The notes beneath the pieces were generated by a model. The model worked only from the letters and a program-made list of their open reading frames with translations. It had not been told where the DNA came from and did not search any database. From Elusimicrobia bacterium GWA2_66_18 (lineage in GTDB: Bacteria > Elusimicrobiota > Elusimicrobia > UBA1565 > UBA9628), in contig MGTX01000032.1 of assembly GCA_001799675.1 (NCBI GenBank), positions 42,405 through 106,404 of the forward strand: 64,000 bases of DNA. The letters are read 5' to 3'. Position 1 is the stretch's first letter. Every line of letters begins with the position of its first letter. Of the stretch, positions 1-64,000 are shown piece after piece. The position numbers and the translations under genes were made by a program.

Positions 1-2
1 CC

Positions 3-380
3 GGCCTCAACAACCATCGCTCCTATCGCGGGACCCAGAACCGCCCGCTCATGCGCGAGTTCATGAAGGTCCTCAAGACCAAGAATCTCTATTACCTGGA
101 CTCGAGAGTCTCACCCAAGACCGTGGCCTACGAGGAGGCTAAGGCCGCGCACATCCCCGCCGCGATGAACTTCATCTTCCTCGATACGGCTGAGATCCAC
201 ACCCGGGCCTTCTGCGCGAAGAATCTGGCCGACGTCGTGGCGCACGCGCGCAAGCATGGGGAGGCGGTGGCCATCGGCCACCACTACTTTCGGGGCACGC
301 TGGACTGCCTGAAGGAAGGGATGCCGCGCTACGCGAAAGAGGGCGTGGAGTTCGTCAAGGCGTCAGCGCTGGCGCGTTGA
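3..380 (+). CDS. Divergent polysaccharide deacetylase family protein, C-terminal part (5' end outside window)
   Basis: Frame open from position 3: GLNNH..., YYLDSR, IFLD, AVAIGH motifs typical of the YibQ/Polysacc_deac_2 family. Confidence 0.75.
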   Translation, partial: GLNNHRSYRGTQNRPLMREFMKVLKTKNLYYLDSRVSPKTVAYEEAKAAHIPAAMNFIFLDTAEIHTRAFCAKNLADVVAHARKHGEAVAIGHHYFRGTLDCLKEGMPRYAKEGVEFVKASALAR

Positions 381-989
381 CCGGCGCAGGACGGTTTCCC
401 ACGAGCGCGGGGGCGCGCCGGGGACCGAAGACCAGACGGTGACGCGCAGGGCATCCTCGCCTTCGAACGCCCAGCGCGCGCGGTGTGACGCGCCGTTGGC
501 GAAGACGACTTCGAACATATGCCGGCCCGACGCCGCGGCGTCGGGCGCGGTCGTGAAGAGGGCCTCGCCTTTGAGTGCCGCCGCCGGCAGGCTGTCCGTG
601 GACAGCGCGGCGCCGTAGCGGCCCTTGCCCTTGGCGGGAGTAAGCTTCAGGCGGTGCCCGAGGTGTTCGCGGAACTGAAGTTCCTTGAGGGCGAGGGTTC
701 CGTGCGCGCGTCCCAGCCAGCCGACCTCGAGCGTGGCGAGGATCTGGTAGCGGCCGAAGCCCTGGACGGCGGAACCTTCCCAGGTCCCCGACAAGGCCTT
801 AAGGTCCGGCTTCTGCGCAACTGAGGGTTCCACGGGCAGCGAAGCGGCGACGGCGGCCGCCGTCGAACATTCGATCGGCACGAAGAGGTCTCCCGTCATC
901 CGCGGCGGCCGGCCGCCGGCGCAGGACGGCCCGGCGGCGCGCGCGGCGGGGCAGAGGAACGCGACGACGAGAAGAGTTCCGATCTTCAT
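363..989 (-). CDS. Hypothetical exported protein
   Basis: Signal peptide MKIGTLLVVAFLCPAARA at 989; ATGA overlap with the stop of the upstream gene. Confidence 0.65.
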   Translation of the reverse strand: MKIGTLLVVAFLCPAARAAGPSCAGGRPPRMTGDLFVPIECSTAAAVAASLPVEPSVAQKPDLKALSGTWEGSAVQGFGRYQILATLEVGWLGRAHGTLALKELQFREHLGHRLKLTPAKGKGRYGAALSTDSLPAAALKGEALFTTAPDAAASGRHMFEVVFANGASHRARWAFEGEDALRVTVWSSVPGAPPRSWETVLRRSTRQR

Positions 990-1516
990 TGTCGTTCCCC
1001 GGGGTCGGAGGTCGGCGGGGAACCAAATATTGGGGTCACCGGATAGCATTGACCGTATTGCCAGGAGAACCCTGTCGGACATCGTGATGATCCCTCAGCG
1101 GACGAGGCTTGACTTGCAGGGGCTATCATCACGTCTTCATTGGTATTGAGGTAGTGGTCGAAGCAGTGCCGTATTTCATCAGGATTCGGAATGCATTTTT
1201 TAATGCCGCAGCTTGCTGAAATAAGTATCCGGTACTCACCGTTGCCTAGAGGCAATTTCGCGGCGGAAAAGGCGTAGGAATCGCCGGTCGTTCCGTAAGT
1301 GTGGATGATCGCATCCGTGACAAGTTGAATCTTCTGGCGCGAATGGTTGGCAATCCAGATTTGAGCCAGAGCCCACTTATCTAGACACGTCTTCCAATCG
1401 CATGTCGGCGTCGGCTCATAGGCGATGCGATCGAGCGCCGCGCGGAGTTCGGGCGAGACTGGAAGCGCGGCGCAGCCGACCAACAGGACTGAGGCGAGCA
1501 GGCACAGATGCTTCAC
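986..1516 (-). CDS. Hypothetical lipoprotein, Cys-containing, lower GC
   Basis: GTG start at 1516 with GGAGAA RBS; lipobox LLVGC; lies just downstream of the tRNA-Leu 3' end. Confidence 0.65.
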   Translation of the reverse strand: MKHLCLLASVLLVGCAALPVSPELRAALDRIAYEPTPTCDWKTCLDKWALAQIWIANHSRQKIQLVTDAIIHTYGTTGDSYAFSAAKLPLGNGEYRILISASCGIKKCIPNPDEIRHCFDHYLNTNEDVMIAPASQASSAEGSSRCPTGFSWQYGQCYPVTPIFGSPPTSDPGERQ

Positions 1517-1569
1517 GGCGTTCTCCGCGGTTGCATCGGATATCCTTGGGTTGTTCCGTCGATAAACCT

Positions 1570-1653
1570 TGCCGGCGGTGGGAGTCGAACCCACACGAGG
1601 TTACCCCCGAGCGATTTTGAGTCGCTTGCGTCTGCCAGTTCCGCCACGCCGGC
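1570..1653 (-). tRNA. tRNA-Leu (CAA)
   Basis: GCCGGCG/CGCCGGC acceptor stem, GGCAGAC D-loop, anticodon loop CT-CAA-AA, long variable arm, GTTCGACTC T-loop; CCA not encoded. Confidence 0.95.
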
Positions 1654-1799
1654 TCTATTGATTTTCCGAGGTCCGTTCGTATCGAGTTCGGCGTCAAACC
1701 GAGTCCGAACCCATCCGTGCAGCGAAGCGCATTCTAGCAGATTTGCTCTTTCGTATCTTGATCTGCAGATACTGTCTCGAACTGATAGAATAATCAATC

Positions 1800-2381
1800 A
1801 TGATCATTTTACTGATGGGTTCGGTCTGCTTGACCCCTGTTTCTCCTTGGGCGGTCCAAGTTTCTGCCGTGCGCCAGGCTCCAGCGCGCCCGGCCGCGCC
1901 GCCTGCGTTCTCCCTGGGCGTGATGGCGCCAGCAGGGATTGCTCCCCTTGCCGCCCTGTCGGCTCCAGGGGCTGCCGCAGTCATCGCTGTTTCCGCGGGC
2001 CCGCAAGAGGCCGCGACTGCCGCGGCGTCTCTACGGGAGCTGGTTGCGGGGCAGGAGGTGCGGACCTCGGATCAGGGTGACGTCGCAAGCGCGTCGGCCG
2101 CGATCGAGCGCGTTTTCGATGGACGCCGCAGCCGGGATGTTTCGGCAAAGGCTGAGGATACTCTTGTGACCTTATTGGGATTTCAAGTGGATCACGGCTG
2201 GACAGCTTCTTACGTGATTGATCGTGGGGGCTTCCTTGTCTTGGTGGCGCTGGTGCGGGGCAAAGAGAAGACCTTTGTCCGCCTCGATCTCGACAAGATG
2301 CATTTCATCGACCCTCTCCGGGATGGAGCGTCTTTGTCCAAGCGATACGCCGTCAAGATCGCGGGAATGATCTCCCCGTAG
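1800..2381 (+). CDS. Hypothetical exported protein
   Basis: Hydrophobic N-terminus then Ala/Pro-rich linker; TAGAAT 8 nt upstream of ATG. Confidence 0.55.
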   Translation: MIILLMGSVCLTPVSPWAVQVSAVRQAPARPAAPPAFSLGVMAPAGIAPLAALSAPGAAAVIAVSAGPQEAATAAASLRELVAGQEVRTSDQGDVASASAAIERVFDGRRSRDVSAKAEDTLVTLLGFQVDHGWTASYVIDRGGFLVLVALVRGKEKTFVRLDLDKMHFIDPLRDGASLSKRYAVKIAGMISP

Positions 2382-3972
2382 CTCTGCGCCCGAGCCAGTC
2401 CCAGCCCGCGCCGAGCAGGCCGCCGCCGAGCGCGCCGAGCAGGACCGCCAGGGCGACGACCCCGGCGCGGAAGCGCTTCACGTCGAAACCTTTCTTGAAG
2501 TTCTTGGTGTAGATCTCCTTGGTGATGGAGAGGACTTCCTTGGAGAGCTTCTTCGCGTTTCCGGGTTTATGATCGAGCTGGACCGCGATGAGCTCCTGGA
2601 TCTTCGCCTTCAGCACCGGGGTCATCGCGCGCGTGTACTCCACGCCCTCCAGCACCTCGAAGACGGAGCGTTCCAAGTCGCGGCCGTGGGAGAGGGCGCG
2701 CTCGACGGTCTGATACTCGCGCGGTCCGGAGTCCGAGTGGGAGGTGGTGGTGTAGCGCTCATCGTGCGCGCCGCTCTTCTCGGCGCGCCACTGGTCCGCA
2801 TCGAGGGCCAGCTCGCCCAGACGGGCGTGGATGACGGGCAGGTTCGTCATCAAGGTGGAGCCGTACTTCCAGACGCTGGCGTATCCCATCGCTTCTTGCG
2901 GGGAGAGGGCTTGGCGCAGGCCCCGGCTCTTCTCGGCCGCGTACTCACCGTCGGCGTTGGTCTGCTTGGCGATGCGCATGTCCTCGGTGAAGGAGGCCGC
3001 GCGACCCTTCCGGGTCAGGGCGTCGAGGCTCGACGAGGACGCCTCGCCGTGGGCGCGGTCGTACGAATAGCGGTGGATGGTGTAGTCGTAGACCTGCGTG
3101 GAGTAGGTCTCCTTGTGGCTCCGGCCGTTGCCATCGTCGACCGTTCGGGTGTGCCACTCCGTGTGCGTGACGTCGTGGTGGCTCTCGTCCCAGGTGCGGG
3201 AGAGCTGGGCGTCGGCATCGGCCGCCTGGAGGCGGACCTGCTCGTAGGGCTCGAGCAGGCGGCGCGCGGCGTCGGCCTCGTCCGGGAGGGACTTGAAGTA
3301 GTGCGGCAGTTCGTAGTGATGGATGCGCAGCTTCTGGCCGGCGTTGTAATCCAGCTCGGAGGCGAAGTTCGGCACGGGGCTGCCGACCAGGGTGCGCTCG
3401 TTGGCCTTGTTCCAGGCGTTGAAGACGTTCATGGTCATGTCGTTGGTTCCGGCCAGGTAGCGCGCCATGGGACCGATCTGACGGCCCTCGGATTCGGCGT
3501 CGCGCTCCATCTGGTGGATCTCGGAGAAGCCGACCGGGATGGACGCCTCGCGGGCCGCTTCGTGGTTCCAACCCAGACCGAGGCCGACCATCAGGCCGAA
3601 GGTCCCGAGGATGGCCACCTCCGCCGGAGTGTCGCGCAGGACCTGCTTGGTCTTGGCCCAGGCGGCGCGCGTCTTCCGTTTCCAGCCGGGTTCGTCCGGC
3701 TCTCCGCCAGGCTCCCCGCCCGACGGGGACGCGGCGAGGCTGAAAGAGGGGAGGATGGGCGTCGAGGGGACGGCCATGACGGAGACCGGAAGAGCGGCGA
3801 GCGTCGCGACGCTGGGGGTCAGGGCGGCGGGGGCGCTCGGGATCACGGCCGGCAGAGACGGCACGGTCGCAACGGATATCGGGGCGCGGAAGGCCTGGGC
3901 GGCGGCGTCCGCGGCGAAGGGTCCGGGGGCGACGAGAGCCAGGGCGAGGGCCCAGCTCAGGATGTTCTTCAT
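2353..3972 (-). CDS. Hypothetical secreted/membrane protein (539 aa)
   Basis: Signal peptide, Pro/Ala/Ser linker, internal TM segment and C-terminal Gly-rich TM; host-like codon usage. Confidence 0.8.
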   Translation of the reverse strand: MKNILSWALALALVAPGPFAADAAAQAFRAPISVATVPSLPAVIPSAPAALTPSVATLAALPVSVMAVPSTPILPSFSLAASPSGGEPGGEPDEPGWKRKTRAAWAKTKQVLRDTPAEVAILGTFGLMVGLGLGWNHEAAREASIPVGFSEIHQMERDAESEGRQIGPMARYLAGTNDMTMNVFNAWNKANERTLVGSPVPNFASELDYNAGQKLRIHHYELPHYFKSLPDEADAARRLLEPYEQVRLQAADADAQLSRTWDESHHDVTHTEWHTRTVDDGNGRSHKETYSTQVYDYTIHRYSYDRAHGEASSSSLDALTRKGRAASFTEDMRIAKQTNADGEYAAEKSRGLRQALSPQEAMGYASVWKYGSTLMTNLPVIHARLGELALDADQWRAEKSGAHDERYTTTSHSDSGPREYQTVERALSHGRDLERSVFEVLEGVEYTRAMTPVLKAKIQELIAVQLDHKPGNAKKLSKEVLSITKEIYTKNFKKGFDVKRFRAGVVALAVLLGALGGGLLGAGWDWLGRRATGRSFPRS

Positions 3973-4034
3973 TGTCTTCAGGATAGACGAAGCGCGCGGC
4001 GGCCGGAAGGGTGTCCGATGGTCCCGGGCCGATC

Positions 4035-4067
4035 CCCAAGGGCCTAGGGGAGGACCTAGGCCTTGGG
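4035..4067. repeat. Intergenic inverted repeat (hairpin or operator)
   Basis: CCCAAGGGCCTAGG-GGAGGA-CCTAGGCCTTGGG, 13-bp stem with one bulge; no U tract. Confidence 0.5.
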
Positions 4068-4094
4068 AAGGTGGTAGGCGAGATCAGTCGAGGC

Positions 4095-4775
4095 TTAATG
4101 CAGGAGCTGCGGATAGAAGCGGCGGATGATCTTGTCGAGCATGCCGCGCTTATGAGCGGTCAAAGTCGTGGCCAGGCTGCGATAGTAGCGCACGAGGGCC
4201 TCATCCTCGGCATCGACGCGCCCGTTGGAGAGAAGCTCGCGCGCCGCGGGGGCAAGGCGCTCGGGGACGACGATCGGCACCATGACGCCCAAGGTGGGAG
4301 ACCCCGTCTCGACGACCTCCCCCGAAAGCCAGCCGAGCCGCAGCGCGATGAGCGTGGCCTTGGCCTGGACCTCGTGGGCGCGAATCTCGCCGTCGAAAGT
4401 CTCGGTCGCGAGCAGGCCTTTTTCGTGCTCATGCATGTGCTGGAACTCGTGGGCCGCGGCGGGGACCGCGTGCTCGGCCGGAATCGTCGCGAGCAGGGAT
4501 GCGAGCGTCACGCGGCGGGCGTCGAAGTCGTAATGGCCGGACCCGTCCGTCGGGGCGTAGCGAACAACGCCTAGACGAAAGGCGTACGGCTCCAGGTGCT
4601 CCAGCTGGACCGAAGGCGACTGGAGCGTCAGGGCCAGTCGCCCCAAGATGACCTGCACCGGAAGCGGCGCCGGGACGCCGACGATGGATCCCGGGATAGT
4701 CCCGGAGACGACGCCGCGCGCCGCGCAGGCCGGAAGCGCGGCGGCCCAAAGCAGAAGGCAGAGCAATATTCTCAT
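4095..4775 (-). CDS. Secreted HExxH zincin-like protein
   Basis: Signal peptide MRILLCLLLWAAALPACA; AHEFQH motif followed by GEIRA (possible third ligand Glu). Confidence 0.65.
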   Translation of the reverse strand: MRILLCLLLWAAALPACAARGVVSGTIPGSIVGVPAPLPVQVILGRLALTLQSPSVQLEHLEPYAFRLGVVRYAPTDGSGHYDFDARRVTLASLLATIPAEHAVPAAAHEFQHMHEHEKGLLATETFDGEIRAHEVQAKATLIALRLGWLSGEVVETGSPTLGVMVPIVVPERLAPAARELLSNGRVDAEDEALVRYYRSLATTLTAHKRGMLDKIIRRFYPQLLH

Positions 4776-4845
4776 TAGGGAAAGGGTAGTACCGGAACCT
4801 CGTCTGGGGCTGGGCCTTATGGCCCCTGGGAAGGCCGCAAAAGCC

Positions 4846-6909
4846 CTACCTGAGGAGCTTTTGGATGAAGGCGTCTTCGTTGGGCTCCCGGCCCAGGTAG
4901 GCGCGCATGGAGTCGATCTCCGGGCGCGAGGAGCCCTTCTCCAGCACCTCGCGGCGCCAGAGCATGCCCACGACGGAGTTGAGCACGCCCTCCTTGGCAA
5001 AGCGCGTGAAGGCGTCGTCGGCTAACACCTCCGACCACAGATAGCCGTAGTAGCCGGCGCTGTAGCCGGCCATCAGGTGGCCGAAAGAGGCCTCGCGTTT
5101 GACTCCGTCGGGGGAGGGGATCAGGCCGACCAACTCCATGAACTGGCCAAAAAGCATCGACGTCTCCTTAGGCACGATCATGTGCAGCGTCATGTCGGCC
5201 ATGCCGAAGGCGATCTGGCGGAGGTAGAGCAGGCCCCTGTTGAAGGAACGCGCGGCCAGCATCTTCTCGAAAAGTTCGGGGGGCAGCTTGCGGCTTGCGT
5301 CCTCGTAATGACCGGATATCTCGTCTAGCACCTCGCGCTGCCAAGCGAAGTTCTCGAGCATCTGCGAGGGCGTCTCGACGAAGTCGCGCGCCACCGACGT
5401 GCCCGAGAACGAGGCGTACTTGGCCTTCGTGAGTATCTGGTGCAGGCCGTGGCCGAACTCGTGCATATAGGTGACGGCATCCTCGTGGCGCATGAGGGCC
5501 GGCTTGCCGGGCACGGCCTCCGGGAAGTTGGCCATCATCAGCGCCACGGGCCTTTGGTACCGGCCGTTCTCAAGCTCGCGTCCCTTGATGAGGCCGGCCA
5601 CGGCGGCATGCGTGTACTTGCCCTCTCGCGGGTGGAGATCGAGGTAAAAATAGCCCAGCGTCCCGCCGCCGGCCGCGTCATCGACGCGCAGCAAGCGCAC
5701 GTCCGGATGGTGGGCGCCCTCGGCCGGGACCTCCGAGAACTTCACGCCGAAGAGCTTTTCATAGACGCGCATCGTCCCGCTGACGACCTTGTCGACGGGG
5801 AAATACTTCGCCACTTCCTCTTCATCGAAAGCAAACTTCGCCTTGCGCAGCTTCTCGCCGTAATACGACGTTTCCCAAGCTTCCAGGCGCTTTGCCGTCG
5901 GGTCGTCCTGGAGCTTGACCTCCAGCATAGCCTTGAGCTCGGCTTGGCCGCGGTCGCGCACCATCGCGTAGAGGCGCTTGAGGAAGTCCATCACCTGCCC
6001 GGGGCTCTTGGCCATGCGATTTTCGAGCTGCATCGCGGGAAAAGAGGGGTATCCCAGGAGTATCGCCGACTCGTCGCGCAGCCGCAGCGCCTCCACCATC
6101 AGCGGCGGGTTTTTCTTCGCGGCGCGGTTATTGAACTTGGTCCAGAGCTGGCGGCGCATCTCGGCGCTGTGAGCGCCGTCCATGAAGGGGATGTAATGCG
6201 GGTAAGCCAGCGTGACGCGGTGCTTGCCCTCGGGCGTGCGCTTCAGGGAGGCGATATAGTCCTCCGACATGCCCTTGAGATCCTCGATCGGCATGTCGAT
6301 AAAGCCCTGATCGTCGGCGATGTTGGCCTCGAACTGGGTCGAGAGGACCGTCAGGCGCTGGCGTATCTGCGACAGCTTGGCTCGGTCCGCCTCCGAAAGA
6401 GCGTGGCCGCTGCTCTTGAAGCCGCGCTCCGTCTCTTCGAGCAGCCGCGCATCCTCGCCGGTCAGCGTCTCTTTTTTGTCGGCGTACTGCTTGAAAGCCC
6501 GGTATATTTCGGGCCGCGCCCAAAGCGCCACTTGATACTGGCCCGCTTCCTCCTCGAGGCTGCGCGCGGCCTCGCGCACCAAGGGGTCCGCGGCCACATA
6601 ACCCAAGATCGACATCGGCTCCACTGCGTCGGAGAAGTCCGCGGAGGCCGACTCCATGGCTTTGACCGTGTTGGCGAAGGTCCGTTGGTCGGCCGGCAGG
6701 GCCACGACGAGCCGCAGCGCCGCCTCGAGCTGAGCCTTGGCCGACGTGTAGCGCTGGGTGATCTGCTGCGGCGTGAGTTGAAACGAGATGCCGGTCCCGA
6801 CGGCGCGCGGCAGAGCTGGGGGCGCTGCGGATGCGATGCTGCCCGCCGACGCCTGGAGGGGGGAGATGAATAACGATAAGCCGGCCAGCAGAGCGGACAA
6901 GGTTTTCAT
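4846..6909 (-). CDS. M3A metallopeptidase (thimet oligopeptidase/Dcp-like) with signal peptide
   Basis: YLDLHPREGKYTHAA, HEFGHGLH, DFVETPSQMLEN, FGHLMAGYSAGYYGYLWS motifs. Confidence 0.95.
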   Translation of the reverse strand: MKTLSALLAGLSLFISPLQASAGSIASAAPPALPRAVGTGISFQLTPQQITQRYTSAKAQLEAALRLVVALPADQRTFANTVKAMESASADFSDAVEPMSILGYVAADPLVREAARSLEEEAGQYQVALWARPEIYRAFKQYADKKETLTGEDARLLEETERGFKSSGHALSEADRAKLSQIRQRLTVLSTQFEANIADDQGFIDMPIEDLKGMSEDYIASLKRTPEGKHRVTLAYPHYIPFMDGAHSAEMRRQLWTKFNNRAAKKNPPLMVEALRLRDESAILLGYPSFPAMQLENRMAKSPGQVMDFLKRLYAMVRDRGQAELKAMLEVKLQDDPTAKRLEAWETSYYGEKLRKAKFAFDEEEVAKYFPVDKVVSGTMRVYEKLFGVKFSEVPAEGAHHPDVRLLRVDDAAGGGTLGYFYLDLHPREGKYTHAAVAGLIKGRELENGRYQRPVALMMANFPEAVPGKPALMRHEDAVTYMHEFGHGLHQILTKAKYASFSGTSVARDFVETPSQMLENFAWQREVLDEISGHYEDASRKLPPELFEKMLAARSFNRGLLYLRQIAFGMADMTLHMIVPKETSMLFGQFMELVGLIPSPDGVKREASFGHLMAGYSAGYYGYLWSEVLADDAFTRFAKEGVLNSVVGMLWRREVLEKGSSRPEIDSMRAYLGREPNEDAFIQKLLR

Positions 6910-6990
6910 GCGGCGATTTTATCGCAATCCAGGCGCGTACGATTGGATCGAAAGGCCTAATCCTGCGGCGATAAAAGACCTGGTATTAAG

Positions 6991-8142
6991 GTGCTAGACT
7001 TGCTCATCATCTTCACTCTTTGCGTCGCGAGCTGGTTGGGCACGGCGGGGCTGTGGGCCTGCCTGCGCTCGACGCTGCGCCGCTTCCGCGGCGGCCCCGC
7101 GCAGCCCTGCGACCTGGCCATGACCCTCATCAAGCCGGTGCGCGGCCTCGACGACATGCTGGAGGAGGGATTGCTCTCCATCGTGGAGTCCGACCCGCTC
7201 AAGACCCTCCAGGTCCTCATCGCCCTTGAGACCGCCGACGATCCCGCCTATCCTCTGGCGCGGGCCTTCCGCGAGGCGCACCCCGACCGCGACATCTCCG
7301 TGGTCCTCACCGGCCCCGCCGGCGCGCGCATGGGCAAGGCCCACAACATGATCGAGGCCCTGCCCCGGGCCCGGAGCCGCTTCATCCTCTTCTGCGACGC
7401 GGACACCCGCCTGACGCGGGGCCTGCTGTCCGACGCGGCGCGCGCTTTCCGCGCGGGGGTCGACGCGGTGTACGCCATGCCCTACCACGCGAAGTCCTCG
7501 GGAGTGGGCGGCTGGTGGTTCATGATCGCCTTCAACCACTGCTTCTGCGTTCCGGCGGCGCTGAGCGCCGACTGGGGTCAATTACGGTCCTTCGCCGGAG
7601 CCTTCATGGGCTACACCCGCGAGGCCTTGGAGAAGATCGGGGGACTCGAGCGCTTCTCGAACGTCATCGCCGAGGACCTGTGCTTGGGCCTGGCCGCGCG
7701 GCGAGCGGGCCTGCGCCAGGAACTATTGAGCGAGCCGGTCCTCGTGCGCGAGACGGGAACATCCCCGGCGGAGGCCTTCGCCCACATCCTCAAGTGGTCG
7801 ACCATCGTGCTCTGGAGCTGCCCGACGGCGTGGCTTCTGGCGCCCTTGTTCAACCCCGTGCTTCAGGCCGCCGCGGCGCTGGCGCTGGCCGCCGCCTCTG
7901 GGCGAAGCCTCGTCCTTCCGGGGGCCGCGCTGGCGGCGGCCCTGGGCTCGCGCGTCTCGATCGCCGTGATCCAGGACCGGGCGCTGGCGTCCTACCGTAT
8001 CCCGGTCGCGGCGTACTGGCGCATCCTTCTCGCCGACTTGGGAGGACTGATCTTCTGGCCGCTGAGCCTGAGACGGACCATCTCCTGGAGGGGCCGCCGC
8101 TACCTCCTCGGCCCCGGCGGGACCTGCGCGGTCCTGCCCTGA
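6991..8142 (+). CDS. GT2/GT21 glycosyltransferase, ceramide glucosyltransferase/HpnI-like
   Basis: IKPVRG, K..N, CDAD (DxD), IAEDL motifs; N- and C-terminal TM segments. Confidence 0.85.
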   Translation: MLDLLIIFTLCVASWLGTAGLWACLRSTLRRFRGGPAQPCDLAMTLIKPVRGLDDMLEEGLLSIVESDPLKTLQVLIALETADDPAYPLARAFREAHPDRDISVVLTGPAGARMGKAHNMIEALPRARSRFILFCDADTRLTRGLLSDAARAFRAGVDAVYAMPYHAKSSGVGGWWFMIAFNHCFCVPAALSADWGQLRSFAGAFMGYTREALEKIGGLERFSNVIAEDLCLGLAARRAGLRQELLSEPVLVRETGTSPAEAFAHILKWSTIVLWSCPTAWLLAPLFNPVLQAAAALALAAASGRSLVLPGAALAAALGSRVSIAVIQDRALASYRIPVAAYWRILLADLGGLIFWPLSLRRTISWRGRRYLLGPGGTCAVLP

Positions 8143-8181
8143 TATGGACGGATTGTCGGACAAAGTGATAGTCTTCCGGCG

Positions 8182-8649
8182 ATGCCGCGCCCCATCCTCG
8201 TCGTGGACGACGACCGCCGCTATCACGAGTTCCAGGTGCGCGTGAGCTATGCCGACACGGACAAGATGGGGATCATCTACTACGCCAATTATCTGAGGTA
8301 CTTCGAGCAGGGGCGCACGGAGCTTCTCCGCTCCCTGGGCGTGCGCTATCGCGACCTCGAGATCCAGCGCAAGCTCTTCCTGCCGGCCGTCGAGGCTCGC
8401 TGCCGGTACCTCGCTCCCAGCCGCTACGACGACCTGCTCACCGTGCGCACTTGGATCGCGGAACTGGGGCGCGCCAGCGTCGTCTTCGAGTGCGACGTGC
8501 TGGACAGGGAGTTGGGCGCCAAGGTCGTGGCGCGCGGCTATTCCCGCCACGCCCTGGTCGACGACCTCTGGCGCATCGCGCGCATGCCCGACGACCTGCG
8601 CGGTCTTATGGCCCCGTTCGTGGGCCGCGGCCCCTGCGCGCCGCAATAG
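8182..8649 (+). CDS. YbgC/FadM-family acyl-CoA thioesterase
   Basis: RVSYADTDKMGIIYYANYLRYFEQGRTE hotdog-fold motif. Confidence 0.92.
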   Translation: MPRPILVVDDDRRYHEFQVRVSYADTDKMGIIYYANYLRYFEQGRTELLRSLGVRYRDLEIQRKLFLPAVEARCRYLAPSRYDDLLTVRTWIAELGRASVVFECDVLDRELGAKVVARGYSRHALVDDLWRIARMPDDLRGLMAPFVGRGPCAPQ

Positions 8650-8754
8650 ACCTCGGCGGGTCGCGCGCGGCCCCGCGCCGTCAGGTGCCATGATTGAGCC
8701 GCCCGATGATGTTGATCGTGTGGAGCGACTGCCACTGCGCCTTCGAAAAGGCAT

Positions 8755-9798
8755 TCAAAATGGAGCAGGCAACGGCTTGGATTCGGCAATCCGCTTTTCC
8801 TTCTTCTGTATTCGAGCAATCATCTCGCGCTCGATGTCGCTCAAACTTGATTCAAACCCGTTTTGCGGTTCGTACCATTCTTTGCGGAGGAAGAATTGTC
8901 TTAACTCGGGATCCTTAAAGACTCTCCCATGGCGAGCAAAAACGGCATTCCGCTTGATCTTGAGCAGGGCTAGAGTTTGGGTATTCGAATCCATGTCGTC
9001 TGCGCTGGTGATGATATCGCAATAGGCTGAATTGCTGCTCAGGGCAAGGCAGGCATCTCGCCGGTGAAAGAAAACCGTCAGGCTCGCGGAGCTGAGTGGA
9101 TTGATGCCATTCAAGTCGAAAACAATCTGCCCACGACTGCGGTGACGCGGCGAGGACAAATCTTCCTTTTGTCCATCTTGTCGGCTATACACGACGCCGA
9201 GTCCGAGCCAATCTTCATCAAATCGAATATCGAACGATGCTTTTCCAATAGGGCCTTTCCATGATCCCCCAGTCCCATAGTCGTACGGGACCCACGATCC
9301 GCCATCGGAAGAGCGGCCGTATGGGGCTTCATATTCAACAACGGAGGTGGTGGTGCTGCGAGCGGGGAAATCGACGTATTTGACTTTAAAATAGTAGGAA
9401 GTACCAGTTTTCATGTCTTCTTCGAGGGGTGCAACGTATCCTTCGACGAAGTTTGGAATATTTTTTGTGGAGACAATCTGCCCATTAACCCAGGTTTTAA
9501 AGTACAGGAAGTCATCTGACGCCGACGCTTCTGGTCCCCATCCATCGGCCGGGAACCCTACGGCAACCGTTGTGGATGGTCCGGCATTGTAGAAATGGAA
9601 CTCCGCTTTCACTCGGTACTTGTCCGGCAGCATGGTGATAAGGACATATTCGTCCGACATCGAGATTGCAGGGTGCTCGGCCATAAGACGGGCAGATCCG
9701 CCCGCGATGTCCACCGCGCCGTCATCAGCAAAGCATTGTACGGGAAGAAGCCATGCGGCGATTCCTAGACCGAAGAGCAAAATGCGTTTATGGTTCAT
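8755..9798 (-). CDS. Exported DUF4424-like + YARHG domain protein (low GC)
   Basis: Signal peptide; ISMSDEYV, FHFYN, YDYGTGGSWKGPI; C-terminal RNAVFARHGRVFKDPEL..FF...WY. An alternative ATG exists at 9813. Confidence 0.85.
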   Translation of the reverse strand: MNHKRILLFGLGIAAWLLPVQCFADDGAVDIAGGSARLMAEHPAISMSDEYVLITMLPDKYRVKAEFHFYNAGPSTTVAVGFPADGWGPEASASDDFLYFKTWVNGQIVSTKNIPNFVEGYVAPLEEDMKTGTSYYFKVKYVDFPARSTTTSVVEYEAPYGRSSDGGSWVPYDYGTGGSWKGPIGKASFDIRFDEDWLGLGVVYSRQDGQKEDLSSPRHRSRGQIVFDLNGINPLSSASLTVFFHRRDACLALSSNSAYCDIITSADDMDSNTQTLALLKIKRNAVFARHGRVFKDPELRQFFLRKEWYEPQNGFESSLSDIEREMIARIQKKEKRIAESKPLPAPF

Positions 9799-9825
9799 AT
9801 TTAATGCAGCCATCTAACGGATATG

Positions 9826-10905
9826 TCAAGTGTAGGGAACGCCGGCGCCCGGGTCCCGGGGCGCTTCGAGGCCGGTTTCGCTGGCGTACCATGACCAACT
9901 GACCTTGAGCAGGGCCTTGAGGATGCAGGCCGCGGGGATGGCGAAGACCAGGCCCATGAAGCCGAACATCTCCCCGCCCAGGATCAGGGCGAGAAGAAAG
10001 ACCATCGGATGAAGGTGGACCGAGTGCCTGGCGATGATCGGCTGAAGGAATATCTCGTCGGCGAGGCGGATGCCCGCGAAGAGGACGACGACTTTGACCC
10101 CCGCCCAGAGCGAGCCGAACTGATAGAGAGCCATGCCGCCGCCGACCACGGCTCCCATCACGGCGCCCAAATAGGGCACGAAGGAGCTTACTCCCGAGAG
10201 GATCGCGATGGCGACGGCGTTGTCCACGCCCATCAGGAAAAGCCCGGCGAAAGAGGCCGCCGTGATGGCCAGGGCCACGATGATGATTCCTCTGAGGTAA
10301 TTGCCCAAGGCCGTGTCGATCTCGCTGGTGAGGTGGATGGCCTGCTCGACATAGCGGCTGGGAACGGCCTGGATGAGGCTTGCAAATCCATTAGGGCCGT
10401 CTAAGAGGAAGAAGAAGCCGATGAAGGGGATGAGCAGGGCGTGCGCGAACAAGGGCACCAGACCGAAGAGATGCGAAGGGATATTCTGCAGCTTCTCGAG
10501 TCCCGTGCCCATCATGGATTCCAGGGCTCGCTGCGCGACTTTGGGCGGCAGGGGGAGCCGGCGGCTGAGCTTGGCCTGCTGGACGTCCGCCAGCTTCTGG
10601 ATCTGCCGGAGGTAGACGGGGGCGTCGGCGCCCAGGCGCTCGAATTGCTCGCGGATCAGGGGCTTGAGGCCCGCGTAGGAGGCCGCGCCCAGGCACACGG
10701 CCAGAAGGTAACCCCCTGCGACTAAGATCGAGCGGCGCGCGCCGTGCGCCTCGAAGGAGGTGATGATCGGGTTGACCACGTAGGCGAAGGCCGCGGCCAG
10801 CACGAACGGGGTCAGGACCTCGCGGACGCGGTAGACGGCGTAGAGGGCCGCGACCGCCGTGACGACGACGCTCAGCAAGGGGAACGGCCGGCGGTTCTCA
10901 GTCAT
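9826..10905 (-). CDS. AI-2E family transporter (PerM-like)
   Basis: LTPFVLAAAFAYVVNP, FVPYLG, LQPII...VHLHP, GLVFAIP motifs; multiple TMs. Confidence 0.92.
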   Translation of the reverse strand: MTENRRPFPLLSVVVTAVAALYAVYRVREVLTPFVLAAAFAYVVNPIITSFEAHGARRSILVAGGYLLAVCLGAASYAGLKPLIREQFERLGADAPVYLRQIQKLADVQQAKLSRRLPLPPKVAQRALESMMGTGLEKLQNIPSHLFGLVPLFAHALLIPFIGFFFLLDGPNGFASLIQAVPSRYVEQAIHLTSEIDTALGNYLRGIIIVALAITAASFAGLFLMGVDNAVAIAILSGVSSFVPYLGAVMGAVVGGGMALYQFGSLWAGVKVVVLFAGIRLADEIFLQPIIARHSVHLHPMVFLLALILGGEMFGFMGLVFAIPAACILKALLKVSWSWYASETGLEAPRDPGAGVPYT

Positions 10906-11404
10906 CCTTGGCGGGGAGGGGCCGCAGATCGCTCGTGACGCGCCGCAAGCGCGCCGAGAGCAGGCGCGCCAGATGGCTCATGATGGTCACGCCGATGCGG
11001 GGCTCGGCCTGGAGCAAGGCGTCGAGCTTGGAGCGGTAGAGCAGATGAACGCGGGAGGGCTCCAGGGCCGCGGCCGAGGCCGAGCGCGGCAGGGACTCGA
11101 GCAGGGCCATCTCGCCGAAAAAGTCGCCGGGCTTGAGGGTGTAGAGCGGGATCGGCTTGCCGTCCGGCCCCGAGCGGGCCAGACTCACGGAGCCGCTTTC
11201 GAGGAGGAAGAGGGCCCGGCCGATGTCTCCCTCCACGAAGATGACCTCGCCTTCGCGGTAGGTTCGCGAGTGCAGGGACTGCACGAGATGGCCGAACTCC
11301 CTTTCCTTGAGATCCTTGAAGATGTCCAGGGAGCGCAGGAAATTCTTCTTGCGCGAGAACTGGGGATCGATGAACCAGTGCTTGAGGGATCTGAGCGGAC
11401 CCAT
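10898..11404 (-). CDS. Stand-alone cyclic nucleotide-binding domain protein
   Basis: GEVIFVEGDIG, GDFFGEMALL..PRSASA; no HTH. It is the real C-terminal part of the spurious 959-aa ORF. Confidence 0.88.
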   Translation of the reverse strand: MGPLRSLKHWFIDPQFSRKKNFLRSLDIFKDLKEREFGHLVQSLHSRTYREGEVIFVEGDIGRALFLLESGSVSLARSGPDGKPIPLYTLKPGDFFGEMALLESLPRSASAAALEPSRVHLLYRSKLDALLQAEPRIGVTIMSHLARLLSARLRRVTSDLRPLPAKDD

Positions 11405-11409
11405 CGCCG

Positions 11410-11643
11410 TCAGCCGCAGCGGAAGAGCTGGAGGCCCGCGCTGAAGAGGGTCTTGAAGGCCGAGCCCCAGCCGGATCTCAGCGACTGGCCGAAGGAGAGG
11501 ACCTCCTGGTCTACGCGGTAGGCGGCCGTTTCGACGGCTGAGGCGGCGGCCTTGACCTTGAGCATCGCGACCGCGAACACGGCGATCATGGCGGCGAGCT
11601 CGAGAACGATGAGTCCGAGGCAGACGGCGATGAAAGTCTCCAT
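11410..11643 (-). CDS. Small membrane protein
   Basis: N-terminal TM plus helix; TAGGAT 6 nt upstream of ATG. Confidence 0.65.
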   Translation of the reverse strand: METFIAVCLGLIVLELAAMIAVFAVAMLKVKAAASAVETAAYRVDQEVLSFGQSLRSGWGSAFKTLFSAGLQLFRCG

Positions 11644-11677
11644 GCCGGCATCCTATCAAATTGATAGAATCGCGCCC

Positions 11678-14449
11678 ATGGAGGCAAGAACAGACTGGTC
11701 GGCGACCGTCCGCCTGCCCAAGACCGACTTCCCCATGAAGGGGGATCTCGCCAAGCGCGAGCCCGAGCTTCTCAAGTTCTGGGAGGACATGGGCTTGTAC
11801 GCGCTTATCCAGGAGCGCCGGAAGGGCCGTCCCTCCTTCCTCCTCCACGACGGCCCGCCTTACGCCAACGGCCACATTCACATCGGCCACGCCCTCAATA
11901 AGATCTTGAAGGACATGACCGTGAAGGCCCGAGCCCTCATGGGCTGCGCGGCCCCGTTCGTCCCCGGCTGGGACTGCCACGGCCTGCCCATCGAGACCGC
12001 GCTCCTCAAGGAAATGAAGATGAGCAAGCGGGGCGTGACCGACATCCCTCGATTCCGCCGGGACGCGGCCGCCTTCGCCGAGCGCTTCATCGGCCTCCAG
12101 CGCGACGAGTTCAAGCGTTTGGGCGTCCTGGGGGATTGGAACGCGCCCTACAAGACGATGGACCGGGCCTACGAGGCCGACATCCTGCGCGCCTTGCGCC
12201 TGCTCGTCTTGAATGGCCACGTCTACCGGGGACTCAAGCCCGTGCAATGGTGCGTGACTTGCGAGACCGCTCTCGCCGAGGCCGAGGTGGAGTATCAAGA
12301 CAAGACCTCGCCGTCCGTCTATGTCGCCCTGCCCGTCGTCGACGCGTCGGTTCCGGAGTTGAAGGACGCGGAACTCTTGATTTGGACGACGACTCCTTGG
12401 ACGCTTCCCGCCAATAGGGCGGTCGCTTTTCATCCGCTGCTCGACTACGCGCTGGTTCGAGCCGAATTCGCGGATGGGAGCGCGCGCAGGCTCATCGTGG
12501 CACGGGCGCGTCTCGATGCGGTGATGGAGCTGCTCAAGACGCCGCATCTCCGTTCCTACCGGGTGCTCCACACGTGGAAGGGCAGCGAGATCGTCTCCTT
12601 GTGCTCCTATCGCCTGCCGTATTCCGCGGACGGCGCGGCGCCCGGCCGGTGCGTGAGCGCCGATTATGTGACCGCCGAGGACGGAACCGGCCTGGTGCAC
12701 ACGGCGCCCGGACACGGCGAGGACGACTTCAACACGGGAAAGCGCGAAGGGCTCGAAATCTGCAACCCCGTCGACGCCTCCGGGCGATTCACGGACAAGG
12801 CCCCGCGCTGGACCGGCAAGCACATCTTTAAGGAAGGGAACCCCGAGATCATCGCGGACCTGGCGGAGAGGGGGCTGCTCCTCGCTCGGCAGGATATCCG
12901 GCATTCCTATCCGCACTGCTGGCGCTGCAAGAACCCGGTCGTCTCGCGCACGACGGAGCAGTGGTTTCTGCGCCTGACGGACGGCCTGCGCGAGCGGCTG
13001 CTCTCCCAGATCGATTCGACGCAGTGGGTCCCGGCCGAGGGCCGCAGCCGCATCGCGGCGATGGTCCAGAACCGCCCGGACTGGTGCCTCTCGCGTCAGC
13101 GGGTGTGGGGCGTTCCGATCACGGTCCTCTATTCGATCAAGACCGGCGCTCCGGTGACCGATGACGCCGTCCTCCAGGCCATCGAGCGTCACGCGTCTTC
13201 CCATGGAACGGATTTTTGGTTTGAGCGTTGGGGGGAGATCCTCAAGCCCTCCGATTGGCCGTTCTTGCCGCTTCACCCGGATCTGACGGATGGATTTCGC
13301 CGCGAGTCGGACATCCTGGACGTCTGGCTCGACTCGGGCGTGTCCTGGCTGAGTGTGCTGGGCCCGGACGCGGTCGCAGACCTCTATCTCGAGGGCTCCG
13401 ACCAGCATCGCGGCTGGTTCCAGAGTTCGCTCGTCATGTCCACGGCCCTGCGCGGGCGCGCGCCCTACAAGGCCGTTCTGACCCACGGCTTCGTCTTGGA
13501 CGAGAAGGGCCGGGCCATGCACAAGTCTTCCGGCAACGTCGTCGCTCCGCAGGAGGTCATCTCCAAGTGGGGCGCCGACGTCCTGCGCCTGTGGGCGGCT
13601 TTGTCCGATTACAACGACGACGTGCGCATTTCCGACAAGCTTCTGGAGGGGCCGGCCGACTCCTACCGGCGCGTGCGCAACACGCTGCGCTACCTCTTGG
13701 GCAGCCTCTGCGACTTCGATCCCGCGCGGGCCGTTCCTTTCGAGGATCTCCCGGAGCTGGAACGCTTGATGCTGCACCGGCTCGCGGCGCTCCAGGGCGA
13801 GACTCTGGAGGATTACCGGAACTACCGCTACCGCGCCGCGGCGCGGCGCTTGGCGGACTTCTGCGCTTTCGACCTCTCCGCCTTCTATCTCGACGCGACC
13901 AAGGACCGCCTCTACACCTTCCGCGCCGACGCCCCCGAGCGTCTGGCGACGCAGACGGTCATGGCCGAGGTCCTGCGGCGCCTGTGCGCGCTCCTTTCTC
14001 CCATCCTTTCTTTTACGGCCGAGGAGGCATGGCGCTTCCAGGCGGCGCCGCCGGCGCCGAGCGTCTTCCTCTGGGACCTTCCGGATACGGACGCGCGCTG
14101 GACCGACGCCGCCATGGCGGGACGCTGGGATGCCGTCGCGGGCGCGCGCTCCATCGTGCAGAAGGCGCTCGAGGAGGCGCGGGCCGCGAAGGTCATCGGC
14201 TCCTCGCTGCAGGCCCGGGTGGTCTTGAAGGGCCCCGCGCGGGCCCTCGCCCCGCTCGAAAGATTGGACCTTCCCGAGTTCCTGATCGTCTCAGAGGTCT
14301 CGATGGAGACCACCGGCGACGCGCTGGCCGTCGACGTGTCCCGGGCGTCCGGGGCGAAGTGCCCGCGTTGCTGGCGCTGGCGGCCGGACATCGGCTCGCA
14401 GCCGTCTCAACCTGAGCTATGCGCTCGCTGCGCCCGGCAACTGTCCTAG
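11678..14449 (+). CDS. ileS: Isoleucine--tRNA ligase (type 1)
   Basis: HDGPPYANGHIHIGH, GWDCHGLP, WTTTPWTLP, EGSDQHRGWF, AMHKS (KMSKS variant), C-terminal CPRC..CARC zinc finger. Confidence 0.98.
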   Translation: MEARTDWSATVRLPKTDFPMKGDLAKREPELLKFWEDMGLYALIQERRKGRPSFLLHDGPPYANGHIHIGHALNKILKDMTVKARALMGCAAPFVPGWDCHGLPIETALLKEMKMSKRGVTDIPRFRRDAAAFAERFIGLQRDEFKRLGVLGDWNAPYKTMDRAYEADILRALRLLVLNGHVYRGLKPVQWCVTCETALAEAEVEYQDKTSPSVYVALPVVDASVPELKDAELLIWTTTPWTLPANRAVAFHPLLDYALVRAEFADGSARRLIVARARLDAVMELLKTPHLRSYRVLHTWKGSEIVSLCSYRLPYSADGAAPGRCVSADYVTAEDGTGLVHTAPGHGEDDFNTGKREGLEICNPVDASGRFTDKAPRWTGKHIFKEGNPEIIADLAERGLLLARQDIRHSYPHCWRCKNPVVSRTTEQWFLRLTDGLRERLLSQIDSTQWVPAEGRSRIAAMVQNRPDWCLSRQRVWGVPITVLYSIKTGAPVTDDAVLQAIERHASSHGTDFWFERWGEILKPSDWPFLPLHPDLTDGFRRESDILDVWLDSGVSWLSVLGPDAVADLYLEGSDQHRGWFQSSLVMSTALRGRAPYKAVLTHGFVLDEKGRAMHKSSGNVVAPQEVISKWGADVLRLWAALSDYNDDVRISDKLLEGPADSYRRVRNTLRYLLGSLCDFDPARAVPFEDLPELERLMLHRLAALQGETLEDYRNYRYRAAARRLADFCAFDLSAFYLDATKDRLYTFRADAPERLATQTVMAEVLRRLCALLSPILSFTAEEAWRFQAAPPAPSVFLWDLPDTDARWTDAAMAGRWDAVAGARSIVQKALEEARAAKVIGSSLQARVVLKGPARALAPLERLDLPEFLIVSEVSMETTGDALAVDVSRASGAKCPRCWRWRPDIGSQPSQPELCARCARQLS

Positions 14450-14877
14450 CGCTTCTCGCCGTCGACCGGGCGACGAAGCTCTGGGCGATGCGCGACCTGC
14501 GCGTGCGCGGACCGATCCCGGTCCTCCCCTTCTTCGAGTTCTCCTACGTGGAGAACACGGGCGCCGCCTTCGGCATGGGCCGGGGCGCCAACGGCGCCTT
14601 TATCGCGATTTCCGTCGTCATGATCGCGGTCCTCGTCAGGATCCTGCGCCGCTGGCCCAAGGACGACTTTTGTCTTCAGGCGGGAGGGACCTTGGTCTTG
14701 GCCGGGGCGCTGGGAAATCTTTACGACCGGCTCTTCTACGGCTACGTCGTCGACTTCCTCTTCCTGCACCACTGGCCGGTCTTCAACGCCGCCGACTCCT
14801 GCATCACCGTGGGGGCCGTCCTGCTCGCCTGGGGGCTGAAGGACCCCGAGAAAAAGGCGCCGATCAATCCTTCGTGA
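14419..14877 (+). CDS. lspA: Signal peptidase II
   Basis: NTGAAFG, GALGNLYDR, VVDFL, WPVFNAAD; canonical position after ileS. Confidence 0.96.
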   Translation: MRSLRPATVLALLAVDRATKLWAMRDLRVRGPIPVLPFFEFSYVENTGAAFGMGRGANGAFIAISVVMIAVLVRILRRWPKDDFCLQAGGTLVLAGALGNLYDRLFYGYVVDFLFLHHWPVFNAADSCITVGAVLLAWGLKDPEKKAPINPS

Positions 14878-16435
14878 GCTTGCTGACGCCCCAGAACAGA
14901 GCGAAGCCGATCGCGGCTCCGACGAGGATGCCGACGGGCCCGAAGAAAGTTCCGACCAGCGCCCCGGGGATGGCTCCGACCGCGCCGGTCTTGACGGCCA
15001 GCCATTTGTTCGGGTCTTTCTTCTCGTCCTTCTTGCCGCCCTCGGTATCGGAACCGGGCTTGGTGGGGTCGGGGGGGATGCTTGCCTTGAGGTTCGTCTT
15101 CGATTGGCTTCGGGGCTTGTCGGCCAGGAAATCAGCGCAGGCTTGGCGCAGCTTGTCGACCTCGGTCTTGGCGATCCGAGGCAGAGGGGCGGCGGCGACG
15201 GTGTTGTTATGAGGCAGATTGCCGGAAAAGATTCCAGTTGCGGAATCATCACTGTCGGCTGCCTTTTCAACCTGTGTTTTGGCGGGCGCGACCACTTGGT
15301 AGCCGCCGAGGAAGCCGTCGTTGGAGGCGCTGCCCAGGTCGTCGCAAAACTTGCCCTTCTGTGCCGGGGTAAGAGCCGTGAACTCAGCCACGGTCGTCGG
15401 GGTCTTTTCCAGCGCTCTGGCGCGGGCCTTTTGGCGGTATTCGGCGATGACGGCCGCGATCCCCGCGGGGTCCTTCTTCTTCCGGGCTTGTTTGAGGTTT
15501 AGTTTGTAGGTCTTCCGTTCGCCCTTCATCAGATTATTTTCCTCGCTCTTATCGAGTTCCTTGAGATCTAGGGTCACGACGGCATTGGATGAAGAGTCGG
15601 GCTTCTTGGCTGCGGCCGCCGCGATCTTGTCGCGCGAGGCCTTATAGGCGTCGGCGAGCTTGTCCGGATCGCCGGCGGCGGCGAGGACGTCCTTAATATA
15701 CTGGGAGGCTTCATCGGGGGGGAGCTTGGCAAGTTCGTCGGACGTCAACGCGCCCGTTCCCGCGGGAGCGTTCGGCGTCGGGACCAGGCCGCGGTACTTG
15801 GCGGCGGCGCGGCGCAGAATGGGATTGGACCGGCGCCCTTTGATTTCGGCCTGGTAGTTTTCTTTTTGCGTTTTGCCGGCGGGGTCCTTAATATTGTCGA
15901 GGGCGGCCAGCTCGTCTTCGCTCAGGGCCTTATCGGCCGCCGGCCGGTCTTCGGCGACCTGCGTCGGCGGAGGGACGATCATGATGTAGCCCTCCGGCAG
16001 CCGCGATTCGACGTCATGGATGTCGAAGGCGAGCGAGGCGCCGGGGATGACGGCCCGGTGAGGCGTTTGGCTGACATCGAGTTTATACATCGACAAGAAC
16101 GTCGTGTAATAAGCTTTCGCGGACTTCACAGGAAGGTCTTCTGGATCTTTGCGGTAGTCGTAGTATTCGGTTTTTTCACGCTGGAGGACGTAGAGATTGA
16201 CCGGTCGTGTCGACTTCTTGTTCCATGCGCACTCGTCCCTGCGACACCAGAGCGGATGCGCCTTGCCGGTCTCATCCTCAAAGGAGATTGCGCGCCAGGA
16301 CCATGTGGATTCTCCAACCGTTTCCCATGTTGGGAGGCTCGTTGGGCGCGATTTCGCGGTCGCCTTATGATCCGCCGGCAGGGCGGGGACGGCGAGGGCG
16401 ACGGCGAGGGCGAGAAGGGAGAGGGGGTGTCTCAT
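14864..16435 (-). CDS. Secreted hypothetical protein with helical repeats and C-terminal glycine-zipper hairpin
   Basis: Signal peptide; C-terminal GAVGAIPGALVGTFFGPVGILVGAAIG. Confidence 0.75.
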   Translation of the reverse strand: MRHPLSLLALAVALAVPALPADHKATAKSRPTSLPTWETVGESTWSWRAISFEDETGKAHPLWCRRDECAWNKKSTRPVNLYVLQREKTEYYDYRKDPEDLPVKSAKAYYTTFLSMYKLDVSQTPHRAVIPGASLAFDIHDVESRLPEGYIMIVPPPTQVAEDRPAADKALSEDELAALDNIKDPAGKTQKENYQAEIKGRRSNPILRRAAAKYRGLVPTPNAPAGTGALTSDELAKLPPDEASQYIKDVLAAAGDPDKLADAYKASRDKIAAAAAKKPDSSSNAVVTLDLKELDKSEENNLMKGERKTYKLNLKQARKKKDPAGIAAVIAEYRQKARARALEKTPTTVAEFTALTPAQKGKFCDDLGSASNDGFLGGYQVVAPAKTQVEKAADSDDSATGIFSGNLPHNNTVAAAPLPRIAKTEVDKLRQACADFLADKPRSQSKTNLKASIPPDPTKPGSDTEGGKKDEKKDPNKWLAVKTGAVGAIPGALVGTFFGPVGILVGAAIGFALFWGVSKLTKD

Positions 16436-16493
16436 GGGAGAAGAATAGCTCCGGGGGGCGATTCGCGCAAGTCCCCGAAGGCCTATGTAAAGT

Positions 16494-16559
16494 TTAGGAC
16501 TTTCGACCTATATTCGTCTTGACCGGCAGGAGGCGCGCGCCGCGCAGGAAGGTCTCCCA
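16494..16559. repeat. 66-bp direct repeat, left copy (island boundary)
   Basis: 64/66 identical to 22591..22656, which is the 3' end of CDS 22591..23178. Confidence 0.95.
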
Positions 16560-16696
16560 ATCAGCGTACAAAGCCGCCTGCAGCGCCCGCAAGAGAAATG
16601 TTTTCCGTGAAATGTTTTCCGGTCATGCGGGGCCCGAACAAATAGGTGGAGTGCTTAAGGGGGACCAGGTGAAGAGAGCGCTTAAAGCGCAGGCTT

Positions 16697-17558
16697 GAGC
16701 CTGTTGCACAAACCGTCTGAGGCCATAAAAATCTGTCGGCACGGGGTCGTTCACGCATAGACCGGGGCGAAAGTCGGCGTCCCGAGAGAAAAACGCTCCG
16801 AAATCCGCCGTATCTTCGCCTTCCCGCTCCTCCAAAGCTTGAGCAAGTTGTGCGTCGTGCACAGCAGCGACCATTCGCTGTCGGCTGCCTTCACGCCTCG
16901 CCGTGAGAACCCGTCGCATCCCCGGACGTCTTGTCCTCCGCTGCGTCCCGGGCCTTCGCCTCCTCGAATCAGTGATCCACGTCCTTCTTCAAATGCTCGT
17001 AGTCTCGGTTCGCCGAGAGAGCCGCGTTCGCCTTCATCTTCGTTCCGTCAAGCGAGATCGCTCCCGCCTTCACAGGGTCCCCTTCCCGGCACAACCGCAA
17101 GACCTCCAGAAACAGCCCCTTCAACGCGCCGTCGTGCTCCGCACGGAACCGGCAGATCGTCGCGTGGTCCGGACGCCCATTACCAGCCACCACCCGAAAG
17201 GCCACGTCCACCTCGCACGCCTTCTCGATCTCCCGGGAAGACTGCTCCCCAAGGCAGTACGAGTACAACAGCAGCGCTGTCATCATCTTCGGCTCGTACG
17301 CCGCGCGCCCTCAGCCGCCGCTACGATACGCCAAGTAAAACTTCTTCAGGCCCAACGACTCCACGGCATCAACGATGAACCATGCCAGATGGTTCGCGGG
17401 CAGCCACTCGCGCATGTTCGGCGGCAGCAAGTACGCCGTCTCGCGGTCCACGTTCTTGAAGTTGTAGCCCATTCTCTCGCTTGCTCCGTACGCGCACGCG
17501 CACACGCGCGCGCGTACGAGGATTTTCTCAAATCAGGAGGGGTTTGTGCGACAGGCTC
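16697..17558 (-). mobile_element. Internally deleted IS1182-family element (862 bp)
   Basis: 18-bp terminal inverted repeats GAGCCTGT(T/C)GCACAAACC at 16697..16714 and 17541..17558 enclosing transposase fragments. Confidence 0.88.
16751..17472 (-). pseudogene. IS1182-family transposase pseudogene
   Basis: LLPPNMREWLPANHLA, YEPKMM..LLYSY..G..SSR.IE, PDHATICRFR, DGTKMKANA, then a jump to the C-terminal FSRRG...EWSLLCTTHNLLKL; two in-frame TGA, a large deletion and a frameshift. Confidence 0.9.
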
Positions 17559-17771
17559 TTAAATAACGACTCAAAAAATACCCGCACACGGGGGGTGCTG
17601 AATTCCAGCCCGACGAAGCTGCCCAGCTCGCGGTCTGCGATGGTCAGGTGCGGACCCTCGTTGTGCGAAGCGCGATAGGCCTCGACAAGATCGGCGCCTG
17701 CCGCGTCGAATGGGCGCGCCGTTTTGATTCCTCGCGGCAACTCCGTCGCCAGGAACCCGGCAACGATCCAA

Positions 17772-17906
17772 CTACCAGTTGCTGATGCCTGATTGGTCTT
17801 CCTGGAAGACCGTCCTCGCACAACCTGCCCGGTCAAAAACCGTATTGTGGAAACTGAAGATGATCAGGCTATACATGCATCCGGCCAACGCGAATATCTT
17901 TTTCAT
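17772..17906 (-). CDS. 44-aa ORF divergent from ycaO (candidate peptide or 5' part of a broken gene)
   Basis: MKKIFALAGCMYSLIIFSFHNTVFDRAGCARTVFQEDQSGISNW preceded by a GGGGGTG RBS-like run. Confidence 0.4.
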   Translation of the reverse strand: MKKIFALAGCMYSLIIFSFHNTVFDRAGCARTVFQEDQSGISNW

Positions 17907-17970
17907 AGCACCCCCAGCGCAATCCAGTCCAACCGTTGTATATTGTACACTGGATTCGCAATCAATTTCC

Positions 17971-18903
17971 GTGTCAACAACCGAACTCCTGCGGTTCATT
18001 AGCCCCCGAAGCGGCCCCATAGTGGCCATCACCTCGGCGCCCTATCCCAGTTCTTGGCGCAGGAGACTCTGGTATTCCACCGCGAAGCTGCATCCGCGAT
18101 GGCAGGACCCTACCCGCAAGTGCGGCGTACTTCTGTTCGGCGGCGGCGGCTGGTCAACTGACAAGGAAGAAAGCCAGTGCAAAGCCGTAACGGAGGCCAT
18201 TGAAAGGTGGGCTTTCCGGTATTACGCGATCTCCCATCCCGAGGAGATCGGCTTTGAATCGGATCCCACCACCAACGGATTCGCCGCCCTCCCTGCTGCA
18301 ATGGGGTCTCGTCCACTGATACGACATGCGTACCATGAGGCCCTTGAGCGGTGGGCGTTGAATCGCTTCTGGGACGAAGGGAATATCTCGTTTAACGAGG
18401 TCACGCCGCCCCAGGACGCCGTCAGCCTCTTTGGGCAATTCAAGGGACGCGTAAGCTGTTATGTGGCCGCGCTCCAGGACCAGTCGCCGAAGGCTCTGCG
18501 CGCGGGAACCATCTCCTTCTGTCTCGCCATTTTCACCAACGATGCCGGCGGGGTCGTTCCAGGATCGGCGTGCGGGGATGACTTGGCGGCGACGACGATG
18601 CGCGCCTCGCTGGAAGCGTACATCCACGCTCGCGCCGCCGCGAATCTGAAGGGGAAGGCGCCCCTGCGGCAACTCGACATAACGGAGCAGCGCCTGCTGC
18701 ATTTCTCAACGAGCGCCCTGGCGGGAGCCTCCGTCAAGGAGCGTCTGCTCTTATCGCGGACATCCGTACCTCGTCCGACACCCCCGATCATGTTCTCAAA
18801 ACACCTGCCCGGGCCCTGGGAACCCGAGATCCGGGTGCACCGAGTGCTCGTCGCGGACTCCAAGCCCATCACATGTGGCGGGATCGACCGCTTCATTATT
18901 TGA
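17971..18903 (+). CDS. Small stand-alone YcaO-like protein
   Basis: GGGGWS..KAVTEAIERW and TTNGFAA...AYHEALERWA match the two YcaO ExxER ATP/Mg motifs; start uncertain (GTG 17971; frame open from 17779). Confidence 0.75.
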   Translation: MSTTELLRFISPRSGPIVAITSAPYPSSWRRRLWYSTAKLHPRWQDPTRKCGVLLFGGGGWSTDKEESQCKAVTEAIERWAFRYYAISHPEEIGFESDPTTNGFAALPAAMGSRPLIRHAYHEALERWALNRFWDEGNISFNEVTPPQDAVSLFGQFKGRVSCYVAALQDQSPKALRAGTISFCLAIFTNDAGGVVPGSACGDDLAATTMRASLEAYIHARAAANLKGKAPLRQLDITEQRLLHFSTSALAGASVKERLLLSRTSVPRPTPPIMFSKHLPGPWEPEIRVHRVLVADSKPITCGGIDRFII

Positions 18904-18913
18904 TCGCCGGCCA

Positions 18914-20464
18914 ATGAGAAGAATCTTCGTCTTGACGCTGGTTTTGGCGTTATTTTTTGGCGGGCCAGCAAACTCCAAAGGAGAATCAGAAATGCAGCAG
19001 CCGCCCCTGCGGTATTGGTTTTGGTGGCCGATCCGAACCCTTGACACCTTCGAGGCGGACACGCCGCCGGTCATGCAGGTCGCGCGCAACATCTACGCGC
19101 CTCTTGTCTCCGAATTTCTCGATGGCAAGGCGCAGGGGTTGGTCGCGGAAGACTGGCGAGTCGATCAAACCGGGAAGAACTGGACGTTCCGAATACGGAA
19201 AGGACTTGTCTTTGACGACGGAGATCCCATCACGCCGAAGGTGGTCTTGGCGAATTTCCGACGCATCCTCTGGCTGACCCGCGGCGAAAAACTCGCCCTT
19301 AACGCGCTCCTCCCCGAGATCGCGGGATGGAAGGATTTCAAAGCGCCTCTCCAGAGCCTCCATGCCGATCAAGACAGCCTTTATTTCCATTTCGATCGAC
19401 GGCCCGTGGACCTGTTCGAGGCCATCGGCCAACCGATATACGGCATCGCCAATCCGAAGTGCTTCGATCATCAGGGGCTTTGGAAGGACCCCTTCTGTCA
19501 TTCCGCTTCGGGGCAATACCGGATCATCGAACGTTCCCCGAACAGGGTCGTTCTGCGGTCCCGGAACATATTTCCGGCCGCCGTCAACGCGCCGGAAACC
19601 GTGGAAATCAATGCCCCGGTGGAACGCGACGATAACGTCGTCCAGGCGCTTCGGGACGGTCGTGGAGACCTGACCGTCGAGCACAGTTTCGCCATCAGTC
19701 GCCGGTCTCTCCGGGAGATCGGTGATTCCGGTTTGAAGATGGTGGCTGAGCCTCCCGTGCGCATGCACTTCATGCATCTCAACGCGTCTCGGAGACCATT
19801 CAAGAGCAAAGCCCTGAGACAGTCGCTGCGCGACTCATTCCTGCGCGCGCTGAAATCCGACGCGCGCTATGCGTCGTCCGGGATCGAAGTGGACCCATCG
19901 TTCATCCCGAAGGGGGGCGTCGGGTACGCCCACCTCGATGTGCCGCGGCCCGGACAGGTTGCAAAAGCATCGGGGGAGCCGGTCGACGTCCTATTTTTTC
20001 CTCTGGCTGCGGAGCGGGAAACCCAGGAGGCGATCGAGGACAGCGTGGTGTCCTCTCTCAAAGCGCACGGCCTTGTGCCGAGGGTCAAACGATATCCCGA
20101 CCGGTTCGAGCCCTTCAACCGCATGAGACGAGGGGACTTCGACGTCATCATCCGTGGGACGGGCATCCTCGTCAACAATCCCTACGCCGACCTGCGGATG
20201 ATGTTCATGAGCAAAATCGGCGCCATGATCCCGGACCCTTCAGGCGCTGTTGCGGGGCTGATTGAAAAAGCCGAGCGGGAACAAGACTCATCCAAGAGGT
20301 CGCGCCTCGTGGAAGAGATCAACCGCTCGGTTTTCGAGGAAGCGGCAATCATCACCTTCGCGCATTCGAACCTGCTTTACATCCATAACCGCGGCGTGGA
20401 CCTCTCCCATCTCAACATCTTCGCCGATCCCATCGAGTTTAGAGCCGTCAGTTGGAACCCCTAG
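18914..20464 (+). CDS. Family 5 (OppA/DppA-like) solute-binding protein
   Basis: Signal peptide; GLVAEDW...WTFRIRKGLVFDDGDPIT..V, SGQYRI, LNASRRPF...LRQ. Confidence 0.88.
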   Translation: MRRIFVLTLVLALFFGGPANSKGESEMQQPPLRYWFWWPIRTLDTFEADTPPVMQVARNIYAPLVSEFLDGKAQGLVAEDWRVDQTGKNWTFRIRKGLVFDDGDPITPKVVLANFRRILWLTRGEKLALNALLPEIAGWKDFKAPLQSLHADQDSLYFHFDRRPVDLFEAIGQPIYGIANPKCFDHQGLWKDPFCHSASGQYRIIERSPNRVVLRSRNIFPAAVNAPETVEINAPVERDDNVVQALRDGRGDLTVEHSFAISRRSLREIGDSGLKMVAEPPVRMHFMHLNASRRPFKSKALRQSLRDSFLRALKSDARYASSGIEVDPSFIPKGGVGYAHLDVPRPGQVAKASGEPVDVLFFPLAAERETQEAIEDSVVSSLKAHGLVPRVKRYPDRFEPFNRMRRGDFDVIIRGTGILVNNPYADLRMMFMSKIGAMIPDPSGAVAGLIEKAEREQDSSKRSRLVEEINRSVFEEAAIITFAHSNLLYIHNRGVDLSHLNIFADPIEFRAVSWNP

Positions 20465-20468
20465 ACCA

Positions 20469-22538
20469 ATGCGTCTCGCCCCGCTGAAGGACCCCAGGCT
20501 TCTCCTCTCATGGCTGCTGGGCGTCTGTCTCATCGCGGCGACGTTCTACGGCGCGACTTCCCGGCTGTGGACTGAGGCAGAGAGCGCCCGGGCCGCTTCG
20601 ACGGAAAAGACCGTCGTTGCCGCCTTGGCTGGAGACTTGGCCGAAGGCAACCTGTTCAAGCTCGGCGCGACCGTTTTGAGGCTGAAGCGTGAGGGGCAAC
20701 TGAGATCGGCGAGAATATTTGCCATCCGCGATGCGGCCGCAAGCGTCCTATTCCAAACCCCGGAAGCGAACGGCCTCGATGAAGCCCTTTCCCGGACGTT
20801 CCGTTGCAAAGAACGGAAGCGGGTCGCGCGGCGCTCCGGCGGAGGCGTGGACGTGTGGACGATCCTGCCCGCCAGAATCTCCGGTTTTGATTGCGTCGCA
20901 CTGTATTTCAGCTCCGACCTTCCACCCGAACTGGATCTGTTTAAGAGCCGCCTGCTGGCCTCATCCGGAGGACTCATCCTTGTCCTCATCGTGCTTTTTT
21001 CATGGCTGGCGCTGTCCTGGCATCACCGGATATTGAACTTGGAGCTGGCCGCCTCTCGCATGAAAGTCGAAAAGGAATCCGCGATCGAGCAGATCGCCGC
21101 CCAGGTTGCCCACGATATCCGCTCTCCCTTGGCGGCCCTGGAAATCGTTTCCGGGGCTATCGCCCAGCTTCCGGAAGACAAGCGCATCCTGATTCGCGCC
21201 GCCGTCGGCCGCATCCGCGACATCGCCAACAATCTCTTGGACCGTCGGCGCGCCCGAGTTGCCGGGGCCGGGAGCCCATCCGCCGCTTCCGTCGCGCCCG
21301 AGGCGGCATCCCCGCGACTCCTCTCCAGCCTGATCGACCCCGTCGTCAGCGAGAAGCGCCTCCAGTTTAGGTCCCATTCCCGCGTCGACATCGAGCCCAG
21401 GCTCGACGCCTCATCCTACGGGCTTTTTGCCGCGGTGCAGCCCGTGGAGTTCAAGCGTCTGCTCTCCAACCTCGTCAACAACGCGGTCGAGGCCTTCGGC
21501 GAAGGCGCGGGCGCGGTGAGCGTGAGCCTGAGCGCCCGCGAAGGCCGCGCCCTGGTCAGCGTGCAGGACAACGGCAAGGGTATCCCACCCGAGGTGCTGG
21601 CCAAACTGGGGCGCCGAGGGGAGACCCACGGCAAGGTCGGGGGCTCGGGTCTTGGACTGTACCATGCCCGCAGCAGTGCCGAGTCCTGGGGCGGGAGCCT
21701 GGAGCTTTCCTCCGAGGTCGGCAAGGGCACGACGGCGATTTTGGCCCTGCCCTTGGCTCCGGCGCCGGGGTGGTTCGTGCCGGAGCTCTTGCTTGCGCCA
21801 GGCAAGGCCGTGGTGATCCTCGATGACGACGAGAGCATACACCAAGTCTGGCAGGGGAGGCTTGACGCACTGAGGGCGGGCGCGCAAGGAGTCCCCGTCG
21901 TCCACGTTTCGACGCCGGATGAGATACGGGACTGGGTCAAGAACGAGGCGGCCGCGGCGCGAGAGGCGCTCTATCTTTTCGATTACGAGTTGTTGGGACA
22001 TCGGGAGACGGGCCTTGCTTTAGCCGAGGAACTGGGGCTCGGGGAGCGTGTGGTGCTGGTGACGAGCCGCTACGAGGAGTCGGAGGTGCTGGAGGGCTGT
22101 CGGAGGCTCAGAGCCCGCATGATTCCCAAAGGCCTGGCTGGTTTCGTTCCCATCCGAGTACAAGCGGCGAAGGCCCCGCCTGCGGCCGCGCCGGACGAGA
22201 AGGGCGCTAGGCTCGATGCGGTGCTCATCGACGATGATGCGCTGGTGCGGATGAACTGGAGCATGGCAGCCAAACGGGAGGGGAAGTCCTTCAAGACGTA
22301 CGCGGACGCGGCGTCCTTTTTAGCCGAACTGGACGCGGGCGCCATCTCCACGGACACTCCCGTCTACATCGACTCCAACCTCGCCGACGGGGTTAAAGGC
22401 GAGGTCGTGGCCCTTGAGATCAACCGCCGGGGTTTTAAGAGAATTCGACTGGCGACCGGCCACGACCCCTCCGCGTTCGCCCCGATGCCTCATATCCTCG
22501 AAGTCATCGGCAAAGAGCCCCCGTGGGGCGCAACTTGA
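20469..22538 (+). CDS. Membrane sensor histidine kinase with two C-terminal receiver-like domains
   Basis: 2 TMs; H-box AHDIRSPL; NLVNNA, DNGKGI, GSGLGL; ILDDD..YLFDYEL..PK and LIDDD..YIDSNL..GK receiver-like modules. Confidence 0.92.
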   Translation: MRLAPLKDPRLLLSWLLGVCLIAATFYGATSRLWTEAESARAASTEKTVVAALAGDLAEGNLFKLGATVLRLKREGQLRSARIFAIRDAAASVLFQTPEANGLDEALSRTFRCKERKRVARRSGGGVDVWTILPARISGFDCVALYFSSDLPPELDLFKSRLLASSGGLILVLIVLFSWLALSWHHRILNLELAASRMKVEKESAIEQIAAQVAHDIRSPLAALEIVSGAIAQLPEDKRILIRAAVGRIRDIANNLLDRRRARVAGAGSPSAASVAPEAASPRLLSSLIDPVVSEKRLQFRSHSRVDIEPRLDASSYGLFAAVQPVEFKRLLSNLVNNAVEAFGEGAGAVSVSLSAREGRALVSVQDNGKGIPPEVLAKLGRRGETHGKVGGSGLGLYHARSSAESWGGSLELSSEVGKGTTAILALPLAPAPGWFVPELLLAPGKAVVILDDDESIHQVWQGRLDALRAGAQGVPVVHVSTPDEIRDWVKNEAAAAREALYLFDYELLGHRETGLALAEELGLGERVVLVTSRYEESEVLEGCRRLRARMIPKGLAGFVPIRVQAAKAPPAAAPDEKGARLDAVLIDDDALVRMNWSMAAKREGKSFKTYADAASFLAELDAGAISTDTPVYIDSNLADGVKGEVVALEINRRGFKRIRLATGHDPSAFAPMPHILEVIGKEPPWGAT

Positions 22539-22590
22539 GGTTTTTTGAGATTGTCGCGGCAGTAACGGCGCCCGCAGGCCTGGAGAAAAC

Positions 22591-22656
22591 TTAGGGCTTT
22601 CGACCTATATTCGTCTTGACCGGCAGGAGGCGCGCGCCGCGCAGGAAGGCCTCCCA
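22591..22656. repeat. 66-bp direct repeat, right copy (island boundary)
   Basis: 64/66 identical to 16494..16559; encodes the last 21 codons and stop of CDS 22591..23178. Confidence 0.95.
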
Positions 22657-23178
22657 GGCGATCTCCCCGAGCCTCTCGGGGTCCGCGACGGGGCTTTCCC
22701 GCTGGTGGGAGAGCACGATGAACCGCCCGTCTTTGAAGGGCGCAAGGACGCAGAACGACTCGGCGCCCATCCGCGGCCTCGCCGAGGAGGACTCATGCGG
22801 ACCGCCTTGCGCGAGAGGGAAACGGCGGCGGTACAGCGCCAAGGGCCGTCCGGCGACCGGCGCCGCGCCCCGTTTTTGCGCCTCGCGCCCCATCGTGGTC
22901 GCGGCCGGTCCGGCGAGGAAATCCGCGGGGGTCTTGTAAAAGGAACCCTTCGCCCCGAAGACCCGGACGACCAGGCGGTCTGCGCCCCGCTCGAAGGCCA
23001 CGACGAGGTCGGCGCCCGCCGCGTTGGAATAGGTCGTCCGGCGCCAGCCCGGCGGGGTCTCGACCTGGATGAGGCCGGCGACGATTTCTGAGGGGGGGGA
23101 GGTCTTCATGGGGGGCTCCTTGGCCGCTCCGGCCAGGGCCGCAGGCGCGAGGAGGCAGGCCAGGCCTAGCGTTCTCAT
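22591..23178 (-). CDS. Hypothetical exported protein
   Basis: Signal peptide MRTLGLACLLAPAALAGA; TGATG overlap with the upstream gene. Confidence 0.75.
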   Translation of the reverse strand: MRTLGLACLLAPAALAGAAKEPPMKTSPPSEIVAGLIQVETPPGWRRTTYSNAAGADLVVAFERGADRLVVRVFGAKGSFYKTPADFLAGPAATTMGREAQKRGAAPVAGRPLALYRRRFPLAQGGPHESSSARPRMGAESFCVLAPFKDGRFIVLSHQRESPVADPERLGEIAWEAFLRGARLLPVKTNIGRKP

Positions 23179-24476
23179 CAGCGGCCCCAGTGGCGAGGGT
23201 TGTCTCGCAGGTCGTCCTGGTAGAGCGTCTCCAGGCCGTCTTCATCGATCTGATCGGGCGGGGGCGGAGTCCGGGTCTCGGGCTTGCGGCCCTGCGTCTG
23301 CATCCCGAGGCGCGCGCGGTAGCGCGAGATACGCTCCTCGCAGGACCGGAGGTACTCGGAGCGCGAGGATTGGGAGAGTTGCCACAGCTGCTCGAGGCCG
23401 GGCTCGGTGTCGAGGAAATCGATGCGATTTTGGAGAGAATCCTCGACCTTGTGGGAATACGTCATCAGTCGGGGGAGTTCCCGCTCCAGGAAGTTCTCGA
23501 TGTCTTCGCTGATCGAGGCGAATCGGCGGCGTTCCATGCCGTGGCCGGCCGTGAGATGTTCGATGATGATGCGCCACTTGCGCATCTTGACGGCTTCGTC
23601 GTCGAGCCGCTCGCGGCGGCGGCGCGTCTCTTCTAGGCGGGACCTCAGCACCGGGAGCGGATCGCCCATCTCGGCGGGGCTCAAGGACTGGGCGTAATAA
23701 GGGTCGATGAGAGCGCTTCTATCGTGGAAGCGCTCGGGATCCTGCAGGTAGCTCCACATGTCGCCGTCGCTTAAAGGGGCGCCGAGTTCGCTGAGGACCA
23801 GCCAGCCGATCAGGCGGGCGTTGGCCTCGTCGCCGCGGTAGAGGTTGAGCATCCACGCGGGGAAGTTGTCGCGGGCGGCCCTCTGGTGTTCGAGGGCGTG
23901 TCCGAACATCTCATGGGCGATGGTCTCCGCCATATTTTGGGCGGCGAAGGGCGGGTCGGCGTCGAGGAAAAGGCTGTTGAGCGCGACGACGGACCGCCCA
24001 TCGAGGGACCGCCCATTGGACCGGGTCTCGCCCAGCACCCCGGACACCACCCTGACGCCGTTGACCGTGATAAGCGAGCCGTCGAGCTTGTCGAAGCGGA
24101 TGTCGCAGGAGGCTCCCTCGTCCACGAAATCCTCCGCGGCTTGCCGGCCGGTCCTGGTCCGGAGGATGTCGCGCAGGGCCTCTTGGAGCGCGGCGGCGGC
24201 CCGGGGGTCCGAGTTCCGGTAGAGCGTGACTCGGGAGAGGAGAGCGCGGAGCAACCGAGGCTCCTCCGTCACGGCGGATGCCGGGCGCGCGGATTCGGTT
24301 TGGCCGGGCGACGTCGGGACTTCCACGCCCGGCGGGCGTCGCAGTCCGCCGTCGAAATCGAGAGCGTCGACGGCGCCGGGAGTCAGGAGGTCCGCCTCCA
24401 CCGAGGTCGCCGCCGCCGGGCCCGCGGCCAACAGCGGGAGGATGACGCAAACGGCGTGTCTCAAGCTCCGGGGCAT
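23178..24476 (-). CDS. Secreted protein with zincin-like AHEMFGH motif
   Basis: Signal peptide MPRSLRHAVCVILPLLAAGPAAA; HExxxH followed by DEANA; coiled C-terminus. Confidence 0.75.
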   Translation of the reverse strand: MPRSLRHAVCVILPLLAAGPAAATSVEADLLTPGAVDALDFDGGLRRPPGVEVPTSPGQTESARPASAVTEEPRLLRALLSRVTLYRNSDPRAAAALQEALRDILRTRTGRQAAEDFVDEGASCDIRFDKLDGSLITVNGVRVVSGVLGETRSNGRSLDGRSVVALNSLFLDADPPFAAQNMAETIAHEMFGHALEHQRAARDNFPAWMLNLYRGDEANARLIGWLVLSELGAPLSDGDMWSYLQDPERFHDRSALIDPYYAQSLSPAEMGDPLPVLRSRLEETRRRRERLDDEAVKMRKWRIIIEHLTAGHGMERRRFASISEDIENFLERELPRLMTYSHKVEDSLQNRIDFLDTEPGLEQLWQLSQSSRSEYLRSCEERISRYRARLGMQTQGRKPETRTPPPPDQIDEDGLETLYQDDLRDNPRHWGR

Positions 24477-24675
24477 GGCAATCCTGGGATTATAGGGAGC
24501 GGCGGCGTCTTGCGCCAAGGGTCTTAATGCCTACGTCGCCGCCAGTTTTGCTCTAATTCGGCAACCGCTGTTCCAGCCTCGTTTTTATCGCGGGTCAGGG
24601 ACAGCGGTTATTATTTTGGTCCCGTCGTCTTAGGGAAAGGCGGGATTCGAACTTTCCTCGCCCGCCGGTCCTCTA

Positions 24676-26154
24676 CTACTCATCGGCCGGCAGGCCGTAG
24701 AGCAGGTGAGGATTAATCGTCATGATGTGGTAGACTCCGTTGAGGTTCGCCATCGTGTCGCGGATGAACTCTGACATCACAGCCGGATTTCGACCTTCTT
24801 CGCGATAGTCCTTAACCTCACGGGCGAGCGCGAGTCGGACCGACTCCTCGGGCGACTTATAGATGGCGATCCCGCCGAATACGTTCCAGTGGCGGCTCTT
24901 GTCAGGTCCGTCCTCCTTGTTGCCCGGCAGGAGAAAGTTCTCCAGCGCAATGGAGGATGGGAGCTGAGTGCGAGGAATGCTCTTTACCCATGCGAACGGG
25001 ATGCGGACGGCCTCATCAAGCAGGCCGACGGCGGCGCGCTTGTCGCCGGGCTTGATGCGCATCGCCTCGCGGTAAAGCAGGACCATCGGGAGATTGTGGT
25101 TCTCTAGAGGCATGTCGGCATGCTTCGGAGTCGTGCGCGCCACCGCCCGCAGGTAGCGCCGGTCGTGCTGCGCAAAAAGCGAGAGCTTCATAAAATCCTG
25201 GCGCGTTGTCGTGGACTTGAAGTATTGCCACACAGCACGGTCCGAATAGTTCCGGAGCTTAAGCATGTCGCGCGGTGGGGCCAACGTCTCAAGATTCATC
25301 TCTAGTCCGAGGTCACGACGAAGCAGGTCCGACATCTTCCGGAAGACCGCGCTGGTCGGCTGCCTCCCTGCGGAATACTCCCGGTAGAGCGGGGACTCCT
25401 GAAGTTCCCGCAGGTGGTCGCGGAAGATGAGAGTCCCCGCCACGAAATGTGTTTGCCCTTTCACCGTCAGAGTTTCGGCGTCCTCGCTCAACTCAATGAG
25501 CATCATGAGGAGCGGGAAGAGGTCGTGTTCGGACCATAGCGCCTCACAACGCTTAAGTTTGCGCAGCACGTATTCACGCTCGACCGGCAGCAAATTCGCG
25601 CGACGTAGGCCGTAGGCGATGGAGAAACGCAGTCCTTCGTCATAGACCTCGGCCTGCAGCCGATCCCGATAGAGAGTGCGCGGCTCGCGCGCCATCGTGC
25701 GCAAGAATGGCAACGGCGATCTCACGAGCGCAGGATGGTCGAGGATCATGGTGGGGCGCTGCGTGTATTCCGAGGAGGGAAGGTACAAGAAGAATTCCCT
25801 GGGATAGGGGAACGAAAGTCTGGTCACGATGGCATCCGTACGGGCTTTGTAAGGGTCGCCGACCGCGTACAGCCTTTCCAGAATGCGGATATCCTCATCG
25901 TCGATAAAGCCGTTGCGATTGGCGTCCACCTTCAGAGCCTCGAGGCGGGGCCGTGCATAGGGATTGGCAAGGAAGCGGTGAAGCAGGACGACGTCCTTTT
26001 CGTCCCAGGCATGGTCGCCGTTGAGGTCCCCCAGCATGATGAGTTCGGAGTGCATGCCGATGCGGTGGACAGGGAGCGTGTAGTACGTCGTGGCGGTAGC
26101 CGAAACGGCAATCAGGATTCCGTAAAGGAATATTCTCAATTTCTTGCCATTCAT
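24676..26154 (-). CDS. Exported protein with dockerin-like/EF-hand pair and unknown C-terminal domain
   Basis: GDLNGDHAWDEKDVVLL and DANRNGFIDDEDIRIL Ca-binding loops after an N-terminal TM. Confidence 0.75.
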   Translation of the reverse strand: MNGKKLRIFLYGILIAVSATATTYYTLPVHRIGMHSELIMLGDLNGDHAWDEKDVVLLHRFLANPYARPRLEALKVDANRNGFIDDEDIRILERLYAVGDPYKARTDAIVTRLSFPYPREFFLYLPSSEYTQRPTMILDHPALVRSPLPFLRTMAREPRTLYRDRLQAEVYDEGLRFSIAYGLRRANLLPVEREYVLRKLKRCEALWSEHDLFPLLMMLIELSEDAETLTVKGQTHFVAGTLIFRDHLRELQESPLYREYSAGRQPTSAVFRKMSDLLRRDLGLEMNLETLAPPRDMLKLRNYSDRAVWQYFKSTTTRQDFMKLSLFAQHDRRYLRAVARTTPKHADMPLENHNLPMVLLYREAMRIKPGDKRAAVGLLDEAVRIPFAWVKSIPRTQLPSSIALENFLLPGNKEDGPDKSRHWNVFGGIAIYKSPEESVRLALAREVKDYREEGRNPAVMSEFIRDTMANLNGVYHIMTINPHLLYGLPADE

Positions 26155-27362
26155 ATCTTTGCCTTGACCAGGAAGTCTTCAAGGCTGATCCCCTCAACAT
26201 TACTTGCCGCAACCTCGCGCGTGATCATAACGAGCCTCGCTTGTTTATTGCGATGGCTGAAGGCCTTCAGCCCATCAGGCAAACCGGCTTCTTTGCCGGA
26301 TTTAACCTCAATGGCAACAAGTTCTTGTCCGCGCTTAAGAATAAAGTCGACCTCATCCTGACGATCGCGCCAGTAGAAGACCTCCCCACCCTCCCGCTCT
26401 GCCATCGCCACCAATGCGGCGCCAACAGCGTTCTCGACAAGGCGGCCCTTCCAGGCCGGATCGACCCGCCCGTTTTTGATTATGGCTGGAGTCAGGGCGG
26501 TCACTAAGCTGTTGTCTCTGAGAACGATCTTAGGAATGGATCCCCTCTGCCGGATGCGGCTGCCGCTCCACCTTTGCAGCGGCGCCATCAGGTAGGCAGC
26601 GGAGAGAAGGTGGAAATAATGCGCTATCGTGACCGTGTTGCCGGCATCGCTCAGCTGGCCGAGCATCTTCTGGTAGCTCATGATTTCAGCCGGATGAGCG
26701 CAGGCCATGCCGAAGGCCTGTCGAAGAAGAGCCGGTTTTTGAACGGGCGACATCAAAAGAACATCCTTGCCGATAACCGTTTCGATGAGAGAATCCCTTA
26801 TAAATCTCGACCACCGCACGGGGTCCTTCCTGAGTTCAAGCGCCCCAGGATATCCCCCGAAAACGAAGAACTCATCGAGCGTCAAGCCGAAGCAATCCCG
26901 ACACTCCAAAAATGACCACTGCATATGCCGATGAAGTTCGAAGCGGCCCGCAAGGCTTTCCGTCAAGCCGCGCTGAACGAGCAACGCCGACGAGCCTAGG
27001 AGGACGACTCGCAAGCGAGTCCGCTTCCGGCGATCTTCATCAACAAGGACCTTGACCGCCTCGCTCCAGTGCGGAATTTTCTGGACCTCATCGAGGATCA
27101 GCAGCGTATCCTCACCAGCCTTCAAAGGAAGTTCGCGGGCCTTTTTCCAGTGATCGGAAATCCATTCAGAGCCCGGCGTATGGGGCTGATCTGCGGTTTC
27201 GTAGATTTTCTGCCCCTGCCAACGCTCCTGGGCCTGAAGCGCGATAGTCGTTTTTCCAACCTGCCGGGGGCCCGTTACGACCTGAAGAAGCCTTGGCTCA
27301 CCGGTAAGCGCGCTCCAAAGAGCATCGAACAGGTGCTGACGGACGTATGTCATTTCAGCCAT
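26151..27362 (-). CDS. AAA_14-type ATPase with C-terminal DUF4143 (nuclease-like) domain
   Basis: Walker A GPRQVGKT, Walker B LILDEVQ, LGSS, ESLAGRF, GGYP, C-terminal EVDFIL..IEVKSG. Confidence 0.92.
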   Translation of the reverse strand: MAEMTYVRQHLFDALWSALTGEPRLLQVVTGPRQVGKTTIALQAQERWQGQKIYETADQPHTPGSEWISDHWKKARELPLKAGEDTLLILDEVQKIPHWSEAVKVLVDEDRRKRTRLRVVLLGSSALLVQRGLTESLAGRFELHRHMQWSFLECRDCFGLTLDEFFVFGGYPGALELRKDPVRWSRFIRDSLIETVIGKDVLLMSPVQKPALLRQAFGMACAHPAEIMSYQKMLGQLSDAGNTVTIAHYFHLLSAAYLMAPLQRWSGSRIRQRGSIPKIVLRDNSLVTALTPAIIKNGRVDPAWKGRLVENAVGAALVAMAEREGGEVFYWRDRQDEVDFILKRGQELVAIEVKSGKEAGLPDGLKAFSHRNKQARLVMITREVAASNVEGISLEDFLVKAKI

Positions 27363-27368
27363 ATGCCC

Positions 27369-27397
27369 ATTGTAGCTCCACAAAATCCAATAGTCAA
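27369..27397 (-). promoter_or_regulatory. Sigma70-type promoter of the ATPase (leaderless)
   Basis: TTGACT-17 nt-TACAAT, then 6 nt to the ATG at 27362. Confidence 0.75.
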
Positions 27398-27698
27398 CGG
27401 TTTACTCAGTCGTATGAGTAATTCGTTTTTGATGAGAATTCCGACGCCTCTCAAAGGCCCAGTTGACATTTTCAGTCCCCTCGTCGCCTGAACGGAGGGA
27501 TTCGAACTTTTCTTCCTTTCCACAGAAGATAGATGCCACGCAAGAGAATAGGCGTCTCACCACAAATTCCCTTCTTGCTTTTGACTTTGATCAAATTCAC
27601 GGCCCAAGAAAGAATCAAAGACGGGATATAATCTCACGGGTGCGGACCGGACACGGATCAAAGCGGCATTGAAACTTCAAGAAAATCGGACGTGGTAG

Positions 27699-27848
27699 GA
27701 GGAAATCGTCGAGAAGCCCGGCAAGGCGTCCGCTGCCGCGGCTTCACCGGAGTTCAAGCACCAAGGCATCGACTGCTCAGCGCTTACCCAGAACTCCTAC
27801 GGGGAGAACCGCGTCAAGATCCCGCGCGTGAGCCGCGACCAGTGGAAG
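27699..27848 (+). pseudogene. NlpC/P60 peptidase fragment
   Basis: Start-less frame encodes GIDCSALTQNSYGENRVKIPRVSRDQWK (DCS...PR.S.DQ); no catalytic His region follows. Confidence 0.6.
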
Positions 27849-27982
27849 ACATACGATCCTTCATGCCCTCGGCGCCCATTATCGCGGACGCGGCTTTGCT
27901 GTATCGCGCGGCTCTGGGGACTGAGGTCCTGGCGCTCTCCTTCGTGCGCTGATCAGCGCACGAAGGCGGCCTCGACTTTCTC

Positions 27983-29035
27983 CTAGCGGGCGGGCTTTTG
28001 GCTGCAGGCATCGGGCGAGATGGGGGCGACGATGGGCTCTCCGGTCTTGAGGTCGTAAATCCCGTACTTCTTGTCTAGCGGCCAAATCGCCAGACCGCCC
28101 TTGTCCGCGCCGACCACCACGGCGCCGCCCGCGCTCGAGCGCAGCGGCGCGGATTTGTAATCTGCCCCCAGGAGCGCCTCGATGTCGGGCCCGGCGACGT
28201 CGTCGTTGTCTATGGTCGTGCTGACGTCGTCGCAGACCTTGTTGCCTTTGACGCGGCTGCGCAGGACTTCCTGCCGTCCGGTCGCGAGATGCCACAGGCC
28301 GACGCTTTCGCCGCGTCCGCCGTACTCGCCGGGTATGCGAGAAAACAGGATGACGAGATAGTCTCCGACGCAGGCGACGCTTTCGGGCTGTCCCCCTCCC
28401 TTCCAATCGAACAATTCGGCCGTTTTTATTTTTTTGGACTCGGTCCAGCGCAAGTTGAGCGGCTCGGTGGCGCAGCCTTCTTCGCCGCATTCCTGCTTAA
28501 TCCGGCAGCCCGCGAAATCGGCTTTCCTTTCGATGAAAACCTCCCCGCCGGGCAGGGCGACGGTCTCGTATGTGCCGCAGCGGCGCGTGCCCGCGCCGGA
28601 AAGCATGCTTGGCTTGGGCAGCGCGAAGGCTTCGCTCGCTCCTTCAAGCCGGATTGGTTGCGAACTCAGCCTCCAGAATTCATCGGGGTCAAAACCAAGT
28701 ATTTTTTCCTGCTGCTTGTCATAAATCATGCATTGCGAGAGCATCTCGTCATTAGAAGGGCATTTGGCCCTGCAATCTGTGCACCGGGCGCTACACTCCT
28801 CATAGGAAGGTGAGGAGTGCGGGCAAGAGCATAGCTCCCGGCATCGCTCCCGGCATTGCTGCTGTCTTTGATCAGCGGGGCAGGTGGCGTAGCGCTCCAA
28901 GGCCTGGCGCATGGCCAGCAGGCGCGCGACCTCGGCGGAACCGATGCGACACGGCGCGGAAACCCGCGGCGCGGGAGAGGCGGACGCCAGGGACGCCAGA
29001 AACGCCAGGAAGAAAAACTGGGCTATGAATTGCAT
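27983..29035 (-). CDS. Secreted Cys-rich hypothetical protein
   Basis: Signal peptide; CRERCRELCSC...CSARCTDCRAKC. Confidence 0.75.
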   Translation of the reverse strand: MQFIAQFFFLAFLASLASASPAPRVSAPCRIGSAEVARLLAMRQALERYATCPADQRQQQCRERCRELCSCPHSSPSYEECSARCTDCRAKCPSNDEMLSQCMIYDKQQEKILGFDPDEFWRLSSQPIRLEGASEAFALPKPSMLSGAGTRRCGTYETVALPGGEVFIERKADFAGCRIKQECGEEGCATEPLNLRWTESKKIKTAELFDWKGGGQPESVACVGDYLVILFSRIPGEYGGRGESVGLWHLATGRQEVLRSRVKGNKVCDDVSTTIDNDDVAGPDIEALLGADYKSAPLRSSAGGAVVVGADKGGLAIWPLDKKYGIYDLKTGEPIVAPISPDACSQKPAR

Positions 29036-29066
29036 GTCGTCATTGTCCTATCGACTTCAAGAAAGT

Positions 29067-29390
29067 TTCGCCGTTTGTAACGGCTCAGGCCATTTGAGCA
29101 TTTCCTGAGCGCTCCGGTTCATATTTTTCGCTGAACTCCGACCCGCCTTCCTTCGGCCACATCTTACGTGAGTCTATTCGTAACTACTCAGGTACGGTCG
29201 CGCCTCATTTGAGTTCGCGTAGCCGCGTCCGGGAGGATGATCCTCCGGGCCCGGCGACCGCGCGCCGGCTCCCTCCGGATCATCCTCCCGGCCTACCTCT
29301 CAGCTCAATGGCGCGTGACCTCCGCCGATCTGTTGCGGTTATCCTCATCGGCTGATTGCCCACACAAGATTTAGCTGGACTCGCTGGCAC
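29067..29390 (-). mobile_element. Probable truncated group II intron 5' fragment (domain I-like)
   Basis: Begins GTGCCAGCG right after an integrase-like MSQLRDRM stub; long base-paired rod 29161..29370; no RT gene or domain V seen. Confidence 0.4.
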
Positions 29391-29414
29391 CATCCTGTCT
29401 CGCAACTGGCTCAT
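29391..29414 (-). pseudogene. 5' stub of a tyrosine recombinase-like gene
   Basis: AAGGAGG RBS plus MSQLRDRM, resembling the MxxLRxRM start of IS91-associated integrases; only 8 codons. Confidence 0.35.
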
Positions 29415-29528
29415 ACCGCCTCCTTGCTTCATGTAATTGGGCGCTCGCAGGAAGCACCCGGAGGCAAGTATAGAGGGCGGAAGTTGCCGGCGTGAGAAGA
29501 CCTGGCTACGAAGACGACGGGGCGGGAA

Positions 29529-29747
29529 TTACAGCGAAGGGGCTACTACCGCGAAGCGGTTTCGTTCAAGCGGCTTTGCGGAAGGAGGACGGGCATCCTT
29601 GCTTCGGACGGGAGATGAGGACTCCCCCCAGGATTCACAGGCGCGGCAACCACGCTGCGTGCCGAAGCCGGGGGAGATTCGGATGCGATCAAGCCGCAAA
29701 CCGCAACGCGGACAAAGGTCGTCCGAGCGGTGCGCGAGCCCGCTCAT
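29529..29747 (-). CDS. Small zinc-ribbon protein
   Basis: CPRC...CRAC; ATGA overlap with the upstream gene. Confidence 0.5.
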   Translation of the reverse strand: MSGLAHRSDDLCPRCGLRLDRIRISPGFGTQRGCRACESWGESSSPVRSKDARPPSAKPLERNRFAVVAPSL

Positions 29748-30202
29748 GCGAGCCCCATGGCAAACAGAGCATCCCGCACAGACGTCGCATTCTTCAAGCG
29801 GTAGACGACCTTGCCGTCCTCCAAAGCGCGTCGCGCCCAACTCGGAAGAACCGTGTTTCCCGTCCGCAGCGGCGTCAGGTAGACGAAGATCACCTGGAGA
29901 GGCTCGTGCCCGGGAGGCGCTCCCCTCAGGCAATGCCGCCAGACTCCGAGAGCCGGGCGACCCTCGCGCAATCCAGAAACCGGAGCGATCAGGACCGAGA
30001 CTCCTTGCCTTGCACCGGGCCCGCTCGCGGCGAGCCGCGCGGCCAGATCGTCGGAGATCGCAGGGGCCTTCGCGACGATCTCTCCCGCTCCATGCAGCGC
30101 CTTGACCACGAGTATGCGCAAAGCGTCGAGCGCGTCGGGCGAGTCGTGCCCCACGACGACGGACAGCGTCAGGGCTCCCGCCGCACACGCGCTCTCCATC
30201 AC
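29744..30202 (-). CDS. Hypothetical protein
   Basis: GTGA overlap with the upstream gene; globular composition. Confidence 0.55.
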   Translation of the reverse strand: MMESACAAGALTLSVVVGHDSPDALDALRILVVKALHGAGEIVAKAPAISDDLAARLAASGPGARQGVSVLIAPVSGLREGRPALGVWRHCLRGAPPGHEPLQVIFVYLTPLRTGNTVLPSWARRALEDGKVVYRLKNATSVRDALFAMGLA

Positions 30203-30444
30203 GACTCCCCCTTGCCGGCGCGGGCTTCCCCGGGCCGCGTCAAAAGCAGCTGAAGGGCTCTCCTTAGAACCTCGGCAGACGTATAGCCGATCCGTCGCCG
30301 CTGCGACGGAAGTCCCGCCAGATCTTCCAATTGGGCGAGGGACGCGCTACAGACACCGGGAATGCCCAGAATCTCCCTCTGCGTGAGGACGATGGATCCA
30401 TCGTCCTTGATCTTCGCCACGCGGGCCAAGAAGCCTCGCTTCAT
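30199..30444 (-). CDS. Small putative DNA-binding (excisionase/MerR-like HTH) protein
   Basis: GGAGGT RBS; LTQREILGIPGVCSASLAQLEDLAGLPSQR..GY pattern. Confidence 0.5.
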   Translation of the reverse strand: MKRGFLARVAKIKDDGSIVLTQREILGIPGVCSASLAQLEDLAGLPSQRRRIGYTSAEVLRRALQLLLTRPGEARAGKGES

Positions 30445-30958
30445 GGACACACCTCCGTTTGCTGCTTCGATCTCCCCGCTAAAGGGCGCGCGGCGATCTC
30501 GGCCAAAGCGACGATGCGCTCCATGCAACTGCGCGTCCCAACGGCATGTTCGTAGGCGCTTTCGGCCGACTCCCGAAAGGGGGACTGATTCGGCTGAATC
30601 GGTCGACTTGGCGTTTCCAATCGGCCAAAACCGGCGATTCGCCGATTTGGCTTTTCTATTGACTGTTACACGGATGTGAGACCTCCAGATCGGCGAGCAA
30701 GGCCACACCGTCGTGGCCGCGATCATAAGGCACACGCCGGGCGCCATGTCATGGAACAATCTGGCGGGCTGGATCGTATGAAGGTGTGCCCCCCTCGCCT
30801 GTCGGCTCATCCTATCGCCCGCGCGACGCCGCCGCCAGTCCTCTCTACCGGGTGGTCCTCGCCTCGCTGGAGACTTATCTCGCCGAGCGCTTCCGACAAC
30901 GCGACACCCTGGCCCATCCCTGCGCCGAGTCCTACTCCGGCGCGCGGAAAAACCGGCC

Positions 30959-30988
30959 TTGACGAAGATCGGGGATAGGGGCTATCCT
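30959..30988 (+). promoter_or_regulatory. Orphan sigma70-like promoter facing the rlmD 3' end
   Basis: TTGACG-18 nt-TATCCT, with an ATG 6 nt downstream at 30995. Confidence 0.4.
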
Positions 30989-31022
30989 GCGCCCATGAAG
31001 GTTGCCGCCGGCAGAAGTGGGC

Positions 31023-32405
31023 TTAAGACCTATCCATCAGGGCGACCAACTCGACGTGAGAGGTCTGGGGGAAGAGGTCGATGGGGGTCACTTTCTTGAG
31101 GGTGTAGCCGGAGTGCGCCAGGAAGCCGGCGTCTCGGGCGAAAGTGGCGGGGTCGCAGGAGACGTAGACCAAGCGCTTGAGCTTGCGGTCGGTGAGGAAG
31201 CGGCGCACGGGCTGGGAGAGGCCGACGCGGGGCGGGTCGACGATCGCGGCGCTGCCGTCGGCAAGCTCCGATGAGAGCTTCGGCAGGACCGCCTCGGCGC
31301 GTCCGGCCTTGAAGCGGCAGTTCTTGACGGCGTTGCGCTCCGCGTTGCGGTAGGCGTCGCCGACGGCTTCCCGGTTCTCCTCGACGCCGATGATCCGGGG
31401 GAAACAGTCCGCCAGCCAGAGGGTCAGCGTGCCCACGCCGCAATACAGGTCCAGGCCCAGGGGGAAGCGGCGGCCCGACTCGCGAACGGCGGCCTTGGCC
31501 TCGTCATAGAGGACCTCGGCGGCGGGAGTGTTGACTTGGAGGAAGGCCCCGGGAGAGATCGTGAATTGGAAGCGGCCCAAGGTCTCCGTCATCTCCCGCG
31601 CGCCCCAGAGACGGCGCCACTCGGGGCCCAGGACCACCGAGGTGCGCTCCGGCTGGAAGTTGAGGTGGAGGCCGATCATCTCGGGGTGCTGGGCGCGCAG
31701 CTCGGCCGCGAAGGCCTCGCGGTCGGCGAATTCCGGGCGCGAGACCACCAGGCCGACGAGGGCCTGGTTCTCGGCGTTGGTGCGGATGAAGAGGTGACGC
31801 AGCCAGCCCTTGCCGGTCCTGCCGTCGTAGAAGGACCAGCCGCGGGCCGCGGCCATCTTCTTGACCGTGAGCGCCAAGCGCACCGAGAGGTCGGGCTGGA
31901 TGGGGCACTCGCGCATCTCGACGATCTCGCGGGAGCCCGCCGCGAAGAAGCCCATGCGGGGGCCGGGGGCGAAGGGGATCTGGACCTTGTTGCGGTAGCC
32001 CCAGGGATGGGGCGCGGCCTTGGTCGGCCCCGTGAGCTTCTCTCCATCCGGGAACTTGCCGATGCGCCGCAGGCAGTCGAGGATGATGCCGCGCTTGTGC
32101 TTGAGCTGGGCGTCGTAGTTCAGGTGCTGCCAGTCGCAGCCCCCGCAGGCCGGCCCGGGGCGGGAGGGCGCGGCGTGGTGCGGGCAGGGCGGGTCTTGGC
32201 GCTCCGGGCCCGAGGAGAGGACGCGCTTGATCCGGGCGCGGGCGAAGCTCGACTTGGCCTCGAAGACCTCGACTTCCAAGAGGTCTCCGGGAGCGGCGTG
32301 AGGCACGAAGACCACGCGCTTCGAGTCCTCGGTCCGGGCGATGGCATCTCCCGTAGGGGCCATGCTCTCCACTTGCACCGTCAGGATCTCGCGCGTCTCG
32401 TTCAC
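31023..32405 (-). CDS. rlmD: 23S rRNA (uracil(1939)-C5)-methyltransferase
   Basis: TRAM N-terminus, CGGCDWQH Fe-S motif, FLQVN, DLYCGVG, VDPPR, YVSCDPAT, DLFPQTSHVE. Confidence 0.93.
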   Translation of the reverse strand: MNETREILTVQVESMAPTGDAIARTEDSKRVVFVPHAAPGDLLEVEVFEAKSSFARARIKRVLSSGPERQDPPCPHHAAPSRPGPACGGCDWQHLNYDAQLKHKRGIILDCLRRIGKFPDGEKLTGPTKAAPHPWGYRNKVQIPFAPGPRMGFFAAGSREIVEMRECPIQPDLSVRLALTVKKMAAARGWSFYDGRTGKGWLRHLFIRTNAENQALVGLVVSRPEFADREAFAAELRAQHPEMIGLHLNFQPERTSVVLGPEWRRLWGAREMTETLGRFQFTISPGAFLQVNTPAAEVLYDEAKAAVRESGRRFPLGLDLYCGVGTLTLWLADCFPRIIGVEENREAVGDAYRNAERNAVKNCRFKAGRAEAVLPKLSSELADGSAAIVDPPRVGLSQPVRRFLTDRKLKRLVYVSCDPATFARDAGFLAHSGYTLKKVTPIDLFPQTSHVELVALMDRS

Positions 32406-32438
32406 CGAGGCATCGTACCAATTTTATAGAATACTTGA

Positions 32439-33269
32439 ATGGAGCCATATGCGCGCCTCCTGCTGGCCGCCGCCCTGATCGGGGCCTGCGTGCCTTATCC
32501 CGGCGAGCTCCCGGACGACGGGCGGGGGCGATCCTACACCGGGATCGTGGAGGGGGCCTATCCCGGGCTCGACGCGGGCTACAACGAGATCCAGGCCCTG
32601 CACTTCGCGGTGAAGGCCTACGGCGTGGACGCCGTGCGCTCGGCCGCGGACCGGGCCGAGGAGGCCTACAACCGCATCATGACGGACACGGGCCTTTACT
32701 CCTTCAAGCCGCGCGGCCTCTACCAGTGCGTCGTTTACGGCACGCAGGACGAGTACCGCAAGAAGACGGGTCAGCCCGACTGGTCGGCCGGGGTCGCCGT
32801 GGGCAACGCGCTCTACACCTTTCTCTCGCCGAAACTGGAGGGGGTTCTCTCGCATGAAATGACCCACCTTATCTGGTTTGAGTTTATGGGAGGCCGTTTG
32901 GTCCAGGAGCAGCGCTGGGTCAACGAGGGCTTGGCGGTCTACGAGGAGTCGAAGGCCCTGGACCCGCAGGGCCGCTCCGAGCGCTTTTCCTCCCTACACC
33001 AGCTCCTGCGTTCCCAGCCCATCCCCATGGAGCAGATGATGCGCCTCGTCCCGGCGACCGAACGTGCCTACGACGTCAGCCTCTGGTACGCGCAGGCCGA
33101 GTCCATGGTCCGCTTCATGATCCAGCGCGGCGGACGCATCGGCTTCTCCCAGTTCCTACTGGCCCTGCGCGACGGCAAGGACTTCGACCGAGCGACGGCC
33201 GAGGGCTTTCCCGGGCAGTGGCGCGCGCTGGCGGATTTCGAGATGGAATGGCGCCGGAGCCTGCAGTGA
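32439..33269 (+). CDS. Peptidase MA-like lipoprotein
   Basis: Lipobox LIGAC; SHEMTH and WVNEGLA gluzincin motifs. Confidence 0.8.
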
Positions 33270-35491
33270 GCCGGACGGCGAAGTCCGCGCCCGGCGCGTC
33301 TCGCCGCGTCGTCCTGCCCGTGAGGGGGATGCACTGCGCCTCGTGCGTGGACAAGGTGGAGGCCGCGCTCAACCGGCTCGAGGGCGTGGGGCGAGTCAGC
33401 GTGGACCTGCCTTCCCGCACCGTGGCCGTGGACTTCGTCCCCGTCCCGGGCAAGCTCGAGGTCCGCACTCTGCGCCGCGCCGTGGAGAAGGCGGGCTACG
33501 ACGTCCTGGGCGAGAGCGAGAGCCGCTCCCAGGCGGAATCCATCAGCCTGCTCTCCCAGCAGGAGGAGCAGCGCGTCCTCATGACGCGCCTGCAGGTCGC
33601 TCTGGTATTCTCCGTGCCGCTGATGCTGGCCCACTGGCTGAACCTGTCTCCGTACACGGCCCTGCTGCTTGCCGTTCCCGTCCAGGTCTGGGGCGGCAAG
33701 CACTTCCACCAGGGGCTCTCCCGCGCGCTCCTGCGCCGCCGCGCGGACATGGACGCCTTGGTCTCCCTGTCGACCTGGTCGGCGTTTCTCTACAGCGCCT
33801 ATGTGGTGTTCCTTCCCGAAACGCTGCCGCCGGCCGCGCGCCAGACCCAGTGGGACGCGGTCAGCGGCCTGATCGTTTTCGTGACCCTGGGTCGCTGGCT
33901 CGAGTCCCAGACCCGCGGCAAGACCAACGAGGCGGTCGTCAAGCTCATGCGCATGGCCCCCAAGACCGCGCGCGTGGTCCGAGACGGCGCCGAATTCACC
34001 GTGCCGCTGGCCGAGGTGTCGGTCGCGGAACTCGTGCGCGTGCGCCCGGGCGAGCAGATCGGCATCGACGGCGAGGTCGTCTCGGGCCGTTCCACGGTCG
34101 ACGAGGCCTTGCTGACCGGTGAGAGCCTGCCCGTCGAGAAATCCCCAGGCACGCGCGTTTGGGGAGGCACGCTCAACAAGAACGGCGCCCTGGAGATCCG
34201 CGTCTCGCGGCCCGGCGACGAATCGGCGCTTTCTCGCATCGTCGAGGCCGTGCGCGAAAGCCAGGCGACCAAGCCCAAGATCCAGCGCTACGTGGACAAG
34301 GTCGCGGCTTGGTTCGTGCCGGCCGTGCTCGTCTTGTCCTCGCTCGCGGCGGCCGCCTGGCTGAACTGGGGCCCGGAGCCCCGCTTCCTTTTCGCCATGA
34401 CCTGCTTCGTCTCGGTCCTGGCCTGCGCCTGCCCCTGCGCGCTCGGCCTGGCCACGCCGCTGGCGGTGGTGGCGGGAATAGGCCGCGCCGCGGAGATGGG
34501 CGTGTTCATCCGCAACGCGGAGATCCTGGAGGAACTCGGCACGCTCGACGTGGTCCTCTTCGATAAGACCGGCACCCTCACCCTCGGCCGGCCCCAGGTC
34601 GCGGGCTCCATCGTCCTGCGCGGCACGGAGGACGAGATGCTGGCCTGGGCCGCCGCCTGCGAGGAACGCTCCGAGCACCCCTTCGCGGCCGCGATCCGCG
34701 CGCTCGCCAAGGAGCGCCGCGCCCCGATCTCGGGCGTGGACTCATTCGAGGCCCTCCCCGGGCGCGGGGTCATCGTGCGCTCGGGCGGCCGGACCGTCCG
34801 CGCGGGGAGCCTGCCTTGGCTCAAGGAGGAAGGCGTGTCGATCCCGCAGGACGACGCGACCCGCTTCTCCGAGGAGGGTTCGCTCTTGGGCGTGGCCCTG
34901 GACGGCGAGATCCTCGGCGCGTTCCGCATGGAGGATCAGGTGCGCCCCTCCGCGCGCGCCGCGGTCGACGCGCTCAAGGCCCTGGGGCTCGAGGTGTACC
35001 TGGTCTCCGGCGACCGCAACGCGGCGGCCTACCGGGTCGCCGAGCAGGTCGGCATCGGCACCGTATTCGCGGAGGTCCGCCCGGAGGAGAAGGCGGACAT
35101 CGTGCGGCGCTTCCAGTCGGAGGGCAAGAAGGTGGCCATGATCGGGGAGGGATTCAACGACGCGCCGGCTTTGTCCCACGCGGACGTCGGCATCGCGCTG
35201 GCCAGCGGCACCGACGTCGCCATCGAGTCCGCGGACCTGACCCTCATGAACCCGGACCTCACCTCCCTGGGCCGGGCCATGCGCCTGAGCCGGCGCATCC
35301 GCCTCGTCATCCGCCAGAACCTGGCCTGGGCTTTCGCCTACAACCTCCTGCTCATCCCCGTCGCGGCAGGCGCGCTGTACCCGCGCTGGGGAGTCCTCCT
35401 TCGCCCCGAGTTCGCGGGCGCGGCGATGGCGCTGAGTTCGATTTCCGTCGCCTTAAATTCCCTGAGACTGAGGAGAAAGGATGCCCTCTAG
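33266..35491 (+). CDS. copA: Copper-translocating P1B-type ATPase
   Basis: GMHCASC HMA domain, TGES, CPCALG, DKTGT, SEHP, YN, MALSS; hinge reads GEGFND. Confidence 0.92.
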
Positions 35492-35906
35492 CAAGAAACA
35501 GCCCCTGATCTACGGCTACAACCCCGACCTGGCCCTCTCCGGCGCGGACGCGCCCCTGCCTGCCATCGAGACCTGGCCCAACCAGTACCGGGGCTACGAG
35601 ATCAAGATCGAGGTCCCCGAGTTCACCTCGGTCTGTCCGAAGACGAAGCTCCCCGATTTCGGCGTCATCACCGTGCGATACCTGCCGGACAAGGAGTGCC
35701 TGGAGCTCAAGAGTTTCAAATATTACGTCCTCGGCTACCGCAACATGGGCATCTTCTACGAGAACGCGGTCAACCGCATCCTCGACGACGTCGCCGCGGC
35801 GACCAAGCCCGTCTGGTGCGAGGTCGTCGGGGCGTTCACCTCGCGCGGCGGCATGCGCTCGACCGTCACCGCGCGCCACCCGCGCCGGGCCTTCCCGCCG
35901 CGTTGA
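35481..35906 (+). CDS. queF: NADPH-dependent 7-cyano-7-deazaguanine reductase (type I)
   Basis: [25 protein letters not shown]. Confidence 0.93.
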
Positions 35907-37591
35907 AGAGGCTCCTGCCGATCGGCCTCATCGCGATCGGGGCCGTCCTGCTCCTGTGGAACCTGGGCCGGCCCGCTCTCTGGGAGGACGAGGCGGAAAC
36001 GGCCTTGCGCGCGGAGTCGATCCTTGAGACGGGCCTTCCGCGCACGAGCCTGCGCGGCGTGCTCGTCACGGTCCAGCCGTCCTTGGCCGCGCACGAGGGC
36101 AAACCCTCCGGCGTCTGGACTTGGAATACCTGGCTGCCGGCCTATCTCGTCGCCGCTTCTTTCGCCGTTCTCGGGCGCACGCCGTTTGCCGCCCGGTTGC
36201 CGTTCGCTTTGTCGGGAATCCTCACCCTGTGGTTGTCTTGGCGTCTGTTCTGCGGCGGCGAGGACGATGAACTCGTCGAGCGCCGCGCGCACTCCGCCGA
36301 GGCCGCTCTCGCCCTGCTCGCTCTTTCGCCCGCCTTCCTGCTTTTCTGCCGTCAATCCCGCTACTACGCCCTGGTGGCGCTCGGCGCCGTCCTGGTCTTC
36401 CATGCGTGGCGCCGTCTTCTCGCCGGGAAACCATGGGGCGCTCTGGCGCTGGCGCTCTCGCTCCAATGCCTGCTGCACGCCTCCTTCGCCTTCTTCGCGT
36501 GCGCGTGCCTGACCCTGGCGCTCGACGCCGCCCTGCGCCTCGACGAATGTCCGCGCGCCGGCCGTTTCTGGGTCGCGGCCGCTCTCTCCCTCGCCTTTGC
36601 CGCCCCGACCGCCTGGTATTTCCGGATCTGGGACCGGCCGGGTAATCACGCCTATGGTTTCATCGAGTCGTTGGAATTTTTGAAGACTTTCCTTTTATGG
36701 CTGGCGGCTTTCGTCGTGCCTCTGGCGCTGGTCGCCGCCGTCTTCGCCCGCCGGTGGATGGCCGTCGCCGCGGGATTCGCGCTTCTGTGCGGTCTCGTCG
36801 CCGAGGGCCCGTGGTCGCGTCTCTGCGCGGCGCTCGTCTGGGCGGCTCTCCTTATCGCCGGAGCGCGCCTGCCCGCGCCTTACGGCGTGATGAACCTGAG
36901 CCGTCTCTGTCTCTTGGCTCTCGTCGCCACGCTGGCGATCCTCTCCTGGACCGCGGCCGAACCGTACGGCCGTTATCTCGCCGGACTCCTCCCAGCGCTT
37001 GCCTACCTCGTCGCGCGCGGCTTCTCTTCTCTCGCCTGCGGCCGCGCTCCGATCGTGGCTGGGATCATCGCCGCCGCCGCGGGGGGAAATCTCTTCTTCG
37101 TCGGCCCGCTCAAGGCCGCGCAAGCCTTGTCGGCGCCAGCCGCCGCGGCGGAGTCGGTCTCGGGCATGATGCGCAGGCGTCTTCGCGACCTGCCTGCGCG
37201 CGCGGACCTGGGTCTTTTCGCAGCGGAGGTCTTTCGCGGCCCGCAGGGCTATATCGAGGCGGCGGCCGCGGCCCTGAAGTCGGGGGGGGAGACTTTCTTC
37301 TCCGACGAGGACGCCCTCTCGCTGATGTTTGCAACTCGCCTGCGGCCCGTCTATCCCGACGAGTTCAAGACCGTCGAGCCGGACTGGCTGATGCCTTCCC
37401 CCTGGATCCGGCTCTCCGTCGAGGAGGACGCGCGCGTGCGCGAGCTTCTCGCTTCCGGCCGTTACGAGCCGGCCGCGATGGACGCGCCGCGGTTGCTGTG
37501 GCAGAACAACCCCGACCCCCTCTTCCATGATTTCTCCGCGCGCCGAGGCCTCCTGCCTCTTTTCCGCCGACGTTCGCCGCGATCAAATTGA
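35903..37591 (+). CDS. GT-C fold (ArnT/PMT-like) membrane glycosyltransferase
   Basis: LWEDEA, ARLPFAL, RQSRYY; many TMs; TTG start overlapping the queF stop. Confidence 0.8.
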   Translation: MKRLLPIGLIAIGAVLLLWNLGRPALWEDEAETALRAESILETGLPRTSLRGVLVTVQPSLAAHEGKPSGVWTWNTWLPAYLVAASFAVLGRTPFAARLPFALSGILTLWLSWRLFCGGEDDELVERRAHSAEAALALLALSPAFLLFCRQSRYYALVALGAVLVFHAWRRLLAGKPWGALALALSLQCLLHASFAFFACACLTLALDAALRLDECPRAGRFWVAAALSLAFAAPTAWYFRIWDRPGNHAYGFIESLEFLKTFLLWLAAFVVPLALVAAVFARRWMAVAAGFALLCGLVAEGPWSRLCAALVWAALLIAGARLPAPYGVMNLSRLCLLALVATLAILSWTAAEPYGRYLAGLLPALAYLVARGFSSLACGRAPIVAGIIAAAAGGNLFFVGPLKAAQALSAPAAAAESVSGMMRRRLRDLPARADLGLFAAEVFRGPQGYIEAAAAALKSGGETFFSDEDALSLMFATRLRPVYPDEFKTVEPDWLMPSPWIRLSVEEDARVRELLASGRYEPAAMDAPRLLWQNNPDPLFHDFSARRGLLPLFRRRSPRSN

Positions 37592-37652
37592 TTGACTGTC
37601 TCAGACATGGTAATATCAATCGCGTCATCTTGTTCTTTTCCGTTCGTTTCGT

Positions 37653-37727
37653 GCCCAGTTGGCGCAGTGGTAGCGCGTTCCCTTGACATGGGAAAGGTCA
37701 TAGGTTCAAATCCTATACTGGGCACCA
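37653..37727 (+). tRNA. tRNA-Val (GAC)
   Basis: GCCCAGT/ACTGGGC acceptor, TTCCC-TTGACAT-GGGAA anticodon arm, GTTCAAATC, encoded CCA. Confidence 0.96.
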
Positions 37728-37757
37728 CTTTTTTTCTCTTCAGAGGAGACGCCGGAA

Positions 37758-39554
37758 ATGTCCGCCACCGACATCGTCCACGCCGCCGATCCCGACTCGC
37801 AGGAGGCGCTCGACGCCCTCCGGCATTCCTGCGCGCACGTGATGGCGCAGGTCGTCCAGGAACTCTTTCCCGGAACCAGGATCACCATCGGTCCCGCCAT
37901 CGAGAACGGATTCTACTATGACTTCGACTCCGAGCATCGCTTCACGGAGGATGACTTCAAGGAGATCGAGAAGCGCATGCTCCAGATCGCCGAGGGCAAC
38001 CACCCCTTCGTCGGCAAGGAAGTCACCTACGAGGAGTCCAAGGCTTACTGGGCCTCCAAGGGCGAGACCTACAAGCTCGAGATCCTCGAGGGCTTCAAGG
38101 ACCAGAAGCTCACTCACTACACCCACTCGACTTTCACCGACCTCTGCCGAGGCGGCCACGCCCCGAACACGAGGTCCATCCGCCACTTCAAGCTCCTCTC
38201 CGTCGCGGGCGCCTACTGGCGCGGAGACGAAAAGAACGCGATGCTCCAGCGCATCTACGCGACCGCCTGGCCCAGCAGGGAGCAGTTGACCTCGCACCTG
38301 AAGATGCTGGAGGAAGCCAAGAAACGCGACCATCGCAAGCTCGGTCCCGCGCTCGATCTTTTCAGCATCCAGGACCTGGCGGGCCCGGGCCTCATCTTCT
38401 GGCATCCTAAGGGCGGGCGCGTGCGTCTGGTGATGGAGGACTGGCTGCGCGCCGAGGCGCTCAAGCGCGGCTACGATATGGTCTATACCCCGCACATCGC
38501 CAACGTGGACCTATGGCACACCTCAGGCCACACCAGCTTCTACCGGCAGAACATGTTCGGCGAGATCGAGGTGGAGAAGGCGGAATATCAGCTTAAGCCG
38601 ATGAACTGTCCGCTCCACATCCTCATCTACCAGAACTCCCTGCGCAGCTACAAGGACCTGCCCCTGCGCTACGCCGAACTCGGCACCGTCTACCGCTACG
38701 AGAGATCGGGCGTCCTGCACGGCCTCATGCGCGTGCGCGGCTTCACCCAGGACGACGCCCACATCTTCTGCACTCCCGACCAGATCGAGAGCGAGGTGTC
38801 GGGCTGCGTCGATTTCGCTCTTGAAGTCTTCAAGACCTACGGCTTCGAGAAGTACGCGATGGAGGTCTCTACCTGGGATCCTGAGAAGAAGGCGGACTAC
38901 TCCGGCGAGGTCGAGGAGTGGGATCGCGCGACCGGGGCGCTCGAGGCGGTGCTCAAGCGGCGCGGCATCGCCTACCGGCTCATGAAAGGCGAGGCCGCCT
39001 TCTACGGCCCCAAGATCGACATGAAGCTCATCGACGCGATCGGCCGCCCTTGGCAGCTCTCTACCGTTCAGTTCGACTTCAACCTGCCCAAGAAGTTCAA
39101 CCTGGAGTTCGTGGGCCGCGACGGCGCCCGCCATCGTCCGCTCATGGTGCACCGCGCCCTGTACGGCTCGGTCGAGCGATTCTTCGGCATTCTAGTGGAA
39201 CACTACGCCGGGGCCTTCCCGCTCTGGCTGGCCCCGGTCCAGGTGAAGATCCTCACGCTGACCGACGCGCAGAACACGGCGGCCGGAGAGCTGAAGAAGA
39301 AGCTCGACGAGGCCGGCCTGCGCGTCGAATGGGACGCCCGCTCCGAGAAGATCGGACATAAGATTCGCGAGGCGACCATGGAGAAGGTCCCGTACATGGT
39401 CGTACTCGGGCCCAAGGACGTCGAGGCGGGCACCCTGGCCGTGCGCCTGCGCGACGGCCGACGGAAGAACGCAGTGAGCGCCGACGAGTTTCTCCGTCAC
39501 CTGACCGAGGAGGTCGCCCGGAAGAAGCCGGCCTCCTCCTGGGAGACAGAATGA
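37758..39554 (+). CDS. thrS: Threonine--tRNA ligase (no N-terminal TGS domain)
   Basis: HSCAH, GFYYDF, DLCRGGH, RDHRKLG, KPMNCP, RVRGFTQDDAH, GSVERF. Confidence 0.98.
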   Translation: MSATDIVHAADPDSQEALDALRHSCAHVMAQVVQELFPGTRITIGPAIENGFYYDFDSEHRFTEDDFKEIEKRMLQIAEGNHPFVGKEVTYEESKAYWASKGETYKLEILEGFKDQKLTHYTHSTFTDLCRGGHAPNTRSIRHFKLLSVAGAYWRGDEKNAMLQRIYATAWPSREQLTSHLKMLEEAKKRDHRKLGPALDLFSIQDLAGPGLIFWHPKGGRVRLVMEDWLRAEALKRGYDMVYTPHIANVDLWHTSGHTSFYRQNMFGEIEVEKAEYQLKPMNCPLHILIYQNSLRSYKDLPLRYAELGTVYRYERSGVLHGLMRVRGFTQDDAHIFCTPDQIESEVSGCVDFALEVFKTYGFEKYAMEVSTWDPEKKADYSGEVEEWDRATGALEAVLKRRGIAYRLMKGEAAFYGPKIDMKLIDAIGRPWQLSTVQFDFNLPKKFNLEFVGRDGARHRPLMVHRALYGSVERFFGILVEHYAGAFPLWLAPVQVKILTLTDAQNTAAGELKKKLDEAGLRVEWDARSEKIGHKIREATMEKVPYMVVLGPKDVEAGTLAVRLRDGRRKNAVSADEFLRHLTEEVARKKPASSWETE

Positions 39555-42500
39555 AAATGATCGTCGCCGTCATGGTCGCACTCAGCCTCGCCTCGCCCGC
39601 GCGCGCCGCCTGGGGTTCCGTGACGCCGGAATTCAACGCCGCCGCCGAGGAGGCCTCCTTTGCCTCCGCCACCCAGCTCTTTCAGGAGACCGGGCGCGAC
39701 AAACTCGCCGTGGTCCAGGCCCTGGAGAACTTCATCGCCCAGTTCCCGCGCAGCCCCCGCGCGACGGACGCCGAGTTCCTCGCGGGCGAGGCCTATCTTC
39801 AGCACGCGCTGTCCATCCTTAAGTCGGAGGCGTCATCGAAGAAGGCCTCTTCGGCGCGATTGCTGTCGCCGAAGAACCCCGCCGCGGTCAAGGCCCTCGC
39901 GGGCGCGCGCAAGGCCCTCGAATCCGTCGCCCAGGACAAGAAGTCCGGGCTGGCCCCGTCGGCGCAATACCGACTGGGCGAGGTCGCCTACAACGACAAG
40001 GACTGGGAGAAGGCGGTGTCGGAATTCAATGAGGTCGAGCGCCGCCACCCTAAGTCATACCTCAACCCCGAAGCGCTGATGGGCATCATCTACTCCAACC
40101 TCGCCATGGAGCATTTCTCCCAGGCCGAGGCGAACCTCTTCCTCTTGGGCGAGACCTTCCCGACCTTCCTGCGGGAATCGGCCGTGCTCTATGCGCAGGG
40201 CGTCGTGGCTCTGCACAAGGGCGATTACGCCAACGCCGAGCGCGCGCTCAAGCAGGTCAAGACCCCGGAGGCCCAGTACTACCTGGGCAAGACCTACCTC
40301 CTCTCCAAGCGCGCCTACTTGGCTGCGGCCGCCTTCGAGAACCTCATCCGCGACTACCCGACTTCGGAGCTCAAGGAGGAGGCCCAGTTCTTCATCGGCG
40401 ATTCCTTCTTCCTGGCCGAAGACTTCAACGGCGCCATCAGCAAGTACCAGGGGTTCATCTCCCTTTATCCGGAGAGCCCCCTGCGCGTGTCGGCGCTCTT
40501 CCGCATCGGCTCGTCCTACTTCCAGAAGAAGGACTACGTCGAGGCGCGCGCCAACTTCCAGGCCGTGCTCGATCGCTACCCGAAGGACTTCTTCGCGCCC
40601 CTGGCGCAGTTATTCGTCGCCGAATCACACCTGATCGCGGGGCAGACGCGCGAGGCGCTCTTCGCCTTCACGAAGGTCATCACCCAGCACCCCGACGCGG
40701 TGAAGATCGCGCCCCTCTCCTTCTTCAAGCTCGCGTGGTGCCAGTATCAGGTCGGCGACTACATGCAGGCCATCCAGACCGGCAACAACTTCATGGCCCA
40801 GTACCCGAACCACGTCCTAGCCAAGAACGTCTACCTCATCGTCGGCAATGCCCAGTCCCAACTCAAGCGCTACGTCGAGGCGACCGCCACCTTCCAGCGA
40901 ATCATCGACCTGGCGCCGTCGTCGGACGTCGCAGAGCAGGCCCTCTTCTCCATCCTGAAGGGCCAATACGATCAGAAGGCCTTCAACTCGATCCTGACTT
41001 CCTACCAGTTCATCTTCCGCCACCTGCCTCCTTCGAAGTCGAAGTGGCGCAGCATGAGCTACCTCTACGCGGCCGAGGCCTACCTGGCGCTCAATCAGGC
41101 GGACGAGGCGAAGGTCATCTACGAGATGATCCTGAAGGTCTATCCCGACGACCCCGCCGCGTTCTACGCGCAGGACGGTCTGGCCTGGAGTCACTCCTAT
41201 AAGGGCGAGGACGCCGAGGCTTTGGAAGCGAGGCAGAAGCTCAAGGATATGCTGGCCGTGGCCGGCACATCATTCACCTTCTCGGGCTTGAACGAGCTGG
41301 GCATCGCCGACTCGATGTTCAACCAGAAGAACTACGAGGACTCCTACCAGCTCTACGCGAAGTTCGCCGCCGACAATCCGAGTTCACCCCAGGCCCCGGC
41401 CGCCCTCTACCGCGCGGCACGGAGCTCCTACCACCAGCGCTACTACACGCAGGCCATCGACCTATGGAAGAAGATGGTCGAGAAGTACCCCGACTCCCCG
41501 GACACCCCGCAGGCGCGCGCGCAGATCGCCGACACGCTGTTCCGCGCCCAGAAATACGGCGAGGCCATCTCGACCTATCGCGCCATCCTCGAGGCCGCGC
41601 CCAAGGGCCCTGCGGCGCCCTTGGCGCACCTGCGCATCGCCCAGGCCGCCTTCAACGTCAAGGACGACGCCGGGGCGGTCAAGGAGATCCAGGAATTGGT
41701 GGCCGCCTTCCCGGCCGCGCCCGAGGCCAACGACGGCCTCGACATCCTGGAGGGGGTCTTCGACCGTTCGCGCGGACACGACTATAGGACCAGCCTGCGC
41801 GCCATCGTGACCTCCCAGCCGGGCACGCCCATCGGCGGCGAGGCCCAGTTCCGCCTGGCGCGCCGCGCCTTCGAGGCGAAGGACTTCGCCTCGTCGGCGG
41901 CCGAGTTCCAGAAGTTCTCCGTGGACTTCACCAACCATCCCGAGGTCGCGAAGGCCCAGTTCCTGCTGGGCGAGAGCTACTTCAACATGGGCAGGCATCA
42001 GGACGCCATCTCCGCCTACGAACGCATCCTCAACAACTTCGAAAAAAGCGACGACACGTCGCTGGCGATCTTTCATCTGGCCGGCGCCTACTACGCGCTG
42101 GAGAAGTTCGACGAGGCCACGCGCTTCTACGCGCGCCTCCTCGATGAATACCCGGGTTCGGAGTACGGCGGCCCCGCGCAGTTCAACCTGGCGCTGGCGT
42201 ACAAGAAGTTGGGCAAGCTCGACATGGCCCAGTACGCCTACCAGAAGTACGTTGCGTCCGCCAAGCCCGAGGATCCTCAGGCGCAGAGCGCTTTATGGGA
42301 GACCTACCAGATCCAGAAGGACCGCAAGGACTACGATGGGGCGGCGGCAACGCTGTCGCAGATCCGCTCCTCGCCCAAGGCCGACGCGGAACTCATCATG
42401 GAGAGCTATTATCGGGAAAGCGAGGTGCGTCTCTCCGCCGGCCGTCCCGACGAGGCCCTGACGGTCTGGGAAAAGATGCGCGGCATGAAGCCTGCGGGCT

Positions 42501-42886
42501 CTCAGTACCGCCTGCAGGCCCTCATCAAGCTTGGCGAGCTGTATGAGAAGGCCGGCGACAACGCCTCGGCCGCAGGCGTCTACGAGGATCTGGCTAAGAC
42601 CGGCTCGAAGGACACGGCCAAGGCCGCGGCCGCGCGCGCGGCCGCCCTGCGTAAGGAGACGGGTCCGTCCAAGCCGGCCGCGAAACGCGCCTCGGCGACC
42701 CAGGACGTGGACGGGCAGGCGGCGCCCGAGGGGGGCGGCACTCAGGTCATGCCTGCCGACGACGAGACGCCCGCGCCCACGAAGGATGCGGTCAAGTCGT
42801 CGGTGAAAGGGCGTCGCGGCGACGCGGGCGCCAAGACGCCGGCCAAGGGGAGCGCGGAGCCCGCGCTTCCCGGCATGCCGAACTGA
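39551..42886 (+). CDS. Large exported TPR protein (CpoB/BamD-like repeats)
   Basis: Signal peptide; many A.F.LGE.Y...Y..A...Y......YP.S repeats; low-complexity tail. Confidence 0.9.
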   Translation: MKMIVAVMVALSLASPARAAWGSVTPEFNAAAEEASFASATQLFQETGRDKLAVVQALENFIAQFPRSPRATDAEFLAGEAYLQHALSILKSEASSKKASSARLLSPKNPAAVKALAGARKALESVAQDKKSGLAPSAQYRLGEVAYNDKDWEKAVSEFNEVERRHPKSYLNPEALMGIIYSNLAMEHFSQAEANLFLLGETFPTFLRESAVLYAQGVVALHKGDYANAERALKQVKTPEAQYYLGKTYLLSKRAYLAAAAFENLIRDYPTSELKEEAQFFIGDSFFLAEDFNGAISKYQGFISLYPESPLRVSALFRIGSSYFQKKDYVEARANFQAVLDRYPKDFFAPLAQLFVAESHLIAGQTREALFAFTKVITQHPDAVKIAPLSFFKLAWCQYQVGDYMQAIQTGNNFMAQYPNHVLAKNVYLIVGNAQSQLKRYVEATATFQRIIDLAPSSDVAEQALFSILKGQYDQKAFNSILTSYQFIFRHLPPSKSKWRSMSYLYAAEAYLALNQADEAKVIYEMILKVYPDDPAAFYAQDGLAWSHSYKGEDAEALEARQKLKDMLAVAGTSFTFSGLNELGIADSMFNQKNYEDSYQLYAKFAADNPSSPQAPAALYRAARSSYHQRYYTQAIDLWKKMVEKYPDSPDTPQARAQIADTLFRAQKYGEAISTYRAILEAAPKGPAAPLAHLRIAQAAFNVKDDAGAVKEIQELVAAFPAAPEANDGLDILEGVFDRSRGHDYRTSLRAIVTSQPGTPIGGEAQFRLARRAFEAKDFASSAAEFQKFSVDFTNHPEVAKAQFLLGESYFNMGRHQDAISAYERILNNFEKSDDTSLAIFHLAGAYYALEKFDEATRFYARLLDEYPGSEYGGPAQFNLALAYKKLGKLDMAQYAYQKYVASAKPEDPQAQSALWETYQIQKDRKDYDGAAATLSQIRSSPKADAELIMESYYRESEVRLSAGRPDEALTVWEKMRGMKPAGSQYRLQALIKLGELYEKAGDNASAAGVYEDLAKTGSKDTAKAAAARAAALRKETGPSKPAAKRASATQDVDGQAAPEGGGTQVMPADDETPAPTKDAVKSSVKGRRGDAGAKTPAKGSAEPALPGMPN

Positions 42887-42908
42887 TCCGGAGAGGTGAG
42901 GAGACCCT

Positions 42909-43523
42909 ATGGGAGAAATACACGTCCTCTCGCTCTTGAGCGAGAGCTTCACGCTGGTCATCATGCTCTTCCTTTCGGTGCTCTCGATCACCGTGGCGCT
43001 GGAGCGCTGGTGGTACTTTCGAGGCACGCAGGCCAAATCCGACGACATCCTGGCTGCGGTGCGCAAGCACATGGAGGGCGGCAAGCCCGACCACGCGGCG
43101 GCCTGGTGCCAGAAGCACCCCTCCGCGGTCGCCCAGGTCGTGGCCTACGGACTGATGCATGCCGCGCGTTCGCGCAAGGACCTGGAAGAACTGATGCTCT
43201 CGAAGCTCAAGGAGGAGCGTCTCAAGTTCGAGCACTTCCTGCCGGTGCTGGGCACGCTCGGCAACATCTCGCCCTTTATCGGCCTCTTCGGCACGGTCAT
43301 CGGCATCATCCGCGCCTTCCGCGACCTGGCGGCCTCCGGCACCGGCGGCCCCTCGGTCGTGGCGCGCGGCATCGCCGAGGCGCTGGTGGCCACGGCGGCG
43401 GGCCTCTTGGTCGCCATCCCGGCGGCCGTCCTGTACAACTACTTCATGGGGCGACTCAAGAAGGTCACCGTCGAGATGGAAGTGGCCAGCGCGCGCCTCA
43501 TCGTGATGCTCGGCGCGAAGTAA
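42909..43523 (+). CDS. MotA/TolQ/ExbB proton channel
   Basis: SPFIGLFGTVIGII, GIAEALVATAAGL.VAIPA. Confidence 0.95.
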   Translation: MGEIHVLSLLSESFTLVIMLFLSVLSITVALERWWYFRGTQAKSDDILAAVRKHMEGGKPDHAAAWCQKHPSAVAQVVAYGLMHAARSRKDLEELMLSKLKEERLKFEHFLPVLGTLGNISPFIGLFGTVIGIIRAFRDLAASGTGGPSVVARGIAEALVATAAGLLVAIPAAVLYNYFMGRLKKVTVEMEVASARLIVMLGAK

Positions 43524-43532
43524 GAGGCGATC

Positions 43533-43949
43533 ATGGCCGGCGCGGCTTCGAAGAACGAAGAACCGATCACCGCGATCAACGTCACCCCGTTGGTGGACGT
43601 GTGCCTGGTGCTCGTCATCATCTTCATGGCCGTGGCGCCCATGGCCGTGACCCTGGGCATCAAGGTCCTCGAGACGCGGCCTTCCGTCGCCGAGGGCAAG
43701 GCGTCCGTCGACGAGAACGTCGCGATCAAGATCGCCCTCGACGAGACCATCACGATCAACGGAGCCAAGACCGATCCGCTGACCTTCCGCCGCCAGCTCG
43801 ATGAGGCGCTCGGCCGCAGCAAGGACAAGATGGTGGTCGTGACCGCGGAAGCGGGCAATCGCGTCGGGCTGGTGGTCCAGGTCCTAGACGAATCGAAGCA
43901 GGCGGGCGCGCTCAAGCTCGCGGTCATGAAGACGGACGGGGGGATCTGA
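43533..43949 (+). CDS. ExbD/TolR family protein 1
   Basis: INVTPLVDVCLVLVIIFM. Confidence 0.93.
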   Translation: MAGAASKNEEPITAINVTPLVDVCLVLVIIFMAVAPMAVTLGIKVLETRPSVAEGKASVDENVAIKIALDETITINGAKTDPLTFRRQLDEALGRSKDKMVVVTAEAGNRVGLVVQVLDESKQAGALKLAVMKTDGGI

Positions 43950-44356
43950 TGGCCGCCGGCGTCATCGACGATGAGCCGATCACAGACATCAACATCACGC
44001 CCCTGGTGGACGTGTGCCTGGTGCTCGTCATCATCTTCATGGTGACGGCCCCGATGATGTCCGAGCCGCCCATCAAGGTGGAGTTGCCTCGCGCGCACAC
44101 GCGAGAGGGAGAGGAGAAAGATAAGATCACGCTGACTCTCTCAAAGGACGGAGAATACGCGGTGGATTACGAAAAGTTCTCGGACCCGAAGGTGATGGAG
44201 GAGCGGCTTAAAGAGAAGCTCCTGCAGAGCGATTCCAAGCTGGTCATCCTCCGGGCCGACCAGGACGCGCGCCACGGGAATCTGACGGACCTGATGGCCC
44301 GGGCCAAGGACGCCGGGGCGCTGTCCTTGACGATCGCCACGGAACAGAAGAAATGA
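43949..44356 (+). CDS. ExbD/TolR family protein 2
   Basis: INITPLVDVCLVLVIIFMVTAP, LRAD. Confidence 0.94.
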   Translation: MAAGVIDDEPITDINITPLVDVCLVLVIIFMVTAPMMSEPPIKVELPRAHTREGEEKDKITLTLSKDGEYAVDYEKFSDPKVMEERLKEKLLQSDSKLVILRADQDARHGNLTDLMARAKDAGALSLTIATEQKK

Positions 44357-44375
44357 CGGAGGGGTCTCAAAAGAC

Positions 44376-45416
44376 ATGACCGGACGTCTTCCCGCCTCGG
44401 TGACGCTCTCGCTCGGCCTGCATGCGGGCGCGCTCGTTTTGTTCCTGGGCATGTCCAAGGAGGCTCCCCGGCAGGCCCAGCGCATCGTCGAGGGCGTGGA
44501 CCTTCTCATCCAGGCGCCCAAGGCGCGCCCCGCCGTCTCGTCCGCCCCGCCGCTGTCCACCATGGATTTCCTCAAGATGGCCCTGCCCCAGATCCACACC
44601 GCCGCGCCCGCCGCGCTCCAGGTGAAGATTGCACAGCGCAAGATCATCCCGGTCGAGGCTCCCAAACTGGAAGAGAAGGCGCGGCGCGAGTTGGGTCCCG
44701 CACTGGAGGCCATAGACCTGAGCCATCAGCGGGTGGACGTCGCCAAGGTGGAAGAAAAGGTCCAGAGCCGCCGCGAGGCCGCGGCCACGCTCGCGTCCCT
44801 GCCGCGTCTGGAGGACGTGGGCCGCCGGAAGGTCAAGAACCTGCCCGAGGCCGTGGCCCTGGAGGAGCGCCGTCGCGAGGTCTCCGCCGCGGGCCTGGCC
44901 GAACTGACGCCTAAGACGGTCACGCGCCGCCAAGCCGTCGCCGCGATGGCGACTCTCCAAGAGGCCGCGCCTGAACGCAAGGGGCTAGGCTCGCTCGTGC
45001 CCGACCGGCCGCTCGCGATGGAGTCCAGACCCCAGGCCGCGATGGGGCCGAAGCTCGAGAAGATCTCAGCCATCGCCCCGAGGCTCGAGCGCCGGCAGGC
45101 CCAGGCCGCCGCCGGCGAGCGGAAGAAAGGCGTCGAGATCGAGGGGCCGTTGGCGGACCGCAAGGTTGACGCCTACACGGTCCCTTCCTTCCCGGCCTGG
45201 CTGCACAGCCAGGGAATACTCGAGGCCGCGGTCGCCGTCCGCTTCACAGTGAGCGAGGCGGGCGACGTCCTGCCGGGAATGCGGGTCGTGAACTCCTCGG
45301 GCTACGGCCGTCTCGACAAGCTTGCCATGGAGTCCTTGAAAAACTGGCGCTTCAACCCGAAGCCGGGCGCGGGCGTGCAGTGGGGCGTAATCACCTTTAG
45401 GTTCATATTGGAATAA
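44376..45416 (+). CDS. TonB-family energy transducer
   Basis: N-terminal SLGLH TM motif; C-terminal V.F.V...G.V...SSG...LD..A...L..WRF.P. Confidence 0.85.
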   Translation: MTGRLPASVTLSLGLHAGALVLFLGMSKEAPRQAQRIVEGVDLLIQAPKARPAVSSAPPLSTMDFLKMALPQIHTAAPAALQVKIAQRKIIPVEAPKLEEKARRELGPALEAIDLSHQRVDVAKVEEKVQSRREAAATLASLPRLEDVGRRKVKNLPEAVALEERRREVSAAGLAELTPKTVTRRQAVAAMATLQEAAPERKGLGSLVPDRPLAMESRPQAAMGPKLEKISAIAPRLERRQAQAAAGERKKGVEIEGPLADRKVDAYTVPSFPAWLHSQGILEAAVAVRFTVSEAGDVLPGMRVVNSSGYGRLDKLAMESLKNWRFNPKPGAGVQWGVITFRFILE

Positions 45417-45434
45417 CGGTCTGGAGGAACTCAT

Positions 45435-46367
45435 ATGATGAAAGCGATCTTCGTTTTCCTTTTCTGCGTGCATCCCCGGTCCTCGGCGGCCGCGGGCGCG
45501 CCCGTCGCCGGCGGCATGCCGGTTGAGATCGTCATCAAAGCCGAGGCCGGCGCGGGAAAGCTCAACGACACGAAGCCCGCGCTTACGATCGACATCGATC
45601 CCTTCGAGACCATCCGCCCCGCCCTCAAGCCCGACGAGAACCTCCTCCTCGCGGTCTCGCCGTTGACCGTCTCTTGGCGCCGCACGCACCCGGAGTTCCT
45701 GAGGAACGAGCGCGTTATCCAGCCTTGGCGCACGACCTTCAGCCAGCGCCCCGGCATCTCCTTCATGGTCCGAGATTCGCTGGAGACCCTGCTGGGCGGC
45801 AAGCTCGAGGCGAAGGATGCCAGGAAATGGGGCTGGCAGCTCACCATCGCCGATGAGGAAGGCCGCGTCTTTCATCACTACGAGGGCTCCGGCGATCCGC
45901 CTGAGGGATTGATCTGGAGCGGGCAGAACGACCAGGGCGAGTGGGTCCGCGCCGGCCGGTCCTACTCCGCCATCTATACCTTCACGAGCCCGGACGGCTC
46001 GCCGCGCACGAGCGTGGGCAAACCGATCCTCTTCAAGGGTATCGTCCACCAGGAGGACACGGGCCTGTACGTCAGCATGGACTCGTCGGCCCTCTTCGGC
46101 GCGAGCAAGAACAACGCCGCGCTCCAGTCTCCGACGGGGGTGGACGTCCTGCGCTCCGCCGCCGATCTCATCAAGCGCAAGTACTCCGCCATCCCCATTG
46201 CGGTGCGGGTCTTCGCCAACACCAAGGAGCTGGGCGACCAGCAGGCCAAGACCGTGCAGGAGTTCCTCCTGCGCGAGCTGATGGTGGCTAGTCGTCACAT
46301 CAGCACCGACGCGACCCGGGCCTCGTTCTCCGATCAGCGCGTCGAAGTGGTCCTCCTGAACCGATGA
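45435..46367 (+). CDS. Exported protein with Ig-like region and degenerate OmpA-like C-terminus
   Basis: WQLTI, IWSGQNDQG; ALF...A.L, C-terminal QRVEVVL. Confidence 0.6.
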   Translation: MMKAIFVFLFCVHPRSSAAAGAPVAGGMPVEIVIKAEAGAGKLNDTKPALTIDIDPFETIRPALKPDENLLLAVSPLTVSWRRTHPEFLRNERVIQPWRTTFSQRPGISFMVRDSLETLLGGKLEAKDARKWGWQLTIADEEGRVFHHYEGSGDPPEGLIWSGQNDQGEWVRAGRSYSAIYTFTSPDGSPRTSVGKPILFKGIVHQEDTGLYVSMDSSALFGASKNNAALQSPTGVDVLRSAADLIKRKYSAIPIAVRVFANTKELGDQQAKTVQEFLLRELMVASRHISTDATRASFSDQRVEVVLLNR

Positions 46368-47665
46368 CCGTCATGAGCATGCGCATTCTCACGACGGTCC
46401 TTCTCGCGGCGCGGTTCGCGGCGGCCGCACCTCTTGCCGACTTCGACCAGGGCGTGCGCGTCACGCCCCTCTTGGAAGACGCTCGCCGCGGCGCGAAATC
46501 CGAGCCCGCGTCCGATGAGGGCCCTCTCTGGATCAACCTGGGAAATTCCGACCTCGCCCTGGTCCGCGCGGCGGGCCTGTCGCTGGGCTCGCCGCTGAGC
46601 ATGAGCGGCTCGGCCGCCGTGTTCAAGGTACCAGCGGGCCTCCTGCCGCATCTGTCGGACTTCATGCACGAGACCTTCGGTCGCTGCGGCGGCTTCTTCG
46701 CCCACCGCACGCGCGTCGAAGCGGAATTGGCCCTGTCCGCCCGAGCGGCGACGAAGGGCGGCCCCTACACGCTCGACCAGCAGGCCTGGGTGTCGCCGCT
46801 CATCTCCCGCGTCGAGGAGGAGGGTATCCGCTCCACCATCGAGACCCTGGCCGCCTACCACAACCGCTACTACAAGGCAAACAGCGGCGTGGAGGCGGCG
46901 CGTTGGCTGCAGGGGCGCTGGCAGACGCTGGCCGGAGGTCTTCCGGGGGCGTCTTCACGGCTCGTCAAGCACGACGGCTGGAAGCAGCCCTCGGTGGTCT
47001 TGACCATTCCCGGCGCCGAGAAGACCGAGGAGGTCGTCATTTTGGGCGGTCACCTCGACAGCATCAACGGCTATGGCGGCGAGGCGGCCCGCGCGCCGGG
47101 CGCCGACGACAACGCCTCCGGCATCGCAGTGCTCACCGAGGCGGTGCGCGTGCTGGGCGCTTCGGGCCTGCGCCCGCGCCGGACCCTCCAGTTCATTGGT
47201 TACGCGGCCGAGGAAGTGGGCCTGCGCGGTTCGCAGGACCTGGCCAAGCAGGCCGCGCGGGAGGGGATGAAGGTGGTCGGCGTCATCCAGTACGACATGA
47301 CCAACTTCAAGGGTTCCGGCGAGGGCATCTTCCTCCTCAACGATCATGTCGACGCGGACCTGACCGCCTTCCTCGGCAAGCTCATCGAGGTCTATGCCGG
47401 CGTGCCGTGGGCGACCACCGAGTGCGGCTACGCCTGCTCAGACCACGCCTCTTGGACGAGGAACGGCTACCCCGCCTCCGCCGTCTTCGAGTCCACCGTC
47501 GACGGCAGGAACCGCGCCATCCACACCGAGCGCGACACCCTGGCCGCCTCGGGCGGCGGCGCCGAGCACTCAGTGGCCTTCGCCAAGCTCGCGGTCGCGT
47601 TCGCCGTCGAGCTCGCGAAGGCTTCTTCTGCGGCGTCGGTCCCCGCGGAGCTCACCCGCCGCTGA
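46364..47665 (+). CDS. M28 leucyl aminopeptidase (Vibrio Lap-like)
   Basis: RCGGFF propeptide, GGHLDS, PGADDNASG, AAEEVGLRGS, YDMT, CGYACSDH, IHT. Confidence 0.93.
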   Translation: MTVMSMRILTTVLLAARFAAAAPLADFDQGVRVTPLLEDARRGAKSEPASDEGPLWINLGNSDLALVRAAGLSLGSPLSMSGSAAVFKVPAGLLPHLSDFMHETFGRCGGFFAHRTRVEAELALSARAATKGGPYTLDQQAWVSPLISRVEEEGIRSTIETLAAYHNRYYKANSGVEAARWLQGRWQTLAGGLPGASSRLVKHDGWKQPSVVLTIPGAEKTEEVVILGGHLDSINGYGGEAARAPGADDNASGIAVLTEAVRVLGASGLRPRRTLQFIGYAAEEVGLRGSQDLAKQAAREGMKVVGVIQYDMTNFKGSGEGIFLLNDHVDADLTAFLGKLIEVYAGVPWATTECGYACSDHASWTRNGYPASAVFESTVDGRNRAIHTERDTLAASGGGAEHSVAFAKLAVAFAVELAKASSAASVPAELTRR

Positions 47666-47684
47666 GTGGCGCGCAGCGACAGTC

Positions 47685-48431
47685 TTACTGTGTTAATGAC
47701 ACAGTCAATGAGAGGGGCTTGCTTGCGCGCACGATCAGGTTGGCGGTCAACAACGAGTCCTGGGCGTAGGACTCGGCGAACAGGTAGAGCCGCGCCAGCG
47801 CGCGGAAGGGCTGCCAAAGAAGCCAGCGTGCCAGACTGCGCGCGCCGGTGACAACGGGTCCCTCGGGAAGCACCACGACGTTCTCGAAACCGGCCACCTT
47901 CATAAGTTGCCAGGCGCTGGATTTTGTGAATGCCAGTTCATGGGATAGGTCGCCGTAGCGCACTCGCATGCCGAAGGGCCCGTCCGCGTTGGGTGCGCGC
48001 CACAGGAACGTGCCTCCCGGCTTGAGCGCGTTGTGGACTGCGTCAAGGACGCCGAAGATCTCATCTTTCGTGAAGTGCTCTATGACGTCGAGCGCCACGA
48101 CGCAATCGTAGCGTGCCGTCTGCGAGGCGAGGTGGACGCGGGCGTCGCCCGTAGAGACGCCCGCAACGCCGGCACGGACCGCTTTCTCAATATGGAAGGG
48201 GTCCTGGTCCATGCCGGTGGCTCGGGAGTAGCCGGCCTTCTGGAGATAATATAAGAAGCCTCCGGAGCCGCAGCCTAGCTCGAATATTTCGGCGGAAGGA
48301 TCGCTCGGCAGCAGAGGCCCGAACACCTTCGCGTACACCTTTGCCTCATAGGCGAAGTCTGAGGCTGCCTGGTTCTGGATATGGGTGGCGCGGTAGTTTC
48401 TGTAGATGCGTTTGCGGTAAGAGGATTCTAT
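47685..48431 (-). CDS. Class I SAM-dependent methyltransferase (start uncertain)
   Basis: ELGCGSG, DVIEH, LKPGG, RYGDLSHE; frame open upstream of GTG 48338 with no ATG, possible ATA start at 48431. Confidence 0.85.
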   Translation of the reverse strand: MESSYRKRIYRNYRATHIQNQAASDFAYEAKVYAKVFGPLLPSDPSAEIFELGCGSGGFLYYLQKAGYSRATGMDQDPFHIEKAVRAGVAGVSTGDARVHLASQTARYDCVVALDVIEHFTKDEIFGVLDAVHNALKPGGTFLWRAPNADGPFGMRVRYGDLSHELAFTKSSAWQLMKVAGFENVVVLPEGPVVTGARSLARWLLWQPFRALARLYLFAESYAQDSLLTANLIVRASKPLSLTVSLTQ

Positions 48432-48611
48432 GCAAGTGCTTTTATCAAATTTGGCCCGATATTTCTATTTCCCATGGGCATGCATCGGCAATCGAATCTC
48501 AGTCGGCATTGCTGGCTAGAGAAGCAAGTCCACTTCTTTGAGGATGGCGTTCAGCGTTCTCTCCTTGGATTTACAGCATTATAATGACTAAAATCATAAC
48601 ATGGCGGCGGC

Positions 48612-49118
48612 ATGAGAGTATCCGTTTGGCTTTGGAGATTGTTTTGGCCGCTGAGGGCGAGGCTTCACCCGGGTGCCGACGTCGGAGGTTGTTTTCCCGA
48701 TTTCACTCTTCGAGACGCACAGGGGCGGGAACATTCGCTCTACGATGAGGCGCCGGGAGTCCTCACGGTGTTGTGGTTGACGAACTTGTGCCAGGACTGC
48801 CAAGCCGCAATCCCGCTGCTGGAAGAGGCGCGTCTCGAATCGGGCGGCCGCGTCCGCGTCCTAGCCGTCAGCATCCTGGCCATCGACGACCCCCTGCCCG
48901 GGCAGGTCGCGCCGAAGTGCGGCTTTCCGATCTTGCTGGACCCGGAGAATGTCGTCGAACTCCGCCTCGGGCAGCCGCACCCGCCGGGGGCTTGTCCCCT
49001 GCGCAACTTCTACATAGTAGACGGGGGCGGGACGATACGCTTCAAGCATCACTTGTCGGCGCTGCGGCCGGACGAGTTCCGCTCCGTCTGGAAAAAGATG
49101 AGCGCTGGAATAAAATGA
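48612..49118 (+). CDS. Redoxin (TlpA/peroxiredoxin-like)
   Basis: PDFTL.D..G, CQDC, FPILLD, IVDGGGTIR. Confidence 0.8.
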   Translation: MRVSVWLWRLFWPLRARLHPGADVGGCFPDFTLRDAQGREHSLYDEAPGVLTVLWLTNLCQDCQAAIPLLEEARLESGGRVRVLAVSILAIDDPLPGQVAPKCGFPILLDPENVVELRLGQPHPPGACPLRNFYIVDGGGTIRFKHHLSALRPDEFRSVWKKMSAGIK

Positions 49119-49156
49119 TCCCCGCTGGAATTGACGCTTTAAAAACGCTAGGATGA

Positions 49157-50218
<1,062 letters not shown>

Positions 50219-50222
50219 GGCC

Positions 50223-51137
50223 TTGAGCGGCAAGAAAAAGCACGCCACCGTCATCGGCGTGCCCCTCGACTACGGCGCGTCCAAGAGGGGCGCCTCGGGC
50301 GGACCGGCGGCCATCCGCCGGGCCAACCTCGTCGAGGGCCTCGAGGCCCTCGACTTGGAGGTCTCGGACGCGGGAGACCTGCCCGTCGCCAAGGTCGTCA
50401 TCTCGGCCAAGGGAAAGCTCAAGAACGCCGGCCCCATCCTCAAGGTCTGTCAATCTCTGGAGAAGCAGGCCTACGAGGCCGTGGCCAACGGATCCATCCC
50501 CGTTACGCTGGGCGGCGACCACAGCCTGGCCGTGGGCTCGGTGTCGGGAGTGGCTCGCGCGTTCCGCGACAAGGGGCGCAAGATCGGCCTCATCTGGCTG
50601 GACGCGCACGCCGACATGAACACGCCGGAGACCTCTCCGACGGGCAACGTCCATGGCATGCCGCTGGCGCACCTGCTCGGCATGGGACATAAGGACTTTG
50701 CGCGCCTCGGGGGCTTCGCCCCGAAGATCGACCCGCGCAACGTGGTCCTCGTCGGCATCCGCGACGTGGACCGCGCGGAGGCCGTCAACATCCGCAAGTC
50801 CGGCATTCGCGTTTTCTCCATGCAGGAGATCGACCGTTTCGGCATGGGCGTTGTGACCGAACAGGCCATCGACATGGCCAGCGACGGCACCGCGGGCTTC
50901 CACGTCAGCTTCGACATCGACTCCGTCGACCCCGGCAACGCCCCCGGCACCGGCACCATCAAGCGCGGGGGCCTGACCTACCGCGAGGCGCACCTCTTCA
51001 TGGAACTGGTGGCCGATTCCGAGCGCATGGTCGGCCTCGACGTCGTCGAGGTCAACCCCCTCGAGGACACCCAGAACGCGACCGCCGTGCTGGCCAGCGA
51101 GTTGATCGCCTCCTCGATGGGCAAGAACATCTACTAA
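50223..51137 (+). CDS. rocF: Arginase
   Basis: GGDHS, WLDAHAD.NTP..S.TGNVHGMP, SFDIDSVDP, EVNP. Confidence 0.93.
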   Translation: MSGKKKHATVIGVPLDYGASKRGASGGPAAIRRANLVEGLEALDLEVSDAGDLPVAKVVISAKGKLKNAGPILKVCQSLEKQAYEAVANGSIPVTLGGDHSLAVGSVSGVARAFRDKGRKIGLIWLDAHADMNTPETSPTGNVHGMPLAHLLGMGHKDFARLGGFAPKIDPRNVVLVGIRDVDRAEAVNIRKSGIRVFSMQEIDRFGMGVVTEQAIDMASDGTAGFHVSFDIDSVDPGNAPGTGTIKRGGLTYREAHLFMELVADSERMVGLDVVEVNPLEDTQNATAVLASELIASSMGKNIY

Positions 51138-51153
51138 AGCGAAGGATCCCCTC

Positions 51154-52359
51154 ATGACCGAGAAGCCCGCCCTCAAGCTCAAGCGTCTTCAGGACCTCAC
51201 CTTCAAGGGAAAGCGCGTCCTGGTTCGCGTGGACTACAACGTTCCCATGAATGGTTCCAAGATCGAGGACAACGCCCGCATCCGCGAGACGCTCAAGACC
51301 CTGGAGGCCCTGATCGCGGGGGGAGCCAAGCTCGTTTTGATCTCGCATCTCGGCCGTCCCAAGGGCAAGCCCGACCCCAAATACACCCTCAAGCCCGTGT
51401 CCGAGGAACTCTCCAAGCTCCTCAAGAAGCCCGTGGCCTTCGCCTGCGACTGCGTGGGCCCCGAGGCGGACAAGGCCGTGGCCGCCGTGAAATCCGGCGG
51501 CGTTCTGCTCCTCGAGAATCTGCGTTTCCACGCCGAAGAGGAGGTCAACGATCCGGCTTTCGCCAAGGCCCTGGCCAAGCACGCAGACCTCTTCATCCAG
51601 GAAGCTTTCGGCGCGCTCCACCGCGCCCATGCCTCCACCGCCGGCGTCACGAGGCACCTTCCCGGCGCCATCGGCTTCCTCGTCCAGAAGGAACTCGAGT
51701 TCCTGGACCGCGCGATGGGCAACCCCGTTCGTCCCTTTACGGCCATCATCGGCGGCGCCAAGGTCTCCGACAAGCTTGCCGTGCTCGACAAGCTTCTGGA
51801 GCGAGTGGATGTTCTCCTCATCGGCGGCGGCATGGCCTACACCTTTCTGGCCGCGCAAGGCATCAACATCGGCAAATCTCTCTTGGAGAAGGATCAAGTC
51901 GAGGCCGCCAAGGCGATCATCGAGAAAAGCTACAATAAAAAGATCGAGATCCTCCTGCCGGCCGACCACCTCGCCGTGCGCGAGATCAAGCCCGACGCGG
52001 CCGTGAGCGTGACCCAGGCCATGGCCATTCCATCGGACCTCATCGGCGTGGACATCGGCCCCCACACCGTCGAATTCTTCGTCGAGCACGTCGCCAAGTC
52101 CAAGACCGTCTTCTGGAACGGTCCCATGGGGATCTTCGAGATGGAGGCCTTCTCCAAGGGAAGCTTTGCCGTCGCCAAGGCCATGGCCGAGGCCACCAAG
52201 CACGGCGTCATCACCATCGTGGGCGGCGGCGACAGCCTCTCCGTCATCGCCAAGGCGGGCCTGGTCGGCACGATGAGCCACTGCTCCACCGGGGGCGGGG
52301 CCAGCTTGGAACTGCTCGAGGGCAAGATTCTCCCGGGCTTGGCGGCGCTGGCGTCTTAA
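51154..52359 (+). CDS. pgk: Phosphoglycerate kinase
   Basis: RVDYNVP, SHLGRP, LENLRF, GGAKVSDK, WNGPMG, STGGGA. Confidence 0.98.
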   Translation: MTEKPALKLKRLQDLTFKGKRVLVRVDYNVPMNGSKIEDNARIRETLKTLEALIAGGAKLVLISHLGRPKGKPDPKYTLKPVSEELSKLLKKPVAFACDCVGPEADKAVAAVKSGGVLLLENLRFHAEEEVNDPAFAKALAKHADLFIQEAFGALHRAHASTAGVTRHLPGAIGFLVQKELEFLDRAMGNPVRPFTAIIGGAKVSDKLAVLDKLLERVDVLLIGGGMAYTFLAAQGINIGKSLLEKDQVEAAKAIIEKSYNKKIEILLPADHLAVREIKPDAAVSVTQAMAIPSDLIGVDIGPHTVEFFVEHVAKSKTVFWNGPMGIFEMEAFSKGSFAVAKAMAEATKHGVITIVGGGDSLSVIAKAGLVGTMSHCSTGGGASLELLEGKILPGLAALAS

Positions 52360-52385
52360 TGCTCGAAAAGGTATAATGATTTTCG

Positions 52386-52694
52386 ATGTATCATTTTCTC
52401 CTGACGGTTCACGTCCTCGCCTGCTTCGGCATGATCCTCTTCGTCCTGCTTCAGACCGGGCGCGGCGCGGGCCTGCAGATGTTCGGCGGCGGCGGAGACT
52501 CGCTCATCACCACGCCCGGAGGCTCCAGCTTCATGAAGAAGTTCACCGCGGGCCTGGCGGCGACCTTCGCCTTCACCTCTCTTTTCCTGACTCTGCTTCA
52601 GAACCGCTCCGGGATGTCGAGCGTGACCTCGAAGGGCGCGGATCTTCCCGTGCCCGTCGAAGCGCCCGCCTCCCTTCCCGCGGCGAAGAAGTAG
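52386..52694 (+). CDS. secG: Preprotein translocase subunit SecG
   Basis: VLLQ.G.GAG...FGGG between two TMs; followed by tRNA-Leu. Confidence 0.92.
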   Translation: MYHFLLTVHVLACFGMILFVLLQTGRGAGLQMFGGGGDSLITTPGGSSFMKKFTAGLAATFAFTSLFLTLLQNRSGMSSVTSKGADLPVPVEAPASLPAAKK

Positions 52695-52705
52695 CCGTAC
52701 CCGAC

Positions 52706-52789
52706 GCGCGGGTGGTGGAACTGGCAGACACGTACGCTTGAGGTGCGTATGCCCGAAAGGGTTTGGGGGTTCAAGTCCCCCCTCGCGCA
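52706..52789 (+). tRNA. tRNA-Leu (GAG)
   Basis: GCGCGGG/CTCGCGC acceptor, TACGC-TTGAGGT-GCGTA anticodon arm, long variable arm, GTTCAAGTC. Confidence 0.96.
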
Positions 52790-53002
52790 AGTTTAATCGA
52801 CAACAGAGAATCGCGTACCAGAAACGCCCCATCGGAAACGATGGCGGGCAATACTAGAAAGTTCCTAGTCCTAGATGGACCTGGGTCCAAAGACCACTCA
52901 GTTTTGCCTGAAAGGCCCCTGCGCTTAATTTTGGAATGCGCTACATATATCTACAGGCAAAGGCAGTCTCCCGATGCCGGTATGCATGAATGGAGGGCAA
53001 AC

Positions 53003-53743
53003 ATGAGGAAGGTTCTGGGAGTTGGGATCGCCGTCATGGCGGCTGGCATGCTGCGGGCTGGATCGGCTTTGGCGGTAGGGACTAGCGGCGAGCAACCATG
53101 GGCGCTTCCGCCCTCGGCGGAATCGCCAGGCACGATCATCATCAGCCAGGAGAGTTTGACTTGGGACAAATTCTTCGATAGTTTCGTATTGGGTGAATCC
53201 GCCGGGTACGAGCGCTATGCCTGGGAGCGTCCGCTCCCCTGGGCGCCATTCTACCCCATGGACGCGGACGTGGATCAGGTCACGGGCGAGGCCAAGGAGA
53301 TAAGGAAGATCAACCCGAGGGCCTATTACGGCGCGTGGGGGTTGCATTCGGCGGAGGACCCTTCGTACTTCAGCAAGGCGGAACTCTACTATTTCCGCCA
53401 GCCGTTCTATTTCTTCTGCAATTCGGCCCTAGTGGGGGACCCAACCAAGAGGGGAGTGCGGTTTGGCGAGGTCGTCGTATTCTTCAACTCCCACAGCGTC
53501 CTGGACCACGGACAGGAGACCATGATCCGGGAGGGCTTCGTGGTGGACCGCGCGGGCCAGGTGCTGGCTGCCTTCGACTCCATCTATGACGTGAGCCATA
53601 CCCAGGATGGGACTCATTCCGGCGCCCAAGGGACGAGCATGAAGAGCTACCGCATGCTTGACCCCGAAACGGCGGAGGTGAAGACAAGGTGGGATTTCCT
53701 CCGCGATCTCTTCCTAAAGCCTACGCCGTCGGGCTCGTTTTAG
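53003..53743 (+). CDS. Hypothetical exported protein
   Basis: GGAGG RBS; signal peptide MRKVLGVGIAVMAAG; aromatic-rich. Confidence 0.7.
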   Translation: MRKVLGVGIAVMAAGMLRAGSALAVGTSGEQPWALPPSAESPGTIIISQESLTWDKFFDSFVLGESAGYERYAWERPLPWAPFYPMDADVDQVTGEAKEIRKINPRAYYGAWGLHSAEDPSYFSKAELYYFRQPFYFFCNSALVGDPTKRGVRFGEVVVFFNSHSVLDHGQETMIREGFVVDRAGQVLAAFDSIYDVSHTQDGTHSGAQGTSMKSYRMLDPETAEVKTRWDFLRDLFLKPTPSGSF

Positions 53744-53788
53744 CCGCTTGGACGCGCAGGGATAAGATTTCTCGGCTATAATCATGTG

Positions 53789-54490
53789 ATGGAAGTCGTG
53801 CGTCTTCTTCCTGTTATTGTTATCTTCCTGGCCTCGACGCGGGCCGTTGCCGGTCCAACCGGCGCCGCCGACGGCCACGCCGCGCGGGCGACGGGATTTC
53901 CCGGGGCATATCTCGACGCGGTCGCGCTCTCTCTGGCCGCGGACCCGCTTTACGCTTCGCGCTTGCTCGACGGCATGCAGATGCATCTGCGCTCGCTGAC
54001 GGCGATGACCGCTCCGCTCGCGGTCTCGGCTTATTTAGAGAACGCCGTGATGTCGACTCTCGGCGCCGGGCGCGAAGCGGCCGGGCGCCTCGTCGCATCG
54101 TTGGGCCGCGAGCCTCTGGACCCGCCCAAGGCCTCGGCCCTGCTCATCGCCAACGCGCTGATGCGGCCGGAGCAGTTCCGCGAGGTCCTCGACGGCCTCG
54201 AGACGCTCAAGCCCGGACTGGGCAAGCAGGCTGCGCTCATCCTGCGCGAGGTCAAAGGAGGGGGGGACCGCCGGCTGATCGAGGCCCTGCGCGTCGCGGG
54301 CAAGCGCGTGCCGCAGGGGCGCATGCTGACTTACGGGCCGGATGGGCGCCTCGACTGGATCTTCGACGGAGCCGGGGGCGGGTTCGGACACGATTCCTCT
54401 GCCGGCGAGGTCCCGGGCTCCTTCAAAGGAGAAGGCGCCGCCGGAAGGCCGCGGCGCTCGACGCGCCCGCCCTCGAAGCGCCTCGACTAA
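53789..54490 (+). CDS. Hypothetical exported protein
   Basis: TATAAT 6 nt before ATG; signal peptide. Confidence 0.7.
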   Translation: MEVVRLLPVIVIFLASTRAVAGPTGAADGHAARATGFPGAYLDAVALSLAADPLYASRLLDGMQMHLRSLTAMTAPLAVSAYLENAVMSTLGAGREAAGRLVASLGREPLDPPKASALLIANALMRPEQFREVLDGLETLKPGLGKQAALILREVKGGGDRRLIEALRVAGKRVPQGRMLTYGPDGRLDWIFDGAGGGFGHDSSAGEVPGSFKGEGAAGRPRRSTRPPSKRLD

Positions 54491-54556
54491 CTCCTGATTG
54501 CGCCTGCGAGTATGAGGTTGAGGTCCATAGGATGAATCTGGTATCATTTCAATTAT

Positions 54557-54632
54557 GGGCCTGTAGCTCAGCTGGGAGAGCGCCTGCATGGCATGCAGGA
54601 GGTCAGCGGTTCGATCCCGCTCAGGTCCACCA
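54557..54632 (+). tRNA. tRNA-Ala (GGC)
   Basis: G3:U70 pair, CCTGC-ATGGCAT-GCAGG anticodon arm, GTTCGATC, encoded CCA. Confidence 0.97.
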
Positions 54633-54746
54633 ATTTTGATTTCGGTTCCCTATCGCTTCTTCTCCCTGAATCCGGGACAGCCTGAGGCAAAACAGATCCG
54701 TCAATGGTTGCAGATATGGAGGCAGAACATCCGGGATGAGCACCTC

Positions 54747-55406
54747 ATGGTTGCCCGCTTAAGCTTGTTTCTGGCCCTGCTCGCGCCGGCCTCGCCAGGC
54801 GCGGCCCGAGACTATGATGCGGCTTTCGACAATCTCAGCAACATTTCCGATCGACGCGGCAACTACATCAGCGTTTCCAACCGGACGGCGGGCAACTCCA
54901 GCCAAGTCCGACTGTCAAGCCTCAACCGCTACGGCAACACGAACTGGTACATCGACCATGCCGACGGCAGCACGGAGCGGGCGACGAGCTTTTATATCGA
55001 CGGCAGCGGAGCCATCGTGGTGGCCGGCGTCCGGCTCGCGCAGGGAATCAACTATGTCTGGCTCATGAAGTACTCCGGTTCCGGTCAGTTCTTTTGGGAA
55101 AGCGCCGATGCGATGGCCGGTTGCGCGGCCTTCGACGTGGTCTCCACTCAGAACGGAGGCGCCTGGGTGGCCGCCTCCTGCATCGACGGCCAGAGCTCCC
55201 TGGTGCGCCTGCTTCATTACCACAGCGCCGGATATCTCCTGTGGGCGCAAAATAGCGCCGAGGGGGGACGCAGCTACGTGAGGAACTTGAACGTGGATTT
55301 CATGAACCGTGTCAGCATGACCATCGAGATCGACAACGGCTACGGCGCCAGGAGCGCGCGCACCATGGTCTATGACGCCAACGGCGGCCGTCTGGCGATT
55401 TACTGA
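54747..55406 (+). CDS. Exported beta-propeller-like protein
   Basis: Signal peptide; repeats of the D..G.I.VAG / KY...G...W type. Confidence 0.6.
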   Translation: MVARLSLFLALLAPASPGAARDYDAAFDNLSNISDRRGNYISVSNRTAGNSSQVRLSSLNRYGNTNWYIDHADGSTERATSFYIDGSGAIVVAGVRLAQGINYVWLMKYSGSGQFFWESADAMAGCAAFDVVSTQNGGAWVAASCIDGQSSLVRLLHYHSAGYLLWAQNSAEGGRSYVRNLNVDFMNRVSMTIEIDNGYGARSARTMVYDANGGRLAIY

Positions 55407-55407
55407 C

Positions 55408-57162
55408 ATGAAAAGAATCCTGACGCTCAGCCTATTGTTCCTGATCTCCGCGGCCGTTCACGCCCAGCAGACGAGCACGGCGACCTACGTTCATCTGACC
55501 AGCAGGCGCTGGCATACCTTCGACCCGGCCAACGCCTTCGACGTCGTCAGCCACATCGTCACGGGCAACGTCTACGAGAGCCTGCTCGCCTTCAAGAGCG
55601 TCTCCCAAACGGACGCTTTCAAGCCGTTCTTGGCCAGCCGCGTACCCTCCATCGAGAACGGTCTGATCTCAAAAGACCACCTCAGATACTCCTTGCCGAT
55701 CCGCCGGAACGTCCGCTTCCATGACGGCTCCTTGCTGACGGCCGAGGACGTGCGCTACTCCTTTTTGCGCTTCATGCTGCTTGACTCCGATGGCGGTCCC
55801 GCCGCCCTGCTCCTGCGCCCCCTGTTGGGCGTCTCCAGCACGCGCAACGCCTCCGGCAAGAGATTGATCTCCTTCCAGGACGCGGCGCGCGCCGTGACCG
55901 TCAAGGGCGGACAGGTCGTCTTCACGCTCAAGAAGCCGGACAGCTCTTTCCTGAAGCTCCTGGCTTCCCTGCCCATCGTCACGTCCATGGCTTGGGCCGC
56001 CGCGCAAAAAGATTGGGATGGCTCTGAGAACGCCTGGATATCCTTCAACGCCCGGCCGGCCGATCAGACCGGTCTCCACGCGAAAATGAACGGCACCGGG
56101 CCCTTTCGCCTCGAGCGCGTAGAGGACGACGAACTCGTGCTGGCGCGTCATGACGGGTACTGGCGCAGCCCCAGCGCGCTTGAGCGTGTCCGCTTCAAAG
56201 CGGTGCCCAACGGCGGTCTGCGGCTGTTCATGCTCCAGGCCGGCGACGCCGATTCGAGCTATCTGGAAGATTCCTTCCGGCCCTACGCCAAAGCCGCCAA
56301 GGGCCTGCGCGTCATCGACGGCCGGCCCGATACCGATTTGGGCGAGATGGTCTTTTTTAATTTTAAAGCGGCCGCGGCGGGCAATGAGATGCTGGGCAGC
56401 GGCCGGCTCGACGGAGCCGGCATCCCGCCCGATTTTTTCAGCGACATCGATGTGCGCCGGGGCTTCGCGTGGGCCTTCGACTATGAGCAGTTCGCGCGCG
56501 CCGCTTACGGCTCCCTCGCCCGGCGCGTCCGGGGCCCGTTCCCATCCAGCATGGCGCCGGGCGCCGATGGAGCGCCTTACGCCAAGGATCTCCAAAAAGC
56601 GCGCGATGCCTTCCAGAATGCGTTCGGCGGAGAGGTCTGGAAGAAGGGCTTCGTCCTGCCCGTGAGTTACAGCAGCAGCAACCTGACGCGAGAGCTGGCC
56701 GCAGAGGCTCTGCGCAGCGGGCTCAGGGAGGTCAACCCCCGCTTTAGGGTGGAACTCCATCCCCTGCAGAGTCAGGAGTACTACGCCGAGTTGGAAAGCC
56801 GCAAGCTCCCTCTTTTCATCGGCGGCTACTATTCCGATTTCCCCGACCCGCACTCCTACGCGTTCGGGCTGCTCCAAAGCCAGAGCTACTTCCCGAAATA
56901 CCAGAGCTTCTTCGACCCGGAGATCGATGTCCTCATCGAGAAGGCCGCGGCCGAGGCGGACCCTGCCGCTCGCCGGGCTCTCTACCAGGGCCTGAGCGTC
57001 CTGGCGGAGAAGACCCTGCCTCATCTTTACACCTACGCCGCCCCGCCCCTGCGCGTATGCGGAGATTGGGTGTCCGGTTACGATTCCGCCGACAACACCA
57101 ACAACCTCCACGCCAACAACTTCCCCTACTTCTACTCGTACTCGAAGCGACCGCGGCCCTAA
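55408..57162 (+). CDS. Family 5 peptide/nickel solute-binding protein
   Basis: TFDPA, NVYESL, RFHDGS.LTAEDV.YSF.R, NGTGPF, D.DVRRGFAWAFD. Confidence 0.92.
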   Translation: MKRILTLSLLFLISAAVHAQQTSTATYVHLTSRRWHTFDPANAFDVVSHIVTGNVYESLLAFKSVSQTDAFKPFLASRVPSIENGLISKDHLRYSLPIRRNVRFHDGSLLTAEDVRYSFLRFMLLDSDGGPAALLLRPLLGVSSTRNASGKRLISFQDAARAVTVKGGQVVFTLKKPDSSFLKLLASLPIVTSMAWAAAQKDWDGSENAWISFNARPADQTGLHAKMNGTGPFRLERVEDDELVLARHDGYWRSPSALERVRFKAVPNGGLRLFMLQAGDADSSYLEDSFRPYAKAAKGLRVIDGRPDTDLGEMVFFNFKAAAAGNEMLGSGRLDGAGIPPDFFSDIDVRRGFAWAFDYEQFARAAYGSLARRVRGPFPSSMAPGADGAPYAKDLQKARDAFQNAFGGEVWKKGFVLPVSYSSSNLTRELAAEALRSGLREVNPRFRVELHPLQSQEYYAELESRKLPLFIGGYYSDFPDPHSYAFGLLQSQSYFPKYQSFFDPEIDVLIEKAAAEADPAARRALYQGLSVLAEKTLPHLYTYAAPPLRVCGDWVSGYDSADNTNNLHANNFPYFYSYSKRPRP

Positions 57163-57290
57163 AAGTCGCCGGCAAGTCAGATGACCGTCTCGGCCGACGA
57201 AAGGGCGGGGACTGTTCGGCATCCGTTCACTTTTTATTTGGTCGCGGGGGACGCACCATGGAGCTATCCTGGCATTAGAGAGGTGCTTCC

Positions 57291-57737
57291 ATGGACGAGT
57301 TACGGATCGGACAACTGACGAAGGAGATGGTCGTCGAGGAGTTGAGGCTTCTGGGAGACCCGTGCGTCGCGGCGGCGTTGGTGGTGCGTAGGACCCTTTT
57401 CGCCGCGCTCAAGGACTCGCCGGTCGACGGGACCGCCCACGCGCGGGTGGTGTCGGACTCGGTCGAGGGGGCGATGACGGCTCTTCTCCTCGCCGACCAC
57501 AGCCTGGCGCGCGGCGCCATCCTCGTCCTCGAGGCCGTTCACGACGTCGCCGGAGAGTGTCACCTCGACCCCACGGAGTGCATGCGCGCCGCCCTGAGCG
57601 CCCTGGCGAGCCTGCGCCGCTTTGTAGAACCCGCGCGCATTGACGACATCCGGCTGGGGATCGAGGCTCACTACATGGGGGCCGGAGAAGTGTTCTCGGA
57701 GTTCCTGAAGTCGTCCTTCATTCCCGTGCCGCGCTGA
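57291..57737 (+). CDS. Hypothetical helical protein
   Basis: GAGGT RBS; host-like codon usage. Confidence 0.7.
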   Translation: MDELRIGQLTKEMVVEELRLLGDPCVAAALVVRRTLFAALKDSPVDGTAHARVVSDSVEGAMTALLLADHSLARGAILVLEAVHDVAGECHLDPTECMRAALSALASLRRFVEPARIDDIRLGIEAHYMGAGEVFSEFLKSSFIPVPR

Positions 57738-57771
57738 GCCCCGCCGCTTCTTGTTTTGATAGGATAGGGTC

Positions 57772-58365
57772 ATGATTGCCGTCGTCGTCGCGCTGAGCGC
57801 TCCGGCGCTCGCAGTCGACCCTCTGGTGGATCTGCGCAACGTCGTCCCGGACGTCGTCCTGGACGTCCGCTACGCGACTGCCGACAACTTCCTGGGCCGC
57901 GCGGTCTACGCGCGCCCCGCCGCGTTCCTGCGCCGTTCCACGGCGGAGAAGCTGGCCCGGGCCGCGCAGACGCTTCGCGTCCAGGGCCTGCGCCTGGTCA
58001 TCTTCGACGCGTACCGGCCCCTCTCGGCGCAGAAGCTGATGTGGAAGGCCCGACCGGACTCCCGCTTCGTGGCCGATCCCGCGCGCGGTTCCGCGCACAA
58101 TCGGGGCGGGGCCGTGGACGCGGGCCTAGTTGACGCGGCCGGCCGGCCGAAGAGCATGCCCAGCGCTTTCGACGAGTTCGGTCCCGGCGCCGCCCACGAC
58201 GCGCCCGGCGCGGGGCCCGAGGCGCGCGCCAACGCCCGCGTCCTCAAAACCGCCATGGAGACGGCGGGCCTGCGGTCCCTGGAGGAGGAGTGGTGGCACT
58301 ACCGCGACCCGGCCTCGAGTGATTGGCCCCTTCTCGACATCCCTTTGGAGGAACTCGCCCCATGA
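57772..58365 (+). CDS. ddpX: D-alanyl-D-alanine dipeptidase (M15D, VanX/DdpX-like)
   Basis: YAT.DNF.G, DAYRP, SAHNRGGAVD, EWWHY. Confidence 0.9.
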   Translation: MIAVVVALSAPALAVDPLVDLRNVVPDVVLDVRYATADNFLGRAVYARPAAFLRRSTAEKLARAAQTLRVQGLRLVIFDAYRPLSAQKLMWKARPDSRFVADPARGSAHNRGGAVDAGLVDAAGRPKSMPSAFDEFGPGAAHDAPGAGPEARANARVLKTAMETAGLRSLEEEWWHYRDPASSDWPLLDIPLEELAP

Positions 58366-58847
58366 AGGAAATCGTCGGGGACTTCCTGCCGCTCGAGCCG
58401 GGACTGCAGTTAGAGTATTCGCTCTCCCGCTGCCTGGGGCGCTCTTCGCTTATCGTGGAGCACTTCGCCGGTCCCGAGGGCTGCGTCAGCGTGCGCCGGA
58501 CCTGGAGCGCTCCCGATGGGACGACGCAGTCCGAGACTTCGCGCGCCGAGTGTCGCGCCGACGGCGTCTACTACGACGGAGAGTTGGTCCTGCCCTTGCC
58601 CGCGCGGCTGGGAGCGCGCTGGGCGCGGCCGCCTCGTGAGTATCGCGTGGAGGACCTGGACGCGGCGGCCGAGACGTTGGTCGGACGCTTCACGGGATGC
58701 CTGCGCGTGGGCTATCTGATCGCCGGCGGCGACGGCGGCAGCGGCGAGCGGCTTTACGCGCCTGGCGTGGGTCTGGTGCGCGAGACCTGCGCCGACGAAG
58801 CCGACTCCTTCGAACTCGTCTTGACCTCGCGCCGGGGCGGCCGGTGA
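58362..58847 (+). CDS. Hypothetical protein
   Basis: FLPLEPG...Y, GRFTGCLRV, YAPGVGLVR pattern; overlaps both neighbours. Confidence 0.7.
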   Translation: MKEIVGDFLPLEPGLQLEYSLSRCLGRSSLIVEHFAGPEGCVSVRRTWSAPDGTTQSETSRAECRADGVYYDGELVLPLPARLGARWARPPREYRVEDLDAAAETLVGRFTGCLRVGYLIAGGDGGSGERLYAPGVGLVRETCADEADSFELVLTSRRGGR

Positions 58848-60280
58848 GCGTGCCCGCGCGGCCGGCCGTGACGGACGCTTCCGATGCCGAGTTCTCGGCC
58901 AAGTCCGCGGCGGCGCGACGCGCCGGCCTCGTCTGGCGCCGGGCCGGCGTGACCCAGCGCGTCGCGGCCCTGCGCCGGGTCTGGCGTGAGGTCGCCTCTC
59001 GTCGTGCGCAGATCGTGGCGGTCGTGCGCGAGGAGACGGGCAAGCCCGCCGCTGAAGTCGAGCTCATGGAGATGGCGCCCTGCGGGCTTCTCGTCAAGCA
59101 TTTCACGGCCGAGGCGTCGCGCCTGCTCGACGAGAGGGCAGCCAAGCTCCCGTGGTTCCTCTTAAATAAACGCGCCGCGGTGCGGCGCGTGCCGCGGGGA
59201 GTGGTGGGGCTGATCTGCCCCTGGAACATGCCCTTCCTCATACCCTTCGGCGACGCCTTCGCCGCGATGCTCGCCGGCAACGCGGTCCTGCTCAAGCCCT
59301 CGGAGTGGACGACCAAGACTGCGCTGTGGCTGGAGGACGCGGTCGCCTCCACGGGACTGCTTCCCGAAGGCCTGTTCTCCGTGATCCCGGGGCTGGCCGC
59401 CACGGGCGAGCGCGTCATCGATGAAAGCGACATGGTCCTCTTCACGGGCTCGACGGCGACCGGCCGGATCGTAGCCGCGCGCGCGGCTTCCCAGCTTAAG
59501 CCCGTCGTTCTGGAGTTGGGGGGGAAGCATCCCATGATCGTCTGCGCCGACGCGCCGCTCGAGCGCGCCAGCGCGGCTGCCGTCTGGGCCTCCTGCGCCA
59601 ACGCGGGCCAGGTTTGCGTGGGCGTGGAGCGCGTGTTCGTCGAGGCCGCGTCCCACGACGAGTTCGTAGAGAAGGTCCGCGTGCGCTTGGCCGCCCTGCG
59701 CGTGGGCGCGGGCGACGGCTGCGACGTCGGCCGGCTCGTCTTTCCGCCGCTCCTGGACCGGGCCCAGGCCCAACTCGAGGACGCGCGTCGCAAGGGGGCC
59801 AAGGTCATCGGCGGCGAGATCCTCGACCGCGCGGGTCTGCTGATGGCGCCGGCCCTCGTCGTGGGCGCGAGCATGGACATGACCGTCATGACCGAGGAAA
59901 CTTTCGGCCCCGTTCTCCCCGTCATGAGGGTGGCGCGCGCCGAGGAGGCCGTGGTCCTGGCCAACGAAGGCCCCCAGGGCTTGGCGGCCAGCGTTTGGAG
60001 CGGCGATATCGAGCGGGCGGAGAACCTCTCCGCCCAGCTCGAGGTGGGACTTGTCGGCCTCAACGAGCCGGCCACGCATTACGCGGTCGGCTCTCTGCCG
60101 CTGGGCGGGATGAAGGCCAGCGGGATGTGGAGACGCCACGGAGACGAGGGACTGCTCGCCTTCACGCAGGCCCAGTCGGTCATGGTCCACGAGTGGCCGG
60201 CGGACATGTCGGACCCCTGGTGGTTTCCGTACGAGGAGCGCAAGACCTCGTTGCTGCGCAAGATCCTGGGATTGCCGTGA
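58844..60280 (+). CDS. Aldehyde dehydrogenase family protein
   Basis: PWNMP, KPSE, FTGS, LELGGK, NAGQVC, EETFGP. Confidence 0.95.
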   Translation: MSVPARPAVTDASDAEFSAKSAAARRAGLVWRRAGVTQRVAALRRVWREVASRRAQIVAVVREETGKPAAEVELMEMAPCGLLVKHFTAEASRLLDERAAKLPWFLLNKRAAVRRVPRGVVGLICPWNMPFLIPFGDAFAAMLAGNAVLLKPSEWTTKTALWLEDAVASTGLLPEGLFSVIPGLAATGERVIDESDMVLFTGSTATGRIVAARAASQLKPVVLELGGKHPMIVCADAPLERASAAAVWASCANAGQVCVGVERVFVEAASHDEFVEKVRVRLAALRVGAGDGCDVGRLVFPPLLDRAQAQLEDARRKGAKVIGGEILDRAGLLMAPALVVGASMDMTVMTEETFGPVLPVMRVARAEEAVVLANEGPQGLAASVWSGDIERAENLSAQLEVGLVGLNEPATHYAVGSLPLGGMKASGMWRRHGDEGLLAFTQAQSVMVHEWPADMSDPWWFPYEERKTSLLRKILGLP

Positions 60281-60304
60281 TCCTCATTTTGGTATAAAGA
60301 CCCC

Positions 60305-63300
60305 ATGTTCACGTTGCTTGCCGTCTGGGTCGGCATCGTCGCGGCGGCGGGAGAATCTCTCTCGGCCGCCGCGGATATCCGCCACGACATGGCGGTCTCC
60401 CTCTCCGTGCAGACAGGCTCCCTGGAACTCAGCGACCGGGTCACCCTGAGCGAGCTTGCCCCCTCCACGGCTGCGTTGCGCGCCTATCTGCACGCGGGCC
60501 TGAAGCTGTCGATGTCTTCCTCCGGGAGTCTCGACGTGCGCGTGAGTCCCGTGCGTGAGGGGCATCCGCGTTTTTCCGCGGAGGTCCCCCTCCAGGAGAT
60601 CGAGATCCGACCGAAGGGGGAGGAGAGTTGGCCCGCGGAGGCGCTCTTGACCTTCAAGGCCTCCGGCAAGCTGAGTCATCCCTTGCGGGCGGGCGGGGAG
60701 GATTATGCCCGCGGTTTCCAAGAGACGCCGGGCCTCATCTCCCCGGAAGGGGCGTATCTTTCGGGAGCGAGTTTCTTCTACCCCCGTTTTTTCATGGGAC
60801 CGGAGTTCTTCCGAATGGAGGTCCGGCTGCCCGCGGGCTGGAAATCGGTCAGCCAGGGCCGAAGGACGAGGGAGGAGGCGCAGGGAGGTGGCGTCGTTTC
60901 CGTTTGGGACTCGCCGGAGCCCATGGACGAGATCTACCTCATCGCCGCTCCCTTCTCCGAATACCGCAAGAGCGTCGGGAAGATCGAGGCCTATGCCATG
61001 CTCAGGAACGCGGACCCCGCGCTGGCGCAGAAATATCTGGACGCGACGGGCGGATATCTGGACCTCTACGGACGCCTCCTGGGCGACTACGTCTATCCCA
61101 AGTTCGCCCTGGTGGAGAATTTCTGGGAAACCGGCTACGGAATGCCCTCCTTCACCCTGCTCGGCCCCAAGGTGCTCCGCCTGCCTTTCATCCTCCATAC
61201 CTCCTATCCTCACGAGATCCTCCATAATTGGTGGGGCAACGGGGTCTTCGTGGATTACGAGCGCGGGAACTGGTGCGAGGGCCTGACCGCCTACCTGGCC
61301 GACCATCTGCTCAAGGAGGAGAAGGGCCTGGGCGAGCAATACCGCCGGGACGCGCTGGAAGGCTATCTCAACTACGTCCATTCCGGGAGTGATTTCCCTC
61401 TCGACCGCTTCAAGGAACGCCACTCCTCCGCCACCCAGGCCGTGGGCTACGGCAAGTCCCTCATGGTCTTCCATATGCTCAGGAGATCCATGGGAGATGA
61501 GGCCTTTCTGCGCGCGCTCAGGGCTTTCTACCAAGGGCATCGATTCCGCGCCGCGGGCTTCGACGACCTCCGGCCCTATTTCGAGAAGGCGTCGGGAAAG
61601 GATCTCGGCGGGTTCTTCCGACAATGGGTGCACCGCGCCGGGGCTCCCGAGATCGAACTGTCCGAGGCGCGCGTCGAGCGGACGCGGCAGGGACGCCGTC
61701 TGCGCTTGGAGGTCGCCCAGCTACAGGAGGGCGATGCCTTCCAACTCGACGTTCCGGTCGCGATTTCATTCGAGGGCGAGGGGGGCGTCGGCGAGACCCG
61801 CCTGCTGAGCGTGCCGATGTCGGAGAAACGGCAGACCCTGCTCATCGACGTTTCCTCTCCGCCGGCGGCCGTGCGGCTGGACCCGCGCTACGACCTTTTC
61901 CGCAAGCTGGACCGCGCGGAAACGCCGCCGACTATCGGCCAGACTCTGGGGGCTGAAAAGTCCGTCATCGTGATCGCCGAGAAGGAACCGGAGCCTTTAC
62001 AGGCCGCGTACCGGTCCCTGGCCGAGGCCTGGCGGGCCGAGAAACCCGGCGTCGTTTCCGTGCGCACGGACGCCGAGGCCGAAGGGCCGCTTCCGAAGGG
62101 CCGCGGCGTGTGGTTGCTCGGTCGATCGAACCGTTTCCGGGACGCCGTCTTGAAAGGGGGCGGCGGCCTCCCGGTTGATTTCAGCGAGGGCGGGGTGAGC
62201 CTGGAAGGTCGCCATTTCCCCTGGGAGGGGCATGGGTTCGTCGTTTCAGCCCGGCGGCCGGAGGACGCGGCTTTTTCCGCGACCTGGGTGGCGGCCGCGC
62301 AGGCGCAGGCTCTGCCCGCGCTGGCCCGCAAGCTGGTCCATTACGGGAAATACAGCTACCTGGCCTTCGAGGGAGAGAGGGCGGACAACGCGGCCAAAGG
62401 AGCCTGGCCCGCTCAGAGCCCCCGCCTCAGCCGCCGGTTCTCGCCGGCGGCGGCCCCCGTCCGCCTGGCTCCAAGCGAGCCGCTCACGAGGCGGATGGCA
62501 TTCAGTTCGGAACGCATGAAAGGCGACGTGCTGCGGCTTGCCTCGGCCGAAATGGAAGGGCGGGGGCTGGGCAGCGCGGGCCTCGATCAGGCGGCCGACT
62601 ATCTCGCCGGGCGCTTGCAGGAGGCGGGCCTCAAGCCTTGGAGCGCGAACTCGTACTTCCAGGAGTGGAGCGCAGAACTTTCGTCCGGTCCCGGTCGCGT
62701 CGCGCTCAAGAACGTGATCGGCATTCTCCCGGGCTCGGACCCGGGTCTTGCCGGCGAGTGGGTGCTCGTCTCGGCGCACTACGATCATCTGGGGCTGGGT
62801 TGGCCGGACGCCAGGCCCGGCGCCCAAGGCAGGCTCCACCCGGGGGCCGACGACAACGCGAGCGGGGTGTCCGCCCTCCTGGCCCTCGCGGAAACTTTCG
62901 GCCGCGGCGCCCTGCCCCGCGGCTTGATCTTCGCCGCCTTCACCGGCGAAGAAGCGGGACGGTTGGGATCAAGGCGCTTCGTCAAGGAAAACACAGGTTC
63001 GCCTTTGCGGGTCGTCGCCGCGGTCAATTTGGATACCGTGGGGCGGCTGGGCGGGCGCAAGCCCGTCGCGCTCGGGACGGGTTCCGCCCGCGAGTGGGCG
63101 CGCCTTATTGAGGAAGCGGGAAATGCGGCGGGCCAGGCCGCGGACGCGGTCGCCGAGGACCCGGGCGGAAGCGACCAGGTCAGCTTCGCCGAAGCGGGAA
63201 TCCCCGCTATCCAGCTTTTCGCGGGCCCGCATGAGGACTATCATCGCCCCAGCGACACGCCCGAGAAGCTCGACTACCAGGGCCTCTCGCGTATCGCGGC

Positions 63301-63658
63301 CCTGACCCGGGAGTTGCTCCAGCGCTTGGTCTCGGGGCCGGGGCTGACGTCCGCAGGCTTGGGCGCCGCCGGGCAGGCGTCCAGGCCGGCCGCCCGGAGG
63401 GTCTCCCTGGGGACGATTCCGGACTTCGTCTTCTCGGGGGAGGGCGCGCGGCTTTCCGGAGTGTCCGCCGGGTCGCCTGCCGAGAAGGCCGGGCTGCGGC
63501 CCGGGGACGTGATCGTCGCCCTGGGGGGTATGCCGGTGAAATCCCTCCGGGAGTTCTCCGGATTGCTCAAGGATCGGCGCCCGGGCGAGCTGATCGCCGT
63601 GGGTTATATCCGGGATGGCCGTCGGGAGGAGGCCTCCGCGACGCTGGAGGCGCGATGA
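60305..63658 (+). CDS. Exported M1 aminopeptidase + M28 peptidase + PDZ fusion
   Basis: HEILHNWWG...EGL; SAHYDH, GADDNASG, GEE, NLD, SDQ, YH..SD; C-terminal SPAEKAGLRPGD. Confidence 0.93.
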   Translation: MFTLLAVWVGIVAAAGESLSAAADIRHDMAVSLSVQTGSLELSDRVTLSELAPSTAALRAYLHAGLKLSMSSSGSLDVRVSPVREGHPRFSAEVPLQEIEIRPKGEESWPAEALLTFKASGKLSHPLRAGGEDYARGFQETPGLISPEGAYLSGASFFYPRFFMGPEFFRMEVRLPAGWKSVSQGRRTREEAQGGGVVSVWDSPEPMDEIYLIAAPFSEYRKSVGKIEAYAMLRNADPALAQKYLDATGGYLDLYGRLLGDYVYPKFALVENFWETGYGMPSFTLLGPKVLRLPFILHTSYPHEILHNWWGNGVFVDYERGNWCEGLTAYLADHLLKEEKGLGEQYRRDALEGYLNYVHSGSDFPLDRFKERHSSATQAVGYGKSLMVFHMLRRSMGDEAFLRALRAFYQGHRFRAAGFDDLRPYFEKASGKDLGGFFRQWVHRAGAPEIELSEARVERTRQGRRLRLEVAQLQEGDAFQLDVPVAISFEGEGGVGETRLLSVPMSEKRQTLLIDVSSPPAAVRLDPRYDLFRKLDRAETPPTIGQTLGAEKSVIVIAEKEPEPLQAAYRSLAEAWRAEKPGVVSVRTDAEAEGPLPKGRGVWLLGRSNRFRDAVLKGGGGLPVDFSEGGVSLEGRHFPWEGHGFVVSARRPEDAAFSATWVAAAQAQALPALARKLVHYGKYSYLAFEGERADNAAKGAWPAQSPRLSRRFSPAAAPVRLAPSEPLTRRMAFSSERMKGDVLRLASAEMEGRGLGSAGLDQAADYLAGRLQEAGLKPWSANSYFQEWSAELSSGPGRVALKNVIGILPGSDPGLAGEWVLVSAHYDHLGLGWPDARPGAQGRLHPGADDNASGVSALLALAETFGRGALPRGLIFAAFTGEEAGRLGSRRFVKENTGSPLRVVAAVNLDTVGRLGGRKPVALGTGSAREWARLIEEAGNAAGQAADAVAEDPGGSDQVSFAEAGIPAIQLFAGPHEDYHRPSDTPEKLDYQGLSRIAALTRELLQRLVSGPGLTSAGLGAAGQASRPAARRVSLGTIPDFVFSGEGARLSGVSAGSPAEKAGLRPGDVIVALGGMPVKSLREFSGLLKDRRPGELIAVGYIRDGRREEASATLEAR

Positions 63659-63660
63659 TG

Positions 63661-63999
63661 TTAGACCGAGACGATTAGGTCTTCGCGTCCGAGCGAGACC
63701 CTCAGCGTGCCGCCCCTCCGCGCCACGCGCGCCTCGGCGGCCTTGGCCATCTCATCGAGGTCGTCGTCGGTGTAGCGGTCGTCTTGGTGGACAAGGACCA
63801 ACTGCTTGATGTGGTTGCGCTCCGCGAAGTCCACGGCGGAGATGAAGCTGGAGTGTCCCAAGCTCTTATTGATCTTGTAGTCCTCTTCGGTATAGCGACC
63901 GTCGTGGAAGAGGAGGTCTGCGTCGCGGCAAAGGCCGCCCAGCTTCTCATCGTAGTCCTGGAGGGCGGTGGCCTCCTCGCCGTAGATTTCGCTGTCCGG
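63661..63999 (-). CDS. MBL-fold metallo-hydrolase, C-terminal part (5' end outside window)
   Basis: DSE...ADLLFHDGRY...GHSS...LVLVHQD. Confidence 0.8.
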   Translation of the reverse strand, partial: PDSEIYGEEATALQDYDEKLGGLCRDADLLFHDGRYTEEDYKINKSLGHSSFISAVDFAERNHIKQLVLVHQDDRYTDDDLDEMAKAAEARVARRGGTLRVSLGREDLIVSV

Positions 64000-64000
64000 G

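Follow-up and report, generated by a model that had tools for sequence, protein, structure and literature searches.

The locus described here raises the question of why a gene for a compact YcaO-like protein lies beside genes for a solute-binding protein (SBP) and a sensor histidine kinase, and whether these genes act together. Within the window (the whole 64,000-nt stretch of DNA that was analysed), ORFs and translations confirmed three co-oriented + strand genes in the order YcaO-SBP-kinase, as an earlier reading made from the sequence alone (the sequence-only reading) had noted, with gaps of 10 nt between the YcaO stop at 18903 and the SBP ATG at 18914 and of 4 nt between the SBP stop at 20464 and the kinase ATG at 20469. 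These gaps suggest one transcript for the three genes. A fourth part, a putative gene for a 44-aa precursor peptide, was found at positions 17772 to 17906 on the strand opposite to YcaO. The sequence-only reading had proposed that the three genes form a synthase-receptor-kinase signalling system, and this proposal is partly supported by what follows, namely the YcaO superfamily assignment, the recurrence of the gene triplet, and a conserved small ORF.

The first gene (17971 to 18903, + strand) encodes a stand-alone compact YcaO-superfamily protein, identified by HMM, alignment, and ExxER motifs. With the GTG at 17971 as start codon, the protein has 310 aa and its N-terminus agrees with those of 28 homologues; the frame is open from 17779, and the gene caller's version (P0004) is 342 aa. 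It was found that the window protein, scanned singly against PF02624, scored 16.4 bits (E = 0.006), below the cut-off of 25.7 and over profile positions 2 to 26 only, whereas 29 of 29 members of the aligned family matched at E ≤ 0.1 (best 7.8e-11) and 9 of 10 members scanned singly exceeded the cut-off, over profile positions of about 2 to 28 and 102 to 268. The suggested PF02624 search thus succeeded for the family and not for the window protein itself. Both ExxER motifs (E75/E78/R79 and E123/E126/R127), which had been recognised in the window protein, are invariant in the 29 sequences, and PF02624 is present in 20 to 47% of the members of the nearest ESM Atlas clusters. Alignment to Escherichia coli YcaO with hhalign set the second ExxER on Glu-x-x-Glu-Arg 199 to 203, with an overall probability of only 4.8%; a local hmmsearch gave one weak stretch only, and single-sequence and profile searches of PDB sequences found no YcaO. 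Judged by HMM, the compact family of about 310 aa is part of the YcaO superfamily.

Azoline-forming YcaO cyclodehydratases carry a Pro-rich C-terminal motif, PxPxP. The lack of a Pro-rich tail in the window protein was borne out by the 29-sequence alignment, which ends in an invariant Arg307-Phe308. The reported lack of an E1/ThiF or TfuA partner also held: neither was found among the flanking ORFs (14864 to 16435, 16903 to 17562, 22591 to 23178, and 23178 to 24518), which had no Pfam or NCBIfam match, no extra gene recurs across loci, and TfuA had 0 matches in the whole genome, which is 94.7% complete. Because the Pro-rich C-terminus and these partners are absent, the YcaO could be catalytically different or inactive. 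The protein is presumably cytoplasmic, since it has no hydrophobic segment.

The second gene (18914 to 20464, + strand) encodes a family-5 SBP of 516 aa with a signal-like hydrophobic N-terminal segment (residues 4 to 18). It matched SBP_bac_5 (PF00496) at 81.7 bits (cut-off 32.4, E = 7e-23) over profile positions 3 to 363 of 368, and full-length orthologues of 41 to 64% identity lie directly downstream of YcaO in other loci. It had been described as an OppA/DppA-like protein without a permease or ATPase nearby, and in agreement with this there was no match to BPD_transp_1 on the window's contig (C32), nor was such a transporter gene found in related loci. The sole Opp-like permease pair of the genome is located on contig C4 (70510 to 72079). 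Of the 10 SBP_bac_5 genes in the genome, the four with the lowest scores are those of the window's cassette and three paralogous cassettes, and all four adjoin kinase genes. A neighbouring permease gene is likewise missing for several of the others.

The third gene (20469 to 22538, + strand) encodes a sensor histidine kinase of 689 aa, as evaluated by Pfam, NCBIfam, alignments, and hydrophobicity. Between two transmembrane (TM) segments (residues 11 to 29 and 162 to 180) lies a periplasmic domain of about 132 aa that contains two conserved Cys residues and matches no known family in Pfam. The HisKA/HATPase_c core of a hybrid kinase was found, with HATPase_c at residues 326 to 430 (80.7 bits, E = 1e-22) and HisKA at 18.9 bits, below the cut-off of 26.9, with the H-box His215 present and conserved. 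C-terminal to this core, there are two receiver-like modules: one at about residues 447 to 560 (21807 to 22148, + strand; Asp452-454, Asp505, Thr/Ser532-533, and Lys554 conserved) and one at about residues 583 to 687 (22215 to 22529, + strand; Asp588-590, Asp635, Thr663, and Lys682 conserved). The pattern Asp-Asp-Asp / Asp / Thr-or-Ser / Lys is conserved twice in a set of eight kinase paralogues and orthologues, and the alignment to the NCBIfam hybrid-kinase model NF041832 extends as far as residue 554. Searches of the kinase tails gave no Pfam Response_reg even at E ≤ 1, and the PDB profile search gave no receiver. The earlier description of a 2-TM histidine kinase with two receiver-like domains is therefore confirmed for the kinase core and its TM segments, but only in part for the receivers, which are indicated by motif pattern and not by Pfam or PDB profiles. 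The window's cassette encodes no Hpt or regulator.

The recurrence of this arrangement was evaluated in 36 type-A rows, of which 13 duplicates were set aside to leave 23 unique loci. The SBP gene is directly downstream of YcaO in 17 of the 19 loci with at least 800 nt of downstream sequence, and a kinase gene follows the SBP gene in all 13 with at least 1700 nt, so that the YcaO-SBP-kinase triplet whose recurrence had been put forward as a check does recur. It is present in Elusimicrobia, Bdellovibrionales, and one deltaproteobacterial MAG. The spread is sparse and patchy (8/401 and 9/401 genomes of the phylum). Across the related loci, there is no recurrent gene for immunity, export, or further tailoring. 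A second YcaO lineage (type B), 25 to 40% identical, has the order peptide-SBP-YcaO-kinase: the SBP gene is upstream in eight of eight other genomes, the kinase gene is downstream in seven (the eighth locus ends at YcaO), and a Thr-x-Phe-Gln peptide is encoded upstream in 7/7 regions examined and in the genome's own copy. The window's genome has three YcaO cassettes and a fourth cassette, DUF4135 (LanM-like)-SBP-kinase, in which the place of YcaO is taken by a LanM-type kinase-like protein; each of these four paralogous cassettes pairs a divergent SBP with a kinase, and the cassettes carry divergent peptides. The YcaO-SBP-kinase arrangement exceeds chance and recurs in unrelated lineages.

The small gene on the - strand was evaluated by translation, by alignment of 19 peptides, and by its upstream bases, which include a putative purine-rich ribosome-binding site directly ahead of the gene. 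The predicted 44-aa peptide has a basic N-terminus followed by a signal-peptide-like hydrophobic segment of 15 to 16 residues (residues 4 to 18), the motif Thr22-x-Phe24-Asp25-Arg-x-Gly28, and a C-terminal Asn43-Trp44. In the alignment, T22, F24, G28, and N43 are invariant, D25 is present in at least 90%, and the remainder is variable. The sequence-only reading had named a conserved small ORF beside YcaO as something to look for, and such an ORF, containing the motif, was present in 23 of 23 unique type-A loci; a small precursor gene with a recognition part and a variable part next to a modifying enzyme is the arrangement of a RiPP cluster. In the 2.79-Mb genome, an ORF pattern of signal plus motif had only two matches, both adjoining type-A YcaO genes, and 15 of 1000 random 1300-nt genome windows contained a small ORF that fitted the same loose pattern. 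The peptide gene occurs on either strand relative to YcaO and in two copies in loci L002 and L016, which speaks for a genuine gene and against a DNA element. Two loci, L007 and L027, have the motif peptide and YcaO without an SBP or kinase gene, next to a Biopterin_H-like hydroxylase gene; the peptide is thus tied to the enzyme. The window's own peptide gene and its Sec-type N-terminus had been missed in the first reading.

The peptide and YcaO genes are separated by a divergent intergenic region of 64 nt (17907 to 17970) that contains a 14-nt near-palindrome (17936 to 17949) whose core is A/T-rich and -10-like. A/T-rich -10-like hexamers were seen by eye 6 to 7 nt ahead of the YcaO start in several related loci, and a consensus promoter scan of the intergenic region gave no match.

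The distance from the motif Thr to the conserved Asn was compared among peptides. Asn is at +21 in 18 of 23 type-A peptides, and the remaining five have it within +19 to +23; Cys is at +21 in both L007 and L027; and in eight type-B peptides this position is Ser (four), Thr (two), Asn (one), or Ala (one). The most distant locus, L008, has the Asn-Trp pair and an Asp at -18. The presence of Asn, Cys, or Ser/Thr at +21 according to peptide family suggests that +21 is the target of YcaO, in a pattern that represents about four independent peptide families and an offset picked after type A was seen. Most of the short peptides lack a clean Ala-x-Ala site for cleavage, and their hydrophobic segment contains conserved Tyr and Gly, which would suit a membrane anchor no less than a signal peptide. 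Cleavable signal peptides of canonical appearance, followed by another 35 to 70 residues with the motif region in the C-terminal part, are seen in the Bdellovibrionales, L008, and C32a forms, and the L007 and L027 peptides have no long hydrophobic segment at all.

These genes point to a system, apparently undescribed, that would make, modify, and sense its own peptide signal, and no description of a peptide-YcaO-SBP-kinase layout was found in the literature. We give an even chance to the interpretation that the four genes form a module in which a YcaO-modified, Sec-exported peptide is sensed by the SBP and kinase. In this model, the divergent small gene would yield the 44-aa prepeptide with a Sec-type N-terminus, and the cytoplasmic YcaO would recognise the Thr-x-Phe-Asp-(Lys/Arg)-x-Gly motif before export and, with ATP, activate a backbone amide about 21 residues past the motif, at the invariant Asn43. 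Cys and Ser/Thr, found at this position in the sister peptide families, are the classical azoline-forming residues. The modified peptide would then be exported and its hydrophobic N-terminus removed; the orphan SBP would capture it, either while it is still periplasmic or once it has been released and has re-entered. The loaded SBP would dock on the kinase's periplasmic domain and alter autophosphorylation, and the receiver-like tails would relay phosphate to an Hpt or response regulator encoded elsewhere. Where one genome has several paralogous cassettes, each with its own peptide, these would be separate signalling channels. With a Sec-type N-terminus, modification would have to precede export, the signal may remain in the periplasm, and the cytoplasmic enzyme must reach its substrate in competition with the Sec pathway. 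A peptide of about 25 residues would leave the periplasm of a two-membrane cell with difficulty, which makes true cell-to-cell signalling doubtful.

AgrD/AgrB/AgrC, ComX/ComP, and the Phr peptides are known examples of peptide quorum sensing with a dedicated kinase. As in these systems, the proposed module would have a small encoded peptide, processed or modified, with a histidine kinase sensor in the same locus, and peptide sequences differ from one paralogous or allelic system to the next. Those systems are Gram-positive, and their peptides are bound directly by the kinase or imported by Opp, whereas the module's hosts are two-membrane bacteria, a separate SBP is interposed, and the modifier would be a YcaO. 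As in LuxP-LuxQ, TorT-TorS, and CBP-ChiS, the gene for the periplasmic SBP lies beside that of a 2-TM kinase and not beside a transporter gene. The SBP CBP is reported to stimulate the kinase ChiS, genes for kinase-stimulating SBPs adjoin signalling genes, and CBP is a family-5 protein (SBP_bac_5), as is the module's SBP (PMC8050422). Unlike in these pairs, the presumed ligand here is a peptide that the cassette itself encodes alongside a modifying enzyme, and the kinase's periplasmic domain matches no known family. The SBP is linked to the kinase by gene adjacency.

YcaO-dependent RiPP pathways include azoline-forming cyclodehydratases and the stand-alone amidine-forming YcaOs of bottromycin and streptamidine. 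The module resembles them in having a YcaO with both ExxER motifs beside a small precursor gene and, in the sister peptide families, Cys, Ser, or Thr at the putative target position. It differs in that the YcaO is only 310 aa, without the Pro-rich C-terminus or an E1/ThiF, TfuA, or dehydrogenase partner, in the Sec-type N-terminus of the precursor, in the Asn at the putative site of the window's peptide, and in having a sensor in place of an exporter or protease. As the streptamidine work shows, a new RiPP family can be defined by a stand-alone YcaO (PMC8442711). Bufferins are precursors of the RiPP type that reach the periplasm by means of Sec signal peptides after cytoplasmic modification by a core-recognising enzyme, the order of events proposed for the module (bioRxiv 10.1101/2024.03.18.585515). 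The enzyme there is an MNIO and not a YcaO, and bufferins are copper-binding proteins of 60 to 100 residues to which no SBP-kinase pair is attached.

A different and possible, although less probable, interpretation is that the product is a RiPP with another primary job (a periplasmic metal-binder, an envelope-active peptide, or an antimicrobial), which the SBP and kinase merely monitor for autoinduction or immunity, as NisK monitors nisin. L007 and L027, which have the peptide, YcaO, and hydroxylase-like genes without a sensor, indicate that the enzyme-peptide pair can stand alone as a biosynthetic unit; the patchy spread is typical of accessory biosynthetic clusters, and the Sec-exported bufferins are periplasmic metal-binders and not signals. 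However, the sensor pair accompanies the enzyme in most type-A loci (17/19) and in all type-B loci, genes for immunity, export, or further tailoring do not recur, and several paralogous cassettes with divergent peptides are present per genome.

It is unlikely that the peptide is instead a membrane-anchored regulator acting directly on the kinase, with the SBP sensing another external ligand and YcaO tuning the modulator or having an unrelated substrate. The small membrane protein MgrB regulates a kinase directly, the two TM helices of the kinase would be available for packing of an anchor, and the conserved Tyr and Gly and the missing cleavage sites of most short forms fit this idea; however, the forms with cleavable signal peptides, the L007 and L027 peptides, and the location of the conserved features outside the membrane segment do not. 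Finally, a chance neighbourhood, in which the SBP serves a distant Opp/Dpp permease and YcaO and the kinase are unrelated neighbours, is very unlikely. The Opp-like permease pair on contig C4 and the other SBP_bac_5 genes without an adjacent permease gene would fit it, but the same gene set occurs in two orders and in YcaO lineages with only about 25% identity to one another, the cassette SBPs are a divergent, low-scoring group, and the short gaps suggest a single transcript.

The interpretation of a YcaO-modified, sensed peptide has a bolder form that we consider doubtful: the compact YcaO would use the side-chain amide of the invariant Asn, 21 residues past the motif, as the nucleophile, the Sec-exported peptide would be a diffusible pheromone read by the SBP and kinase, each cell of Elusimicrobia and of predatory Bdellovibrionales would operate several private quorum-sensing channels based on RiPPs, and YcaO and LanM-like enzymes would be interchangeable signal synthases. 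The product of such a reaction might be a six-membered cyclic amidine, or the Asn might drive C-terminal cleavage; we know of no precedent for Asn as a YcaO nucleophile, and none was found in the literature. A peptide of about 25 residues would leave the periplasm of a two-membrane cell with difficulty, which makes true cell-to-cell signalling doubtful.

Textbooks describe peptide signalling through a dedicated kinase in Gram-positive bacteria; to our knowledge, it is poorly documented in two-membrane bacteria and essentially unknown in Elusimicrobia. If the proposed module is correct, signal synthesis would be a new biological role for YcaO enzymes, and the peptide would represent only the second RiPP class that uses the general secretion pathway; the Asn at a position where sister families have Cys, Ser, or Thr is a hint of new YcaO chemistry. 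Consisting of four genes with a 44-aa substrate, the module is small and offers a clear motif-to-site ruler and natural variants, so that the hypothesis is directly testable. The relatives of the window YcaO comprise 44 protein clusters of about 310 aa, and an exhaustive profile search returned 751, 542, and 38 representatives at E ≤ 1e-3, 1e-10, and 1e-30, respectively, nearly all of 280 to 320 aa; these 751 uncharacterised compact relatives suggest a large unexplored family.

An ORF scan of the window showed that positions 17971-22538 are occupied by three ORFs, all co-oriented on the + strand. The frame of the first, a YcaO-like gene, is open from 17779, with a GTG start at 17971, from which the product has 310 aa and agrees at its N-terminus, residue for residue, with 28 aligned homologues. 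The second gene (18914-20464) starts with an ATG at 18914, 10 nt past the YcaO stop, and encodes a family-5 solute-binding protein (SBP; Pfam SBP_bac_5, 81.7 bits). The third (20469-22538) starts with an ATG at 20469, 4 nt past the SBP stop, and encodes a histidine kinase (HATPase_c, 80.7 bits; HisKA below threshold). The ORFs and start codons thus bear out the three co-oriented genes with 10-nt and 4-nt gaps described in the sequence-only reading.

The description of the first gene product as YcaO-like was found to hold for the family, although the window protein on its own scored only 16.4 bits against the Pfam YcaO model PF02624, below the cut-off of 25.7. The protein belongs to a tight family of proteins of about 310 aa (44 clusters), in which 29 of 29 aligned members matched PF02624 at E≤0.1, and 9 of 10 members scanned singly passed the Pfam cut-off. 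The invariant features comprise the two ExxER motifs (E75/E78/R79; E123/E126/R127), a Pro-Gly-Ser-Ala-Cys-Gly sequence surrounding Cys201, and Arg307-Phe308 at the C-terminus; on inspection of the sequence, a Pro-rich tail was absent. NCBIfam contained no family matching the window protein, and single-sequence and profile searches of the PDB with it found no YcaO. Because alignment of the family with E. coli YcaO gave a probability of 4.8% in hhalign and a local hmmsearch picked up a single weak segment near the second ExxER motif, the similarity is too weak for mapping of active-site residues. An exhaustive profile search returned 751 representatives at E≤1e-3, nearly all of 280-320 aa, and longer, fused YcaO forms were not found in a search that by its own warning had weak power; the nearest ESM Atlas clusters come from Verrucomicrobiota and Bdellovibrionota. 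On the strength of the family matches to PF02624, the invariant ExxER motifs and the relatives of about 310 aa, we place the window protein in the YcaO superfamily, as part of a divergent branch of compact stand-alone proteins.

Alignment of the DNA 5′ of the YcaO genes revealed a conserved stretch that is meaningful on the opposite strand only, and in the window this is a small gene at 17772-17906 on the − strand, a 44-aa ORF preceded by a purine-rich putative ribosome-binding site. The peptide has a Lys-rich start, a hydrophobic segment of 15-16 residues, the motif Thr22-x-Phe24-Asp25-Arg-x-Gly28, a variable stretch and an Asn43-Trp44 end. Only Thr22, Phe24, Gly28 and Asn43 are invariant in 19 aligned peptides, with Asp25 present in at least 90%. 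The signal-plus-motif pattern occurs in two ORFs only of the 2.79-Mb genome, both beside YcaO genes of the window family (type A), and a looser peptide pattern was found in 15 of 1000 randomly drawn 1300-nt segments of the genome. NCBIfam had no family for the 10 peptides tested. The peptide gene may be on the same strand as the YcaO gene or on the opposite one, and the related loci L002 and L016 each have two copies of it.

The conservation of this neighborhood was evaluated in 32 loci from genome and metagenome scans, with more from scans of the phylum; 36 rows were examined, of which 23 are unique type-A loci after a crude duplicate filter (a shared 60-residue stretch). The window genome's own second cassette (recorded as L012, L013 and L039) was counted once, so that the other loci include one same-genome paralogue, and four loci from the phylum scan duplicate Elusimicrobia records and share their class or order with the window's genome, which places the host in Elusimicrobiota. 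A conserved small ORF near the YcaO gene, raised beforehand as something that might exist, is indeed present: the peptide was found in 23 of 23 unique type-A loci, with a pattern loosened after loci L006, L028 and L045 had been seen. The YcaO-SBP-kinase triplet likewise proved to recur. An SBP orthologue, full length and 41-64% identical, lies directly downstream of the YcaO gene in 17 of the 19 loci with at least 800 nt of downstream DNA, and a kinase orthologue follows the SBP in all 13 with at least 1700 nt. By record title, the carriers are Elusimicrobia and Bdellovibrionales MAGs, and a relative with 26% identity comes from a deltaproteobacterial one; the family is sparse (8 of 401 sampled genomes of the phylum, the window's own included). 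In two loci, the peptide and YcaO genes are closely preceded by the 3′ end of a further gene of the cassette kinase family (L010, 8-598; L023, 282-1232), so these genomes seem to have tandem cassettes.

The loci without an SBP are L007 (7862-9675) and L027 (2579-4333), in which the peptide and YcaO genes are followed by a gene for a Biopterin_H-like aromatic amino-acid hydroxylase, and SBP and kinase are absent. Their peptides keep a Thr-x-Phe/Leu-Asp-Lys/Arg motif, with a short N-terminus and a Cys-rich C-terminal stretch followed by Trp and Gly residues. Since these loci retain the peptide and the YcaO in the absence of SBP and kinase, the peptide goes with the YcaO and not with the sensor. 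Each looks like a separate, conventional RiPP cluster.

The window's genome contains further cassettes. The second of type A is on contig C5, and its kinase gene (C5:10379-12187) contains a short run of X, from Ns in the genome, within the second receiver-like module, which makes the 3′ end of this paralogue unreadable. A third, more divergent cassette (C32:6445-1696) has the order peptide-SBP-YcaO-kinase-hydrolase and a YcaO of a second lineage (type B, 25-40% identical to type A). Besides the window's genome, type-B YcaOs were found in 8 others (9 of the 401 in the phylum). All 8 have the SBP gene upstream of the YcaO, and 7 have the kinase gene downstream, the remaining locus ending at the YcaO. 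In all 7 regions examined, a signal-bearing Thr-x-Phe-Gln peptide precedes the SBP. The fourth cassette (C5:41392-36439, equivalent to 5440-10393 of locus L036, minus strand) has, instead of a YcaO, a stand-alone DUF4135 protein that is the counterpart of the LanM kinase/dehydratase region, with an SBP and a paralogous kinase encoded after it. Preceding the DUF4135 gene is an ORF of 25-32 aa that lacks a signal peptide; its product opens with Ser-Asp-Phe-Gln, and positions +19, +20 and +22 are Thr. The DUF4135-like enzyme is represented by 22 database clusters, all annotated PF13575, and with the query used, 400 further genomes from the phylum gave no match.

The SBPs of the four cassettes have the four lowest scores of the ten SBP_bac_5 genes in the genome, 51-132 bits versus 171-235 bits for the others. 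Six kinases have a common core and a receiver-like tail, at 52-77% identity. Outside the cassettes, two kinases (C6:101499-103202 and C14:34290-36116) have the core and a double receiver-like tail, at 69-77% identity; their N-terminal parts are different, there is no accompanying SBP, and the neighbors are metabolic genes (MeaB, CMD, carboxyl transferase and cupin).

In the window kinase, hydrophobic segments at residues 11-29 and 162-180 flank a domain of about 132 residues that belongs to no known family, and the H-box histidine is His215. The two receiver-like domains of the earlier description are upheld in part: alignments indicate that both C-terminal modules keep a receiver-like acidic pocket, Thr/Ser and Lys, but the receiver assignment was borne out by neither Pfam nor PDB profiles. 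There is no Hpt or regulator gene in the window cassette, and the genome has Hpt domains in five places, all of them away from the cassettes. In two related Elusimicrobia loci the cassette is flanked by sigma-54-dependent NtrC-type response regulators (L003, 6014-7366 and 12610-13956; L004, 12715-14256), which are candidate outputs there; no such regulator was found near the window cassette.

Judged by hydrophobic N-termini and topology, the peptide and the SBP, like the kinase sensor domain, are predicted to lie outside the cytoplasm. The YcaO protein has no hydrophobic segment and so is presumably cytoplasmic; given this predicted separation, the YcaO would have to modify the peptide in the cytoplasm, before Sec export. 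The bufferins, as described in 10.1101/2024.03.18.585515, provide a precedent for modification prior to Sec export. The SBP may in turn stimulate the cassette kinase, for which CBP-ChiS is a precedent in which a family-5 SBP stimulates a kinase; SBP genes serving kinases also characteristically adjoin signaling genes (PMC8050422). In the window cassette, the SBP and kinase are paired by gene adjacency.

The spacing between the peptide motif and the C-terminal residues is also conserved. In type A, 18 of 23 peptides, that of the window among them, carry Asn 21 residues after the motif Thr (+21); in the remaining five the Asn falls within +19 to +23. Cys is at +21 in both L007 and L027, and in type B (n=8) the residue at +21 is Ser in four, Thr in two, and Asn and Ala in one each. 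At the distant locus L008 there is an Asn-Trp pair, and Asp occupies −18, as it does in type A. YcaO cyclodehydratases make azolines from Cys, Ser and Thr. Because this ruler comes from about four independent peptide families and the offset was picked after the data had been seen, it is suggestive only that the motif is a recognition element and +21 the modified position. If +21 is modified, the Asn of the window peptide would either act as an uncommon nucleophile or lead to another kind of reaction.

Taken singly, the parts of the module have known counterparts: YcaOs occur with precursors, SBPs with kinases, and Sec-exported RiPPs are also on record. A search of the literature outside subscription journals found no paper on a YcaO with a binding protein and a kinase, or on the conserved four-gene unit. 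We rate this unit as a candidate new form of peptide signaling with a dedicated kinase, and the module offers a real chance of new YcaO chemistry.

Several other features of the window were also recorded. A canonical, high-scoring SBP_bac_5 gene (193 bits) is present at 55663-56883 (+), and its contig yielded no permease. The cassette is followed, on the opposite strand, by an AAA_14/DUF4143 ATPase gene (26151-27383, −) next to a 492-aa ORF (24676-26154, −) whose sole match is weak and dockerin-like; this pair is not kept in the related loci. A promoter and terminator scan gave nothing informative. A 14-nt near-palindrome at 17936-17949 lies 21 nt before the YcaO GTG, and occupies the place of an A/T-rich, −10-like hexamer recognized by eye 6-7 nt 5′ of the YcaO start in the related loci L001, L002, L011, L013, L017, L018, L024 and L029. 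The position of this hexamer suggests that the YcaO mRNA is leaderless or near-leaderless in those loci.
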